Shown here: in pieces, positions 1 through 64,000 of the stretch
Numbering within the stretch: position 1 is the stretch's first letter
How the letters are laid out: each line of letters starts with the position of its first letter
Assembly: GCA_000091205.1 (NCBI GenBank)
Contig: AP006483.2
Length of the DNA: 64,000 nt
Direction: 5' to 3' (one strand)
Source: Cyanidioschyzon merolae
Lineage: Eukaryota
Position numbers and translations under genes: made by a program
Notes under the pieces: model-generated
Seen by the model: the letters and a program-made list of their open reading frames with translations, nothing else
Databases searched by the model: none
Told to the model about the DNA's origin: nothing

Positions 1-299
1 TGTCACGTACAACCTCGATTTGAGCTTCGCAGCGGTGAAACTTGGCTGGGGTCTAGTGTTGCCATTTGTCCATTGAACCGCGCATGCTTCAGGCGATGAC
101 CGTGAGGCGCGGAAGGCCCTGCTTCATGGCTCGTTACATGCCCGAAAGGGGCACGGATACCTCTTTTCGATGTCGTCCTTCGTTACAGCGCCCAGCGCCA
201 TACCCTTCGATCAAAAGCATCTTTTAGACGATCGCTACGGCGTGCATGCTGCCGGCTGCGCGAGCAATCGAACGCTGTTCCGCTCGGCACGGGATTTCT

Positions 300-430
300 G
301 GAACGGGATAGTGTCCCTGATGAAGCAAGAACCAGTAGAAAAATCCATGCTCGTTTCGGAGCAGAAGCGGTTCACGGCACGGCATCGTGTCCCTGATGAA
401 GCAAGGACCAGTAGAAAAATCCATGCTAGA
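300..430. repeat. Tandem repeat of about 76 bp, two copies; core gtgtccctgatgaagcaag(a/g)accagtagaaaaatccatgct at 311-353 and 387-429
   Basis: Direct comparison of the two units in the sequence; the ORF track shows the duplicated peptide SLMKQ.PVEKSML. Confidence 0.6.
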
Positions 431-1449
431 GAAATACGCCGAGGAACTGCGATCCGTCTACGCTCCCATCGTGCACACCTCCGGTGATGAACGCTCAGAT
501 CCAGGCGATCGCTGCAATGACTCGACGCCGTGTCCGGTACCTGTTGTCATGCAAGCGGAAGAGACGAGAGCGTCTGGGACCACATTCCTGTCAGAGATAA
601 AATGCTGCAGCCGATTTTTGTTTCGACGATGCGAACCAAGGGTCGATGATGCGCCACTCAAACGAAATCCATTACCTGATGTGAAACGTTCAGCCAAGCT
701 CCCGCGTGAGGTCTTGAGAGAGTCGTCAGCGTACGAGGTTGAGTTTTTTCCATCGTCAATGCACCGCCGCGAATTGCTGCGCGTTCCCAAGCTACACTGG
801 CATGGAACGATCGAGAGCTTGAAGCATGCGTGACAAGCGCATGCTACACGTAAGGAAAGCAGGGGGATGGAGGCTTCCATGAATGAATTTTGACACTGGT
901 ATCGGCTATTTTACGAACGCGTGTTCCAGGGCGCCGCGGAACATCTCGATTCGCATGACTTATCGATTACCAGCCGCATAGCGTCGAAGAATCCACCTCG
1001 ACAAGAAGACAGAGAACCCTAAAACTGCCTATGAATCCGTGAGCCGTTTCTGCTGCATTTCGAATGTGGATGCTGTATATCTGGAAAAGCTCGGGAAACA
1101 AAGTGCAAGGCAGGAGCCAGGCGCACATCAACGTCCCGTTTTAACCTGACATCGGTGTTGCGCCGCGCAGCCCTCGGACAAGCCGACGCTCTTCGAGGCA
1201 GCCCAGCGCCCTCTCGATCTACGGAGGAGAATGAGTGCTGCGCGGGCAGCGCGTACGGCATTGCAGTAAAGCGCGAACGGTCGGCACTCGGCGCCAGCAG
1301 GGTCTACGCATGCATCTGAGCCGTACACTTTCGGCAAGAGGGTTAGTCTGGAGCATGCAGACGTCCAAATGTTCATAGAAGAGCGATGTTCAGATTTCTT
1401 TCTGCCGGTCGCAAGCGTACATGCACGGGACATCGGATCCGATACATGA

Positions 1450-2260
1450 ATGACACATCATGGATTACCATCATGCATTCGCTGGTCTTCCAGGACAAGG
1501 AACTGTTGGCACATTAGAGTCTTTCATGGCAATTGTGCTTCACCTCCCAGGTACGTGCAATCAAATGCTTTTTCGTGGTTTATAGCGGATGCTTGCAAAG
1601 TATGTTCATACGCAAAAAATCCAAGGGAGAGGTATATAGTAAAAAAGGCGAGGTACCTGGAGCCTAGGTGTTGCCGCGGTAGACAGAAAACCGAAACGAA
1701 ATCCTCTTCCCGCCGACCGTCCAGCGAAGAAGAGCAAGTGACGAAGAAGCAGAAGAAGGGAGGAAATGGTCAAGAACAGGTAGTTGCCCGACGTGATGAT
1801 GACGAGACAGTAGGGGCACAAAGGGCAGGAATTCGAGGAGTCCTTGCAAAGGTGAGAACAACGAAAGCCAGTATACGCATGGAATTCGTGAACCGAGACT
1901 TCAACGATGCCACCAATACCAGATGATATGTGATACTGGAGGCGAGGCCCGCGCAGCTGACGAGCGCCAATTTTGTCGGGTAGCATCCCAGACCCGAGGT
2001 ATACAACCTGAGGTTGAAACCGATAGCAGGGGTCAGGCCGCAGAAGGCTGCGAGGCGTCCGCGGGTCGATGTATACAGGCACTCCACGACAGCGAAGCGT
2101 TTTCGTGCGAACGAGCATTTCGATCGAACGTTGGCCGAACATCGCGAGACCCGTTGTTCTGTCAGAAAGCTGGCATCCTGCGTTGGACACGAGCGCGAGG
2201 CACCGACGAAACGACGCATGCAATGGCCCGTAAGCCCCGAGTGCATCCCGTTTCGCTGCT
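1450..2260 (+). pseudogene. Copy A of a dispersed element encoding a basic protein with a C-terminal motif like TnpB/Fanzor RuvC-III (RDFNDATNTR). It is degenerate, with a stop at 1924-1926 and frameshifts where the homology continues
   Basis: ORF 1450..1926 (KNPRERY..., VVARRDDDETVGAQRAGIRGV..., MEFVNRDFNDATNTR) matches copy B at 30628..31324 at both protein and nucleotide level, about 75% nt identity. Homology continues past the stop (LKPIAGVRPQKA...AKRFRANEHF vs LKLIPGGRSKKS...AKRFASTEHI) but in shifted frames. Confidence 0.45.
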
Positions 2261-2310
2261 ATTCCGGACGCTTCGCGTCACCTGGATCGCTCCTGAGGAA
2301 GGATTTTGGG

Positions 2311-2326
2311 TGTGTGTGTGTGTGTG
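2311..2326. repeat. (TG)8 microsatellite
   Basis: tgtgtgtgtgtgtgtg read directly. Confidence 0.9.
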
Positions 2327-2959
2327 GTCAGTGCAAGCCGGGTTTAGAGTGGAGCAGTGGACGCTTCGATCACATCTGAGGAACGACGTTTGGTGCGCTC
2401 TTCATCGCAAGCCGGGGATCGTGCAGCAGCGCCGGACGCATGAAAGTCAGCTGCGGGACAGCGCGTCTGGTGCACGCGCATGAACAATAGGGGTTTGGAA
2501 TGGATCGGTGGCTGCTGCCCCGGATGCGCGATTGCTATGGACATGCAGGTGATCTCCCTGATTCGACTCATCGATCCTCCAACGTTGGAAAACATGGGGC
2601 ACGGCGCGCGCTACAGTCGCCACTAGGACGCGACTGCCGCCTTCGCTATCACCTACCAGCAGTCGTTCCATTGGCTTGGCATCATCGTTGCGGACTTTTT
2701 CTTGAAGAATAAGGGCGATCTTCGGGGATTACCGCGCAGCAGTGCTCATTACGAGAATGTACAGAGAAAGCAGAGCATCGCTGGGCGCGACATCACAGAC
2801 ACACCTGACTGCATCTCGAGTGTTCGCATCGAATCTGATCGTCATCAGAGACCAGCGTCTGGAATAGACTGGAAACGCCGCGATGACTTGACGAAGCACT
2901 CGCAACCTAGGTCATCATGACAGCGGTTGTGCATTCGTCTCCAGAATGCGTCACGTTCA

Positions 2960-4642
2960 TCAACTGGTCTGTTGTCGCAGCGAGGACAAATAGTCCCCAA
3001 TAACGTCCACGAGTAGATCGACTGGATCAGGTCCGTCGGAAGCCGCGTCGCGGCGACTGCGTCGGCCGGTGCGCATACCCCCACCCACGGGATACCGCAC
3101 ATTGGGGCGGGAGTCGGCGTACGCGCGACTGCTCTTCGTATCGAACGGAAACATGCGCCGATACGCAGCGGACACAGGCACCAGGTGACCTCCGGGAACC
3201 TGACGGAACTCAAAGGCCTTTTCGCGATCGGCAAAGCGGTACCAAAGCGCCGCAGCGAGGTCATCGCTTTGGTCAATGGGGTCATCTGCGAACTTCACAA
3301 TCAAATTACTCGCACAGCTGTAATATGATTCGATAAGGCGCTGAGTCTCCTGCGGGCTGGGTGTAAACTCACGATCACGTAGAGCGCGTGCTGCCCCGGT
3401 CGCTAGGGAAGCCCATTCGGGCCAAATACCCAGCAAGCCGGGATCCTGGCTGCGCACCTCTTCTTGTTGCGGCTCCGCCAGGTCTCGAAAATATCGCTGC
3501 ACGCCGCGAGCCGTTTGCAGCCGAGCGCTGCTGCCGAGAATCGCCGCATCACGCAGAAAACTCTCGACGATGCGCCATCCGTCTGAACCAGCTACCGCAT
3601 CGAGTGCTTTGGTAGCGTCCTCGAAAAAGGGTATGCTCTTTGAACTCGAGTAATTATTATAGGCCAGAAATATGTTAGCCTTTGGCGCCAGTCCGGCTCT
3701 TTGCTTTCGATTGGGCGCCGTTGTTTCCTCTGCATGCATCAGCGCCAGTAGCTTCGCGCCGAGCGAGTGACCCATGCCCACGGCAGGGAGGCGCTCCGGC
3801 GATGCAAGCAGTCGCGAGAGAGACGCGGAGGCATCCCGGAACCGCTCCCTGAGCTTTTCCGCTAGCTGCAGATGGTCGAAGAAAAGAGTCGTATCCGGAA
3901 CGGGATGGCTGGAAAACGCATCCGCCCCAACTTTCGCAGAAGCACTCGTTGATGCCTTGGAGGGCGCCACGGCCGCCGAAAAGAACGGCGCTGCGATCAC
4001 TGCCATCTGGGTTCGGCGTGCAATTTGTTCAAGAAAGGGCCCATAAGTTGCCCGCGGAAACTGGCCCACCAAGAACCCGCCAATGAAGCAGATTACCCCA
4101 CGAAGCGCGCCAGACGCAGTGGCGAGCTTGTCGCTCGGCGAACCCGCCGGAACACCGTCCGGGATACACACGTCGCAACCGGCGAGCACCAACCAGCGCC
4201 CTTCCGAGTCCTCGACTTTTCCATCGACACTCATCTGGAGCGAGCTGAGCCCTAGGGAACGCCAAACACGGCCAGTAGGTCGACAGGCCTCTATCGTTTC
4301 ACCGTGTCCACAACGGCGATAACCGTACTGAAGACGCCTCCGGGCAGCAGATCTAGTGTTGACGCATGTGCGGCGTCTCACGCGAAATGCAGGCGACACG
4401 TCTGTAGCCCTGGCAACTATGGTGCTTGCAGAACAGCGACTCCTTGTGTGAAAAGAGCGCACGACAGCGGGCAGTACTAGAAACGCAGTCGAATCCAGCA
4501 GCAGGTCGCTTTTACACGCAGGGCACTCCGTGGAGCCACGAAGCCGTTGGACGCGTTCCGTGGTTGTCTGCTCACGAGTTTGTTGGGAGGACCCACGCAT
4601 TCTCAAATGCCTTGGTTCGAAAAAACGTTCCTGGCGACTCAC
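2960..4642 (-). CDS. Alpha/beta-hydrolase-fold protein resembling the plant/cyanobacterial DUF1350 family. The true start is probably the internal Met at 4234
   Basis: 560-aa ORF. Motif GVICFIGGFLVGQFPRATYGPFLEQIA...VIAAPF resembles the DUF1350 N-terminal signature. GHSLGA is a GxSxG nucleophile-elbow motif. The N-terminal 136 aa are Arg/Ser-rich and may be non-coding. Confidence 0.5.
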   Translation of the reverse strand: MSRQERFFEPRHLRMRGSSQQTREQTTTERVQRLRGSTECPACKSDLLLDSTAFLVLPAVVRSFHTRSRCSASTIVARATDVSPAFRVRRRTCVNTRSAARRRLQYGYRRCGHGETIEACRPTGRVWRSLGLSSLQMSVDGKVEDSEGRWLVLAGCDVCIPDGVPAGSPSDKLATASGALRGVICFIGGFLVGQFPRATYGPFLEQIARRTQMAVIAAPFFSAAVAPSKASTSASAKVGADAFSSHPVPDTTLFFDHLQLAEKLRERFRDASASLSRLLASPERLPAVGMGHSLGAKLLALMHAEETTAPNRKQRAGLAPKANIFLAYNNYSSSKSIPFFEDATKALDAVAGSDGWRIVESFLRDAAILGSSARLQTARGVQRYFRDLAEPQQEEVRSQDPGLLGIWPEWASLATGAARALRDREFTPSPQETQRLIESYYSCASNLIVKFADDPIDQSDDLAAALWYRFADREKAFEFRQVPGGHLVPVSAAYRRMFPFDTKSSRAYADSRPNVRYPVGGGMRTGRRSRRDAASDGPDPVDLLVDVIGDYLSSLRQQTS

Positions 4643-5770
4643 GAACGCTACGTGGTGTCAAGGTCGAACGCCCAGCGTCGAATGCACAAATCACTGGATA
4701 TGCGTCAAACTTGCCTCGCGCCCGGGCGCCGATCGAACCGCAAAGATGCCTAACGAACGTTGGGGGCAGGGTTCGAGTTCGCAGTGCGCTAGCACACAGA
4801 CAGTGACCGTTTCATAGAATGCATGCAATGCTGGAGCGACACCAGACCTCATTTCGTTGTCTAGAAGCCAGATTCGTCATCACAGACTGTTAGAGAAGCT
4901 GCGTTCATTCCCGAAAGTTGGACGGCACGGGGTCAAAGTGCGTCGACTGGAGGCAGCGTACCTCAGTGCAAACGCTCAGGTGCGTGCTTGCGCTCGGCTG
5001 CGCAGCCTTCTGGAGATCACGTGCGATATAGCATGCCGTTGAGAACGGCACGCGGCGTATCGGTCCGTGGTGGCCCTCTGAAGGACGCCTCTGTCTGGGA
5101 CGCGACGTCCAGACCCTGGACACTGGACAGGTGCGTGGAGCGGCCAACGTTGCGCGCGGTTCCGCGAAAGGACTCGGGGTCTTTTCTCCTGGCAAGCAGC
5201 AAAGCGCAGATCAGCGGTCCTTGACGCGGCGTTTCGCAACTGGCGGGGGCCTTTGAGCGCTCGTAGGGTATAGCGCCTCCATAACAGTTCCCTCGCAGTT
5301 GCGCATGTCGTGGTCGAGCAACGAACGAGCTCGATGAAGTAGCAAACTTCCTCGCTGCCGACAAGCAGCACCGTACACTGCGACCAGGCGCTCAAGAGCA
5401 AGTCACGCGAGCTTAACGGTTCCGTAGAGCTAGCGGCCAGTGGGCACTCCTATGCTGCATGCTCTACTTTTACGGACACAAACACGGTCCACGGTCTGCA
5501 AGGGCAGACTAGCTGGAATAAGATGTTTGGATACACGTATCATTGACGAATGTGCGTTCAGGATAGCGGAGGGCGACCAAGGCCCCGTTGGTTGGCCTGT
5601 GCACGCTCCACACGCCGCCGTGCACAAGTCCCCTGCACGATGAGGCGTCGCGCTTGTAGATCATCACGCAATAGTGAATGCTTGCCGGATCAATTCGTTT
5701 CTTAACGACCTCGAGACTGTAGGCTCGCACGCCACCACCCCACTCTACACGTGACGCCTTTCTCGAATGG

Positions 5771-7405
5771 TCATGGAGACGAGGGGCTTTTTGACCGGGG
5801 ACTGTCGACGCGTAAAGCCCCCATCTGCGCTTCCACTGCCAGGTTTGCGTGCAATGCGAGCTTTCTCGCGGCGCTGTCATCAAACTGGCGCCAAGGTCTA
5901 AACCGATCCGTACATGAGCTGGCTCGCGGACCAGGTCCGCTGCTTTTCTCCGAATGAGCCAATTCACCCGTGTTTTCCACAAGTCTGCGACGATCTTCGG
6001 GGGGTAGTCTCTCTACCATGGAATTGGCGTCCTCTGCAGCGTATGCTCGGAGCGCCCCAAACAGCTGACGGGCAATGAAGCGCACCTTAGCCTGCGAGTC
6101 TCTGATCGCCAAACGAATGCAAGATTCGATTTCCGAGCGAATGGCGGCATCGCTCCACAAGGAGGACGCATCTTGTCGGAGCACAGTCGTTTGTGCGGCT
6201 CGGGGAAGCGCAACGGCCGACTCGGATTTTGTACCGACCTGTAGTACGAGACAGGCATACATGCCACAACGCTCCCGAAGCACAGGATGCTGTTCAGCAC
6301 CAGCACATGCTTTCAACAGGAATTGAAGCACGGGGAATAAGAAAGACGGATGCGACGCAGCGTCGCGCAGTACTTGCAGCAGTCGATGGGCGCACGCGTC
6401 TGCAGCATCATAAAAGACTTTTTTTGTGCGTATCAATACCGGAAAAATAGCGAAGCGAAAAAGGTAGAGCGCGATTTCAACGGGAGCCCGCCGTCTCGAT
6501 GCGCTCGCGGATGCGTTCAGCTGATGCGTCACTGCGCTTTCTCGCTTCGATGCCGCTGCGACTGGATCGTCTCCGAAGACTGCTCTTGCCGCATCCATCT
6601 CGCCGCTGGCTGGGTTGCTGATCGATACGAGTTGCTGCGCCTGGAGGCAAATGAAGGATTCGCTGTCGGAGGAACGCACAGGGGCTGTGCCGGGCTCGCA
6701 CGCTGCAGGTCGTCTCCATGTGGACCCGGATCGCAGTCCGCACGTATCATTGATCTGCTCTTGTAGCCGTTGTTGTTTTAGGGCAGCAAGCTCTCTCTTG
6801 AGAGCCTGTTTTGGCTGGCTTCGTCCGGGATCGATCATCGACGCACCGCGCATTGAGGTTTCCAACTCGTTGATGGCCGCCTCTAGCGCGGGGCCTAGGA
6901 CGAATTCTCCAAACCAGCCAAGAAAATCGAGACCATCCTTCGCGAGCTGGGAGCGAATGTCCGCGCAAACCTTCACCAGTGCTGTAAGGAGCGTCTCTTG
7001 GTGGCCGTTCGCTCCAACCGCAACGGACGCTTGCTCGCAGCTCATTGCTTGTTGGTGTAGCTTCCATACAATCTCACAGAACTCTAGTGCTGCGTTCTGG
7101 TTCGCCAGTCGTGCACTACTATCGCCGACAAGTAGGGTGCGCTCTAACAGTGAGCGCAACGCGTGCAACGCAGCTGCTTGGTTTTGCCAGGGCAGAACTG
7201 CGGGGCAGGTGTTCTCGTCGTTTTCTACAGCCTCCTCAGTTTTATCAGAGGGAAGACAGGCTGAAGTCGCTCCATCGCGAGTTCCAGAATAGATGCGCTT
7301 CACAAGCTCATAGCGCTCTATTGAGATCCAAGCGTGGGTAGCGGAATCCATTGTGAGAAGTTTGAGGGTGCCGCCTGAGCACACAGCAGCATCGCTGGTG
7401 GGCAT
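5771..7405 (-). CDS. Hypothetical protein, predicted helical/coiled-coil; no family recognised
   Basis: 544-aa uninterrupted ORF with protein-like composition, e.g. LKRELAALKQQRLQEQ. No diagnostic motif found. Confidence 0.4.
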   Translation of the reverse strand: MPTSDAAVCSGGTLKLLTMDSATHAWISIERYELVKRIYSGTRDGATSACLPSDKTEEAVENDENTCPAVLPWQNQAAALHALRSLLERTLLVGDSSARLANQNAALEFCEIVWKLHQQAMSCEQASVAVGANGHQETLLTALVKVCADIRSQLAKDGLDFLGWFGEFVLGPALEAAINELETSMRGASMIDPGRSQPKQALKRELAALKQQRLQEQINDTCGLRSGSTWRRPAACEPGTAPVRSSDSESFICLQAQQLVSISNPASGEMDAARAVFGDDPVAAASKRESAVTHQLNASASASRRRAPVEIALYLFRFAIFPVLIRTKKVFYDAADACAHRLLQVLRDAASHPSFLFPVLQFLLKACAGAEQHPVLRERCGMYACLVLQVGTKSESAVALPRAAQTTVLRQDASSLWSDAAIRSEIESCIRLAIRDSQAKVRFIARQLFGALRAYAAEDANSMVERLPPEDRRRLVENTGELAHSEKSSGPGPRASSCTDRFRPWRQFDDSAARKLALHANLAVEAQMGALRVDSPRSKSPSSP

Positions 7406-8219
7406 TCAAATACGCCGGGCACAGCAGCACGCGGCCGCCGTCGTCAACGATCGCCGCGCACCGTTGGGTGCAGGTCGGACTTCGAACTGCTCCGGAGAGC
7501 GGATCGCACGCGGGCGCGAACGGCTGTCAAGCATTGTCCTATTTGATACAGGATGGTACAGATCGCAGCGGCATCAAAGACGCTACGGAGCGATCGTCGG
7601 TGAGAGCGGTTTGGCGACTGCTCTGCAACGCCAGCGTACGCTTCGTCATTGCCAGATGCGCGCCATGCCGTCGGATGTCGACGCCATGGCGCGATCTCGA
7701 GGGCCGTACGTGAGCGCGGTGCGCGGTTTATCTCGATGAGTGCAGTGAAGACGTTCATCGCTTGAGGATTGGTACCGTGTTGACTCTGGACGGCGAGCGT
7801 ATTGCCCAGTCAGTCCGTCTCCACTGACGGAGTGTAAACATCGAAAATTTTTCGTGTTTCGAGATCAATGCATCGAACCTGATTCCCTTGTATGTGCGAT
7901 TGCGTTAGGCAGTCAGGAAGTGACGACCGTGCTTTTCCAAACGTCTTAAAGTACCACCATGAGCCTTGCACCAGAATTCCAGGTGTGAATAGCAGTTCGC
8001 TGAAAGCAGCGATGCTCTTGGAGCCACTTCTCGGATTCATGTTCGCTATCACGGCGGGTGTGCGGCCCCGGCCGCCACAGAGACGCAGCAAGCCCTTTCA
8101 TTGTCCTAACAGGCGTCGGCTCGATGAAGCATTGAACATTTGGAGCGAGACAGCTGAGGCTCTGCTCTTTCGACCTGTCGGAATCAATACAATGAAAAGA
8201 GGCGACTCGCTGAGCATGT

Positions 8220-8495
8220 CCACGGTTGCTCCTCGGGTTTCCATTTTTTCGATATCTGCGCCGCCTGATCGGCATCCGAGTCTTCTGCTGCGCTTTTACT
8301 TTGCTCGCATGCGCTGGGGCGACATCTTACCACTGCCGCTCAAAAAGGGTTCTCCCACGGTTGCTCCTCGGGTTTCCATTTTTTCGATATCTGCACCGCC
8401 TGATCGGCATCCGAGTCTTCTGATGCGCTTTCACTTTGTTTGCGTGCGCTGAGGCGACACCTTACCAATGCCGCTCAAAAAGGGGCCTCGGTGGC
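8220..8495. repeat. 135-bp minisatellite, about 2.05 copies; units start at 8220 and 8355, followed by a degenerate partial third unit
   Basis: Unit ccacggttgctcctcgggtttccattttttcgatatctgc(g/a)ccgcctgatcggcatccgagtcttctg... repeated almost exactly. It produces the duplicated peptide TVAPRVSIFSISAPPDRHPSLL in ORF 7892..8452. Confidence 0.85.
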
Positions 8496-9691
8496 GACCA
8501 AGTTGCTACCAACTGGGGCACGGCGAGAATCTCAGCCGTGCCTCTGTTGCTGGGGCTGCACGCGAGCGCTTCCATCCCAGTTTGGGTCCCAGACGCTGTC
8601 GCACCATGACGCTTGCTCTGGAAATTGCCTTGTTTTCTTGGAGTGCGCGCCCCGGTCTCCCGGTGGCATTGGCGGCACATAGGCTGGAGGATCCGGGTCA
8701 GGTGCTGGCGACGCCCCAAGGGTGCCGAGTTGCGATGTGCGCGCCCTCCAGGCCATACCAGGCCCGAAACCGAAGATTGATCCAGCATGCTCATATCCGA
8801 AACCTGCTCTTCACAAAAGCTGTTTAGCGGTAGTTTTCATAATAAGAAGCGCGCAGTATAGCCGATCTGCCATGCACATGCAATTCAAGCACGGTTGCTA
8901 CCCGCTCTCGAGAATCGTTCATCCAGTGGACTTCCTTAGGGCGCGTGCCAGCACTGGAGCGTTCGGAGCGCTCCTTCGAGCTGCGTGTGGGCTCGTGCGC
9001 TACGACCGGGTGCGCGTATTCCCGCGGCCGATGCACCCGCCACACCTGGCCCCCGTGCTGCAGGGTGTATGCTACGCTTTCCAGGGTGCATTGCAACGCC
9101 TCGATGTATGTCAAATTGCATTTGAAAGGTAACGAGCGGACTCGGGTCAAACCGTCGTGTCCATACCTTATCATATACAAAGAAATGAAAGGATTTTAGG
9201 ATGCGCCACTAGGTCGTTGGTTGCAGCGGTACCGATCGGGTTGGTCATCGAGCATTGCGGAACATAAAACATGGTTTTTTTTCATGGACAAAACGTTTGC
9301 TTCGGCCAGCGTTCTCCGATTGTGCACTTTTCCTTTTCTTTTTGTTTGTGTGTGGTGAGGCATCCATGAACCCCCTACTCCCAAGTTACATTACGTATAC
9401 TTCTTCTCGGATATTCTGCTCATTTCATACGTCCTATCGTGTGCCGAGCCTGCCGAGCGCGTCAGCAATGGCACCTGTAGCGCCGACAGAACACGGTGCT
9501 CGCGTCGAGCCGCCGGCGTCGGAATCGCCATCGCGAAACGATTGTCCATGATGTCGCAAATCAAGATGCCATTTCGCTCGCGGCCTAAGAAACGCTCGGA
9601 TCGTGCGCAGCGTATATGTGCAGGCCTTTGTTAGCGAGACTTTGGCGAATACGCGCTGGCTCGGGCGGCAGCAAGCCAGCATTTCTCGGAA

Positions 9692-10930
9692 ATGGTAGCA
9701 CAGGGGGGCCTCATATCGACCAGAGTAGGCGGTACAGGAGTTTGCCTCGCTAAGTGCTCGAGCACGACGATACATCCCCCGTTTGGTACGACAGGAAGCG
9801 GCGCGCTTGCCGTCGACGAACAATCTTGGCGCAGTGCCGGGCGTCAACTGCTCTACGCTACCATGTACGTGACGAGCTCCGGGACGAGTCGACTACAATC
9901 GAGGCGCTTCGTGTACGGCGCAGCGCGTCGGCGGAACTGTTCTCGGGTTCTAGGGACGCGTCGATGTCCTTACGAGCTGGGCGCTGGAGAAGCACGCACT
10001 GCTCGGGCGAAGCCTCTCCACGGAGGCACGAGCAACCGTATGCGTTGCGTGTCTTCTGGGATGGAACAGCGCCCGTCGTTGAATGACTCACGCATACCAC
10101 AATCAACCTTTTCTCCGCGGATAGGGAAGCCCGGGGAGCAGTTGCAGGAACCCAGCATTACGCCCCTGGAAGCCGAACAGCGCCTCGTTCGGTCGGGAGA
10201 CTGGCTGCTGTTTGCGGCAAGCCTCTGTACGCTGTGCTTTGGTGTCTGCCTGGGTCCACGGCGAGTACACGCCCAGCGTCACGAGCGTACTATTGCTGCA
10301 GCACTTGTTCATGGCCTAGCCACAATGGATGCTCGCGTCGTTTCCCAAGATACGAGGCGGGTATTCAAGTCGTCTACGGAGCGCCGGCCGATGGCCACGG
10401 TATCCGTCCCAAAAGCGGAAACGACGAATCAGCTCGATATAGGAAAAATGGGATATTCCCTCTACGATTTCGTGGATAAGAAGAAACTTTTCTCTTCGGA
10501 TCTATCCGCGAGAACAGAGACACAACTGGAATTGGAAGAGATCGAAGACGAGGAAGTGCAGAAAGCTTTGGTGTTAACTGTTGGGCGGCTTCTGCAAACG
10601 GTTGGCGCTCTCGTTGCTGCTTACTTCGTTTACGTCGGCAGTCGGCGCTGGGAAGAATGGATGCGAGAAGAGGAACGATTGGCGACCGAGAAAGAAATCA
10701 GCTTGACTGGTACCTACATTGACCCTGCTGTACCGCGTGAGGACCTCGAAAGACGACGAAATCCCGAGTCGTCTACGCCTTCCGGCGTTTCAGACGACGA
10801 CAGTGGCCACGATCCTGACACCGGAACGGGTAGCACAAAACGCCCCGGTCCTGGACCGAAACCACCGTCGACGGACCGCGGCGGAGCGCCAGACGAAGGG
10901 CTTGACCTTCTGGACGACCTGCTCGAGTAG
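9692..10930 (+). CDS. Hypothetical protein with one predicted TM helix (ALVLTVGRLLQTVGALVAAYFVYVG) and an acidic C-terminus. Likely starts at an internal Met, so the N-terminal third is doubtful as coding
   Basis: 412-aa ORF. The first ~200 aa are Arg/Ser/Gly-rich, typical of a GC-rich non-coding read-through. The C-terminal ~180 aa look protein-like. Confidence 0.25.
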   Translation: MVAQGGLISTRVGGTGVCLAKCSSTTIHPPFGTTGSGALAVDEQSWRSAGRQLLYATMYVTSSGTSRLQSRRFVYGAARRRNCSRVLGTRRCPYELGAGEARTARAKPLHGGTSNRMRCVSSGMEQRPSLNDSRIPQSTFSPRIGKPGEQLQEPSITPLEAEQRLVRSGDWLLFAASLCTLCFGVCLGPRRVHAQRHERTIAAALVHGLATMDARVVSQDTRRVFKSSTERRPMATVSVPKAETTNQLDIGKMGYSLYDFVDKKKLFSSDLSARTETQLELEEIEDEEVQKALVLTVGRLLQTVGALVAAYFVYVGSRRWEEWMREEERLATEKEISLTGTYIDPAVPREDLERRRNPESSTPSGVSDDDSGHDPDTGTGSTKRPGPGPKPPSTDRGGAPDEGLDLLDDLLE

Positions 10931-11373
10931 CGCAGCGGTGCACAGATCGTTTACCTAGGCCGTTCTGTACAAAAGCTAGGCGTAGCGCCCATGCTGACAA
11001 GCGAGCAACGCACGAATTGTGCACCCAAAGAGCTTTACAGTGCAGTGAGGCTTCCTCCGCATGCCAATCACACATACGAATTCGTGCAGTCATTGCGACA
11101 AGCGGAGCGACTCGCGCATGCAGTCGCACCGCTTTGGGACTGGCGATCTGCAAGACGCTCGTTCAAAAGACAGCAGGGCGGTGCTCCTTTGACAGAACAG
11201 GACAGATCAAATTTGCAGATGGAGTACTGTGCACGAGGCCTCGCGGAGCTCCACTAGGGCTATCGCAGGCAAGACGGATTCCTCCAGCGCGAGTCGCACG
11301 CTTGAGCAGCTGCCACCTGCTACCGCATGGCAATGCTGCTCCAAAATTTGGTACCAAGTGCGGCTTGTGTCGC

Positions 11374-14300
11374 CTATGGCGCAGATTCGGTGCCCGTGGA
11401 GGAAGATTTGGACTTCTCGGTGGACTTGTTGCGCTTTTTGATGCTGCTTTTTGGTTGTTTCAGCGCTTCGGATTTGGCTGGCTTGCTGGCGCTTTTCTCT
11501 TGGCGTGCAGCAGCCGTAGACCCGCTTCCAGCACTTGCGCGTTTGCCGGCAGCTCCTGGGGACGTTGCCGCCGCTCTGGTCGTAGAGCTGCGCTTCGAAC
11601 GAGTTTTGCGCACAGTCTTTGGTGAGTTTGGCGCAGCGTTTCCATCCAAAGCGGATGTGCGGGACTCGTTGCCAGAAGGTTCCAAAGTTTCGGAGCGTGC
11701 TTGTTTCACGGACGGCGACGCGGTCATATCCACACTGGCCGCCGAACGCTCGGGCTGCTCATCACGCCCGGTCGGACGTGGTGCAGCCTCTGCTGACTTT
11801 GTGGGCACACGCTCGGAGGCGTGTTGCTGCGCAAGCTGGTGCTCAGAGGGATGTTGTGTAATCGATTTTGCGGACGATCCCGGAGCCTCGGACGGTTCTT
11901 CGGCACAAGCTGGCGACGTTACATTGGCATCCGTACGCTGCACATCACCGGCGCCATTTCTGCGTAAAGGCAAGTCCAGTGAATCGATACTGTTTCGGGT
12001 AGAGGCCTCTGTCCATGTCGGTCCTCCACGTGCTGCGACTGCGAGCGGCGACTTCTCATGCTTGTCTGCTTCAGTCGCTGCTGCGGATTCCCGTGGTGCG
12101 TCGACGACACGCGTCTGTGGCGGCGTGTCCTGTTCGACATGTGATGGCGAGCGGAAGCGTTCAGCCTGCCTTGCATCTGGTATCGCCTGCTTTGGAGCCG
12201 TTCCAGTGGTCTGTCGTCCACCAGCGGTATGATCTGAGGGTTTTTGTTCGAAACGCGAGGGTCTTGCACTGTCCACAGGTACAGGCGTGTTCGCGCTTGC
12301 TGCTTCAGCGGCTTGAGCTGTGGCAGCTAGCGAGGCTCCTGGCAGCGTCTCTGGCGCCGTGGTAATGGGTGCTGGATGCTGCTGCTGCTGCTGCTGCTTC
12401 TCCTGGGATAGCGGATTCTCTCGAACGGCCGACTGCTGGCACGTTTCGGATGCGGAGCTTGCTCGATCCTGAGCGTCTGCTCTTGTGTGGGTTTCTGCGC
12501 CCATTATGGAGGACGATGCATTCGGTACTTTGCCTGCTGATTCATTGGACACACCGGACTTTGGCGATGAGGGCGGTGCGCTGCTTGCTAGGTTTGTCGT
12601 CGCGGATTCGATAACGTCTGTTTCCGAAACTTTCCTGTTCGGCGCTTCTGCGGTGCGCGCGCGCCCAGCTGCTGCTGTCGAAAGTGGTGCGTGTAGAGTG
12701 GCTTCATCATCACTGGACGTGGCTGATTTTTGCTTTGTTTGAAAAGCCTCGAGCGCCCTCAGAACATGAGATTCTAGATCTTTGCTCCAAGCAGCATGCA
12801 CCATATCGGGATTCCACGGTAGAAAAGGGCATCTGCGCAGTGCGGTAAGCGTTTCCTGGCTCTTGGCATGCTTCTGGCGCCAGTGCCGCTCGATCTCGCA
12901 CACTAACTCGCCAACGGACCCACCGTCGTGCATTTTCTTCGCAATCTGGCGAATCAGAGACATATTGGCTCGAACCAAAGCCATCGCTTCGACAAATGCC
13001 CAGCGCAGGGTGAAATCCTCCCAGTCGATTCGCTGGAGATCCGAGACGTCGTCACCAGGGCTTGAACGCTTATCCATCTGGGCGCTCAGCGTCCGAATCT
13101 GGATTCCAAGACTCTCCTTGACAAAGATTCGGGCCTGACGAGTCTCGCTCTCTATGAGTTCCTGATCAAAGCAACATTCCGCCGCAGTGCGCGAAAGCAG
13201 CCAAACTGTGAGCAAGGCTATATGCTCCTCAAGCAGAGGATTCACTTGCTCAGCATCCTTCTGGCGACTGCATTGGTCGGCAACCTTCTTGAACCATTCC
13301 AGGCAAAGGCGAGCCCGTGGGCGGAAGGCAAAGTCCGGAATTCCAAGCAGATAGGCAACCACAAAAGACGCTGCGTCGCAAAACGCCTCGCGCTCGCGAT
13401 TGCCGCCTACGATGCGACGTATGCCCTTGTCCACCGTGTCGGAGATCCGGCCTTGGAAAAGGAATACGAAACGATCAAGCGCATAGGAGCCAAATAGCAA
13501 CGTAAGAACGAGTGTTTCCTCGCTGCCATGTCGATGAAAAATAATAGGATCGATGATTTCTCCAAGAATCGCCAAGCTAGAAAACGCCAGAAACCCGAGC
13601 CCAACAGATGCTTGCACTAGTTCTTCACGAGGGTTCGACGGCAGCGGCGGGAGCGCACTATACGCTGCCGCACCAGCCGGATCACGACACCAGATGCTGC
13701 GCATCGAGGGCGAATTCGAGAATCGAATCCGAGGCGGCGGATGAGTATTCAAAATTCGCTCTTGTTCAATGCCAAATGCCTGGATCGCGCCGAGGTCCCA
13801 TAAACGGAGCAAAAGCAAGGCGAACCCGAACCCGAAATTTTCATCCAGCGCGCGCCGGATCCGTTGGCCATCGAGCTCCACAGACGGTGCCCGAATGACC
13901 GCATCCACTAAGAGCAGAACGAGCTCGTCGCTTTGTTTTGTATCAAGATCGCGTACCTGAGAATCACGTTGCATCTCTTCCAAAAGCGCCAGTATCGAAT
14001 CCAGTGACAGTGGCGTTGGCGAACTATCGCTGTAGTTGCTCGAGCCCGAACGGCTACAGACCGCTTCCAGTGCTGTTTTGTACGCAGTAGAACGCGGCAA
14101 ACCTTGGAGGATCTGCTGCAGCGTGCTTTTAGACTCGTCTGCTGAGTCTCTCAAAGTGCCGGGGAATAAACCTCGCGCTTGCTCTTGGAGGCGGCTGTCT
14201 TCTGCAGGCGTTTTCGCCCAAACGTCAAAGGCGCGTCGCTGTCGAGCGCCACACGCGCGCCTCCAATCCGTACAAGACTTGCGAGACCAGGTATAATAAT

Positions 14301-14550
14301 TAATTTGGCAGGTCCACCTGCAGAGCATCCCTCCAGAGGTGCGCGCATCATTTGAAATGCGCAGCGCCCTAGGCGCCGTCACCGTGAAGGCCACGAGCGT
14401 AGTTGGTGAGCGCCCACGTCGCGGCGTCGGCGCCTTGCTCCACAGAGACAGCGTTCCAGAAAAGTTTTTGTAGACGTTGTCACGCTTGCGGTCCATGATT
14501 CCGTGAAAAAAACAGCTGTAAACGTTCGGCAGGAGGCGTCTCGGGCGCAC
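11374..14550 (-). CDS. Large hypothetical protein of 1058 aa. The N-terminal half is conserved-looking and globular or membrane-associated (FGFGFALLLLRLWDLGAIQAFG, GLGFLAFSSLAILGEIIDP). The C-terminal ~450 aa form a disordered Ser/Ala/Pro/Lys-rich tail with a short polyQ
   Basis: Single long ORF. In-frame (GCT)n at about 12377-12398 encodes QQQQQQ. The basic KR/S-rich C-terminus ends at 11374. Confidence 0.5.
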   Translation of the reverse strand: MRPRRLLPNVYSCFFHGIMDRKRDNVYKNFSGTLSLWSKAPTPRRGRSPTTLVAFTVTAPRALRISNDARTSGGMLCRWTCQINYYTWSRKSCTDWRRACGARQRRAFDVWAKTPAEDSRLQEQARGLFPGTLRDSADESKSTLQQILQGLPRSTAYKTALEAVCSRSGSSNYSDSSPTPLSLDSILALLEEMQRDSQVRDLDTKQSDELVLLLVDAVIRAPSVELDGQRIRRALDENFGFGFALLLLRLWDLGAIQAFGIEQERILNTHPPPRIRFSNSPSMRSIWCRDPAGAAAYSALPPLPSNPREELVQASVGLGFLAFSSLAILGEIIDPIIFHRHGSEETLVLTLLFGSYALDRFVFLFQGRISDTVDKGIRRIVGGNREREAFCDAASFVVAYLLGIPDFAFRPRARLCLEWFKKVADQCSRQKDAEQVNPLLEEHIALLTVWLLSRTAAECCFDQELIESETRQARIFVKESLGIQIRTLSAQMDKRSSPGDDVSDLQRIDWEDFTLRWAFVEAMALVRANMSLIRQIAKKMHDGGSVGELVCEIERHWRQKHAKSQETLTALRRCPFLPWNPDMVHAAWSKDLESHVLRALEAFQTKQKSATSSDDEATLHAPLSTAAAGRARTAEAPNRKVSETDVIESATTNLASSAPPSSPKSGVSNESAGKVPNASSSIMGAETHTRADAQDRASSASETCQQSAVRENPLSQEKQQQQQQHPAPITTAPETLPGASLAATAQAAEAASANTPVPVDSARPSRFEQKPSDHTAGGRQTTGTAPKQAIPDARQAERFRSPSHVEQDTPPQTRVVDAPRESAAATEADKHEKSPLAVAARGGPTWTEASTRNSIDSLDLPLRRNGAGDVQRTDANVTSPACAEEPSEAPGSSAKSITQHPSEHQLAQQHASERVPTKSAEAAPRPTGRDEQPERSAASVDMTASPSVKQARSETLEPSGNESRTSALDGNAAPNSPKTVRKTRSKRSSTTRAAATSPGAAGKRASAGSGSTAAARQEKSASKPAKSEALKQPKSSIKKRNKSTEKSKSSSTGTESAP
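12377..12398. repeat. (GCT)7 trinucleotide microsatellite inside the CDS, encoding polyQ on the minus strand
   Basis: gctgctgctgctgctgctgc read directly. Confidence 0.85.
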
Positions 14551-17500
14551 CTCTTACCCAGCGGTCGCACAAGCGGCCCAGACGCTGTGCAGCTATCGCC
14601 ACATGAAACGAGATTCGCGCGCGCATGGACACGCGCGCTTTTCAAACTTGGACACTTGCGGACAAGAGAGATATTTCGTGTCTTCGGCATTCTCGACCAA
14701 ATAAGCGGCCGAAAGTGCACTTCAACGGGATGAAAAATTATTCTATTGGGAGTAGGGTAATAGATGCTCTGGCTTACCGAATAAATCTGCCGCTTGGCTT
14801 CTTCGTTGAGAGAAAGGACGATAAGCGGGACGACTTGACCCCAGGGGGAACTTCCCGTCGTCAACTTGAAGCTGGGCGCTTTCCACCAGGACCCTAATCG
14901 CGAACGAATAAAGTCCCTCGTCTCACATTGCTTTAACCTTGTCAACTGAAAGCAAGGGGAAGCCAGCACTCTCGCGAATTTCCGAAAACTGGGGAGTCGC
15001 TCTTCCGATTCTTGACCCAGTTCACGCGATGGACTGTTTCCCTCTTACGGACACAGAAAAGAATTGGTAAAAATTGTCAAGAATCGGACGATCGAAGGGC
15101 CAAAAATGCGCTCCCTTTCATGCATAGAAAAAATTGTACGCCTGAACCATCGTCTGGACCGTCAGGAAAGGTAGCGGCTTCGAGAGAGCCATCGGCGCAA
15201 GTCTCAGGTCGATCGTTGATGAATACGATCGTCTTTGACCCTTGATGAACGGAAGGACGAACCGGAGGGAAGGACCTGTGAGTTTCGACGATGGTGGATA
15301 TCTGTGGGATGACGCAGATGCTCGCGGCGCTTTCGATTCCGAAGGCGACGATCGCCACGAATCATATCCAGATGAATGCTGGGTGTCGCGTCGCTTATTA
15401 TATCAAGCTGAGGTACGGAAGCGAAATCAAGGGCGTCTAGAGAGAGGGATTGTTTGTGCCGTACGAACTCAAACGCTTGCGAGTCTCGACGTTCTCCTCT
15501 TCCAGAGCGATTGAGAAGGGAAACCTGGGATGAAATTGGCGCGCTGAAATCGCGGAATATCGAAGCAAGTACTTTCCGAAGGCTTCTCTCTGACTGAAGC
15601 ATCTATCCAAGACGCGTATGGCCGTTCCTCTGAACTATAAAATAATGGAAAAGAGTGCAAACACTTCGGATACCTGGATAGAATAGAATGGAACCGGCCC
15701 AATAGGTCAACGCCGCCCCAAGACGTTCTGTCTCCTGTCGACGAGGCGTCGTATCCCAATTCGTCATGTTCCTTCCAGTTACTTGATCATCATGGGCATT
15801 CTACGACGCCATGGTACCGTGGACATGAAAGAAAGCGGAAGGAAATTGAATGAGTAAATGTAGACTAAGGTTTACCAGGAAAACCTCAATATCAAAGCTG
15901 CTGAAACTATAAACAGTCTATTCGGTTTCCAGCTTCTCTCGGATGGACACGGTGCCAGTGTTCAACTGAGCGCACCGCTGCATATTTCGAGGGAAATGGG
16001 AGACGACAAAAGCTGTTCGCCTCTGAGGGATAAGCAACGTCTCATGGGCGAGAACCCGGGTCTTCCAGACGCGGTCACCTTGGTGGACACGAGTCCCGGA
16101 TAAGAAACGCGTCATTACACCAGCAGAAGACACGACCAGGAGGCGAGGTTCGTTTACAGCGCAGGGGAAACGCAAGAAAAAGAACCAATGGAGAGAGGAT
16201 GTGACTGCTCGTCTCCTCATTTGTGAACCGACGAAATCTGCTTTCAAAACCAACCTGAGAACGGATTTGCGTGTGTCCCCTGAACGACTGAGACAACGAG
16301 CTCGTTCTGGATACCAGTGAACGAGATGCTCCCGGTCACATGTTTGAAAAGGAACCAATGCCTGGGATCTGCACCCTCTTTTGGTACCGAATGGCGAAAA
16401 GACCGTCATCGAATTCTGGAACCAGGATGCAGGAGCCAAGCGTTCGATATCCCATCATAGATCCGGTGTGCGGAAATCGACCAAACAGAAGTTTGGGGGA
16501 ATGCCGGATATGCGTCTTGGAGACATCGATGAATGCGGACGTGCCTGACGTGTTCTTGTTGCGGAATTCACCTCACGAACATAAAAGAACGATGACGAGG
16601 GCTATTTCCAATGGAGAAAAGAATGCGAAAGAAAGAAGGTCCTATCTTGCTCAGATCCACAGAGTGCTGCACTGAAAGCGAATAAGGTGCAGGGGTCTGG
16701 GAGAATCTCCCAGCCGAGGCACCACGTGGAATTGTGACGACAAGGAATGCCACAACATTCCTGAGCTGCTACAGATCAGCGTGAGACGAGGCCAACATCG
16801 TGCACCATTTCGTCACGCGATAGGAAACAAAAAATCATCGCCCAGAGGCAAAAAGCCGCAGCATCCTTCCTGACCAAAAGACTCGAGGCGAGCGACAGGT
16901 TATGTACTCCTGGGTTTCTTATATAGTAAGCGTTATATTTTGATTCAGTCATACAGGAGCAAGTGAGATGACACGACTGCCCCACAATTTTCGATCATGC
17001 CAGAATGCTCAGCGCAACTCAGTTCGACCTGCGTTAGAACAAAACGGAGACGGACCCACTTGGTTGACTCGGGCGTCCACTCAAAGGTTTCGATTTCTTC
17101 CGAAAATCATCACCATGAACCTGTGGAGGTATCTCCTGAGACCGATTACCTTTCCGCTCTCTTATCTCTGGCTTGAAATACGTCGGTTTCTCCTTAGACT
17201 CATGCATCATTCATTGCAACGGAAGGCTGATTGCAGCGCGAACCTCCTGATTTCGCCGCTTCAAACAGACGGTGATGCGTCTCATGCTAGGGCAAAAATT
17301 GCGATCTACGCATCACTTTCCATCTCCATCTTCTCTGTATACAGCTTCTGTACGCCCTTCGCAGCAGCAGCACTAGAATGCAGTGCATTGTTCCAGTGTG
17401 CCGACTACATCTCGTCGTCCGCGCACCAACCTCTCTCGCGTGAACGCTTTTCTCGTTGCTCGCTACATGCCCTTGACAGTTGCAGAAGGATAACATTGAT

Positions 17501-17843
17501 ACTCGCATTCGCTTCGACTCCGGTGTGATACCTGAATAACATATGGTTTCTCTGAACGTTCGCCTTGGCGAGTACGCTATCCGCTTCGCGCGCAGGCCTT
17601 CGGTGTTCCATTCGATCAAGGATTTGCGCAACGCGATGCTTCTTACGATGACCCAGGTACCGCGAGCAACATCCAGGCTGTAAACCAAGCGACCCAGTTT
17701 TGGTCTATCTGCGGCCACTTCGTCCGAAGCGGTAATGCACGCTCCACGAGCAGTGATTACTACGATGACGAAAGTCCAAGTCCGAGACCCCATTCCACGG
17801 AAACAGGAAAATGGGTCTCTCCGGGACCATCTCTCGAGAGGGG

Positions 17844-17997
17844 TATCACGCTGCTGTTGAATGCCGTTTCGTCGATACACACCAAGGGCGGATCTTGTAG
17901 CTTTCGAACAGAACAGATTATATCACGCTGCTGTTGAATGCCGTTTCGTCGATACACACCAAGGGCGGATCTTGTAGCTTTCGAACAGAACAGATTA
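17844..17997. repeat. 77-bp tandem repeat, two near-identical copies
   Basis: Unit tatcacgctgctgttgaatgccgtttcgtcgatacacaccaagggcggatcttgtagctttcgaacagaacagatta starts at 17844 and again at 17921. Confidence 0.85.
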
Positions 17998-18941
17998 TTT
18001 GGCATGAGAGGCCCTGTGAGCCTTCTGCAACAATTTGTGAACCAGGCGTCAAGGGAACGCCTCGCGTTTTCTGTCCCTCGTGGGTCTAGCGGCACGACAT
18101 GCTGCGTTCACCAGGTGATATGAAAGATGGAAAACTTGAAGAATGCATGATTTGCGCATGCTGCACGCAAGGAACCGAGAAGATAAAATCCTTGTACATT
18201 TTCAGTGGATAATGATTTCGATTAGGGCACGAACCCGTATTCGAGGGCGTGGTGAATCATGCTGTATTCCGCGGACATAACGCATTCCAATGGACGATTT
18301 GAAAGAGCGCCGCTCTGAGTAGACGACCGAGAATCCTGGAAACGCGTACAACTCTGTAATCTCTTATTGCAATGAATGGAAAATCGAGTCCGTGTATCTA
18401 ACGAGGTTCGCAAAAATCGAAAAGCAAGAACATCACAGGCATTCCAGAGCTCCAGTCTGAAACGGATGCAGCGCTCGAGATCTGATCAGCTTGCTTGTCG
18501 TACCCTTGATCTACAGCGCGTCTGAGGTGGCTTGCATCAAAGTTTTCCACATGCCGAGCTCCTGCTTGTCAAGGAGAATCGTCGGCCATTCGAAGCGTCC
18601 GAGTGCAGCGCCTCATCCTCTGTGCGTATGGCTGTGTCTCTACGTGCTGGTTCTTGTTGCCATATATCGACAACGACAGTGAAGCTCGTCGAACACAACA
18701 CCTCTGGTGACGGCAATGACGACAAATGAAGGTGAACCTTTCAAAGAAGTTAGCTGCAGGGAAGCAGCAGCATGGGAACGGCTCTCCAGGTGGTCCAGTA
18801 CTTGCCGGGGCGCGGGTGACGCCCAGTGACACCGTCATAGCGGAAATACCTCACCAGTTCAAGCTTCAGACCGAGTTGCAGTCAATCAGTTCGCTTTGGG
18901 TGCATTTATCCGAGTTGGAGTTTCGGTTTTTTTTCCAGTTT

Positions 18942-21900
18942 TCAAGGCTTGAAAGCCACACGCATGCGAAGTGTTGATAAGAGCGCACGAGAGGCTGCTG
19001 AGCCTTGAAGAGCGCTCTCGATTGAACCGAATGTTTCTGCACTAAGCCTGCAGTGCACGACACAAGCACAAAGTAAGAGTAAGCGTGCGTTCAACTTGCA
19101 AAAACTGGAAGTAACGGTTGTCCGCTGAGGTTCATCCGAAAGCTCGGACAGCAGAAAGTCGACCATGCGCCCGGCAAAGACAGCAACCGGGTGGGTGTGG
19201 ACGGCCTCGTCTACCCGAGTGGCTGTACCCGTTGCCGCCAGCGTCTCCCGAAGGAGGTTCCCGTAGCATGGAAGCTCCCACAGCGATGCTGGCGGGGCAA
19301 GCTCGTCGTGACTGTCACCGCAAGCGCATTCCTCTTCAAGTTTGGAGACCAAGCATGGAGTGAGGACGCTAATCAGCAGCTGCATACGTTTCCGGAGCGC
19401 TGTGCGTAAGGTACGCACCAGCGCACGGCGAACCAGCAAGTGCTCAACTGGTGACCCTGCAGCAGAGGCCTCCGCCCACGGCACCGGTTCCAGTGGTGAC
19501 ATCGCGCCGACCGCTTCCACGACGCTTCGCAAAGCGCTGCAAAGCAACTTGTCGATTGCGGCGTTTGCAACATCTTGCTGAGCGTGGCAGGTAGCATGCG
19601 GGAGCAGATGCCAGGCAACACGGCAGGCAGCGATCACGTTCGGTGCCATCAACTGTTCGCCAACGCGGTTTGCTGTGGCTTCATCCAGGCCCTCGCCGGC
19701 CACAGGACCGAGTGCCAGACATTCACTCAAGTACAGGGCCCCTTCTTGACGCAATGTTCCTATCGGATTGCTGTCTGTGACGTTTGTAAAGGCCCATTCG
19801 TACGCATCCAGCAAGCTTCGAATGGTTGCTGCTCGGATGCAGTATCGCGCAGGAGCTGTTTCCGACTTTGACTGTCCGCCGCTGTGATCCGAGTGCCGGG
19901 CTCGCTTCCGGTCCGCATCCCGAACGAGGCCATTGGCGATTATGAGACATCCCAGCAGCTTTGCTGCGATGACGCGCACTGCCTGCGATACCTGCTCCTT
20001 GGCGTCCAGAAAACGGGTCAGCAGGGCCTGCAGGGCCCGGCAGCTGCGTATGAACCGATGATCGCCTTCAATGTGAGATCGAAGCGCCGGCTGGAACAGC
20101 ACCCATTCGCACAGCAGGGCAACTGATTCCATGGTCTGGACACTGCAGTCTGAAGCTCCATCTGAAGCCGTCTCCAGAATGCTTGTCAAGTGCGGCAGCA
20201 GAACTCGGGAGCCGAACACGTCGGCGCCGCGTCCCCAAGCAATAAGTGCCTCAACGGCAGGCACGAACGATTCCACCTGGGCCCCGATTCGAAGAGCTTC
20301 TGAAACGCTACTCAGGCATTCTTCGGAGAGATCTTCCATGAGACTTTTGGGTAGAGCCGAGAGCAACCTCCAGAAGTGCATCACGCTCCTGGTTTCCGCT
20401 CTAGCACCACCGAGCAGTGATGCTTTCTCGCTCGGAAGCGCGTCCACCAATGCGAAGAGCGTTTCCAAGGCAAGCTGCCTTTCGAGGAAGACTCTGCAGT
20501 CGCTATGCTCGCCATCGTATACTACCGCTGCGATGCTTCGATATGTTTCACAGAGAATTACGAACAAAGGCTCTACGAGCTCCTTTTCGCAGCCTCCATG
20601 ATCCCTCTGATTCAGCGAGCTCTCGTCTGCATTGGGATCCTGTTGGGTCAACTCGATCACCGCTTTTCCGAGAACCGCGATGAACTTGCATATGGAGCGC
20701 ACGCACGGAATGCTTATCGGAGGCAAGTTCCTGAGCCAATTCCGCGGTTCGAGCGCCAGCGGCCCCAGCGAGGCGTAAAAGTGCCATGCTGCGACCGCAT
20801 CTAGACGGATGAATTCAACGCACCGAGCCAGTGTGTCCGTGTAACGCAACGGATCCACATCTTCATCCAAGTTGGCATCAAGACCAGTGAAGAAGCTCGG
20901 AAGCAGTAAGCAGGTAAGGCGGCTGTCCATGGTATCACCGGCGCTCATGTAGGGCAATATATCTTCTTGCAGGGAGCATACATCGTACCAGCGTAGAGAC
21001 GGGGATCTACTGACTCCGAGAACGAGCTCTGCGGCCGCTAGCTGGACCCTCCTATTCCTGTCATGGAGACACGTCCGAAGGCCGCGTAGAAGGCCAGTCC
21101 GCAGCGTGGCCTGTGCTAAGGGCTGCTCAAGCACAAGTCGTAAAATTCCGCGGCAAACGCTTTCTCGAACGGTTGCCGAAGCAGCGTCTAGTGCAAGCTC
21201 ACCGGTTAGAAGCTGAAGCAGCTGAACCCGATCAGCGGCCGGAAACAGATCCCAGAAGATGGTCAAGAGGCGGCAGACACCATCCACGGCCAGCTTTCGA
21301 ACAACGGGGCTCTTATCGAAGAGTACACGCGGGAGCACAGCGAACTGTCGTGCAAGCTGGGTATCCAGGTCGTCGAGAACATCGCCGCGAGGCGAGCTCG
21401 GTGCCAGTGTCTTGGTCTGTTCGTCGTCGGAGACGTCCTGCGTGCGCTCGCTGGACTTGAGCTGGAGCAGATCGGTGTCTGAGCCATCTTCTCTCAGCAG
21501 CGGGAAGGCATCGAAGAACAAGTAACAGGCATTCTGTCGGATGCGAGGATTCGTCGAACGCAGAAGAGCCCGATAGATGATCGGCTCGTAGCAGTGTGCA
21601 AGAGCATTATCGACACCAGGCAATCGCTTCTGCGCATGAAACGCTGCGAGAATTTGCCGGCAGACTCGGGCCAGACGTGATGATTTGCTAAGGATGCTCT
21701 TCTCTGCGAAATCTCGGAGACAGAGCTGCTCAAACACACTTCTAGCCAAACCATACTGGAGATTTTCTCGGCAGGCCGCGTGTGCAATGCACCATGCTCG
21801 AAAATAAATTTCAGCGTAGTACTGACAGAGTCGCTTTCCATGCAATTCGAAGATGATACTCTCGATGAAGTGCTTATGAAGCAGTCGTGTCAAATCTTGA

Positions 21901-23213
21901 GAGAGGACGCCACTCAGACAGAGAGCCAGCCACTTGCGCGCGTAAGAATTCTGAACCACGAGTGAATCCTCGAACGCTGCGATCAAACTGGAGACCAGGA
22001 CGTGCTCCGCTGCTTCTGGGGGATCGCTTCCTGCTTCGTTGCCGTGGGCAGTTTTGTTATGATCACGAATGTTCTCCATGGGGATACAGAAGAATGCGTG
22101 TCGGACTTGGTACAAGCGACGAATGGCGTCTTCACGAAGGCTCGCGCGGGATTGGCGTTGCTCTTTGGAGGCGAACCCGCGCGAATCCGGCAAAGCGGGG
22201 AGCGTGCATTCTAGGTAGGTTGCTGGACCCGCTTCGAAGCCGACGTTTCCATATCTACCAGCGGCAACGGCAAGGAGAAAGAGGATCATGTGCGGTCCGA
22301 CGAGGTGACGATCTGCCCAGTTATGGCTCCAGAGGACCTCACAGGTCTCAGCAATGGAATCCTGGACGACTAGCGTCTCCAACGGTGCATCACGCTCGGT
22401 CTCTATTGGAACACGCTCCCGGTCGGCATTCCGCAGCTGATTTTCGCTCATTGTACCAAAATGAAAATTGTCTACAGTCGAAAATGCCGGGGCGACGTCT
22501 TGCATAGCCTCGAAGAGCATGCCCACTCCCTTCGCTTCCGAAGGCGGCGAAGGAGACGTTTTTTGTCTCTCTCGGTGCTCTGCGGTAGAATTATCAGCTA
22601 CGCGAGGCAGGGAGAACATCATGTCATGCAGGACTTGCACAGCCTGAGCAAGGGCTCCGGGCAGACACAGACCGTCTTCGTGCCGATCAAGAGCTGCACT
22701 GAACTCCACGAGCGCTGTCGCTAAGTGCGCAACAGCTCCGACGCACAGGAGTCCTATCATTCGGTAGTCGTCCGCGCCGAGCTCTAGGTGAGGTGCAGAG
22801 ACATACAAGCAGTTGCAGGCGTCGGCAAGAACGTCCAACAGAGCTTCGCAAACAGCCTCGAATCCGTGCTTGCGTGCGAGTCGCCCCAGCAGGAACTGCT
22901 GTTGATCAGAAGCTAGCTCAACAAAAAGGGAAACTATTGCCGGCAAAGCGCGGAGAACGCCAAAGTTCGGCTCTTCATCTTCGAGCGCTGGCGACCGAAC
23001 GTGTGGAAACAACAGATTTTCCAGTGAGGACACGAGATCAGACACATCCTCCACCGCTAGCGAACCCTTTGTTACAGCAGAGCGGCTGTCGTCTGATAGA
23101 CGCTTTTCTGTGACAGAAAGGTCAACGTGAGCAATGTTTCTGCTCATGAACAATTTTCTGCACGACAGCGTCCAGAGAACAGTGTGTGGACTCGGCTGCC
23201 GGTGCCCTGGCAA
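18942..23213 (-). CDS. NCAPG2: HEAT-repeat protein resembling condensin-II complex subunit G2 (NCAPG2-like). The start may be the Met at 23147
   Basis: 1423-aa ORF. The segment NPRIRQNACYLFFDAFPL...SPVVRKLAVDGVCRLLTIFWDLFP...LLTGELALDAASATVRESVCRGI...LRTCLHDRNRRVQLAAAELVLGVS...RLTCLLLPSFFTG lines up with recalled human NCAPG2: NPEVRSNAALLFVEAFPI...YPMVRSTGILGVCKITSKYWEMMP...KVTGELAFDTSSADVRCSVFKCL...LRYSLHDNSEKVRVAFVDMLLKIK...RRLVSLIFNSFLP. Confidence 0.6.
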   Translation of the reverse strand: MPGHRQPSPHTVLWTLSCRKLFMSRNIAHVDLSVTEKRLSDDSRSAVTKGSLAVEDVSDLVSSLENLLFPHVRSPALEDEEPNFGVLRALPAIVSLFVELASDQQQFLLGRLARKHGFEAVCEALLDVLADACNCLYVSAPHLELGADDYRMIGLLCVGAVAHLATALVEFSAALDRHEDGLCLPGALAQAVQVLHDMMFSLPRVADNSTAEHRERQKTSPSPPSEAKGVGMLFEAMQDVAPAFSTVDNFHFGTMSENQLRNADRERVPIETERDAPLETLVVQDSIAETCEVLWSHNWADRHLVGPHMILFLLAVAAGRYGNVGFEAGPATYLECTLPALPDSRGFASKEQRQSRASLREDAIRRLYQVRHAFFCIPMENIRDHNKTAHGNEAGSDPPEAAEHVLVSSLIAAFEDSLVVQNSYARKWLALCLSGVLSQDLTRLLHKHFIESIIFELHGKRLCQYYAEIYFRAWCIAHAACRENLQYGLARSVFEQLCLRDFAEKSILSKSSRLARVCRQILAAFHAQKRLPGVDNALAHCYEPIIYRALLRSTNPRIRQNACYLFFDAFPLLREDGSDTDLLQLKSSERTQDVSDDEQTKTLAPSSPRGDVLDDLDTQLARQFAVLPRVLFDKSPVVRKLAVDGVCRLLTIFWDLFPAADRVQLLQLLTGELALDAASATVRESVCRGILRLVLEQPLAQATLRTGLLRGLRTCLHDRNRRVQLAAAELVLGVSRSPSLRWYDVCSLQEDILPYMSAGDTMDSRLTCLLLPSFFTGLDANLDEDVDPLRYTDTLARCVEFIRLDAVAAWHFYASLGPLALEPRNWLRNLPPISIPCVRSICKFIAVLGKAVIELTQQDPNADESSLNQRDHGGCEKELVEPLFVILCETYRSIAAVVYDGEHSDCRVFLERQLALETLFALVDALPSEKASLLGGARAETRSVMHFWRLLSALPKSLMEDLSEECLSSVSEALRIGAQVESFVPAVEALIAWGRGADVFGSRVLLPHLTSILETASDGASDCSVQTMESVALLCEWVLFQPALRSHIEGDHRFIRSCRALQALLTRFLDAKEQVSQAVRVIAAKLLGCLIIANGLVRDADRKRARHSDHSGGQSKSETAPARYCIRAATIRSLLDAYEWAFTNVTDSNPIGTLRQEGALYLSECLALGPVAGEGLDEATANRVGEQLMAPNVIAACRVAWHLLPHATCHAQQDVANAAIDKLLCSALRSVVEAVGAMSPLEPVPWAEASAAGSPVEHLLVRRALVRTLRTALRKRMQLLISVLTPCLVSKLEEECACGDSHDELAPPASLWELPCYGNLLRETLAATGTATRVDEAVHTHPVAVFAGRMVDFLLSELSDEPQRTTVTSSFCKLNARLLLLCACVVHCRLSAETFGSIESALQGSAASRALLSTLRMRVAFKP

Positions 23214-24831
23214 CAGAACGCCTGAGGAAGCTGCGCACTGCGCGGAGCGCGCGTTTCAAATTCCCGGGTGCGACGCAGTACGCAAGAAGCGAAAACGCTT
23301 CTCTTCTGTGTATATCGACCCGCAGATACATTCCCGTCTCCCTGGACCGACCCTTTGCTATCGGTTTCATCTTCTCCGTGTCCATTTCAGGCCTGAGAGG
23401 CTGCACCACAAAATTAAGATCGCCTCAGGTCCTCGGGTCTCGGCCTCAGCACCACATATCTTCTTATATGGATAGCAGCGGTAAAGTCTCGGTTCACGAA
23501 CGCCGTGTGTTTATTGCCGCGGCCGCTTGAACTGGCAAGTGCAAGGAGTCCCGGAACGCATGCTTTCAGTCCCATTTGCTGTTCGGTTGGCTCTCTGCGC
23601 GTTTCTAGTGCCGGAGCACTCCGCTGACTTTTCTCCATCTCGATCGTCTGAAGTGCACTCGCTGGATCATCCCTTGGTTGTTTTACTTTTGAAAATGAAA
23701 GCAGTTATTGATGCCCCTAGCTTGAGACCTATTCGGAAGGGGAATCACTTGTGCAGGGAAGAGGATACATGCCCCGGTGTGTCGTCGTGTGCTGAACGCT
23801 TCAGCGATTCACTCAGTGGAGCGATCACTCCGAATCAGGACTGAAAGCACCCCTTCGATGTCGCTGGACCGCCGAGCGTATGGAGGAGTGATAAGCAGCC
23901 CAAATCCGATAAAAGTCGCAAAAGCTCAAAGGCGAAGGCAATGGTGAAATACCACGTTGTCTAATAGAGGGGCGTCGCGAGACGTCAGGCGGAAAGTCTT
24001 CAACGATTTGGCAAATTGGGTGCTGTTGTGTTTGCCCTCCCTGCCAACTAAACTGAGGCGGTCAAATGAAGCTACTGCAGTTCGACTAGATGAGGATACC
24101 TTCGTTCTCTTCGAGTTCCATCGCACATACCACAGGCGCCCTGCTTCGCGAATACCCATATACGCTCCGAATGTTTCGCCCGGGGGAAGTCTCAACAGCT
24201 GAAAAAGAAAAGAAACCGACGTCCCTGTGCCTTTAACCGATCGCGACGTTCCAGGAAGGCTGTCGCCGTGATTTCGGTTGAAGATGGCTATGCTTGAACT
24301 AGGACTGTTTATGCGACAATATCCCTGTGGTTTGAGGACTATATGAACAAGCTGTTGAGAAACAGAGGTGCACACTCTGGCTGCGATCGTCGCTTTTTGC
24401 TTTCCGTACGTTGATCAACTAGTCGTTCTCTACCATTGACCGCAAGCAGTCTTTGACAATACCAGTTTCGCCGCAGAGCGCATATCCTTGTTACTTTCAG
24501 AGTCCCTCAAGCATCGGAGTAACGTGGTATGTCGTATCTGCAATCGGAATGCAGTCCTCCTTGCACTGTCCAGTACAGAATATATCCTGCAGGCAATTCT
24601 TCTACGATCTATGCTATACAGCGCATCGTGATTTTCATCTCCAGCTATTCACCACAGCGGAGGAAGTGAAACCGAATTGACTTACAGACTGAAACGGCGA
24701 TCTAGGATCCCTAGCAGCTCCAAGAGACACATAACTCCGCACCCGTGCGCATCGCCGTAGATTGTATACCTGCCGACATTCGCTCCGTGTGACTGGATAG
24801 CACTTTTCACCGCTTGGAGCGTCGTAAGCGT

Positions 24832-25221
24832 ATGTCGGGCTCGAGCAACGGTCGTTTACAGGCAAGTGAAGCACCTATAGCCAAGTCGGCTGTACTGTAC
24901 GCAGCCGCTAAAGAAATTGGTATGCACTGCCGCGAGGAAAACCAGAGTTTTCTCCAGTGCAAAGCAGTCGAGTCCGATCCTGCCAAATGTTTCGAAAAAG
25001 GGAGATCTGTGCAAAGGTGTGTTCTGGAACTCCTGATGAGTTTGAACACGACCTGTCCACAGCAGTTTGAGGCATATGCACGATGTCTGGATGAGCAGAG
25101 TGCACCCTCGTACGCTTTTGAACGCTGTCGACGGCAGGAGGCGGCCCTGGTAGACTGCCGTCAGGCAGGGACGCTTGATAAACAGCGCGTGGAGAGCCAC
25201 GAGGTGCTTCTTCGAGAGTGA
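24832..25221 (+). CDS. NDUFA8: NADH dehydrogenase (complex I) 1 alpha subcomplex subunit 8-like, with a double CHCH domain
   Basis: Four CX9C motifs in two pairs: CREENQSFLQC, CFEKGRSVQRC, CPQQFEAYARC, CRRQEAALVDC. KSAVLYAAAKEIGMHC...CLD aligns with human NDUFA8 [46 protein letters not shown]...CID. The ORF begins at 24814; the Met at 24832 is the likely start. Confidence 0.75.
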   Translation: MSGSSNGRLQASEAPIAKSAVLYAAAKEIGMHCREENQSFLQCKAVESDPAKCFEKGRSVQRCVLELLMSLNTTCPQQFEAYARCLDEQSAPSYAFERCRRQEAALVDCRQAGTLDKQRVESHEVLLRE

Positions 25222-25776
25222 GAAACCGATTCGTGGTGTTCCGAGTCATGCACGTCGTGGAGGTCTGTGGCGAAAGCCAGTGAAGGCCAAAAAACGCCGA
25301 CGCTTCAACAAGCGCAGTTGCAGAGGCGAGGTTCTCCGTCGATATTCGTTCGTCCTAGTTGTACACTGCGTGACGCTTTTGCGCCCGACGATCCGGTTCC
25401 AATCTAGTGGTAAAGTTGTTCGGGCATGCCCGTGCCTATGCGTCTCTTCAGGTCCGTCAGAGAGCTTCTCAGGAAATCCCGACTGCTGAATGGCTTCCAC
25501 CTTGTCACGATTTGAAGCTCACCGTATGTTCGCAACCACCAACGACGCTCTCTGGGCGTTGAGCGTCGTTTCGGAGTGGCCCAGCGTGCAATACTTTGGC
25601 CACTGACGCTGGATACCGACCTCTCGTGGAACTGGTCGCGAGACGCCAGTATCCATGCATTGCTGCAGTGACCGAGAGGCAATCGATATGACTCTGGATC
25701 CAATGATCCCTGTGTTTTAGGTTTTGTTTCAAGCTACCCGACCGGTGAACAGAGGTGCACTGCTGGTTCGTCGCGC

Positions 25777-28764
25777 TCAGTGTAGCTCACTCGCAGCGTC
25801 CAGACTGCTTCGTTGCAGCTCGCGCACTTGCTCGGCGCTCGATGCCTGCTGGCTTCCATTCAGGGCACCGGGATTAGCGCTCGATGTTGTTGGACTCTGG
25901 GAAACGTCCAGCGCTGCGACTGCGCTGCTCAGCTCCTGAGAAGACTTTGCTGCTCTGCTTTCGACCTCGGACACTGATGTTGGACACTCGCCTGTTTGGA
26001 CGCATTGCTCTAGCGCGATGCCCTCTTGAATCGGCGCAAAGGCACAAACACTCTGGATCCAGAGCTGAACCATTTCAAACACAGATATATTCACGTACAG
26101 AAGGAGCACGCGCAGGTGCAGTGCGCGACTTCCCAACGATCGGTCTATTTTCGCGGCCTCTTCAGGGTGGCAGTACGCTCTGATGCTTCGGAGAAACGCA
26201 CTCGCGCTCAGGTATGCCCAGCTGTCTTCTTCCACTGGCGTTATCGCGGATCGAAACGTAATCGCAACACCGCGACAGTTCCGTTCGAGATAGTGAGGCG
26301 AAGGGAATGCAAAGAGAAGTATCGGAAAATGGACCACCGTTGCGTCGGCGTGCTCGTCTGAGGCCCCTTCTGGAATCACTGTGGTGCTGATACGGATGAT
26401 GGGACCACCAAGTTCCCAGTCAAGAATATGTTCCATTTTCAACGGATATTCCGGAGGCAAACACTTTTCCATGGCGAGTGCCATTTCCCTGCGAACGGTA
26501 TCCATGAAACGATCTCGCGGAGGCTTTGTATCCGCGGCGTTCATCTCAAGCAACCCCGGAAGAAACGTCTTTGCATCTGTTTGCTTTCCATCTGGCTCAC
26601 GTTCAGCTACGAAACAACTCGCAGTCTTGCGCTCCGCACCTGGGACCGTATCCATGGAGGGCTTGCTTTCCGTTTTCACCGCAACCACGTTGCCGTGCTC
26701 ACCCAGAAGCGTGACAATCTTCGGCATAATCGTTGGTGTCTGTGCTGGTGATTGATTTGAAGACACCGTAACCGCTTCAAAATTGGTCTTCAGGAGCTCG
26801 GAGTCACCGCCAGTTGCGGTGACACCGGAAGTTGGCAACACGCCACCTTCTCGCCTGGTGGCTGCGTTACCAGATGGGGCGCCATATCCCAACGACTGCA
26901 TCAGCCCCGCATTCAAAGACGAGTCGGACGACATGACCAGAGCGGCTCCAGCTCGATTCGGTTCTGAGTGTGGTGCTCGGCGAACATCCGCCGGCGTGGC
27001 GCTACGCAACGCATGCGGCTTGTTCGAGTCAACGGCGTCTCCGACCAAGAGGGATGCGGGGCTCTGTCCTCCCACATGCAAGTGCCCGTCTCTTTCAGTG
27101 GATAGGAACACTCTGGCGTTTGTCGACGCGTCCGACGGTGCAGGAGGCGCGGCGGCATTGCCGCAGAATCCTGCGGTGGAGACCTCGGTAGCAGTGCGGC
27201 CGGGAACAGCCGTCTGGAAAGTGGGCGCGGTGCCCTGTGCCCGTCGCTCCGTACGCCGTAAAGTGCTGGACGTGCTCCGACTGCGTCCTGCTACATCTTG
27301 AAGAAGCGCCACCCAGCGCTGCACATAGCTTCGCGCCCGCTGGATCTCGGCAAGCGTCGGGTATCGTGTGCTCGTGAGGGTACTGGGGTTCATCTGAATC
27401 AAATTCAAGACCGCTTGGATGTTCTCCATATGTCGTTCCCGGAGGAAAGGATCGGTCTGTTTTTGCAGCGCAGTGCGTATGATGCCCAACGCACCTCGAA
27501 ATACCTGACCCTCCCGGGCCTGGAAGTCAGCGAGCTCCGCAAAAATTCGCGTAGGCGACTCGTGCACTTCATTTTCCATAGCATGTCCAGATAATGGACG
27601 AGTCATATTCGGGCTTGCAGCAAAGAGGGTTTCCGGTGCTCCAACCGAGATTGATCGTCTTAGATTTGGGCTTGACATTTGCGCGGAAACGCTTGCAGCA
27701 GCCATCGAAAGCGATTTCGAGATTGCGTAGCGTGCAGCTGCCTCACGGGCAGCATTCAGTGCAGCAATAAAGCGCACATACAGGACTTCGCGCTGTGCCG
27801 TGCCGACAGCCATCGCTGCTGCAAAAGCAGCAAAGACGATAGGGTCGTTCGGAAAGACTTGCGCCAGCCTTTCAATCACATGCGGTGGCAGCGCACCAAA
27901 TCCATGCGCCCGAAGCTCTTCAGGCATCTCTTGGTACGCGTCAAGAACTGTCCGAATGACCTCTTTCTGCTGTGGATTGAACAGATTCGGTGCCAAAGGT
28001 GTGTTGGCTCGTTTGAAATTCGTCGTCGATCCACTGATTCTGCCGCCAATCGGCGCTGCACCGGTTGCCGTTCCATCTGTGCGGGAAACCTGGGCGATCT
28101 GGGCAGCTCGTGCCCCGTCCACAGAAGAAGAAACCGAGAATGAGCATGGAGAACGCTCATTGTCTGCTGGCGGAGCAGACTGCACAGATTGCACGCGAGC
28201 TTCCATTCCAAACGGAATACTCGTCATGCTCTGTGTTCGTGGTGGCCGCGTCTCACGCACAGTCGGAGCAGACGAATTCGAGCAGGCGCTCCTGGCTCGC
28301 TTTCGCTGCTCGTCGAGCTGCACTTCCGTCGCGTCCACCGGGTGCTCTTGCCACTCGTTCAAACGTCTAGGTAGAGGCGCCATCAGTAGTGTATCTGATG
28401 ACGCCTGAGCCGGTTGCTGCTTCGCCGGCCTAGAGGCTGGTGCACCCTGTGGCGCCTCAGCGTGGCCGCCCACAGCGCGTTCAGCATTCTGCAGACCAAC
28501 CGCTATGCGATGAAGGTACTCCTGCTGGGATGACGCTCGCGCAAACTCACGCTCCTCAAAGGTAACCGAACGGGCCCACAAGTCCTTCTCCGAGACGCCC
28601 TCAACGAGCGCTGCAAGGCGAGTGAAAATATGTTTCTGTACGCTAGCCCGCTGCTGCGGAGTTAGCGACTCTCGCCAGTTTCGCGACGCGTCTGCAGACA
28701 TCACAAGCCGGCCTAGCCACAAAACTAGCAGGTTTACTCCTGAAGCGGACTTCAAGAATCGCAC
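25777..28764 (-). CDS. Large nuclear protein of 995 aa. The N-terminus resembles the KIX domain of Mediator subunit 15 (tentative), and the middle is disordered and Ala/Ser-rich
   Basis: Long ORF. N-terminal NWRESLTPQQRASVQKHIFTRLAALVEGVSEKDLWARSVTFEEREFARASSQQEYLHRIA resembles the MED15 KIX pattern DWRSxxFRQKVVxQIEDAMRKAG...DEYLSLVA. Matching rests on recalled sequence only. Confidence 0.35.
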   Translation of the reverse strand: MRFLKSASGVNLLVLWLGRLVMSADASRNWRESLTPQQRASVQKHIFTRLAALVEGVSEKDLWARSVTFEEREFARASSQQEYLHRIAVGLQNAERAVGGHAEAPQGAPASRPAKQQPAQASSDTLLMAPLPRRLNEWQEHPVDATEVQLDEQRKRARSACSNSSAPTVRETRPPRTQSMTSIPFGMEARVQSVQSAPPADNERSPCSFSVSSSVDGARAAQIAQVSRTDGTATGAAPIGGRISGSTTNFKRANTPLAPNLFNPQQKEVIRTVLDAYQEMPEELRAHGFGALPPHVIERLAQVFPNDPIVFAAFAAAMAVGTAQREVLYVRFIAALNAAREAAARYAISKSLSMAAASVSAQMSSPNLRRSISVGAPETLFAASPNMTRPLSGHAMENEVHESPTRIFAELADFQAREGQVFRGALGIIRTALQKQTDPFLRERHMENIQAVLNLIQMNPSTLTSTRYPTLAEIQRARSYVQRWVALLQDVAGRSRSTSSTLRRTERRAQGTAPTFQTAVPGRTATEVSTAGFCGNAAAPPAPSDASTNARVFLSTERDGHLHVGGQSPASLLVGDAVDSNKPHALRSATPADVRRAPHSEPNRAGAALVMSSDSSLNAGLMQSLGYGAPSGNAATRREGGVLPTSGVTATGGDSELLKTNFEAVTVSSNQSPAQTPTIMPKIVTLLGEHGNVVAVKTESKPSMDTVPGAERKTASCFVAEREPDGKQTDAKTFLPGLLEMNAADTKPPRDRFMDTVRREMALAMEKCLPPEYPLKMEHILDWELGGPIIRISTTVIPEGASDEHADATVVHFPILLFAFPSPHYLERNCRGVAITFRSAITPVEEDSWAYLSASAFLRSIRAYCHPEEAAKIDRSLGSRALHLRVLLLYVNISVFEMVQLWIQSVCAFAPIQEGIALEQCVQTGECPTSVSEVESRAAKSSQELSSAVAALDVSQSPTTSSANPGALNGSQQASSAEQVRELQRSSLDAASELH

Positions 28765-29300
28765 CCGCAGCCGTCTCTACGAAAAGAAAACAATCCTTTT
28801 CTTGGCAGCGAAACGAGTCCTCTACAAAACGCCGCGCTCGCCGCAGCACACCAAAATCCAAGCAGCAGCTCGCAGCACACGCCTAAAACACACCGGAAAA
28901 CAGGAAATCAATGTCAACAGGGTATGCACGAAGCACGATGGAAATAGATCCTGCAAACCCGTGCCGAAAAGTGCGACCACAGCTCTCGGGCTCTGCAGCT
29001 GGCAAGCAACCCGAGGTAGCGGTGCTGGCGGCCGTCGGCCGGTATGCAACTTCACCGCCTCAGCGATGCAGGTAGATCGGCAGCAGCGATGGCGCTCGCG
29101 CCGTTGAGGGTGCCCGCGCGCGCCCGCATCGGATGCGCGTGCCGCAGGTGCCGCGTGAGATCGCCACGCCGAGGCGCGTGCGCGCGCGCCCTGGGAGATG
29201 CCGGCTGATTTCGCGTTTCTCCATGAGCAGGTTTCCGACAGAGCAGGGGTACCAGATGATGTGATGGATCGCGGCGCTCGGGCGAGCATCTGTCTTTCTA
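28765..29300. promoter_or_regulatory. GC-rich, CpG-dense block with (GCGC)n-like runs, immediately 5' of the minus-strand gene that starts at 28764. Candidate promoter region
   Basis: Sequence such as gcccgcgcgcgcccgcatcggatgcgcgtgccgcaggtgccgcgtgag...gcgcgtgcgcgcgcgccc. Position relative to the gene start is the only functional evidence. Confidence 0.25.
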
Positions 29301-29909
29301 GATACCTCCAAGTTCTATGATTTGTGCTTGCTCGTAAAGAGAATGGTTATTTTTTGCGGCCCATTGTTCGCTGAGCTTGTCCGGTTTGGTGATCGGCGGT
29401 ATGCGAAACCGGGTCAGATGAACACGGAGCAGTGGACAGCTCGTTATGTTGTTGCGTTGAGATTTGTTTGCGTTCGTTTTTTGGGTGTGCAGCCGCGGTA
29501 GTACAAGAGCGGCAATGGGGGCTTACGGATTGGTACGTGGTTTGAAGATTCCTGGGTGTCGTTTCCGAGAGGTTGCATCGATGCTTTTCTGCTGGGATTC
29601 GGCACGGCGTCGGAATCAAGATCATTCGCGATGCCCTCGAAAAAGAGTTCGTCAAATAAGCGGTACCAGTATCCAATTTATAAGTGCAAACTTCAATTCT
29701 GATGCTTTCCGGATGTAAAGCATGGTCCAATCTTGCATTCTGCGAGTTCTCGACCTCTCTGGTACAAGGCAACTCGGATTCGCAGCCATTCGCACAGCTC
29801 GATCGACGCGGCGAAAAGCCCGAGGTCGACCCCTGCAGGCCTCTGCAGGTGCTCCTGCTGAAAGCGCACTGAACTCGTCACGGCAAATCATCGATTTCGT
29901 TTGGAAGAC

Positions 29910-30047
29910 GAATTCTACTGCTTTTACAGTTATTGACGATGCTGTACTCCACATCGGCGTGGTACCTCTCACAGGGACGAATTCTACTGCTTTTCCAGTT
30001 ATTGACGATGCTGTACTCCACATCAGCGTGGTACCTCTCACAGGATA
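29910..30047. repeat. 69-bp tandem repeat, two copies
   Basis: Unit gaattctactgctttt(a/c)cagttattgacgatgctgtactccacatc(g/a)gcgtggtacctctcacagg starts at 29910 and 29979. It produces the duplicated peptide in ORFs 29652..30113 and 29933..30169. Confidence 0.85.
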
Positions 30048-30627
30048 TGCATTCAGAAGCTTTCGCCTCTTGTATTTGCATAGAGAAAGGTATTGGACGC
30101 GGACTCGAATCATCGGAGCGAACGCTTCCAGCGGAGCATGCGTCGCCGCTTTGTACCGAGGGAGCGTAACAAGATCGGAAATTTCGCGACTTGATCTGCA
30201 GTCTGGATTCTCTTTCTGGTACTTGTCTCGTCATGGGCAGTATCGCTTTGCAACAATCCTTATTCGAATGGAACAGCGTGGCCTTGCGCATGGAGCAGAA
30301 AAAGTCCTCGACGAGTGCAGCATCCAGAGGAATACCGCTATGGTCAGGTACGACACCTCGTGCGGAATCCTCGGAAGGCATCGAGCAAACTCTGGTTTGC
30401 CAGTCAAGGGCATATATCTAGCTATGAAAGAAGGGTTCACGTGCCACAGGTCGGCGCCCGGACGTACAGATGAGGTGCAACTATGGGAAACCTTACCAGA
30501 GCCAGGTGCCGCCGCTCCGATAGGCACGCCGAGCCTCTATACGAAGGATATGAAAAAGGCAAGCGAAGCGGAGAGTGTAACTACCGCCTCTGCATGAAAT
30601 GTGTGCGCACAGCTGAAAGCGGCGAAA

Positions 30628-31324
30628 TCATGACTTTAATCCTGCAACCAACATTCTCCGACTGCTGACTGCGGAGCTGGAGGAACAGTTGCGACCGGAG
30701 AATTTACAGCCGGAGATGTGCTCAGTGGAGGCGAAACGTTTCGCAATCCTAGAGTGCGAATGTATATGCGCAACTTCAGACGGCTCACAGCTTTTTTTCG
30801 ACCGCCCCCCTGGTATCAATTTCAGCTTCTCCTTGTACACTTTTAGCCTGAGAGGCTGCTCCACAAAGATGGCTCGCGTCAGCTCCTGGGGTCTCGTCTT
30901 CAGCACCGCGAATCGTCTGATATTGATGGCAGCATTGAAGTCTCGGATCACGGACTCCATGCGTTTCTTGCCGCTGTTTAAAAAAACTAATCCAATTAGT
31001 ACTCGTGCTCCTGCCCTCTTTGCCACTGCAGTTTCGTCATCGTCCCGTCGGGCGACCACCTTTTCTCGCCTATCTCTACGCTTCTTCTTCTCTTTGATCT
31101 TCGTCGCCTGCTCTTTTTCTTTCGGTGGTCGCCGAGAAGAGGATTTTTCGATTCTTTTCATGCAGCCGGCAATGACGGCCCTGCAGGATCCCCAACTTGA
31201 CTGTCCCTACTTTTCCCTTGGGATTTTTATGTTCAAAATTGAACGCACTTCGAGCTGGTCTGCTGGAAACCGCGAAAACGCATTTCATTCCACGCACGTG
31301 GGCGTAATACACAATTGAGTCCAA
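30628..31324 (-). pseudogene. Copy B of the dispersed element, homologous to 1450-2260 in the opposite orientation. It encodes a KR-rich basic protein with RDFNAAINIRR, a TnpB/Fanzor RuvC-III-like motif. One frameshift occurs between ORFs 31076..31324 and 30628..31161
   Basis: ORF 30628..31161: ...KVVARRDDDETAVAKRAGARVLIG...KKRMESVIRDFNAAINIRRFAVLKTRPQELTR.... The upstream piece HKNPKGKVGTVKLGILQGRHC matches AKNPRERYIVKKARYLEPRCC of copy A. Nucleotide alignment with copy A was checked over more than 300 bp. Confidence 0.45.
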
Positions 31325-32997
31325 CGACTGTCATCGAGGAGGGCTCGTCCAGCTTCTCTCTCGATAACTTGCCTCGTCAGGCGGCAGGTTGCAGGAGTTC
31401 CAGATGCAAGGCTGCCAGGTGTCCCCATTCGTTTGGAATTTTCGATGAATTCTTCGTGCGCCAACTCATCTGGTGCACTGGACAGAATATGGAACATGGC
31501 TTGATCGAAGAATCAGAAACGTGCGCACAGGCTTTCCCGAGCACCTTGAGATGTTGCCGCGCATCGTCGGCGATTGGAACCTGTGAAGCGCCCGTTGCCA
31601 AAAAGCATCAATTCGGGGAAAGAAACTCATCTCCAACCGACCTGGATAGATAGAGAAGAAAACGTTTTCTGTGAGCGTGAATCTCGGCTTGAGGAATCTC
31701 GTGGCTGCCGAGGTACTTGGCAATCAAGAGGACGGAGCCAAAGAACGCAACGGAAACGAGACGAAGGCGCCGAACATTTCCCTGACTTGGTATCAACGAG
31801 TCGGCCATGCTGGACGCTTCAAGAGATGCCAACGACAGGAATGACGGTTTCAGGACTATTACTGAACCGCTGCGCACCCTGTCGAGCAGAGACGATCGCG
31901 TTGTTTGCTTTATTCAGGGCGTACAAGAGACCGCGCTTGGGTAGCCATCGGTTTCTGTTGTACGGAGACAAGACGCGGGCATTCGTCAACTTGTGCAATG
32001 CGTTGGAAAGGAAATGAACGACAAGTCGCGTCGTTCGGTGCTGGGCTCTATCGCTGGACCTCCCCTAGCCCGGTCATATTTACTCGTGCTTCCTGTACGA
32101 AAGCTTAGAGTTCGTGCAGGAATCGATGCTGTGCGATTCCCATGGATGCGTGCAGAGCGAAAGAAGAGCATCATGAGCACGCGTCCACGCTGGAGCACAT
32201 AGAGAAGCAGAGCCAGATGCATTCGATGGTGTTTGGTACGCTGACAGAAAGTCAGGCGGCGAGGTCATCAAAGCTACGAAGCTTGAGATGGGATGACTCC
32301 AACAGCGATCGTGCCCGCAAGCGCTTTCTGCATCGAAACCAAAAGCGCCTCGGTCAACATCCGGAAATGTCTCATGCTCCCGGAGCGTCCAGTTGCGTTA
32401 CATCGTGCAAAGTTTCCAGGGATCGTTTTGTACTTTGTGCAGGTATTGCCCGTTACCGCTGAAGACTTGAGATGAGAAAATCAGTGGCCACCAGAGATGG
32501 TATTTGATTCTCGCTAGGGGCAACAGAATTCTATACGAAGTTTGAGAGATTTGGCAATGCTGACGCCCTGCAGAGAAGCTCCGGGAAAGGTATCCCCGGA
32601 CAAGTGGTGAACGATCATGGTGTCCCGCTATTCGATCTACCGAGTATTTGTGGCAGGAAAGGTCATTCATGCATATCTGGCAGGGCCCGCCGCTCTCGAC
32701 ATACTCGTGTCTGAGACGCCATTGCGGCGTTGATCTAGCCGCTGCGACATATGAAGTTTTTTTGCAATACTCCCGTCATGCGTGCTGCTATTCGGCGCCA
32801 CATTTGGCACCGGACACGCTACCGATTCTCTCAGTCATCTTCGGTACCAGGGTGACAATCTTAGAGTTCGAATGCGCGCGAACAGATCTCAAGGAAACTT
32901 GGATGAACACTGGCGCATGTGCTGCTCAAGGCTGTCGCTCGCAAGGGGACTCCTGAGCCGTCCAGAATCTGCAGCAACTTCGCTATGATGAAACGTC

Positions 32998-33015
32998 CGC
33001 CGCCGCCGCCGCCGC
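32998..33015. repeat. (CCG)5-6 microsatellite
   Basis: ccgccgccgccgccgc read directly. Confidence 0.85.
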
Positions 33016-33918
33016 AACAGCAGCCAGCATCTGGAAAGAGCTCTATATCCAGAGCGTTGGTAGATTACTTCAGCGTCTAATTCTTCGAGCAGGACTGCTC
33101 CTGGGTGGGCGAAATAAAATAGCGTCCATGGAGCAACTGACGTCCCTGGGCGCTTACCGGCAAGGAGCGTTCCCGTCGAACCCGGATTCGATTCGTTGAT
33201 CTGCCGCCGATAGAAGGCACACGGCAATGACGCCCCCAGCCTGGTATCGCATGGAGGAAATAGTCTGGCAACTAAAATAGGCATATTGTCACCGTATCTC
33301 TCTGTTCAGCGCTCACGCACGCTTCCGCGCCGCACCCAACACGCAAAAAGTGTCGTGCATACGACCATGTTCGAGGATGCACCGAATTTCTTGAGCGACC
33401 CTTTTGTATACGTCGCGGAAAAAGCAGAAGCGCCTCCAACCATTGCATGACTATCGCGCCAGCCAGGGCACTGCCGGATGCTCTATCGCCTCTTATTGCC
33501 GCACCACGACGCTTCCAATGACGCCACACGACAGCCGGCGGAACACCACTGCGTGCAGCCGCCGCACGTGAATACTGTAAATTCCGAAGTGGAACTGTCT
33601 TTGTTTCTCTGCATATCGATCATTATCTCCCAGTTTGTGTCTCCAGAGTCGATTCAGTGATTCTGCAGCATCGATAAACTACGGCGAGCGCTTTTCGCGG
33701 ATGCAGCGGCGCACCAGACCCGCTGCTGGGCGCTTGAATTCCGAACGCAGGCGCGCATTGGCGGCACGCACACACGCACGTAGACACGTTTCTTCCTCCG
33801 TGCGTGTCGACTGCAACACGCACGCTCTTTGTTACCTGATTAGGAACTGTTTCAAGAGTACGCATCAAAAAAAGAGACTGCACCAGGTCTAATGTTCAAG
33901 TAGACGGCTTGGGTTTCT

Positions 33919-36900
33919 ATGCCGCTTGTGCCGGAGTTTCGAGTGATTTTCAGGTGCTCGAGCGCCGTGCGAACTATGGAGGAACTTCGTGCATACCTCC
34001 GCGAGCGCAGACACGCTGAACTCTTTGGGTTTCTGAATCGCCACGCTGGTGTAGATGATGCTGGTAATCTTGTAACGGTGGATGCTGGTGGCGCCTCCCG
34101 CAGCACTGGTGGGTGCGCGGGTACGTTCCCTGAGGCGCTTCGAGAACCGGACTCAAAAACTACTGCTCGAGGGGGCGCGCTCCAAGCAGAATCTTCTGGA
34201 CAATTACTTAACCTTGATTCAGAAATGAAAAATAGGGAATTGGAGTCGCAGCGCTTCCAGAACAGTCTATCCGCTGCTGGTACGCTTCCACCCGATGGTG
34301 GAGTCTCGAGCCCGAAAGCCCGCAGCGTGTCGGAGCGCCCAGCAGCGAGACTGGTGCGAGATCCAGCACAGCCGTATCGCGGAGCTTCCCAGCATGGCGC
34401 GCATGGTGTTAAGAACATTCCCGAAAGTTTGGACCCGAGCCAGCCTGACGATAACGAGCTCTGGCTCGTGTCGGAGCTCGGGGCGTCCAGTAACGACGAG
34501 CGAACAGTTCGTAGTCACGACAGTGTATCTGAGGTGCCGGACCCGCCCGCAGCAAAGAGCAGGCCGGATGAAGGGGCGTTCTCGATGAACCTGAGACCTG
34601 GAAGCCAAACACACATGAAAGCGCTGCGAGCCTCCGACGTAGAATGGGTCTGTGAGCGCCGTTCCTTGAAAAGAGGTCCCATTGCAGGGAGCGATTCCGG
34701 CGATTTGGTGATGAATTATGATGGGACAAGAGAGCATGAGGCGAGCAATGCGACAGTTGCGTTCCCTGAGAGTACTCATGGTGGAACGAGATCTCCTGTA
34801 TCGGGCACCAGCTCAGACGAGGATATATTTGAATCCATCCTCGGGGAAAATCGGCAGTACACGTTCTCTGTTCCAAAGCGTGCTCGCATTCGGTGCATGG
34901 AATTGCCGGATATGGATGAAATCCTTAGTTCGTTACGGGAGGCGGAGCCTGTGAGCGCTAAGTGTGAGACAGACCAACGGGAACGAAGCGAGGCGAGCGT
35001 GTGCTCGGGAACAAGTCACTGTGGCTCACCCAAAGCAGCAGTTTCGCCAATCGACGGACATAGAAACGTTGTCAAGCCCCTAGGAGATTCTACCAAATCA
35101 AATGTGCTGCCCGCTGAAATAGATTTGCGGGATCAATTGCCAAATAGTGGAGCGGTTCCTGCGACGCCGCATGCACCGACAACATTTGGAGGCCGCACGT
35201 CCTTTGTCTCACCGTATGTTGCGCCCAAACAACAGCATCCTCAAAGGACAGCAAGTCCAGAAAGTGCATCGATGCGGTCACCAGGGAAGGCCGCACTGCC
35301 AGAGACAAAGCACTCGAGCACTCGAGTGATTCCGCATGCTACGCGTCATGGTGAATCGCCAAGCAGCCCGGTGGTGGTGTGCGACACCTCGTCAACGCTT
35401 CCCCGTGAGTTGAATGAGTCCAGTGGAACAATCGCATCTACTGATCATCGCCGAGAGGGTCCAGGATCAGATCGGCCCAGTGCTCCTGAAAAGATGCGTT
35501 CTGAGCCTTCTGCTCTTCTTCTGAAAAAGCGGCAGGTTGCCTTAGAGCGGCTTATGCGATTGGAAGACGAATTTCTCGAGACCATCGATGCAGAACAAGC
35601 TGAACGGCTGCACACGCTCATCGAAAAAACGAAATCAGCCATACAGCATATTGATCGATGTCTCGGGAATGACGTTGCTACGAAGAAAGCAGCAAGCTGC
35701 ATACCGAATCCTGACGTAGATTCACAATCCCAGCGAATGGCGAGCTTAGCGAACGCTGCGGCGCTCTCGGCCAGCGGTGCTCGCCCGAGCGGAACACATG
35801 ACGCAGAAAACGCGTCTCCCGCGAATCCCGCAAACAGCTCATCTGGCGAGAGTGCGTTTCGTTGCAGCGCCTCCACTAAGGACGTCGTCACGTTAACGGG
35901 ACTGCGAAGCGAGCGCTACGGCTCCATGGCAGGTGCATCAGGAGCAGCGCCAGCTTGTGTCGGCAAGATTGGTGAGACCTCAGATCGTGCTGTCGACGCA
36001 GCCGAGGTTCACATGGCCATGACTGACCATTACCATGAAGAACAGCCCGTATCCAGACTTTACGACAAATCAAGTGTACCTGTAATCGAAGGCAGCACGG
36101 GGGCGCCCGCTGTCCCGGTCCAAATGACAACATCAGACGCAGTGGATCTCGATGAGGTCTTCGAAGCGGCCTGTGCTCAAGCTTCTGCCGAATTTGCTGG
36201 TGATAACTATCCGTGGTCAGCACAGCTGCATCACAACAACCGTGTTCAGTTCGGTAATCAGGGATTTCGTGCCAATCAGAAAGAGGCAATCAATGCGGCC
36301 ATGTGTGGGCGCGACGTTTTCGTCCTGATGCCCACAGGGGGCGGCAAGTCTCTCGTCTATCAGCTGGCCGCGACGCTCACGGGACCAGCGGGCTGCGGTG
36401 TTACTGTCGTGGTCTCGCCTCTGAAATCGCTTATCATGGATCAAGTGATGCGTTTGCAGGCGCTGCGTATTCCATGCGGTGCCCTGTGCGGCGCGACCTC
36501 GGAAACGGAATCTCGAGAGCTTATGCGTGATCTTCGCAGCTTGCATCCAAAGACTCGGATTCTTTACGTGACTCCCGAGAAAATAAGTCTTTCGGAGGCG
36601 TTTCGGTCCATACTCGATTGGCTTGCCTCTCGAAAACTTCTCGCTCGATTCGTGATCGATGAGGCGCACTGCGTGAGTCAGTGGGGCCACGACTTCCGCC
36701 CCGACTACAAGCGGCTTAGTCTCTGCAAGCAACGTTATCCGTCCGTCCCGCTGATGGCTCTGACGGCCACAGCGACAAGAGAGGTGCGAGAAGATGTCAA
36801 AGTGCAGCTAGGCATCCCACGCTGCGTTACTTTCAAACAGAGTTTCAATCGGCCGAATATTTCGTACGAGGTTTATCTCAAGGGGCCTCGTTCCAAGACT

Positions 36901-38730
36901 GTGGAATGGATCGCCGAGTTCATCCAAAATGAAATGCCGCGCGGTGCTTCAGGCATTATCTACTGTTTTAGTAAGCAAGAGTGTGAGGATGTAGCGAAAG
37001 CATTGCGACGCCAGTTTCGCATCGCAGCGGAGCACTACCACGCTGGTCTCACGGACGAGAGTCGCATTGCGGTCCAGCAACGTTGGATGAGGCGGGCCAC
37101 GCAGGTCATTGTCGCCACCATTGCCTTTGGCATGGGCATCGATAAGCCGGATGTGCGCTTTGTCATTCACTACACCATGCCAAAGAATGTTGAGGGCTTC
37201 TATCAGGAAAGCGGGCGCGCTGGGCGCGACGGTCAGCCCGCCCGCTCTATTGTACTCTTCTCTCATGCGGATCAGCGGCGGCTGATCGGCATGATCGACA
37301 AGAACTCGAACGGTCTCACGAGAGCGGCGCTATCGCTTCAGAAAGACGCTGTCAAGAGAATGGCGGCCTGGTGTCTCGACGACGTCAGTTGCCGGCGCGT
37401 GACAGTGTTGGCTCACTTTGGCGAACGCTTCGATCGTCGAGCGTGCAGTCCGCCGTGCGATAACTGTCGGAACCAGGCTCCCTGTCAAATGGAAGACTGG
37501 ACGGCTACGGCCCGCGGTGCGTACCAACTGGCGCAATGGATGCAGGACGTGCGGCGGATAACGCCAACTTCGGCCAGGATCGCCTCTGGTCTGCGAGGTT
37601 TCGAATCCTTTCGTACTACCGTAGGCGCTTCACCGGACGTGGATATACCGGGTTTCGGGAGCGCCCCGCCTGGTGCCAACGACAATGACATCTTTCGTCT
37701 ACTCGCGGAGATGGAGCGACTGCACATTCTCCATGAAGAGGTCTACCACAACGAAGTGCACGGTGGCGTCTGCGGTTGTTTGCGTCCAGTACCGGGGAGC
37801 CAGTCTCCGATTGTGCACGATTTACTATACGGTAACGAACGGCGTATTTATCTGCTTGTTCGACGGGGCAAGCACGGCCTTCAGGCGATCCGGCTGCGTT
37901 CAGAGATGGTGCGCGCTACTTCAGGACGCAAGCGGGGCGTCGCATCTGCAACAGGTGCCACCGATGCCTTCCCAGAAGACACCAATGATTCGGTATCGAT
38001 CGGGAACACCACCAAGTCGCACGCAGAATCAGTTCGAAATCGTCTTCTGGAGCTCCGCCGAAGCTGGTGTAAGCAGCACAAGGGCCTGCGGGCAGACTCA
38101 GCCCTTTCGACAACAGAGATCGACAGCATTGTGCGTATAGCACCAAAGAGTTTGACAGAACTTGCAGCTCTACGGCGCCGTTCTCGTAATCCCGATCGCC
38201 AGGTCCCCGATGCCCTCGTTTGGCAAGCCATTCATGGCGACCAAAGCGACTCTGCTGTGATATCTGGCGACGGCATGTTGCCTCGCGACGCGCTGCCTGG
38301 CGCATCGAGTCGACATGCGCACCCAACTGCGAGTGCCAGCGCTCCCGGAGTACTGTTATCCGACGAGGATTCCATAGATTCCGGTGATGATGTAACAGTT
38401 GTTGGTGCTCGCTCTGCGTCCATCGACAGTCCAGCGAAGTCGGCGACGTGCATCCATCGGAAGAACGGGCAGCGTTCAACAGGGCGCCGCCAGAGTCATC
38501 GCACTGGTCACGCCCCGAAGGCGGCGCTGGCGCAGCGTACGGGGAAACGTCCCGCACGGGTCAATGAACGAGGACCCAGGTTGTCTCGGAGCCAGGAGTC
38601 GTGCCCCGTGGGCCGGTTTCAGCGCAGTGGCGGCCCCAGTCGCAGAAAGCCAAGTCGCACAGAGGCGCTCGCATCCAGCGACTACGGCAGTGCCGCCCCG
38701 TGGACTGGGAACGAGGCCATGCCCCTGTGA
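33919..38730 (+). CDS. RecQ-family ATP-dependent DNA helicase of BLM/Sgs1-like architecture. It has a long disordered N-terminus of about 770 aa, a DEAH helicase core, an RQC zinc-binding region and an HRDC-like tail
   Basis: 1603-aa ORF. Motif I is LMPTGGGKSLVYQLAA. Motif II is FVIDEAHCVSQWGHDFRPDY, the RecQ signature. Also present: TATATREVREDV, GIIYCFSKQECE, HAGL...RWMRRATQVIVATIAFGMGIDKPDVRFVIHYTMPKNVEGFYQESGRAGRDG, and the Cys cluster CRRVTVLAHFGERFDRRACSPPCDNC. Confidence 0.92.
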   Translation: MPLVPEFRVIFRCSSAVRTMEELRAYLRERRHAELFGFLNRHAGVDDAGNLVTVDAGGASRSTGGCAGTFPEALREPDSKTTARGGALQAESSGQLLNLDSEMKNRELESQRFQNSLSAAGTLPPDGGVSSPKARSVSERPAARLVRDPAQPYRGASQHGAHGVKNIPESLDPSQPDDNELWLVSELGASSNDERTVRSHDSVSEVPDPPAAKSRPDEGAFSMNLRPGSQTHMKALRASDVEWVCERRSLKRGPIAGSDSGDLVMNYDGTREHEASNATVAFPESTHGGTRSPVSGTSSDEDIFESILGENRQYTFSVPKRARIRCMELPDMDEILSSLREAEPVSAKCETDQRERSEASVCSGTSHCGSPKAAVSPIDGHRNVVKPLGDSTKSNVLPAEIDLRDQLPNSGAVPATPHAPTTFGGRTSFVSPYVAPKQQHPQRTASPESASMRSPGKAALPETKHSSTRVIPHATRHGESPSSPVVVCDTSSTLPRELNESSGTIASTDHRREGPGSDRPSAPEKMRSEPSALLLKKRQVALERLMRLEDEFLETIDAEQAERLHTLIEKTKSAIQHIDRCLGNDVATKKAASCIPNPDVDSQSQRMASLANAAALSASGARPSGTHDAENASPANPANSSSGESAFRCSASTKDVVTLTGLRSERYGSMAGASGAAPACVGKIGETSDRAVDAAEVHMAMTDHYHEEQPVSRLYDKSSVPVIEGSTGAPAVPVQMTTSDAVDLDEVFEAACAQASAEFAGDNYPWSAQLHHNNRVQFGNQGFRANQKEAINAAMCGRDVFVLMPTGGGKSLVYQLAATLTGPAGCGVTVVVSPLKSLIMDQVMRLQALRIPCGALCGATSETESRELMRDLRSLHPKTRILYVTPEKISLSEAFRSILDWLASRKLLARFVIDEAHCVSQWGHDFRPDYKRLSLCKQRYPSVPLMALTATATREVREDVKVQLGIPRCVTFKQSFNRPNISYEVYLKGPRSKTVEWIAEFIQNEMPRGASGIIYCFSKQECEDVAKALRRQFRIAAEHYHAGLTDESRIAVQQRWMRRATQVIVATIAFGMGIDKPDVRFVIHYTMPKNVEGFYQESGRAGRDGQPARSIVLFSHADQRRLIGMIDKNSNGLTRAALSLQKDAVKRMAAWCLDDVSCRRVTVLAHFGERFDRRACSPPCDNCRNQAPCQMEDWTATARGAYQLAQWMQDVRRITPTSARIASGLRGFESFRTTVGASPDVDIPGFGSAPPGANDNDIFRLLAEMERLHILHEEVYHNEVHGGVCGCLRPVPGSQSPIVHDLLYGNERRIYLLVRRGKHGLQAIRLRSEMVRATSGRKRGVASATGATDAFPEDTNDSVSIGNTTKSHAESVRNRLLELRRSWCKQHKGLRADSALSTTEIDSIVRIAPKSLTELAALRRRSRNPDRQVPDALVWQAIHGDQSDSAVISGDGMLPRDALPGASSRHAHPTASASAPGVLLSDEDSIDSGDDVTVVGARSASIDSPAKSATCIHRKNGQRSTGRRQSHRTGHAPKAALAQRTGKRPARVNERGPRLSRSQESCPVGRFQRSGGPSRRKPSRTEALASSDYGSAAPWTGNEAMPL

Positions 38731-40063
38731 GGTGCCAGTAGCTGTCCCTGCTCGGCGTACCGCGGTACGCCGATCCTCATCACCAGGCCTTTACAGTCGC
38801 TCGAAATGCAGGGTGCCTGGCGGGTGAGGCAGGTGCCTCGCAGCAACGTACCAGTTTGGTTGGCTTTTGTCGTGAGCCCGCCGAGGGACTGGGCTTGAGC
38901 GCTTAACCGACCGCAGGTGATGGCGTTGCGGACGCAGCGCAGCTGTGAAACCCGTACGCCACTGTAAACGCTACACCGTATCCGTGTCCCCGGAAAACAC
39001 TTGTGTGGTGTCTCTCGACCTGTGAGGCGTCCTCCAGCGGAACCGTGTTCTCAAACGGTTCGGCGTTGCGCATGGCGAACACGCTAGTGTCGCTCCAGTG
39101 GATGCAGCTGCGCGACAACGCGCTTCCAGAGCCGTTCGCGAAGCGTTACCCCCGTTTTTTATGAATGTGCAGTTTTCGTCTCACGAATAGACATGGGCAG
39201 CGAACTGAGAGCTTTCACGATATTCCGGCTTTCCGCTAGAGAGTTTCCTCGGAAACCTGCAGATAAATAATGCACCATCGAAACACCTTTCTTGAATCAG
39301 GGATCGTTTACACCCGTCAAGTTCCCCGATCGTGCACCAGCATTCACCAGCCAGGCAGCAGAGCATCCTCCAATCCCGAAGCAGACCTCCGAGTTCCAAG
39401 ATTGCCACTGCCACAACCGCCCCCCAGACTCGTATTCGAAGTCCATGGTCTGTTCATATGATCACTTGAGCGCCAACTGGCAGTGACGCGCACCCTTTTT
39501 CATGTCCGTAGCTCTGCACCAAACACATCACGGAAATAGAGTTGCTGCTGTATGCAATCTTCGAGGGCATGCTCTCAACGCATCTACGGCGGCGGATGTG
39601 CGTGTCGAATCGCCCGAGTGGACACGCAGGCGATCGTTCAGCGCTGTGACTGCCGAGCCCCGGTGCTCGCAATGACGAACAGCGCGTACAGTCGGGCATT
39701 CTAGTGTATGTCTCGATGTGCTGTGAAACGAACAGCACACCATTCCGCACAGGGCTTACCATCGTCGATTCTGGAGTTCGTGCAAACGCTCCGCGACACC
39801 AATGAATCATGGAATCCCGCGCCGGGCGTGCAGCAGGCGGCACGCATGGCTGCAGCGCTGCCCGCAACCGGCGATGCCGCTGATCGCGCCTCGAGGCAGC
39901 GGTGGCAGATCGCGCGAGCCGCCCGCCCTGCACAAACGTCGCCGCTCTGGCTGGCGCACGGGCCACTGGCGATAAACAATGCGAATTTTGCCGGCGACTA
40001 GAACTCCTGGTGTGTAGCGGCTGCGTTCGGTCCGCCCAGCTATCGCCGGAAACAGTGTTGAAC

Positions 40064-41602
40064 ATGACTCGAGGAAGGGTGACTCTTGAACTTTTGAAGG
40101 ATGAGAAAGCGAGAAATACGACTTTTTCGAAGCGGAAGAACGGATTATTTAAAAAAGTTCTGGAGCTGAGCGTGCTCTGCGACTGTGAGATCGGCATTGT
40201 GATTTTTAACCACAACGGGAAGCTAGTGGAGTACAGCAGCAAAGGTGAAGATAGTCTTGTTGACTTGATTAGACGATGGGGAGCGTACACAGGCACCGTT
40301 GAGTCGAAAAGCAACCTCACGGCACTGCAGCCTGCAGCTGGGCGCTACGAGCAGCTGTGTCCCCGCTGGAACGTGCACCCGGTGCGTTCGGAGGTCGAAC
40401 CTGCTCGCGTCGCTCGGAGCGAGGGTTCCCCACGAGCGCCTAGACTCAGGCCTCGTTATTCTTCGAAAAATAATGACGTGGTCAGCGCCGGTGAACCAGG
40501 CAACCAACCAGATTCACGTTCTTCGACACAGGACGTGCTTGTACCTAGTATGGCGAACGATGACCAGTTTGTTGAGTGTGAGTCTCTTAGAAAGATGTGT
40601 GCCGAGGCAGATATGATGCAGGACCTGCGGCGTCAGTATGAACGATATCGGGAACGGATCCTGCGTTGGTCGGGCAAGCGCCGGCGTGGTGCGCAGTCGA
40701 CCGAGCACACCACATGTAGCGGTAAACGCTGCCATATCGAGAGCGGGGACGATGACTCGTCGAGGTTCCCGTCTGCAGACCTGGTCGATTTGCTGAAAAG
40801 TGAAGATACCCGGCCTTCGGGGGCAGCAACGGAGGAAACTGGATCCCCAGCTTCCCGGAAGAAGCGCTTTCGGCCAGAGGCGCTGTCGATCGAGGTGGAT
40901 CCGCTGGGTATGGCCTTCAGCGGCGCGAATAATGAGAAACAATCGACTGGCACCTGGGATCAGACCGCTCTTCGACCGGGTTTCTTCGCGTCCGACGAGA
41001 CTTTACGCAACCAGACGCCATCGGTAACGTTTCCAGAAGCAAGCACCAGCGGCAGAGGACCGGTTCTTGAGGCACCGTTCTCCGGCCAATTGTATCCTTC
41101 GGCGGGCGTTGGGAGCCAGCTTTCACCGCGGCTCTCGTACCGCTCGCTTGTGTCGTCATATCCAATTCTGGTTCCATCACCTGCAGGATTGCCTTCTACA
41201 ACAGGCTTGGGCGTCCCTGGTGTGATGATACCCACACCAACTGGAGCCAGTACGAGGCATGTGCCTGGTTGCCCTCAGGGAGGCGCAGGCACTGGCGCCG
41301 CCACAGCCACCGGAACAGAAACCGGAGGACCGCCATCCCATCCGCGTACGCAGCCGGCGATGTTGAGTCCAACAGCGCTCATTTTCGAGCAAATGGGACT
41401 CGCTACTCCACGGGAGTCAGCCTCTTGGGGCGGCTACAATGGGACCTGGTTTTCGTTTGTTGGTACTGGTTCTACTCCGCGGATGGGCGCTTATATGGAG
41501 CGCGCCACTGGAACAGGAAATCAGAGCACCTCTCCGTCGCAACCATTCTCGGCATCCAACGATGCGGAAAAGAATGCTCTCGATAGCCCGGCTGGGACGT
41601 AG
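40064..41602 (+). CDS. MADS-box transcription factor of MEF2 type (type II). The C-terminal region is low-complexity and Ser/Pro/Gly/Thr-rich
   Basis: [59 protein letters not shown] matches the MEF2 MADS domain (..[40 protein letters not shown]). The ORF opens at 39902, but the first 54 aa are upstream of the canonical MADS N-terminus. Confidence 0.85.
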   Translation: [512 protein letters not shown]

Positions 41603-42289
41603 CACGCCCACATCGATGCAGCGTTGGATGGTGCTGTGTCTCTAACCGGGGCAAAGTGCGCCAGCGATGAGGCCGCTTCTCTGTGCTCGGAACTCAGTAT
41701 CCAGGGCTGCGACCCGGACGCGACGCCGTCTCACGCCACGAACTTGTTTCATTGATTTATGGAGCTCTGCAGCTCCGCTTTTGGACGTGTAGCGTGCAGG
41801 GGTCTCTCTCTGCAAGCCACTTTGAACCTTTTGCTTGCATTGGAAAGAATTTCCGAACGGATCGATGCATATGATCGTTCGATGGGATGATTAAGGCGCC
41901 TCAGGTGAATCCAGTGGAAGCCTGGTGCAGTGATTGCGTGGGAGGAGCCGACGCCCCCCGCTCCCCGCAGCCTCGCATATCCGCTGAATTCAATGCTTCT
42001 TTGCCCGATGTCAAGAAGATTGACCTGGGCTCTAATGCTTACCTCTGAGACCAAGCGCCTGCGCGACTGTGTGCCTGTGCATGAATGCATGCGTACCCCC
42101 AGTGCAGAAATGTCAGGCACCGAACCTTGCTCCAGTGGCAAGGCCTATGCCTTTTTTGGGGCACCCGATTGTCCCAGGGCAATGACCGAGATGAAGGCGA
42201 GTGCCCAAGTGAGCATCCTCGTCATCGCATGAAGTCGCTGAACACTTGCTCAGTGGGAGATTGTGCTCGCGTCCGTCTTCTATGCCGCT

Positions 42290-43655
42290 TACACTCGTGT
42301 ACGAATGGAATGGGACAGGTGCCCGATCAAGGCCGTATACGCGGTAAAGATTTGGTCTCTTTCCGTTGCCATCAACACCAGCGTTTCCGGGGGGGTTTCC
42401 TGTGACTCGTTTCGTCTGCTCCCTCGTACCTCGGGTTTTCAATGCACTGGTCGTTCCGGTCTCTCAAGCGCTATCGCTAGCAGTCAAGGATGTTGAGAGC
42501 GGCGTGAAGGTTCAGATCTCGCCGCTTCTCACTGTTATCGACACAGTTGGTATACCTGCGGTAGCTGCGATCTTCGCTTCGCATGCCGCTTTCATCTTGT
42601 CTATATACAGTCGCGGTATGCGCTTCGCAGCGGTGGCGCCTGGCCTGGTTCAGGCGCTCTGATACGTCGAGCAAGCCGCTTACTCCGCGAGCCGGCTGGT
42701 GGCTCGTGAACGCCTGCTTTATCGCTCGCTAGGCGCCCGGGACGCGTAGCGAAGAGTCCCGCTGATGCCCGCCTGCGATGCAGCGCCCGGTGGGGTACCT
42801 CTTGCGACCAGAAGCTTCTCGTGAGCGATCGCTTTCGAGCATGCACTGTTTGCTGCACAGGTAAGCGCGCGCGCTTCCATTCGGTAGAGCGTTTGTGGCA
42901 CGTGGTGTTGTTCCCGGTAAGCGAAAGCCGGACTCCTAGTCTAGGCAGGGGAACAAGCCGAGATACTCCGATCCGACTACACACGCCTCGTGCGAACCGG
43001 AGACGCGCTCTCCACGGGGAACCTTCGCTGCGCTGACCCGAATCCTGGTCCAAGACTCTTTGCGCTTCGAACGCGCAAGTCACGGGATCCTCGGTCAGCA
43101 TGCGCCATGCGAGGTATCATGCTGGTGTCGAATGGCAATTCGTTGAAGGGTCTAAGAATCAGAGGGCTTGCGCTTCGAGTGGAATCGATTATTAGGGAGA
43201 GGAATGCTCGGCGGACACTTGGCGTGAGCTCGTGAAAATGCCTGCAGAGGAGCGTGTCGAGTATTTTTCGGCACCAGTACAGCGGCAAGAAAGGCTGTGT
43301 CCAGTCGTTGCCTTGAAACAGGAAGAAGGGAAACGTGAGGCATGCTCTATGTGAGCGATCTACGCGCAAGCCAGTAGAAGAATCGAGGCCAATGCGCTTG
43401 TACTGTTCAATGATATTGGACGTTTGACGAACGCTTGCTCGAAAGCGCGGTGGACCATGCTGATTCAGGTACTGTGAAAAATTGCAGATGCACGGGGTCG
43501 AAAGAGGCACTCGGAAACCTCCGCCGCTAATCCTAGAAAACCGTTTGAATTTGTCGGGCGCAATTGTTGCACTCCGAATGCGGAGGCTGTACATCGGGAA
43601 GAAGATGTTTGGAAAACGTCGAAGGGCACGAACACAGCGAGCAGTTCAGTATTCC
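42290..43655. repeat. Left arm of a long inverted repeat (IR-L), about 1366 bp
   Basis: It is the reverse complement of 47003-48369 at about 99% identity. Identical ORF pairs are 42366..42662(+)=47997..48293(-) and 42977..43594(-)~47149..47682(+). Pair 42601..43101(-) vs 47558..48058(+) differs at one residue (K/E). Boundaries were set by nucleotide comparison at tacactcgt and attcc. Confidence 0.9.
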
Positions 43656-44457
43656 ATATGATTCGTCCACAGATGTAGGGAAGTGTTGCACGTGTCGCAG
43701 AAACAGCATGCACACCGTAGCATCGCCCACGGGTCAGCGTCTTCGTCGCCCTGGCACCGAACAACCCCGGCTCTCTTGATATGACAGAGGCAACCACGAA
43801 GGCATTTCATGACCGCCATTGCCACTGCGAGCGTACCAGTTGCAACCGCGACTATGCGCGTGTGCTTCGAGCGAGTCCGTCTAGGTCACCGCCGGCACGA
43901 TAGCTCTCAACGAGCTATTGTGCGGAAACCTCGTGGCAACGAGAAAAGCTCTGCCCTGAATTGTGTTTCGGCAGACACATTATTTTCCTCATTTATGTAT
44001 TTTTGTCTAGTCTCAATCATTTCCAAATGCAGGAAAGTAGACAGGTAGAAGTGTCGTCACTTCCAGTGCATATCACCTGGAGGAGTTCGCTCGACGCTGC
44101 GCGAATCAGTGAATGTGCTCGAGAGCACATGACTCCTTCATGTGACCATCTGCAATGCCGAGCGTGTCTCACGAACGTGTGTCCATTCGATGCCATGCAA
44201 CCCGGTGCGCCTGCACGTATTCTACATGAACCCGGCATTGCATGTTTTTCATTTTGAAATAGAAGCATCCACCTAGAAAACGAATCCTCATCTATGTCAG
44301 GAGAATAGTTCGGGAAACTAGCATTCTTTCTTATCAGCAAGCGATTTTGTCATGCTGCTTGGGATTCGGCTGGAACAAGGCACCGGCGACGACGCAGCAA
44401 TGCTGCTGGAAAACGGCCACCATAAAGATTTCCGTATAAACGGGAGCTCGGAGAAGC

Positions 44458-45639
44458 TTGAGGGGCGCGTCTCTGCAACTGTGCGGAACCATGGGAACGG
44501 ATGATAGCGATACCCTTACAAGTGACGTTCAGTATCAAAAGCCGCAATCAGCAGTGATTCCGAACGGTACAGAACCAGCTGACGCTGACACTCAACTCTC
44601 TGCCTCGTCGAAAGAGGAAGCACTATGGAGGGCGAACGTGTTACGGCCGAGCAGAGATCTGGAGCTACTGCGGAGCGCTCCTTCTGTACAGGGTCCCGAC
44701 TTTAACACAGTCAATAGTGCAGATGATGTGGTGAAATCCTTTGCAACGATAGGATTCCAGGCTACTCAGTTCGCACGCGCAGTTGACGTTGTTCAACAGA
44801 TGCTCCGTGACGAGCGCGGTTGTGTCATTTTTTTGGCGTACACTTCAAACCTCGTCAGTAGTGGTGTTCGTGACGTGATCCGGTACCTCGTGCAACACCG
44901 CATGGTCGACGTCCTTGTGACAACAGCAGGAGGTGTCGAGGAGGACCTCATCAAGGTTCTGGCTCCGACCCTCATCGGCGACTTTCGCTTGCCTGGGGCA
45001 TTGCTGCGAGAGAACGGCCTCAACAGGATAGGCAATTTGCTTGTACCCAATGCGAATTACTGTCTTTTTGAGGACTGGCTCATGCCACTGCTTGACAAGA
45101 TAGTTGATGAAAGACGAATATGGACGCCCAGCGAGTTCATCCATCGCCTCGGCCAGGAGATACAACACGAGTCGAGTATCGCCACCTGGGCTGCACGGAA
45201 CGGAGTGCCGTATTTCTGCCCAGCGATTACGGATGGCTCGCTCGGTGATATGCTCTTCTACCATACATATCGGAATGAAACTCCACTCATCCTAGACGTT
45301 GTCGGCGATATCCGGAAACTGAATCGACTCGCGATTCACGCCAAATGCACGGCGATGATCATCCTCGGTGGCGGTGTCGCAAAGCACCACACCTGCAACG
45401 CAAACTTAATGCGCAACGGAGCTGACTATGCCATCTACATTAATACTGGTCAAGAATATGACGGAAGCGACAGTGGTGCCGCTCCAGACGAGGCTGTGAG
45501 CTGGGGCAAAATCCGCGGCTCCGCTGAAGCGATCAAAGTTTTCGGTGATGCATCGATATTGTTTCCGCTCCTGGTATCACAGACGTTTTGCAAGGTGCCC
45601 AGGCAACATCGACCGGACTTTGATGAAATCTCGGGGTAG
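44458..45639 (+). CDS. DHPS: Deoxyhypusine synthase, the enzyme for eIF5A hypusination
   Basis: Long collinear match to recalled human DHPS: [38 protein letters not shown]..., [24 protein letters not shown]..., [12 protein letters not shown]..., [57 protein letters not shown]. The start may be the Met at 44491 (MGTDDSD). Confidence 0.92.
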
Positions 45640-47002
45640 TGGGCCTCGAAGGGTGTCCGTTTAGATCATGCAGGGTCAACGTGCACATCTGCGTCGCATG
45701 GGAATGCCGTGGAATGCGGCATGGATTGCGGGAACACCGGCCCTGTTCTCGCGCTTTGCACTATTCATGTCTTCGCATTGTCCTAGGAGCTACAATGCTA
45801 GGTTAGATTTTTTCGATCTTTACGAGAAAAACTCTGTCTCTGAAAGGCACGACGGCAGCATGGTTCGTGAAAGTGATGAATGCCGCAACGCAGCTCCGAT
45901 TTCCAGTCTAAAGCAGAGAGACCGGTGGAATCTGGTCCTGTCCACGGTGACTTTGTGCCAGTCAGTGCATAGTATTCACATCGACGCTTTCACAAACATG
46001 AAGGGCATCATTTTTGCTCGGTCTGGGTCATACCAATGACGCATTACGGAGCGCATCGCACTCTGCGTCAGCGTCGGAGCTGTACTTGGCTGCAGCGATT
46101 GATTGCCTCGTGACTCGCCTGGACTGGCTCCTGTTGCCACATTCGGTCTCAGTGGAAGATTCTCGGAACGCCCCAGGCGTTTTGTGTGTAGTGCGAGGTC
46201 CGGTTTGCCATGCGAGAGGACGTCTCGGAAGGAGACGCCTATGCGCAGCAGCTGCCCCAGGGTGATGCCGTTCTTAAGAATACCGTTGGGAGTTCTCGAC
46301 GCTGGCCCCAGCGTATTCGACTTCAAGCATCGTCAATTAGGCAGCATATGTGTGGCAGATGAGCATATACCCTGGAATGGAACTCGTTTTCAGCGACGTA
46401 CGATTGCGTATGGGGAGATGAGCACAACCGGACCCAGCCTGGTCGCGATCTAGAGTGCACTCGAAGTGTTCCAGCACAGCGGTTCACCAGCATGCTTGCG
46501 TTGGATAACCAGGCGATTGGAACTGTTCGTTAAACATGATGGACCATGTGTGCTATGGGTATTACAACCGTAAAAAGCGTCTGAGTTTCGAACCGAACCG
46601 GAGCGACCGCAGCTGTCAGGATCCCGTCCAAAAGTTGGCCGGATACGGCCCAAGGGAGAGCACCCCGCTGTGCTGCACATCCCACAAGCGGACACTCTTC
46701 AAAGGGCAGTGTAACCGGTGGGTCTATGGAGACTGACCGCGGTGGCGACGCACTCAACTTTGCAACGAGTGCGTATAGTAGGCCGTCCGGCCTCTGGCTT
46801 CTTGGACCATGCTTCTGTTCCTGGGAGAGCTCTCTCTGGGAGTTGGCGCAAAGCGATAGCATCTCGTGAATAGAAGTATTTCCATGCGTTATCGCAGCAA
46901 GCGCCCGTATATCTATGGATCCTGGTTAGCGTGTTGCACTCTGTTGGGATAAAAACTTCTCATACAACATGCAGGGCAAACTCTAGTCTTGTCGGATAGG
47001 GA

Positions 47003-48369
47003 CGGAATACTGAACTGCTCGCTGTGTTCGTGCCCTTCGACGTTTTCCAAACATCTTCTTCCCGACGTACAGCCTCCGCATTCGGAGTGCAACAATTGCG
47101 CCCGACAAATTCAAACGGATATCTAGGATTAGCGGCGGAGGTTTCCGAGTGCCTCTTTCGACCCCGTGCATCTGCAATTTTTCACAGTACCTGAATCAGC
47201 ATGGTCCACCGCGCTTTCGAGCAAGCGTTCGTCAAACGTCCAATATCATTGAACAGTACAAGCGCATTGGCCTCGATTCTTCTACTGGCTTGCGCGTAGA
47301 TCGCTCACATAGAGCATGCCTCACGTTTCCCTTCTTCCTGTTTCAAGGCAACGACTGGACACAGCCTTTCTTGCCGCTGTACTGGTGCCGAAAAATACTC
47401 GACACGCTCCTCTGCAGGCATTTTCACGAGCTCACGCCAAGTGTCCGCCGAGCATTCCTCTCCCTAATAATCGATTCCACTCGAAGCGCAAGCCCTCTGA
47501 TTCTTAGACCCTTCAACGAATTGCCATTCGACACCAGCATGATACCTCGCATGGCGCATGCTGACCGAGGATCCCGTGACTTGCGCGTTCGAAGCGCAAA
47601 GAGTCTTGGACCAGGATTCGGGTCAGCGCAGCGAAGGTTCCCCGTGGAGAGCGCGTCTCCGGTTCGCACGAGGCGTGTGTAGTCGGATCGGAGTATCTCG
47701 GCTTGTTCCCCTGCCTAGACTAGGAGTCCGGCTTTCGCTTACCGGGAACAACACCACGTGCCACAAACGCTCTACCGAATGGAAGCGCGCGCGCTTACCT
47801 GTGCAGCAAACAGTGCATGCTCGAAAGCGATCGCTCACGAGAAGCTTCTGGTCGCAAGAGGTACCCCACCGGGCGCTGCATCGCAGGCGGGCATCAGCGG
47901 GACTCTTCGCTACGCGTCCCGGGCGCCTAGCGAGCGATAAAGCAGGCGTTCACGAGCCACCAGCCGGCTCGCGGAGTGAGCGGCTTGCTCGACGTATCAG
48001 AGCGCCTGAACCAGGCCAGGCGCCACCGCTGCGAAGCGCATACCGCGACTGTATATAGACAAGATGAAAGCGGCATGCGAAGCGAAGATCGCAGCTACCG
48101 CAGGTATACCAACTGTGTCGATAACAGTGAGAAGCGGCGAGATCTGAACCTTTACGCCGCTCTCAACATCCTTGACTGCTAGCGATAGCGCTTGAGAGAC
48201 CGGAACGACCAGTGCATTGAAAACCCGAGGTACGAGGGAGCAGACGAAACGAGTCACAGGAAACCCCCCCGGAAACGCTGGTGTTGATGGCAACGGAAAG
48301 AGACCAAATCTTTACCGCGTATACGGCCTTGATCGGGCACCTGTCCCATTTCATTCGTACACGAGTGTA
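47003..48369. repeat. Right arm of the inverted repeat (IR-R), about 1367 bp
   Basis: See IR-L. The outer edge at 48369 lies only about 30 bp from the stop of the minus-strand 508-aa gene at 48399. Confidence 0.9.
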
Positions 48370-48398
48370 GCGCTGTACACCCGCGTATGCTCTCGTCA

Positions 48399-49925
48399 TT
48401 ATGCTCGCACGCGGTCCACGCGAGTAGGCTGTACAGTTCTCATGAAAGATTTCGGTAAAGCTTCCCGAATTCCAGGGACCGCAGGCGTTATGGCGTCAAA
48501 GAGAATCCCTTCGCGATGCGCAACAAGATACCCAGCGGCTTCTGCATAGCTGCGAACCCAGAGAACCCATGGCGCCTCATCTGAGGCCACGCGCTGGTGG
48601 CGAGTCAAAGCTCCATCATCGCGTACCTCTAGGACGTTCACGGGAAAGTCCCAGGGAGACCCATTCAGGCAGGTCGTGTTCTCTTTGACTGCAACGACAA
48701 GCTTGCCGCGTTGAAGCGTTGCCTGCACTGCGGGACTGCTTAAAGCATTGCTGGGCGTCACCAATGCCGCTACCTCATCTATCCAGAGTGCATATGTGCT
48801 CTTTTCGCGCTCTACTTCATCTTTCAAAATGAGGCGAGGCGCACGTGCTAAACCAGCAAGTACGCAGGGCAGGAAGGTATGGCCGAGTTCCTCTGCTGCG
48901 GCCTTGGGGTTGCAACGCTCGGCGCTGAAATGCAACTCGTTTAGCGCCGGCGCATGAGCGCAGGGTACTTTCAACGCCGTCGTAACCGTACGCGACAGTG
49001 CAGCCTCCGCGCCAGCAATGGGATCCACCCCCTTCCCTTGACGATATCGTTCGAGCATTTCTCCTGCGTTCGCGATCATATCTGGGGGAAAGTAGCAGAT
49101 AATTGCCAGCGCATCGCAGTTGTGGGGCGGTTCGAGTAAGCTCGCCGCCGCTTCAATGAGCGTCCCGGGAGCGTCCACCACGCCATAGCTGGATCCATCG
49201 TCGTGCAGGCCGCATCGGAACCTTACGGGTTCCCGCGTGACGGTATAGGCGGTTACCTGAATACCCAAGGTAGCCCGAGCGGCGTCACAGACCTGGAGGT
49301 GGCGCTCTAGGAGCGTCGACGGCACCGCTCTATCAAACACGACGCCAATCCGATTCGCAGTACCGCGCTGCGGCATGAGCCCCCAGAGGCCTTCACAGAA
49401 CCTATCCAGGGCGTATCCTTCAACGTAGAGCGCATTCGGAACCGCCCAGTAGAGCATGGCTCCGTTCAGTACGTTTGGATGGGTCACGAGCGTATCGCAG
49501 ACGCCCGCGAGTAGTCGACAGGCGGGTAACGCGTCACCGGCAAAGCCACCGATCCTAGCAGCGGTTCCGGTCGGCACGATCATGACGGCATTGTAACCGT
49601 CAAAGCTGCAGAGCAGACGGCGCGCTGTAGTGTCCCGGCACTGGCGGGGCGCGAGGCACCACGGTTGTTTGCTTTTCGGGGCAGCAACGAAGGCGTTTCG
49701 GTTGCTTTTTCCCGACCGAGACGACGCGAAATTGAGTGCGCTGCGAATACTAGCCACACCTGTTTGGACCGATAGTGCCCTTATTCTATGACAGCTCCCG
49801 ACGACGCCACAGTCACTACTCAATGACGCGTTCCAGCGTTCAGATCCAGCGAGAGATCGTACCCCGTTGTTCACGACTGCCGTCGAAACGAAGGCGCCCT
49901 GTCCCGCGGCAGCGAAACGTACCAT
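48399..49925 (-). CDS. Conserved hypothetical protein, possibly of the cyanobacterial/plastid-lineage DUF3326 type
   Basis: 508-aa ORF. The motif block AVMIVPTGTAARIGGFAGDALPACRLLAGVCDTLVTHPNVLNGAMLYW resembles the recalled DUF3326 signature (..IPTGIG..IGGYAGDA...HPNVMNGA.LYW). Confidence in the family assignment is low. Confidence 0.4.
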   Translation of the reverse strand: MVRFAAAGQGAFVSTAVVNNGVRSLAGSERWNASLSSDCGVVGSCHRIRALSVQTGVASIRSALNFASSRSGKSNRNAFVAAPKSKQPWCLAPRQCRDTTARRLLCSFDGYNAVMIVPTGTAARIGGFAGDALPACRLLAGVCDTLVTHPNVLNGAMLYWAVPNALYVEGYALDRFCEGLWGLMPQRGTANRIGVVFDRAVPSTLLERHLQVCDAARATLGIQVTAYTVTREPVRFRCGLHDDGSSYGVVDAPGTLIEAAASLLEPPHNCDALAIICYFPPDMIANAGEMLERYRQGKGVDPIAGAEAALSRTVTTALKVPCAHAPALNELHFSAERCNPKAAAEELGHTFLPCVLAGLARAPRLILKDEVEREKSTYALWIDEVAALVTPSNALSSPAVQATLQRGKLVVAVKENTTCLNGSPWDFPVNVLEVRDDGALTRHQRVASDEAPWVLWVRSYAEAAGYLVAHREGILFDAITPAVPGIREALPKSFMRTVQPTRVDRVRA

Positions 49926-52067
49926 AAGAGCCTGTGTCAGATTCTCAACGAGCAGCTCGTGCTAGCACAGCGAGCACCCGAACCCCACTAGATGAGACCA
50001 CTCGAGTGGCACTCTATCCACAAGGGACCCGGCTCTGAACGGAGAGCACCCAAACTCGATAACCAGATACAACTCCAAACCGACACAGTTGCAATGTAGA
50101 TGCATCTATCTCGCACCGATCGATGCGTCCGCGTTGTGCAATGCATCCCTGGGTATGTGTTTGTGTGTTTGTGTGCTCATCTGCAATGCCCGCATTTCAT
50201 GGGATACTGGATTTGGTCATCCTTTCCCGCTCAAAGCATCGAGTGCAAGCGGACATCAACACAGCTCTGTTGAAACGCTGCATCTGGTGCTGTTGGTGTA
50301 CCCATCATGCCGAATAACTCCGAATACAGTCATTATGTTCGGTGCTGCAACTGCAGTAGAGGCACTTGCAAACAGTATCTGTTTAAGAGTCAACTAGTTC
50401 GATTGGTGACCTCTTGAGGCAGCATCAGTCACAGAAGCAGGCAGAGAAGATATCCTGTTGGGAAGCGGGTGATCCGATTCGAGTCCGCTTCGCAGCGGCT
50501 GTCGTCTTTGGCATTGCACAGAACGCCGTGCCGTGCTGTGTTCCCACGCCGAGCAGTCTTAGCTTTCCCGTATTGGTAGGCAACAACAGATCGAAGCGCC
50601 GCGGTTACTACAGAAACTCGAGACGTGCTCTTCACTCGCATGCTCCAGTCAAAAAAAACATCTAGCTAGAGCGCCTTTCCGGTATTAAATCTGCTTGACA
50701 GCCACCGCATTCATTCCTGACCCGTGCTTATCGGGATGGATGCGCTGTGGTCGCCCGCAGCAACCTGCTTCCACACAGAACCTCAAGCTGTTCCCCAAAC
50801 CAACGGGATGAAGATCTCCTGCGGGAAAGCGCACATACTGGGACCCGGATCCGCATGGAATTTCCGGTTCGCTTCTTTGCGTCAAACGTTCACCACTTAC
50901 GACGAGAAGACATGGACTTGTTTTCAGTTATTCTTATCGCAAGCTGCGTCGCGATTTGCGGAGATCCCGGCGCGTGTACTATGGCCAACAGCTGCCAGAT
51001 CGGCAGCGGACTATCGGTATCCTGGCACACATTGCAGTCTCACTGCGAAAAGACTGCAAAAGACGGATTGCTCAAGTGGAGAAGAACGCTGCCACCGAGG
51101 TCGCGAACTTGTTGGACCCAGTCAATGCCGGCCTTCTCCAGCCAGGCTCTACCGCAAAAGTAGATACGCCGACTTTGCCACTGATCGCATGGGTACAGAC
51201 GATCAAGAATACCGCCTCGCGTCGTTTCGAGCACCCGTTTGCCTCCTCGTGTCTCGATAACAGGGGTCCGCCGCAGAGCGAACTCACAGAGTGCCCTGCG
51301 GACCACTTGGTGCAACTCATACGGGAACGAAAGATACCCGGTGGGGTAGTAGATGACCAAGCGTTGTGCCTCAGCTGGTCCTCCGGCTCGTTTTGAGTTC
51401 ACAGAGGAGGAAGCCTTTCGCTTCTTCGCCATAACTGCACTATACGCGTGCAACTCTGAGTCGTGTGGTTAGACGTTGGACCAGCAAGTCCGTTCCAGCA
51501 AGCCAAGGCGAGGTCTACGCAAAGGAAGACGTGCTTCGCGCTTTCCGAGCCCCTTGGCGACCTATTGGGCTCCAAGAGTTGCGTGCCTTGCGCGATCAGT
51601 TTCCGGAGAGAGCGCGTCCAAGTCGCCCGGCCCCAGAGGAGAACACTTCGCAAACACCTGCTTCGCGAAACCACACACCCTGGTAACCAGGAAGGAAGCG
51701 CGCCCCTTGTACGTGCAACCTTGGAGCAGTGCGCCCCAGCCAGCTCGCAGTCCTATTCGTCACGTTTCCTCAAAGAACAGTGACCTGTGAAACACGTTCC
51801 TCCCTTGAAAAGGCTCCGAATCCTCCAAGTCGGCTGAGACTGCTACGTTTACCGCAACCCGCAAAATAGCTCAACGCTTTCGTAGCGCAGGCAATGCGCT
51901 GAATCGTCCGCCTCAGGTCGTCAAGGACGCCTCACTTGGATGCCAGTAACTAGGATGGCATCGAGGATTTCCGGGGCCTGGCGGCGACCCTGGGCCGAAA
52001 CATATCTGGCTCTGTTCTGAGCAGCTTTCGTTGAACAGTGCGCCCGCTGAACAGTCATAGTTGGAGG

Positions 52068-52736
52068 ATGCTTTCTTTTTTGGACTGGGGATCGAGCTTC
52101 CGCTCGAAAAAAGTGTCCTCCAAGGATCAAAATGATAACGCCGGTTGGCCGCCGAGCTTTCCACAGTCGCAGCTGACTTCGTTGCTGGGTACGGCTCCCG
52201 CACGCGAACGACTGCGCTCGTTGCTGCTGGAACGACAGCAGCTCCAGCTGGCTATTCGCCTTCCGGAAAGTGAAAGCGTCGACGATTGGATCGTTTTACA
52301 CTGTATCGACTTTTTGAACTTGCTGAATCTTCTCTACGGAATGGTCTACGTGCACGCTTGCACACCGAATACGTGTCCACGAATGACCGCAGGACCGGCA
52401 TACGAGTTTCTCTGGCAGCGCTCGGACAAGCGGACAATGGAGCGCTTGCCGGCCTCCAAGTATATTGAACTTGTGCTTTCCTGGGCAGAAGAGGAGCTTC
52501 GGCGCCTGATGGCGGGCAGCGCAAACCGCAAGAGCTGCCACAAGCTGGCACAGCGTTTCCATCGGATATTCGCCCATCTCTACCATCACCATTTAGCAGA
52601 CTTGCTTGATATGGACGCTATCGCCCATTTGAATACATCATATCTTCATTTCTATTTTTTTATCAAAGAGTTCGACCTCGTGGGCAGCAAGGAATTGGAG
52701 CCTATGCGAGCGTTGACTGAATGCTTGCTGGCGTAA
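52068..52736 (+). CDS. MOB1: MOB kinase activator (Mob1/phocein family)
   Basis: DWIVLHCIDFLNLLNLLYGMVYVHACTPNTCPRMTAGPAYEFLWQ...KYIELVLSWAEEEL...RIFAHLYHHHLADLLDMDAIAHLNTSYLHFYFFIKEFDLVGSKELEPM matches the Mob1 core ([45 protein letters not shown]...KYIDYLMTWVQDQL...RVYAHIYHQHFDSVMQLQEEAHLNTSFKHFIFFVQEFNLIDRRELAPL). The ORF opens at 52038; the Met at 52068 (MLSFLDWGSS) fits the Mob N-terminus. Confidence 0.88.
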   Translation: MLSFLDWGSSFRSKKVSSKDQNDNAGWPPSFPQSQLTSLLGTAPARERLRSLLLERQQLQLAIRLPESESVDDWIVLHCIDFLNLLNLLYGMVYVHACTPNTCPRMTAGPAYEFLWQRSDKRTMERLPASKYIELVLSWAEEELRRLMAGSANRKSCHKLAQRFHRIFAHLYHHHLADLLDMDAIAHLNTSYLHFYFFIKEFDLVGSKELEPMRALTECLLA

Positions 52737-55700
52737 ACCTCGTACCTAATGGAATCGGAGCTGAACCATTCTGCTATCTGGAAGCGTACGTGACGCCAAT
52801 AAGCGCTTTGCTTTGAAAACAAATACAAATCAGTATACGAGCCTCCTGGAAAACTTGTTTTTTGAATTCGGTCGGATTGGCGGAAGCAGGATTGACGGAT
52901 ACCTGGCTCGGCGGAAGCGCTACGTCCGTGCGCTCTGCGCGTTGCGTGTACTCAGTAGTAGTATCGAAGAACAGAGCACCATTTTTGTTCACCAATCACT
53001 CAGGAAATCTGTTACCCGTGTACATAGATGGCGCGTCAGACTTACTGGATTGACGAAGCGTACCAAAGCGCAGCCTAGCTCGAGGCGGGAATCTCATGCT
53101 CTCCCGCCTATCCACTGATTCTTTTTCATCGAAAATCCGTAACGTCTCTGCACGATACCCGCATTGACTAGTGGACGATTCCAATAAAATTTCGCTCGAC
53201 GCAAACCCGCGACACGCTCCCGATGCATGAAGCATTCCAAGATATCGATCATGGCATCGAAGACTTGGCGCGAAGAACGGGTTTCCGCGCATAGTTGCTG
53301 GTGGAATCACACCAAAGCAAGCCGCTTATCTTCGAATGACTCGGGATCTGACGTCGGGTCAGCGTAGCACATACCACCTCGTAGATGCGGATCTGCTTCA
53401 CGCACTTCTTCTGTGTCTGGTTCACCGTGCAACGCTGCTCGTGACGCGTATACTTTGTCCAAAAGTCATCCATGGGGAAAGTATAGAAGCCATTCCTGGA
53501 CTCGATGTATGCATTCGTTCAGGGAGCAAGCATGCGGCATCTCCGCGGAACAGAATGTCCAGCGTCATAGGCCAGAACCGAGTTACGCGGCTTCTCAGGC
53601 ATTTGCTTTCCAAACTCATTGAAGAAGCTCGCAAATGCACGCGTCTTGGATCGGTGCAACCATACCCGTTGGCGAGCACAGCGAGGTCCGGTACACTCCT
53701 GCCGAAAATCGTTTGAATGAGCCAATTGAACGCTAATGTGCTCTGCGGATACAGCGTCGAAAACATCCCGTTCTATTCGAAAACGTGTTGAGAGAGCGTC
53801 AAGATAGGTCCTGATGCCGTCCTTCTCCGAGCGGGAATGGCTGCTGACGCCGAGCATGCTCGAGTCGCTAAGACCCGGAGCCATGGACAAGTTGAGCAGC
53901 TTCCGTGACATTCCATTCAAAAGCTCCGGGAATGCCGTCTTGATTCGGTAGCGTGGTGACGGCCGAGGTGTTGTTACGCCCGCGATCCACGCCCAACACG
54001 ACATGTTTATCTTTATGTACCTTGAACGGTTGAAAAGGGTTGCGTTGCCGGGCTCATGTCGAGCTCTCCCTAGTTTCAGTAAGTGCATACTCATTGACAA
54101 GTCCTCTTTCTACATGGTTCCTGTGAATTGCTTTCCATTGGCCCCGTGTTAACGAGAACGCTCGATGAGCCCCGCCAGTGCACTTCGCAAAGTCGTTCGA
54201 TTGCTTCGTTGTTGCTCGCAGAGCCCAGCGATAGCTCACCGTTCAGGCCATCGTGGACAATACTCCAGCGTTTATGATGCTAGACTGGGACTTGCTTTGG
54301 CATAAAGAGACTACATCGACCTGAAGCGCATGGGGGCAATGTCGCTCGCATTCGCAGAATGATGCCGCTCTGCCCTGAGCGACTCTGTTCAGGAGCGCGT
54401 ACCGGCACAATACGCAAGCACATCGGGCATTACGTTCGAATCATGCTTTGGATACGACATTGGTCGGCCCGAGTCCGGGCGCAACCCGAAGGGTTTCCAG
54501 CATCTTACGCGACGCCTGCTCTCTCTGTGTGATATCGCTTCGGAGTACGCGAACATCACGAGCTCTTCCACATCAGCATCAACACCACCAGCACCTCGCT
54601 GGCCGCCTTCGACATCCCAAGATTCCCTTGCTTCAGTTCCGAGTTTTCGGGCAAGAATGGCGTGCGTACACCGGCCACAGCCTGTGCTTCATGAAGCGCT
54701 TGACATTGACCCTGCATCTGAGTTTTGAGATTGGTCGTCTACTCGCTGGCACAAGCGCTGTCGACTTTTCTCGATCCCCAGAGTGGGCACGGCAGGCCAG
54801 CAGGGCGCGCTGGCAAGCTGGTTTAGCACCTTTCTGATCCAATGGTCAGGCTATGCTGCATCTTGGGTGCCCGGGGCATCAAGTACGTTGGCACACGAGG
54901 GTTCCATTGAAAAATTCCAGAGCATTGTAGGCACCTAGCTGGATTGCGTGCAGATTCCCCACGAACCGTTGCTTGACGAGCAGCGTGCATGCGAGTGGAG
55001 CTCGGCGAGTGCCCGTCTACAGCGAAGCTTTAGGATCCCTAATGACTTGGTGCACCGTTCTTTGTGGAAGATGCTCATCGAAGATCTGTTCGAGTCGCGA
55101 GGCCTTGGCAACGGTTCCAGATTGATCGGGTCGCTTCGACACTTTTTTCATTCCTGTCCGACCTGATCTTCTTTGGTGAGGATATTTCCATTCCGTTTTT
55201 CGTGTTGTGGTACTTCCTCTCGTCCACAGCGCTGCATAGCATAGATATGGACGCCACATGCCATCGTTTTCATTTCCGGGACTCAGATGCACTGGCTGGA
55301 CAATGAGACCCCAAATCGCATGCTCTACGTATGCCTATTCTATTCCTCAGGTGCATTGTCGTCATCGGCTTTGGTACGAGCACGCTCAGCGACCGAGGCG
55401 AGCCATTCTGGTTCCTCGCACTCACGACTGGACAAGCAATACTGCAGTTCAGGGCTGGGAAAGACCGAAAGCGATTTATCGAGGAACGTCATGTCGCAGA
55501 TGCGAACGACTTGTCCATGAATCCATCATCGTGAAAATGGCGTACAGCATCATATAAAACGCTTCCGAATGCATACGATAAGAAACGCAAGTTGCGACAA
55601 AGAGCAGCTGAACGCCAATCTCGGTTGCGTACTCCTGGACGACTTTTGAGTATTGAAAAGCAAACTTATCTGAAAGCTGGTCACATGAATGCGGTAACGA

Positions 55701-57783
55701 GGAGCCACCAAGTGCTTCGACGACGGACATGGTGTTGAACGGTCCAGTGCATTTCGCGAGTGGTACGCTACCAAACCACTGAATTGCCCCTGAAGCTAAT
55801 GCTGGCGAAATGCGCATTTGTCCCTTTCTTAAAAACAGCGGTTGCCCTGGTCGAGTACCCCATTCTCCCGAACCGAGTCGCATCGAGTGAAACGAAAATC
55901 CACGCTTCCTGGAATGAACGTTCGCGTTTCAGTGCGAAACTGACAGCGTGTTGTTCGACGCGCGACTCCCTCGCGTAGAGGCGTACGTCTGTTGCGTTAT
56001 CCATCGGTGTCACACCGCTGACATTCGAGTCAACGATACGAAATCTTTGCATCCTATTGTCTCTTTGGTAGTATTTCTTAGAGAATCAGTCATTGGAATG
56101 GACTGACGAGGTGGTCAGTCATGTGCATGGAGCTCTACATATTCTAGTCTGGGTGCCAAACGTCTAGGATGGAGGCAATGAGAAAGCCGGTGTATTCCCC
56201 CGCATCCACTAGAATGACGGACTTGTCAAATTGATGCCGATTTTCGATTGACAACAATGACATTCTAGAATCTTTGCGTGACGTTTCCCCAATGTACAAC
56301 GTGCATTCCCATGCTCGAATACCTGGGCGAAAAGCAAAACAAATACAAAAAAGGCGCCCTGATACTGGTATTCCGGAATTCGATGCCCATTCACTCACGT
56401 GAGCCGCAGGCGTACCCCGAGAGGCGACGGCAAAACAATTCCAGGGTCTGAATGCACCATAGTTTTGCTCCTTTCGAAGCTGCAATCATCCGATTACATA
56501 TCCTATTCGAAGACGCGACTGCACAGTGATGGCAAAGCGAAGCAGCCCCCGAGTCTCTGATGCGCTCCCCCGTAGTGCATCTGGTGCTGCCTTTCGCGTC
56601 TCGGTTTCCAGCATGTGCAACACCAACAACACCAACAACAATACTATGGTAAAAGCGTTTGCTGGCTCGCTCACTTGTACTTAGTTGTTCCATAGCAGTC
56701 CATTCAAACGTCTCGTCGCCAAACGCAGCAAGCCCGAGACACGAGCGACCACGGAACTAGTCCACAGGGAACCGGTTTCACGTCTGGTGAAAGCGTCACC
56801 AGTGGCAGCTAGCGCCAAGGGGGTAATTGATGCAGTGCCTTGCACTGCTCCACGCTCTAGTCGTATGCGGCTCAGAACGTGACTTGCACACCACAAACCA
56901 ATCGGGTAAAGAAGGCTTGCACGGTGGCGCGCATCTCCGTGACTTGTCTCGGAGCACGGACTTTTTCAGTACGCTTGCGAGTAGGATCACGTGCCGGCCA
57001 GCGTCGTACTCTCCGTGCCTGGTCAACAGGAACGCGCTCCAGCAGCGATCAAGACGCCCGAGGCCCGCTTACCGAATACCTCGCTAGCGAGTTGCGGCAC
57101 CAGGTTCCCCGAACCTGCGATCAGGGCTTTGAACCGGAAATGTCTCCCTAATGGCATCAAACTCCCGTTAGGATACCGCAACCGAATTTCTACAAGGTCA
57201 GAAAACTTTCACCCTAACCACCACTGGCGAACTAGCTGTCCAGTCACTGGAGCATACGGCACCGCACCGTGCAGACCAGCGAGTAGTTTGCACCTAGTTC
57301 CGGGAGGCAAGCACAGGAACCGACGCTACAGATGCCGCTCGTTCCCGAGCTTTCTCGAATCCAGGCCCTATGAACACTGTCCCACACCGTGCATCGGTCA
57401 GTGCACTCCCTATGCAACAGCAGTCTCTGACTGCATTCCAGTGAAGTTGCGGACTTGTCGGTTATCGTACGACGTTCGCTGGCGGTATCGACACGGGGCG
57501 GTGCTGCGTTGCGAACGCTTCAACGCAGTGCCCGACAGCGTTCCAGCTAGGGGTTTTCTCATCGGTTCGGGTTTCAATCGACGACTTTTGTTACGAGCGC
57601 GTTGTGCATACGCCGAGAGTCGTAGACCTGCGTACACACAACGAGCACCGCTGCGTCACCGCGGACTGCGAGGAGGCAACGAGGCCTTGCAGGGACCGGG
57701 GGAAGCCCCAGGCCTCAGTCGCCGGCCCAGCAGCGGTACGCTTCGCTCGGGACACACTGGGCACCTGGACTTTGGATGAGGAA

Positions 57784-60204
57784 ATGCCAGCCGAAGAACA
57801 GCACTACTCTTTACATGGACAACTTCCAGGCTCAGTGATGAGCTACGTCTTTCAGCTGGCCGGGGACGCCCTCACAGCGAACCCAGCTGTTCCGCTGCAC
57901 CGCTATGTGCTCGCAGCACAGCGACTCATGCGTGAAGCTGACCGCCAAGGTGCGATGGGCAACCTCCTCATACGGTCAGTCTTACTGGTGCGTTTCGTTC
58001 AGCTCGTTACCAAGACGATGCCGCAGCACCCGGCCTGGTCACAGGAACCAAACCGAGCACTCCGCGAAGCGCTTCGACAGGACGCCAGAGAGGTGCTCAA
58101 CGACCTCGAGCAACTTCGTGCGACGCTGACGGCACAGTGGAATGAAAGCGCCACCGCACCGTCACACACAGAGGTGATGTGTGCGGTTTCAGACACACAC
58201 GCTACCGCAGACAAGCTCGCCGAGGATGAGCAGGCATGCACTGCGGCATCGTCGTCGTCGTCGTTGTTGCCACCAGCACCAGCACCAGCACCAGCACCAG
58301 CACCAGCACCAGCACCAGCACCAGCACCACCATCTACTACTACTACTCCTCCTCCTCCTGTAGCAGTGAATGGATACCAGCAGTCGGGAATCGATGGAAG
58401 CATCGGTGCCGCGGCGGGTGCGGCAGCCCGTGCAGCAGCGCTTCTTGCATCTGGTCAATGTGAACAGGGCAATGACGAACAAACAGTGTCAACAGCGGTA
58501 CTGCCGGGGGTTCCTGCAAACCACAGAGCGCACGTGAGCGCACAGGCACCGGGGATTGCTCAACAAGGCGACCCGAGCTGGTTCGAAACACCCCGGGGAC
58601 GTGCCTACACGGAGCAGCAGTTGCGAAGCCTCATGTCACGCACCCACTTCATTCGCGACATGTTTTGTGAGACCTGGCACGTTGACCCAGAAGAACGAAA
58701 GCAGCGGATGATCTTTTACCTCCTACAACATGCGGATATTCCACCGCATGGCGCAGCGCTGGAAGTCGCGGGTACGATCCTGAACGAGTATCTCTTGGTC
58801 ACAGATTCGCCACGATTGCCTGGACCAGCAAACCCTGGCCCTGGTGGCACAACAGGCTGTCGAAGCGCACTGGAGCAGACGACCTCACAGATTGGTGTCG
58901 ACGACAAGTACCGTGGATCGCTCGCCACAGGAGCACCGCTGCCCCACGGCCTGCTCAACAGACATCCCCGAGCACGTGGCGGTGCAGCGCCAGCCCTGCA
59001 GCGCGATCATCATGAGCTGCCACAGGCGGACGTCAACGCCGTAGTCGAGCGCCCTCGGCACTCTCTGAACCGAATGCAAGTCTTCGCGGATGGCGACACG
59101 AATCAGCACAGCGCTGCAACGGAAACGGCAAGTTTCAGCACGGCCTTCAGCATGCAGTGGTCGATCGATTTCAATGACGTGATTGTTGGACCGAAGATCG
59201 GCTCTGGGGGTTACGGTGAGGTCTTCGTGGGCAGGTACCGAGACCAGCTGGTAGCTATTAAGCATCTCCAGCCGGTGGATGGGGTCGACTCCGCGCAGCT
59301 GCTGCGCTCCTTCCAGGACGAAATGATGCTGATGAGCAAACTTTCGCATCCTAATATTGTCCGTTTTATCGGAGCCTGTATCACGCCTCCGAATCTTTGC
59401 ATCCTGAGCGAATACGTACATGGAGGCACGCTGTATCGCTTACTCCAGAAACGTCGCCAGAGACGACTTGATCCGAATACGGGTGAACCCACCGGCGAGA
59501 CCGTGGTGACGAGTCATCTGCCCTGGTGTGGGATTCTACGCATTGCCCTGGGAATAGCGCGTGGGATGCGGTACCTGCACGCGCAGAGGCCTATAGTCGT
59601 GCACCGGGACCTCAAGTCTCCGAATTGCTTGGTGTTCTCGGCGACCAGTACAATACAGGATGAAGGTGCCGGGGACACGAACGCGGTGCAACGTTCGGCG
59701 CTATCGTCGCCGCAGGCCACCGTGCAGGTGTATGGCGGTCCGATTCGTTCGGATGAGGATTTTGCGGAAATTGATGTGAAGCTCATTGACTTTGGACTCA
59801 GCAGGACGCAGCTCAGGTCGTATATTTCGACCGGAATCGCGGGAACTCCCGAATGGATGGCTCCCGAGGTCATTCGCCAGGACCGGGTCAGTGAGAGCGC
59901 TGATATATTCTCCTTCGGTGTTATACTGTGGGAGCTGGTGACTGGACGCAAGCCCTGGGAGCATCTGACGCAGACCCAGGTAGTCTATCGAGTCGGTTAC
60001 CTGGAAGAGGTGCTTCCGATGCCGCCGGAGACGCACCCGAGCCTGCAAGCGCTCTATGCAGCGGCTTCACAAATGAACCCCGCTAGTCGACCAAAGTTCA
60101 CAGACATCGTTTCGAAACTGGAGCAGCTTTGTAGAGAGAGTGGTGTCTGCACGGAAACCGGTGAGCAACTGATGCGTCGTCGCCAGTTTCAGGAAATGAC
60201 GTGA
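57784..60204 (+). CDS. Serine/threonine protein kinase of Raf/CTR1-like TKL family, with a roughly 480-aa N-terminal regulatory region and a large insert in the kinase domain
   Basis: The kinase domain shows [23 protein letters not shown] (G-loop and VAIK), [36 protein letters not shown] and [12 protein letters not shown]. The ORF opens at 57604; the Met at 57784 (MPAEEQ) is an alternative start. An in-frame poly(PA) run sits in the N-terminal region. Confidence 0.88.
   Translation: [806 protein letters not shown]
58271..58330. repeat. (CACCAG/CCAGCA)n hexanucleotide microsatellite of about 10 units, in frame in the kinase CDS, encoding (PA)n
   Basis: caccagcaccagcacc... read directly. It translates to [21 protein letters not shown]. 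Confidence 0.9.
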
Positions 60205-60810
60205 GTCGAACGAGTCGACTGAGTGCCAGCGCTCTGGGCCCGAGTCCTTTGACGGAGCATCATTGCTTTGAATCTGAGCGGGTCCTGATTCCAAACACGC
60301 GGTTTGCAGGAAACCCGGGCTTCCGTCGTACGACGGCGGGTGAACTCGCTGCATCTGAGCATCTGTTGACACCATCGTGCAGATCATTGGGGAATCATGT
60401 GATGAACGCGGTCAGCCGATGAACGCAGTTTCCTTTTCGTTCGCCGGGGTGTGCCTCGAGCATTTCCTCTGTGACCCGGAGGCGAGACTGCGTACGGACT
60501 GGGATTTCGCAACACACACAGAGGCCTGGAGGCCTCGTCTCGATATGCCCCAACGAATCGCTCAATGGTGCTGTTGGCGGGAATGGATGCTAGCGCGGCA
60601 GTTGGACAAGCGAGCAGCGTGCTATCTCCCAGACGTAATCACGAAACCAGTTGGACGTCCCGGATATCCAGATGCCAGTTCCGAATGCATCAACCAAAGG
60701 TTCTGTCTTCGTCTGGAACGCGAAGCGGCATCGGGACATACGCTCAAACAGCGTGGAGTGTAACGCAGTGGCCTGCAAACGCGCGCTTCTGCACCTGCGC
60801 TCCAGCGCAA

Positions 60811-61242
60811 GTCCACGTGAGCACTAACCCGAAGTTTCAGATGTATGGTCATCTCCGGACGAGCGTGTACGCTTGATGCGAAGCTTTGGATCAGGAACAG
60901 AGTGCGCTTCGCTCGTCTACAGTGGTACAAGTGAGACTCGCGGAACACATCGGAGTCCACGTGAGCACTAACCAGAAGTTTCAGATGCATAGTCATCTCC
61001 GGACGAGCGTGTACGCTTGATGCGAAGCTTTGGATCAGGAACAGAGTGCGCTTCGCTCGTCTACAGTGGTACAAGTGAGACTCGCGGAACACATCGGAGT
61101 CCACGTGAGCACTAACCCGAAGTTTCAGATGTATGGTCATCTCCGGACGAGCGTGTACGCTTGATGCGAAGCTTTGGATCAGGAACAGAGTGCGCTTCGC
61201 TCGTCTACAGTGGTACAAGTGAGACTCGCGGAACACATCGGA
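60811..61242. repeat. 144-bp minisatellite, three near-identical tandem copies, about 600 bp downstream of the kinase stop
   Basis: Units start at 60811, 60955 and 61099 with gtccacgtgagcactaacc(c/a)gaagtttcagatg(t/c)at(g/a)gtcatctccggacgagcgtgtacgcttgatgcgaagctttggatcaggaacagagtgcgcttcgctcgtctacagtggtacaagtgagactcgcggaacacatcggag. The ORF 60622..61236(-) is a translation of the repeat. Confidence 0.9.
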
Positions 61243-62488
61243 GCGCGGGCGATGCCCTAAGCGGTGCTCCCCATGGCGCCGCTGGTGTTTTGTCTGCAGA
61301 ATCCGTTAGAAACAAGCGTAGCACGTTCTTGAGTGCACATTCAGAGGCATCTGCAAGGACGTTGTTGGCATCGTCATTCTACATCTTGCTCGCTCGCTGG
61401 ACAGACTTTCAGGTGCGATCCAGGATGCACGGTTCCGTTCTGGGGCTGCATCCTCGGCATAACCATGGCTCCCAGACAGCAACGAGCGAAGCTCTGAACG
61501 GGCATATGGACATTAGCGCTCGTTATGCGCTCTCCACTGGTGCTTTCGATCGGTCCCCTGGTGACGCACCATTGACGACGCTAACCAGAATACGCTTGTC
61601 GCCATCGATGACTCATTGCTGGTCCGGAATCACCGCTCACCGAACGCGAATACGCTGTATCCACACCAGATGATCAGCGTGACGGCCAGGAACTGGGTCA
61701 TGCTCGGCAGTATCGTTTCAATCACGCTCAGCTGTTTTGAGTCGCAGCATCTTCGAATTGCGACGTAGGGCTGTCTTTATGTACTGACTCGATTCACACA
61801 AGTTGCAAACAGGAAGAAGATGAAATGTTTGCTTCGCCAAATAGTAGTAAAACGCCTTTCTATTGTGGTGAATGTCCAGGCAATACGCTAGTTCGTCGAA
61901 GTTTCCTTTGATGCCTGTTTCGGTCACGTTGGCTGCTCACCGGAGGCCAGCACGGTACCGTCCGAAGCGACGCCGAGCACCAGCGGTGCCGCTCTACGCG
62001 TTACCAACCGGCTGTTCGTCGTGGACTTGCACGCGAACATGCCACGTGATCTGGAACTTGAACGCGTTCAGCGCTTCATAGCTGACACGCGAACATCAGC
62101 ACCGATCAGCTGTGTTGTCTATGCGGAAAGAACAGGCTATCGATCGGTACGCTCGAGCTGCGGCACCCTCGAAGCCAGTGAGTGCTCAGCGCGTCCGCAG
62201 GGGCCGCCTCTCAGCACGGGTGTGCTCCATCGCTGATCCCCAGGCACATATAACCTGAACAAAAGCAGCACTTCTAGCGTCTACTCTTGTATTGATGGGT
62301 GTTCCGTCTTGAGCAGTGAGCGTCGTCACGAGCCCCTAACACAACCTGGTGAAGACGACGTTCCGCAGCGTTCGCAGGTCCCTGGAGGCGTCCCGCAGAA
62401 GCCAGCGTGCGTCCCGACAAGCAGAAACGCCTCCTGGGTCTTTGTTCGACTTTTGCAGGAGGTTGCCAGGCCTCGTTGAACGGGGGCG

Positions 62489-63949
62489 ATGTTCTGTTTG
62501 ACGAGCGCCCATCCAGGTACACAATGGGTACCTCAGTCTATACAAGCGTGTCCTGGACAACAACCTCGGAGAAGAGCGCCGTGTAGAGAGCGCATCGCTG
62601 GACTGGTTGTGAGGCCCCAGCCGCAGCGGCAAGCGGTTGCCACGGTGCTACGAGCCGCTTCCCGTGGAGCATTCACCGGTCCGGGGTTAACTGAATGCAC
62701 CTTCCTGGTGCATTCATTGAACGTCACCAACGTCCAACAGCGAAATCGAACTGCGTCACGAGCGTCCGCCAACACGTGCCGGTGTTGTACCGGTGCCGTA
62801 GAGCCTGTCGACGAGCCGAGCGCCCGTCGTGATGAGCCCAAGCGCTCACCGGGAACACCACCTTTCACTGACGCTCTGCGTACGCGTAGCTTTCTTGGTC
62901 TATCGTCGCTGACACTAGCCCGGCTTGCACTTGTTGGTACAACGCTGGTCTGGGCTGCGAACAACGTCCTGGTGAAGAAGCTCTATCGACTCGGCTTGCA
63001 GCCGGGCATGGTTACAGCAGTGCGGTTTTCGCTTTCGGCTTTGGTCTTGTCGCCGTTTGCAACCTGGCAGGCTTTGCGACCTGCCCTCGGCCTATCTATG
63101 ACCTCTTTTGCTGGCAATGCTTCCTTAGCGCTTTCACTTCGATTCACGAGCACGGGCAGGGCCTCATTCTTCGCAGCGATGTCGGTCGCTGTGACGCCGT
63201 TGTTAGAGTTGCTGCTCTACGGCAGTCCACTTCGCCCAGGTTTCCTGACAGCGTCTTCGCTCTGCGTCATTGGTGTTTTCCTCATGTCCAGGGAAAGTCT
63301 GCTGCAAGTCCGACTTGGACAGCAGACAGGCCTCGCCAGCGAGACTGGGGCTGGGCTCGCCTCCTGCGGTGCGCTCCGCGGAGACATGCTGGCGCTCTTG
63401 GCGGCTTTTTGGTTCGCACTCTATAACGTTCGACTCAGTCGAGAAGCGCCAAAGCACCGCACGGAAGCATTGAGTTCCTCACTTCGAGTCTGGACGGCTT
63501 GTTTCTCGACAATCTGGGCCTGTTTCGAGATTGTGCTTGGCAAGCATGCAGCACCCACAGGAGCGCATTCCTCCGCTAAGGTCACTGTCGACGGCGGTTC
63601 TGGTGCTCTGCTCGCTACCTTGAGTATCATTCGCGAAGCGGTGCGTTCCCTGTTTACCCGCCTCCATCAAGGTGGAATCACAGCTTACCTCGGCCTAGCT
63701 GCGCTAGCAGTGCTCGTGATTGTTGGCGCCTACTTTCAGGTCTATGGGCAGCAGCGCATCTCAAGTCAAGAGGCAGCGGTGCTGTATACATTGAATCCCA
63801 TATGGGCTGGATTGGCAGGGTATCTGTTTCTGGCGGAGACCTTCACTTTGGAGCAGGGGCTGGGCGGCCTATGCATTCTGTTCGGCTGCCTTGCTGCACG
63901 ACGGCAGCAGCAGCAGCGCTCGCCTGTGACGAGCATTCCCAGAAAGTAA
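62489..63949 (+). CDS. Membrane transporter of the drug/metabolite transporter (DMT) superfamily with two EamA-like domains. It has a long N-terminal extension that could be a targeting peptide
   Basis: About 10 predicted TM segments. The C-terminal EamA signature is ISSQEAAVLYTLNPIWAGLAGYLFLAETFTLEQGLGGLCILFG. The first repeat is LALVGTTLVWAANNVLVKKLY...VTAVRFSLSALVL. Confidence 0.7.
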   Translation: MFCLTSAHPGTQWVPQSIQACPGQQPRRRAPCRERIAGLVVRPQPQRQAVATVLRAASRGAFTGPGLTECTFLVHSLNVTNVQQRNRTASRASANTCRCCTGAVEPVDEPSARRDEPKRSPGTPPFTDALRTRSFLGLSSLTLARLALVGTTLVWAANNVLVKKLYRLGLQPGMVTAVRFSLSALVLSPFATWQALRPALGLSMTSFAGNASLALSLRFTSTGRASFFAAMSVAVTPLLELLLYGSPLRPGFLTASSLCVIGVFLMSRESLLQVRLGQQTGLASETGAGLASCGALRGDMLALLAAFWFALYNVRLSREAPKHRTEALSSSLRVWTACFSTIWACFEIVLGKHAAPTGAHSSAKVTVDGGSGALLATLSIIREAVRSLFTRLHQGGITAYLGLAALAVLVIVGAYFQVYGQQRISSQEAAVLYTLNPIWAGLAGYLFLAETFTLEQGLGGLCILFGCLAARRQQQQRSPVTSIPRK

Positions 63950-64000
63950 ACGCTGAACGACTGCATGCTCCGTTCTTGGTCAACGTTAGTATTACTATTG

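Follow-up and report, generated by a model that had tools for sequence, protein, structure and literature searches.

Repeats on Cyanidioschyzon merolae chromosome 1 are very probably internally deleted, decaying relics of the Fanzor1-carrying family CMe-1A

Fanzor1 is a eukaryotic homologue of TnpB. In other species the characterised proteins cleave DNA with a RuvC domain under RNA guidance, and they have an N-terminal NLS and a rearranged catalytic Glu (Jiang et al. 2023, PMC10530073). The guide RNA of Fanzors is specified by the element's 3' end, and Fanzors are present in Rhodophyta (PMC10530073). In Cyanidioschyzon merolae such a family is already known. Its description (Bao & Jurka 2013, Mob DNA 4:12, PMC3627910) gives CMe-1A as ~150 copies with ~80% identity to a 3169-bp consensus encoding the 734-aa Fanzor1 CMe-1, with no TIRs and with TSDs left undetermined, and equates TE-N2_CMe with the 5' part (635 bp) of that consensus. 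The paper (PMC3627910) draws an analogy to HAL1-type partial-ORF families, and we found no mention of a deletion subfamily in the portion consulted.

We analysed a 64,000-nucleotide stretch of C. merolae 10D chromosome 1 (the window), in which an initial annotation had pointed out two homologous regions on opposite strands. Five ORFs of the window are identical to proteins of C. merolae 10D. We put at about 0.93 the probability that these two repeats, together with a third, are non-autonomous, internally deleted, decaying copies of CMe-1A, as sequence comparison suggests. Self-blastn of the window aligned 1699-2102 with 31146-30734 (417 bp, 69.3%, E=2.8e-39), and local alignment widened the pair to 1513-2102 on the plus strand (copy A) and 31334-30734 on the minus strand (copy B), at 71.2% over 577 columns. 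The opposite-strand pair is thus real, but its identity is 71.2% rather than the 75% first given, and it is shorter than the interval 1450-2260 assigned to the plus-strand member. Nor is the repeat a two-copy element, since a third copy lies at 23305-23670 on the minus strand and two distant Fanzor1 relics are also present. The features of the three copies are as follows.

1500-2118, plus strand: copy A, a CMe-1A-type Fanzor1 relic with an internal deletion (blastn and local alignment, tblastn)
1894-1926, plus strand: RuvC-III motif of copy A, degenerated to RDFNDATNTR, with a TGA stop after it (direct reading, tblastn)
30709-31334, minus strand: copy B, a CMe-1A-type Fanzor1 relic with an internal deletion (blastn, alignments, tblastn)
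30913-30945, minus strand: RuvC-III motif RDFNAAINIRR of copy B, found where it had been claimed, inside ORF177 (direct reading)
30628-31161, minus strand: ORF177 (177 codons), a residual open frame within copy B
23305-23670, minus strand: copy C, which keeps ~120 codons from the C-terminal end of a CMe-1-type Fanzor1 (consensus 2737-3110)
23670-24653, minus strand: region X, a ~1-kb alternative 5' region directly upstream of copy C (alignments)

The nucleotide similarity of all three copies is collinear with the published 3169-bp CMe-1A consensus. By blastn and local alignment, the 5' part of copy A (~1500-1763) corresponds to consensus 771-1020 at 74.5% and its 3' part (~1760-2076/2118) to 2793-3099 and beyond at 66.7%, while in copy B 31318-31093 corresponds to 800-1011 at 73.9% and 31048-30709 to 2809-3147 at 72.5%. 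Copy C matches consensus 2737-3089 at 67.1%. At the protein level, tblastn matches of CMe-1 cover its last ~85-100 residues only, with aa 630-728 found in copy A (45%, E=1.5e-15), aa 640-722 in copy B (59%, E=1e-20) and a 53% match in copy C (E=2e-21). The window copies therefore resemble CMe-1A in belonging to the same genome, in two collinear blocks at 67-75% DNA identity, in protein fragments at 45-59% (including ...GKKRMEFVNRDFNAAINIRRCAVLEKRPPELTRENFVGQPL...), and in being multi-copy, old and free of TIRs. Unlike CMe-1A, copies A and B lack most of the ORF, RuvC-I and the catalytic Glu included, as well as the first ~770 bp; they are more diverged than ~80%, and copy C, like the L001 copy-2 type, has the different 5' region X.

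Copies A and B are ~620-650 bp long, start at consensus ~771-800 and lack consensus ~1020-2826. Missing the TE-N2_CMe-like 5' part, they fall short of a full-length ~3.2-kb element and are deletion derivatives of CMe-1A, not full members. Since their identity of 67-75% lies below the ~80% of the family, and since the homology of copies A, B and L1 starts only at ~771-800, the copies may belong to a sister subfamily of CMe-1A. Around copies A and B, the search for TIRs and TSDs gave only short, non-shared, chance-level matches, and other direct marks of transposition were likewise not found there.

The initial annotation had proposed to place the family by Pfam search. Neither Pfam nor NCBIfam returned anything significant for ORF177, the upstream 82-aa ORF, their concatenate or the three minus-strand frames of 30400-34000. 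Against PF07282 the full CMe-1 consensus itself gave only an 11-residue match of 11 bits (E=0.52; cutoff 26.3), and the near-intact relative P0078 gave 12.1 bits. The Pfam failure reflects insensitivity of the model to this divergent Fanzor1 clade, not missing homology. Searching PDB by phmmer with CMe-1 alone also gave no match; single-sequence methods being too weak for CMe-1, we used profiles instead. With hhalign, the C-terminal half of CMe-1 matched six green-algal Fanzor1s at 97.6% probability (E=3.8e-12) over a span that includes the VVAYGAG, DEFRTS and NRDFNAAINI blocks, and the window-family peptides alone matched them at 81.7% (E=1.1e-5) over the RD.NAA.NI...RP..L segment. A Fanzor1 profile of seven rows, CMe-1 among them, found Spizellomyces Fanzor1 (SpuFz1, 8GKH) as its best PDB match (E=5.9e-15), followed by mimivirus Fanzor2, PpFz1, GtFz1, ISDra2 TnpB (E=3e-4) and Cas12f. 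Because Pfam, NCBIfam and the single-sequence searches were negative, the assignment to the TnpB superfamily rests on these profile-level comparisons and on the published classification. That the repeats belong to a multi-copy Fanzor/TnpB-like family and have decayed into relics is upheld by the profile matches to Fanzor1 and by tblastn matches to CMe-1 at E=1e-15 to 1e-21.

The family consensus shares with Fanzor1 (SpuFz1, PDB 8GKH; Saito et al. 2023, PMC10432273; PMC10530073) the motifs G.DPG, (V/I)DE(F/Y)RTS and N/DRD.NAA.N(I/M), the RP..L.R tail and the K/R-rich N-terminus; it differs in that the zinc-finger cysteines of CMe-1 are degenerate, reading HH..C...C rather than CxxC...CxxC. The CMe-1 consensus carries GADPG (RuvC-I) and VDEFRTSYT (Glu block). 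Intact members with RuvC-I and Glu, which the initial annotation had suggested looking for, are represented by P0078/L009, near-intact with an open frame of 778 codons, and by P0117, of 702 aa with GNDPG, DEFRTT and NRDFNAAINIRR; RuvC-I (GADPG / GNDPG) and a DEF-R-T(S/T) Glu motif are present in these near-intact relatives. We infer that an intact C. merolae Fanzor1 would have RNA-guided activity. Altogether, 365 related stretches were found in (hot-spring) metagenomes.

The window copies keep only RuvC-III and the tail. The RuvC-I Asp (G.DPG) is deleted from copies A, B and C, and the rearranged catalytic Glu block (V/I)DE(F/Y)(R/K)TS is absent from all three. Lacking two of the three catalytic residues, the copies cannot be nucleases. 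The RuvC-III motif (N/D)RD.NAA.N(I/M) reads RDFNAAINI in copy B, RDFTAAIHI in copy C and, degraded, RDFNDATNT in copy A; the motif and the downstream RP..L.R are kept in five copies. In copy B, whose minus strand encodes the peptide ...KRMESVIRDFNAAINIRRFAVL..., RDFNAAINIRR lines up with the CMe-1 sequence NRDFNAAINIRR and, in other Fanzor1 proteins, with the RD..A positions that are invariant. Copy A reads ...RMEFVNRDFNDATNTR* and bears out the in-frame stop ascribed to it, with TGA at 1924-1926 and another in-frame TAG further downstream. Copy C (RDFTAAIHIRR) has one stop and one frameshift.

In copies A and B, consensus 771/800-1020, that is, the 5'UTR and the first 38 K/R-rich codons, is fused to ~2826-3147, the last ~95 codons with RuvC-III. 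Multiple alignments revealed one junction common to eight copies, namely A, B, copies 1 and 2 of L001, L045, L047, L055 and L065, which together comprise this genome and metagenomic relatives in at least two cyanidialean genomes. In the consensus of the eight, the reading frame stays open from the family ATG through the junction; the ATG itself is mutated in A, B and L1. The occurrence of the same junction in eight copies argues that the deletion variant propagated as a subfamily of non-autonomous elements. We propose that an ancestor of copies A and B lost ~1.8 kb in frame at a GACG microhomology, from consensus ~1020 to ~2826, so that, between the 5'UTR and the 3' terminus, only the first 38 K/R-rich codons and the last ~95 codons (RuvC-III helix and RP..L.R tail) are left. 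The mini-element kept both ends and was copied further. As Fanzor is no transposase itself, its mobilisation was presumably in trans, which we infer solely from copy number and the shared junction. The copies then decayed neutrally to 67-75% identity to the consensus, losing the start codon and, in copy A, gaining stops. Such a history recalls internally deleted, MITE-like non-autonomous DNA transposons in the retention of both termini, the loss of the inner coding sequence and the amplification after deletion (eight copies), whereas the mini-element has neither TIRs nor TSDs.

The same deletion accounts for the seemingly odd TnpB architecture, a KR-rich linker and no zinc ribbon, which is an artefact and not a new domain arrangement. 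What had been taken for a long KR-rich linker is the N-terminal K/R-rich segment of the protein, fused to the C-terminus by the ~1.8-kb internal deletion; this segment is probably NLS-like and may serve as an NLS. The supposed zinc-ribbon-like stretch is 5'UTR. The extension of ~100 aa resolves into the normal 54-aa tail (RP..L.R, kept in other Fanzor1s) and read-through past the lost stop, and the upstream frameshift proposed for copy B dissolves likewise, as the sequence upstream of 31161 is 5'UTR with a lost start codon, not coding sequence.

ORF177 begins at an internal ATG, not at the mutated family ATG, spans the in-frame deletion junction and, as the family stop is lost, continues into the 3' end and flanking sequence. 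Its exact sequence was not found in the annotated C. merolae protein set. Compared with the orthologous locus, it shows 3 nonsynonymous and 3 synonymous differences, six substitutions being too few to decide selection, and its divergence of 1.2% equals the intergenic rate, against 0-0.6% for neighbouring genes (measured against the ~99%-identical ortholog). ORF177 is a residual open frame evolving like the adjacent intergenic DNA. A protein database search with the copy-B peptide matched only the orthologous ORF and one L001 ORF, with no annotation. One cluster member carries the label 'adenine-specific DNA glycosylase'.

We next weighed other explanations of the repeats. A non-coding dispersed repeat might show RD.NAA.NI by accident in one of its six frames, as could be argued from the lack of a Pfam or NCBIfam match and from tblastx between the copies, which scores alike in several frames, as for neutrally diverging DNA. 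This is refuted by the blastn and tblastn matches to CMe-1A and CMe-1, for the similarity extends over 83-99 residues at 45-59% (E down to 1e-21) rather than over 9 residues, the DNA is collinear with two blocks of a published element, and the motif is conserved together with RP..L.R in five copies; we give chance resemblance next to no weight. It is just as far-fetched that the repeats are remnants of a prokaryotic IS200/IS605 or IS607 tnpB, brought in by recent horizontal transfer or contamination. Likeness to prokaryotic TnpB (IS200/IS605, IS607; PF07282 OrfB_Zn_ribbon / Cas12f1-like_TNB) is distant and at profile level: the RuvC-III motif is common to TnpB, and the Fanzor1 profile does reach ISDra2 TnpB and Cas12f. 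In the same PDB profile search, however, Spizellomyces Fanzor1 beats TnpB by ten orders of magnitude, and in the family the Glu is rearranged as in Fanzors (DEFRTS) and the N-terminal region is long and K/R-rich. The host is eukaryotic, with nuclear genes of C. merolae on the flanks and 99% collinearity to the orthologous locus, and we found neither a tnpA-like ORF that could supply a TnpA partner nor a TnpB match above the Pfam gathering threshold.

The remaining alternative, which we regard as unlikely, is that the in-frame fusion of NLS and C-terminus, or the 3' guide-RNA region, is a selected product, so that the mini-element would actively parasitise full-length Fanzor1 elements or regulate them instead of being passive debris. 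The deletion is indeed in frame, with the eight-copy consensus open from the ATG across the junction, yet an in-frame junction has one-in-three odds anyway, and each of the three window copies either lacks the family ATG or carries stops. The balance of nonsynonymous and synonymous changes in ORF177 (3 and 3), at an intergenic level of divergence, likewise speaks against this alternative, few as the changes are. In its favour one may cite the position of the guide RNA at the 3' end in characterised Fanzors (PMC10530073) and the hairpin-forming segments seen in 26 family copies within the last ~130 nt at the 3' end. On the other side, RNAalifold on the 26 copies gave -7.2 kcal/mol, of which covariation contributed -0.15, explicit pair counts at hand-drawn 3' hairpins in these copies showed no more covariation than shuffled controls, and Rfam had no family above threshold across the whole window. 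At least two genomes harbour the subfamily, which is found with either of two different 5' regions, and a mini-Fanzor of this kind could, improbably, be a satellite that keeps a guide-RNA/right-end module and exploits full-length Fanzor1 elements in trans, or a small nuclear protein interfering with those elements.

Unannotated 'intergenic' stretches of C. merolae chromosome 1 are Fanzor1 transposon debris, a finding that matters little beyond annotation, and metagenome gene callers make spurious proteins from such debris. Since standard Pfam models miss this Fanzor1 clade entirely, HMM-negative results are no reason to discard relics of this kind. Attempts to rebuild an active Fanzor1 of red algae, together with its guide RNA, could draw on the shared-junction subfamily and on the abundance of the family in metagenomes (365 stretches).

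The copies vary in what stands at their 5' side. Among family copies the 5' start falls at consensus 1, ~650 or ~775, and at the other end the 3' flank seems conserved over ~10 nt past consensus 3169. Copy C is joined directly to region X, an internal deletion independent of that in A and B, as read from the junction in alignments. Related genomes likewise have region X upstream of their deletion-type copies (L001 10895-11633, L065, L047, L045/L050, L055). In DNA and protein comparisons it resembled neither the CMe-1A consensus nor Fanzor proteins. Three further elements of the window were recognised.

9374-9454, plus strand: 81-bp fragment, 83% identical to CMe-1A consensus 84-166, within the part equated with TE-N2_CMe (blastn)
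31889-32460, plus strand: relic E, remnant of a Fanzor1 that is older and more divergent, covering its C-terminal third (~aa 500-700; tblastn matches to CMe-1, P0117 and P0118)
53273-55145, minus strand: relic D, a near-full-length (aa ~48-656), heavily mutated Fanzor1 pseudogene of a P0117/P0118-like family

Relic E stands head-to-head with copy B and contains frameshifts and stops, with the degraded motifs IPMDACRAKE and SASVNIRKCLMLPERP. We considered whether copy B had inserted into relic E and rejected this, there being no remainder of E beyond B; relic E is accordingly treated as 5'-truncated. Relic D was matched in tblastn by P0117 aa 364-656 (31%, E=3e-30) and by P0118 aa 48-345 (E=1.5e-5); its RuvC-I is destroyed and its Glu block mutated (MDDFWTKYT), and FPMDDFWTKYTRHE is kept. 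Relics D and E are similar to each other at the DNA level by self-blastn, and both are older than copies A-C and come from a more distant Fanzor1 family.

The three repeat copies in the window are decayed, internally deleted members of an already published C. merolae Fanzor1 transposon family, CMe-1A. The window has a GC content of ~55%, long ORFs without introns and the plastid-associated families DUF1350 and DUF3326, features suggestive of a compact algal genome; five of its ORFs are identical to C. merolae 10D proteins (e.g., RecQ XP_005535083.1 and CMA085C), all located on chromosome 1. Self-comparison of the window recovered the repeat pair A/B at 1699-2102 vs 31146-30734 (69.3%, 417 bp, E=2.8e-39), which local alignment extended to 1513-2102 vs 31334-30734 (71.2% over 577 columns). 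The two copies lie in inverted relative orientation with unrelated flanks, and a third copy (C) appeared in the same comparison at 23306-23520. The peptide on which the initial annotation had relied (...GKKRMESVIRDFNAAINIRRFAVLKTRPQELTR...) is indeed encoded on the minus strand of copy B, with its motif at 30913-30945, inside a 177-codon open frame at 30628-31161 (ORF177) that is absent from the C. merolae 10D protein set by exact look-up. The translation of copy A (...RMEFVNRDFNDATNTR*) ends in a stop, with a second stop downstream.

Bao & Jurka 2013 (PMC3627910) describe one Fanzor1 family in C. merolae, CMe-1A, with ~150 copies each ~80% identical to a ~3-kb consensus, without TIRs and with TSDs undetermined. 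According to the same paper, its 5' 635 bp represent another repeat, TE-N2_CMe, and some copies in C. merolae still encode an intact Fanzor1. The paper's supplements give a 3169-bp consensus and a 734-aa protein, CMe-1, with the C-terminus ...VTIPVDEFRTSYTHHELGCTLQRVEMEKCQRSPEDIEKYGALTEEQMERRAKVRGLLALVSTTSDGKKRMEFVNRDFNAAINIRRCAVLEKRPPELTRENFVGQPLKVELYEKKLEAVVGGRSKKTGRRLHVSWRRFV. tblastn with CMe-1 matched all three copies with E=1e-15 to 1e-21, bearing out the earlier view of them as decayed, multi-copy Fanzor/TnpB-like relics, and also returned two weaker, longer relics, 31907-32421 (+) and 53902-53282 (-).

Fanzor1 remains in the window (c + number, position in the CMe-1A consensus; P0117 and P0118, related database proteins)
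1500-2118 (+), copy A: tblastn match at 1795-2067 (+), 45%, E=1.5e-15; 5' block c771-1020, 3' block c2793-3099
30709-31334 (-), copy B: tblastn match at 31035-30790 (-), 59%, E=1e-20; 5' block c800-1011, 3' block c2809-3147
23305-23670 (-), copy C: tblastn match at 23653-23305 (-), 53%, E=2e-21
53273-55145 (-), relic D: P0117 aa 364-656, 31%, E=3e-30; P0118 aa 48-345
31889-32460 (+), relic E: aa ~500-700 (C-terminal third) of relic D's older family; head-to-head with copy B

Compared with CMe-1A at the DNA level, copies A and B each consist of two separated consensus blocks. With the consensus ORF spanning c906-c3110, each copy retains ~130 bp of 5'UTR and 38 N-terminal codons (MEKEVEDPGGPVSPAAGKKRKTVPSPEEQEKTKKQKREARR...), fused to the stretch from codon ~641 (...TEEQMERRAKVRGLLALV...NRDFNAAINIRR...) through the 3' end. 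The deletion junction falls at a GACG microhomology, with ~602 codons lost in frame. This fusion of N- and C-terminal parts by internal deletion explains each oddity of the architecture first proposed. The Cys-containing segment (H/A)KNP...C, which had been likened to a zinc ribbon, comes from translating 5'UTR sequence, and the long Lys/Arg/Asp-rich linker turns out to be the K/R-rich N-terminus of the Fanzor1 protein. The supposed upstream frameshift of copy B is the UTR/ORF boundary, the family ATG being mutated in A, B and one metagenomic copy (L001 copy 1), and the ~100-aa extension resolves into a normal 54-residue tail, whose RP..L.R signature is invariant in other Fanzor1s, plus read-through past a lost stop. 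The apparently novel architecture is a deletion artefact. The deletion took away RuvC-I (CMe-1: GADPG) together with the catalytic Glu of Fanzor type (VDEFRTS), and copies of the A/B type cannot encode a nuclease. N-terminal NLSs occur in ~60% of Fanzor ORFs, with 21/22 tested validated (Jiang et al. 2023, PMC10530073), and the K/R-rich N-terminus of a CMe-1-type protein may be one.

Neither Pfam nor NCBIfam matched the ORFs or any of the three frames on the minus strand at 30400-34000, and single-sequence searches with the full CMe-1 consensus yielded only an 11-residue PF07282 match (E=0.52) and no PDB match. Such tests are too insensitive for CMe-1-type Fanzor1, whereas profile methods are clear. 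With hhalign, the C-terminal half of CMe-1 aligned to six Fanzor1s of green algae given in the PMC3627910 supplement with 97.6% probability (E=3.8e-12), spanning the KQR..., VVAYGAG, PVDEFRTS and NRDFNAAINI blocks. A seven-sequence Fanzor1 profile searched against PDB retrieved Spizellomyces punctatus Fanzor1 (8GKH, E=5.9e-15), Mimivirus TnpB-like L79 (E=1.8e-8), Parasitella Fanzor1 (E=1.8e-7), Guillardia Fanzor1 (E=1e-4) and ISDra2 TnpB (E=3e-4), with Cas12f and related structures weaker. With CMe-1 excluded, five peptides from the window and L001 matched the green-algal profile over RD.NAA.NI...RP..L (81.7% probability, E=1.1e-5).

Searching a 5.8-billion-protein collection with copy B returned only P0001, a 98%-identical ORF, and P0002 (54%, 216 aa). 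The former (L081 4001-4534) is the decayed ORF177 called as a gene by metagenome pipelines, and its label 'adenine-specific DNA glycosylase' in one source is spurious; the latter sits on the 12.6-kb metagenome contig L001, where two repeat copies adjoin eukaryotic genes. The CMe-1 protein found 43 database relatives, including P0078 (752 aa, 71% identity, 92% coverage) and P0117/P0118 (~700 aa, 42-43% identity, with an M start, GNDPG, PVDEFRTTYTHHE and NRDFNAAINIRR). A metagenome scan detected 365 related stretches; among the 79 loci fetched, L009 has a 778-codon open frame and most others are broken. Complete or nearly complete members that carry RuvC-I and the Glu motif thus exist (P0078, P0117/P0118, L009), as PMC3627910 states for C. 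merolae itself; their absence had been named as grounds for rejecting the Fanzor reading.

Eight copies share one junction (...GAGAAAAGGTGTTTGCCCGACG|GGACGATGACGAGAC...). In A, B and L001 copy 1 the 5' region resembles CMe-1A from c~775 onward; in L001 copy 2, L045, L055, L065 and L047 it is a different one, of ~1 kb (region X). The majority consensus of the eight restores the ATG and keeps the frame open across the junction; the deletion therefore took place a single time, in a gene still functional, and copying of the mini-element came afterwards. Such a course is typical of non-autonomous derivatives in which both termini are retained. Copy C represents an independent deletion, in which region X and 5'UTR directly abut c2737. 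No TIRs or TSDs were found around copies A and B, in agreement with PMC3627910. Region X (window 23670-24653; L001 10895-11633; L065 6061-7048; L047 2223-3210; L045/L050 ~5000-5930) always adjoins deletion-type Fanzor copies on their upstream side, serving them as an alternative 5' region, and resembles neither the CMe-1A consensus nor Fanzor proteins. The shared-junction subfamily and this region are at most small additions, which might already be recorded in Repbase.

Copy B occupies the orthologous site in L081, a 99%-identical relative. ORF177 differs there at six positions (3 nonsynonymous, 3 synonymous), too few for a test, and the region has diverged by 1.2%, like flanking intergenic DNA and more than the neighbouring genes (0-0.6%); from these few changes, ORF177 shows no sign of constraint. 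Because characterised Fanzor systems encode their guide RNAs at the 3' end (PMC10530073), we examined that end for structure. Hairpin-forming segments are present in 26 family copies; RNAalifold on these gave -7.2 kcal/mol, to which covariation contributed nothing; base-pair counts were no higher than in shuffled controls, and Rfam gave no match.

Relic D is near full length and heavily mutated, with many stops and RuvC-I gone. Like relic E, it stems from another Fanzor1 family, an older one that is most similar to the metagenomic proteins P0117/P0118 and has the signature GLLWCDSTS.

Among the metagenomic loci L002-L080, many copies contain 2-5 tandem 76-80-bp units (c2117-2196; e.g., L017 1071-1372, L007 7004-7232); the encoded repeat, ~25 aa long and rich in K/E, immediately precedes RuvC-I and is also seen in P0078. 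One subfamily carries a ~100-430-bp 3'-end copy (c3073-3169 or c2737-3169) ~750 bp upstream of the homology start at c~650-670 (L007 1078-1171, L019 695-790, L035 764-859, L051 766-861, L002 508-943), reflecting either a terminal direct repeat or preferred tandem insertion. At 3' junctions of ~35 loci (e.g., L024 4416, L002 943), the first ~10 nt past the published consensus show conservation (TT[T/G]G[T/G]TG...), and the true 3' end therefore probably lies ~10 nt beyond c3169. The start point varies among copies (c1, c~650, c~735 or c~780), suggesting that CMe-1A combines TE-N2_CMe with a shorter Fanzor unit.

Elsewhere in the window, an isolated 81-bp fragment (9374-9454) is 83% identical to c84-166, the TE-N2_CMe-like part, and a (GT)n microsatellite (2310-2330) lies directly 3' of copy A. 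A 1366-bp inverted duplication (42290-43655 / 47004-48369, 99.6% identity) stands either side of a deoxyhypusine synthase ORF (44458-45639); its arms are unlike CMe-1A, and their ORFs (166, 205 aa) have no Pfam match. Short tandem duplications occur at 60810-61243, 8220-8484, 17844-17998, 29907-30044 and 300-427, with units of 144 bp (three copies) and 135, 77, 69 and 76 bp (two copies each).

Follow-up and report, generated by a model that had tools for sequence, protein, structure and literature searches.

A natural inverted repeat around the deoxyhypusine synthase gene of Cyanidioschyzon merolae and its probable recombination

Results

The deoxyhypusine synthase gene lies between two nearly identical inverted arms

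The window analyzed here is a 64-kb stretch of chromosome 1 of Cyanidioschyzon merolae 10D, a species valued as having the simplest, least redundant genome of any free-living eukaryote. Within it, the deoxyhypusine synthase (DHS) gene CMA098C (44491-45639, plus strand) encodes a 382-aa protein that exactly matches its 10D entry (BAM78799.1) and the corresponding Pfam family (PF01916, E = 7e-118). Its left neighbor is the MADS gene CMA095C (40064-41602, plus strand; PF00319), which shows diploid-specific expression (PMC13353863), and its right neighbor is the DUF3326 gene CMA099C (48399-49925, minus strand; 508 aa; PF11805), both likewise assigned by their 10D protein matches and locus tags. 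Two inverted arms separate DHS from these neighbors: a left arm on the MADS side, upstream of DHS in 10D (42290-43655, plus strand), and a right arm on the DUF3326 side, downstream of DHS in 10D (47004-48369, minus strand). As originally predicted, the neighboring genes end at 41602 and 48399, leaving 688 bp between the 3′ end of the MADS gene and the left arm, and 29 bp (~30 bp had been claimed) between the stop codon of the DUF3326 gene and the right arm.

Each arm is 1366 nt long, and the two align without gaps and with 6 mismatches (left-arm coordinates 42308, 42506, 42681, 43538, 43540 and 43593), i.e., at 99.56% identity, in agreement with the claim of ~1.37-kb inverted repeats that are ~99% identical. 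The repeat and the spacer had thus been located properly, although the right-arm start (47003) and the spacer length (3347 bp) were both off by one: the unique spacer, a putative invertible cassette, spans 43656-47003 (3348 bp) and consists of 835 bp of upstream DNA, DHS and 1364 bp of downstream DNA. One metagenome contig (L012) corresponds exactly to this spacer. The arm borders are sharp, with no similarity detected past them in an ungapped comparison or in gapped local alignments evaluated against shuffled sequences (p = 0.09-0.85). No other comparable inverted repeat was found in the window, the next best being 92 nt at 74% identity. Long, highly identical inverted arms around a unique spacer, as seen here, are the features by which palindromes maintained by conversion are recognized.

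In line with the claim that DHS is the sole recognizable gene of the spacer, a Pfam search with the ORFs of the 6.1-kb unit (the arms and the spacer) yielded no match other than DHS, and searches of the unit for RNA genes yielded no tRNA and no Rfam match, even at E ≤ 1. The locus is not the mating-type locus, which maps to CMK076C-CMK078C on chromosome 11. No paper describing the CMA095C-CMA099C inverted-repeat locus was found in the literature searched.

The inverted repeat occurs in independent assemblies of wild relatives

All four arm junctions, i.e., MADS flank to arm, DUF3326 flank to arm, arm to 5′ spacer and arm to 3′ spacer, are present in independent metagenome and SRA assemblies, across ~35 independent hot-spring metagenome contigs of ~99% relatives. 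Many of these contigs end precisely at 42290, 43655/43656, 47003/47004 or 48369, as expected when an assembler meets a two-copy inverted repeat. The probability that the repeat is an assembly artefact, the real genome having one arm only, is practically nil: nothing was found in support of it, and it is refuted by the metagenome contigs, since independent assemblies from more than 15 samples hold both arm/flank and both arm/spacer junctions, and arm sequence stands on both sides of DHS within single contigs (L005, L006, L008, L009, L018 and L027-L029). Thus, of the options initially raised for this unit, the assembly artefact falls away, and the palindrome exists naturally in the nuclear genome.

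The arms are non-coding copies from an old dispersed family

The arms belong to an old dispersed repeat family, designated 'X', of which they are non-coding members and the only young pair. Three more copies lie in the window: copy A (3-1182, plus strand; ~56% identical to the arms), which is cut by the window start, copy B (16990-18475, plus strand; ~53%), which contains an internal 77-bp tandem duplication, and copy C (29377-30881, minus strand; ~54%), which is part of a composite repeat at 29377-32648. Homology of the left arm to them was detected by nhmmer at E = 2e-37, 7e-43 and 1e-67, respectively. It had been considered that the arms might be two independent insertions of a high-copy transposable element; they are indeed part of a dispersed family, but its other copies are only 53-58% identical to them. 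The arms are hence not simply two separate insertions of an active element, and either a local duplication or mutual conversion over a long time must account for the pair. The composite repeat measures 3.27 kb, and parts of it recur at 1514-2121, 23289-23584 and 52947-55021; its ORFs have no Pfam, PDB or database homologs. An ORF beside copy C (30628-31161, minus strand) with the motif RDFNAAINIRR provided a TnpB/Fanzor lead, which was dropped as it drew no support from Pfam, PDB or 5.8 billion proteins. The GC content of the arms is 56.1%, compared to 50-54% in the other family copies, an excess too weak to be interpreted as GC-biased conversion.

The family homology does not end where the arms end, the arm borders being internal to it. 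Copy B continues to align past the right-arm border, with matches at 15 of the 23 positions of the outer flank (48370-48392; anchored shuffle p = 0.001). The left-arm flanks, by contrast, show no family homology, and the left arm therefore looks like an internal copy that was cut short and unlike an element that transposed. Tests of family homology at the inner flanks gave p values of 0.06-0.2. Judging by these flanks, the right arm is possibly the parental copy.

The arm ORFs had been described as identical or different at single residues. This is the case for a 98-aa ORF, which is the same in both arms, and for a 166-aa ORF, which differs by one residue, but not for the 205-aa ORF of the left arm, which is only 177 aa long in the right arm. 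As coding features, the ORFs were rejected altogether: in addition to the right-arm shortening, many wild strains have lost 2 bp (window 43072-43076), which shifts the frame of both the 205-aa and the 166-aa ORF, the 98-aa ORF lacks an ATG start codon and is interrupted by a poly-G indel, and the codon log-odds of the two long ORFs are ~0. The arm ORFs have no Pfam match, their sole database relatives are the same ORF at the same locus, and no viral relative was found in IMG/VR.

The DHS cassette is inverted in 10D relative to outgroups

In Cyanidiococcus yangmingshanensis (L034) and a second relative (L013), the locus reads DUF3326(+), DHS(+), MADS(-), RecQ(-) and has no inverted repeat. Lying between the DUF3326 and MADS genes in Cyanidiococcus too, DHS is at its ancestral syntenic position in 10D. 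A Cyanidium-like locus (L017) likewise has DHS(+) convergent with MADS(-). When the window was compared with these three loci, all flanking genes aligned in reverse and DHS alone aligned forward. Given that DHS is oppositely oriented among the same neighbors in the outgroups, gene order indicates that the DHS cassette is inverted in 10D, with breakpoints in the arms; the flip that had been envisaged for this segment is thus seen as a 10D orientation opposite to that conserved in three outgroup genomes. No homolog of the arms was detected in L013, L017, L033 or L034 by blastn, six-frame tblastn or the family HMM, because intergenic sequence can no longer be aligned, even when the two Cyanidiococcus-like genomes are compared with each other. 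Galdieria shows no synteny.

Arm differences follow lineage and not side

Full-length arms differ at 4-10 positions within a 10D-like group, at 2-5 within a 'type B' group and at 12-22 between the groups, regardless of side, a comparison weakened by the fact that metagenome arms may be a collapsed consensus of both arms. The phased inner 170-270 nt are exempt from this concern: in two contigs (L028 and L029), side-specific SNPs at arm positions 1262 and 1332 phase the inner ends of the two arms, and type-B alleles are still shared by both ends at 1200, 1239, 1269 and 1272, positions at which both 10D arms carry the other allele. Within 10D, all differences between the arms fall within 392 nt of the outer end or 118 nt of the inner end, the two zones being 857 nt apart (p = 0.013). 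Taken together, the clustering of arms by lineage and the location of the differences at arm ends point to arm-to-arm gene conversion as the process that keeps the arms alike; ongoing conversion was one of two options originally raised, next to a very recent inverted duplication. Such conversion is not frequent, since the divergence between the 10D arms (0.44%) is more than half of the genome divergence between 10D and Yellowstone strains (0.71%, PMC13353863).

Both cassette orientations are found among assembled contigs

The orientation of the cassette in 10D is taken from the published Sanger/BAC assembly. In wild assemblies, seven contigs from seven samples (L005, L018, L027, L038, L045, L046 and L047) have the arms together with the ancestral orientation, and only L001, an independent 46-kb metagenome contig, has the 10D orientation; this count of 7:1 derives from short reads that are unable to phase 1.37 kb, may reflect assembler heuristics and comes from related samples. 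These contigs suggest that both DHS orientations coexist in nature, with Yellowstone wild relatives probably having mostly the ancestral one. Arm SNPs did not suffice to phase the orientation in wild strains, whose arms carry few side-specific markers or none, and no fixed ones, between about arm positions 217 and 1195, and whose alleles at the outer sites are polymorphic on both sides.

Discussion

The reading that we favor, with a probability of about 60%, is that the repeat pair recombines, conversion homogenizing the arms and crossover inverting the DHS cassette. One arm would probably be a truncated duplicate of the other, the pair straddling the DHS gene. Homologous recombination is highly efficient in C. 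merolae, and recombination between intrachromosomal repeats is routinely used in these algae (PMC13353863); being 1.37 kb long and 3.3 kb apart in such a host, the arms would be expected to recombine with each other. Non-crossover recombination, i.e., gene conversion, would hold them ~99.6% identical by concerted evolution, and crossover between them would invert the 3.35-kb cassette, which 10D carries opposite to the ancestral orientation kept in Cyanidiococcus and Cyanidium. Because a flip would carry the DHS promoter and terminator regions along with the gene and would leave each cassette end facing unchanged arm sequence, it is most likely neutral to selection and a side effect of having the repeat pair, as opposed to a device. 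That the pair instead constitutes a recombination-driven switch kept polymorphic in nature, with isomers that differ in fitness or life-cycle stage, is very unlikely. Were this so, a flip would decide which neighbor DHS is transcribed towards, DUF3326 or the diploid-specific MADS-box gene CMA095C, altering transcriptional interference or 3′-end formation at the neighboring genes, and the locus would be a eukaryotic nuclear analog of a bacterial invertible segment.

The 10D structure could conceivably have another origin, namely a single staggered-break inversion (the isochromatid/chromatid model of Ranz et al. 2007), which we regard as possible, if doubtful. According to this model, DHS was inverted and the second arm made at once, when a 1366-nt overhang was filled in at the breakpoint on the DUF3326 side, with no later flipping; gene conversion may still act afterwards, and the metagenome contigs with the ancestral orientation would be assembly artefacts. 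Starting from the outgroup order, the model predicts DUF3326 - arm - inverted (3′ spacer, DHS, 5′ spacer) - arm′ - MADS, as in 10D, with the parental arm next to DUF3326, the side on which family homology continues past the arm border. Moreover, 1366 nt is within the range of Drosophila duplications (46 bp-1.9 kb), among which duplication of a single breakpoint is common (PMC1885836), and no further young arm copy was found in any contig examined. However, the duplicated segment begins and ends within ~0-50 bp of where one repeat unit does, a coincidence that is unlikely for random staggered nicks, the evidence for a parental right arm is short and statistically modest, and the model alone cannot yield seven assemblies, from seven samples, that combine the arms with the ancestral orientation. 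These same contigs bear on an explanation that we consider unlikely, whereby the orientation in the 10D reference is a wrong assembly choice, all C. merolae are ancestral, and all that happened at the locus is that a repeat copy was duplicated in inverted orientation, the cassette itself never having been inverted. DHS is convergent with MADS in 7 of the 8 arm-crossing metagenome contigs and in all 3 outgroups, and the 857 nt of 10D arm without arm-specific SNPs exceed a typical Sanger read, meaning that the 10D orientation call depended on mate pairs. Yet a 1.4-kb repeat is normally resolved by plasmid and BAC mate pairs, the genome was finished telomere-to-telomere on a clone-by-clone basis and is stated to be 100% complete (PMC1955436), and the independent contig L001 agrees with the reference orientation.

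The original prediction further raised the option of a foldback-type or TIR-type element that captured DHS; such a composite element, or two recent independent insertions of an active transposon, appears extremely unlikely. The arms do have at least three more family copies in 64 kb, and a 'novel interspersed repetitive element' with 253 copies (mean 3.2 kb) and a truncated ORF weakly similar to the WSSV protein WSV486 has been reported in C. merolae (Nozaki et al. 2007, PMC1955436). Nevertheless, DHS is at its ancestral position, with the neighbors it has in Cyanidiococcus, and the unit is single-copy: all ~35 contigs with an arm 26-mer or arm ORF map solely to this locus, and no second locus with an arm 26-mer or arm ORF cluster was found among all contigs retrieved. 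The low identity of the other family copies shows no sign of recent activity, the arm borders do not coincide with the ends of the family homology, and neither a transposase, a Pfam match nor a viral relative accompanies the arms. The sequences abutting the arms (...TATGCCGCT before one and GCGCTGTAC... after the other) contain no clean direct repeat that would represent a target-site duplication, only a GCGC-type overlap.

Structural variation of C. merolae in the literature searched is chromosome-scale only, consisting of an inversion and a translocation that distinguish 10D from MS1 (PMC13353863). The locus described here is a compact, fully sequenced, kilobase-scale inverted repeat with concerted evolution and an associated gene-sized inversion. 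Its host is haploid, transformable and efficient in homologous recombination, and has a newly discovered sexual cycle, so that rates of conversion and flipping are directly measurable. On the practical side, knock-ins, primers and read mapping around CMA095C-CMA099C should take into account a 1.37-kb inverted duplicate and a DHS orientation that may vary among strains. The finding leaves general principles as they are.

Several known systems resemble this locus in part. The family itself, judging solely by the published description of the C. merolae interspersed element, is similar to the latter in being dispersed, intergenic and either non-coding or endowed with degenerate ORFs, in having several copies within 64 kb, and in size (~3.2 kb compared to the ~3.3-kb composite with copy C), although the arms are just a 1.37-kb module. 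Recurrent inversions mediated by NAHR between inverted segmental duplications or transposon copies (the ectopic-exchange model) share with our locus the inverted family copies at both breakpoints and efficient recombination; here, however, the pair is not made of ordinary family members. In staggered-break inversions (Ranz et al. 2007, PLoS Biol, PMC1885836), as in 10D, a segment inverted relative to outgroups is bounded by an inverted breakpoint duplication of non-coding DNA, and the size of 1.37 kb is within the reported range; an origin of the arms from a single breakpoint is modestly supported. Of note, one such event would give exactly the 10D structure without arm-to-arm recombination. 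The Drosophila duplicates were ancestrally unique and then decayed (~88% identity), whereas the arms described here are members of a dispersed family, 99.6% identical and concerted, and may coexist with the un-inverted orientation. The human Y-chromosome palindromes P1-P8 (PMC8600007) and the flip-flop inverted repeats of plastids likewise have long arms of >99% identity around a unique spacer, arms that are closer within a genome than between lineages, differences located at arm edges and an expected inversion of the spacer by arm crossover. They differ in size, with arms of 9 kb to 1.45 Mb compared to 1.4 kb here, and in content, as the arms of C. merolae are gene-free and its spacer holds a single-copy housekeeping gene; equimolar isomers are a feature seen in plastids.

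An inverted repeat encloses the DHS gene

The inverted repeat proposed around the deoxyhypusine synthase (DHS) gene was confirmed, with the correction that its right arm begins at 47004, not 47003. The left arm (42290-43655, on the MADS side) and the right arm (47004-48369, on the DUF3326 side) are 1366 nt each and differ by six mismatches (at 42308, 42506, 42681, 43538, 43540 and 43593, in left-arm coordinates) and zero indels, i.e., they are 99.56% identical across a 3348-bp spacer. The arms end sharply: similarity past their borders was found neither without gaps nor in local alignments with gaps tested against shuffles, and the runner-up inverted repeat within the 64 kb measures 92 nt at 74% identity. 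The spacer carries DHS (44491-45639; PF01916, E 7e-118 in Pfam). Pfam also confirmed the MADS gene, whose 3' end is at 41602, and the DUF3326 gene (48399-49925), whose 3' end at 48399 lies 29 bp from the arm; the unit is otherwise without a Pfam, Rfam or tRNA-model match. All three encoded proteins match the Cyanidioschyzon merolae 10D entries BAM78798-BAM78800 exactly; their locus tags are CMA095C (MADS), CMA098C (DHS) and CMA099C (DUF3326). The MADS gene is reported to be diploid-specific and tied to the transition from haploid to diploid in Cyanidiophyceae (PMC13353863). The C. merolae genome is finished telomere-to-telomere, and the genome paper mentions neither inverted repeats nor palindromes (PMC1955436); our literature search found no paper describing the CMA095C-CMA099C repeat locus.

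Of note, the open frame of the MADS gene (39902-41602) extends 54 codons 5' of the annotated start, and metagenome gene callers take the longer form. Likewise, the 10D annotation gives DUF3326 508 aa, vs 568 aa in the calls from most metagenome contigs (L005, L022 and others), and the actual start codon may be upstream of the annotated one.

The ORFs within the arms did not hold up as real genes. The 205-aa ORF is just 177 aa in the right arm, and a 2-bp CG deletion (43072-43076), present in many wild strains, shifts the frame of both this and the 166-aa ORF. The 98-aa ORF has no ATG and contains a poly-G length polymorphism, and database searches with the 205-aa ORF brought up 43 near-identical calls from this locus and nothing else. 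The arms are non-coding. The length-polymorphic runs, poly-G at 42373-42379 (arm positions about 100-106) and CGCGC at 43072-43076, vary by 1-2 bp and are the sole arm indels seen among wild strains.

The palindrome occurs in natural populations

Exact-protein look-ups and one k-mer scan of JGI, ENA and Logan hot-spring metagenome assemblies yielded ~35 contigs from relatives 98.5-99.8% identical to the window; a '10D-like' Cyanidioschyzon is known to dominate Lemonade Creek in Yellowstone (PMC11662350). All four arm junction types were found among the contigs mapped to the window, and arm sequence flanks DHS on both sides in L005, L006, L008, L009, L018 and L027-L029. Contig ends coincide with the arm borders: L012 is exactly 43656-47003, L007 starts at 42290, L006, L028 and L041 end at 48369, L039 and L042 start at 47004, and L043 is an arm alone. 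Many ends at exact borders, together with the presence of all junctions, are what a real inverted repeat with two copies would be expected to leave. These contigs support a natural palindrome and speak against an assembly artefact, both of which the original prediction had entertained. An arm-less junction was seen in none of the mapped contigs, indicating that the arm pair is fixed in the sampled populations.

DHS alone is inverted relative to outgroups

In Cyanidiococcus yangmingshanensis (L034, GCA_026122185.1) DHS also lies between MADS and DUF3326, without arms, in the order Mob1(-), small ORF(+), DUF3326(+), DHS(+), MADS(-), RecQ(-). A second relative (L013-L016; GCA_041825655.1 and metagenomes), with a DHS 78% identical, has the same order, and in a Cyanidium caldarium-like contig (L017, assigned via its cluster mate) DHS(+) is convergent with MADS(-). 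When the window was aligned to the outgroup loci, DHS ran forward and every flanking gene in reverse, meaning that DHS alone was flipped; in 10D it is convergent with DUF3326 and co-directional with MADS. The proposed inversion of the DHS segment is therefore supported, as only DHS is reversed relative to the L034, L013 and L017 loci. One breakpoint of the inversion must fall between MADS and DHS and the other between DHS and DUF3326, and each of these intergenic regions contains one arm. The inverted repeat was absent from all outgroup loci examined; in Galdieria, synteny was not found at this locus.

More broadly, gene order across 34000-53000 is conserved with L034 and L013 (RecQ helicase, MADS, DHS, DUF3326, a small ORF at about 51092-51353, Mob1), DHS being the sole strand difference. 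Despite this conserved order, intergenic DNA is unalignable between Cyanidioschyzon and Cyanidiococcus.

The arms belong to an old dispersed repeat family

Sensitive searches revealed homology of nearly the full arm to three further intergenic regions within the window: copy A (3-1182; arm match 7-1158, plus strand, E 5e-19 and 2e-37), copy B (16990-18475; arm match 17083-18471, plus strand, E 7e-43 and 1e-22) and copy C (29377-30881; arm match 30745-29422, minus strand, E 1e-67). Pairwise identity among the arms and these copies is 53-58%, vs 99.6% between the arms. Copy C sits in a composite of 3.27 kb. The other modules of this composite are found again at 1514-2121, 23289-23584 and 52947-55021, and further family modules lie at 30715-31333 and 31616-32648. 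Module order varies, the arm-like module preceding module Z in copy A and following it in copy C. The family is modular, dispersed, intergenic and apparently non-coding, with copies 53-77% identical, and was not detected in the outgroup loci. Matched by description alone, the family probably corresponds to an interspersed repetitive element of C. merolae with 253 copies (Nozaki et al. 2007). The family is old, and recent activity was not seen in the data at hand.

Copies B and C contain tandem duplications (77 bp x2 at 17844-17997, 100% identity; 69 bp x2 at 29907-30044, 97%), which are recent local events inside ancient elements. Other intergenic tandem repeats, both outside ORFs of at least 250 aa, lie at 60810-61243 (144 bp x3, 98-100%) and 8220-8489 (135 bp x2, 92-93%). 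GC content is 56.1% in the arms vs 50.2-53.9% in copies A, B and C, which could reflect GC-biased gene conversion or merely local context. Beside copy C, a 177-aa ORF found once in the window (30628-31161, minus strand) contains 'RDFNAAINIRR', resembling the RuvC-III motif (D-x-N-A-A-x-N-I) of TnpB/Fanzor; Pfam, PDB sequences and a large protein database gave this assignment no support.

Origin of the second arm

The arms could be two ordinary insertions, or parts of a transposon that captured DHS, as had been suggested. However, the family is old and shows no recent activity in these data, and in every contig retrieved a 26-nt arm k-mer and the arm ORF were confined to this locus; we thus rejected the former, and the latter was not borne out. 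Family homology also extends past the arm borders (A-C by 45-49 bp beyond the inner border, B-C by 17 bp). The 23 nt just outside the right arm match copy B at 15/23 positions (anchored shuffle p=0.001), and the left-arm flanks match nothing (p 0.16-0.89). This difference modestly suggests that the DUF3326-side copy is the parental, longer element, of which the left arm is a truncated internal duplicate. On the other hand, each end of the arm sits some 0-50 bp from an end of the repeat unit, a position that would follow more readily from a homology block set by the unit itself. Candidate origins of the second arm are a staggered-break inversion like those in Drosophila (PMC1885836), a different local duplication, or an ancient pair of insertions that conversion has kept similar.

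Probable gene conversion and possible cassette flipping

Ten full-length arm sequences, of which those from metagenomes might be collapsed, fell into a 10D-like group (4-10 differences within) and a 'type B' group (2-5 within), with 12-22 differences between groups, independently of the side of DHS. For instance, 3 sites separate the 5'-side arm of L005 from its 3'-side counterparts in L027 and L029, vs 18 sites that separate it from the 5'-side arm of 10D. As full-length metagenome arms might be collapsed, L028 and L029 provide cleaner evidence: here both inner arm ends are attached to spacers and distinguished by side-specific SNPs (arm positions 1262 and 1332), and both ends carry type-B alleles at 1200, 1239, 1269 and 1272, four sites at which the alternative allele is present on both 10D arms. 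Lineage-specific changes common to both arms require copying between them after the lineages split. Grouping by lineage and the phased inner ends thus support the proposed gene conversion. The six 10D differences all fall within the outer 392 or the inner 118 nt, and a central stretch of 857 nt has none (p=0.013); this pattern would be expected if the arm centre were renewed by conversion tracts more often than the edges. With 0.44% divergence between the 10D arms vs 0.71% between the genomes of 10D and the Yellowstone strain MS1 (PMC13353863), conversion appears occasional, not rapid.

Eight contigs span a whole arm, joining flank to spacer end. Seven of them, from seven samples, combine arms with the ancestral orientation, through either a DUF3326-arm-5'DHS junction (L005, L018) or a 3'DHS-arm-MADS junction (L027, L038, L045, L046, L047); the eighth, the 46-kb L001, has the 10D orientation. 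Provided these assemblies are correct, the species has both isomers and at least one inversion occurred by arm-arm crossover, whichever state came first. Yet the samples are related, and between about positions 217 and 1195 side-specific markers are scarce or absent in wild arms, so short-read assemblers cannot truly phase across them, and from these contigs we estimate a probability of roughly 0.6 that both orientations really occur in the species. Crossover between arms is mechanistically plausible, since homologous recombination is efficient in these algae and intrachromosomal repeat recombination is used for marker excision (PMC13353863).

The cassette takes in 835 bp upstream and 1364 bp downstream of DHS, and each of its ends meets the same arm sequence in either orientation. 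We found no indication of a functional role for the repeat and cassette structure, and a mating-type region is ruled out (PMC13353863). The structure is regarded as a neutral by-product of the repeat pair, and a regulatory switch is highly improbable. Its value lies chiefly in offering a tractable model locus and in cautioning those who work around CMA095C-CMA099C. Taken together, the locus belongs with inversions bounded by inverted duplications and with palindromes that undergo arm-to-arm conversion.
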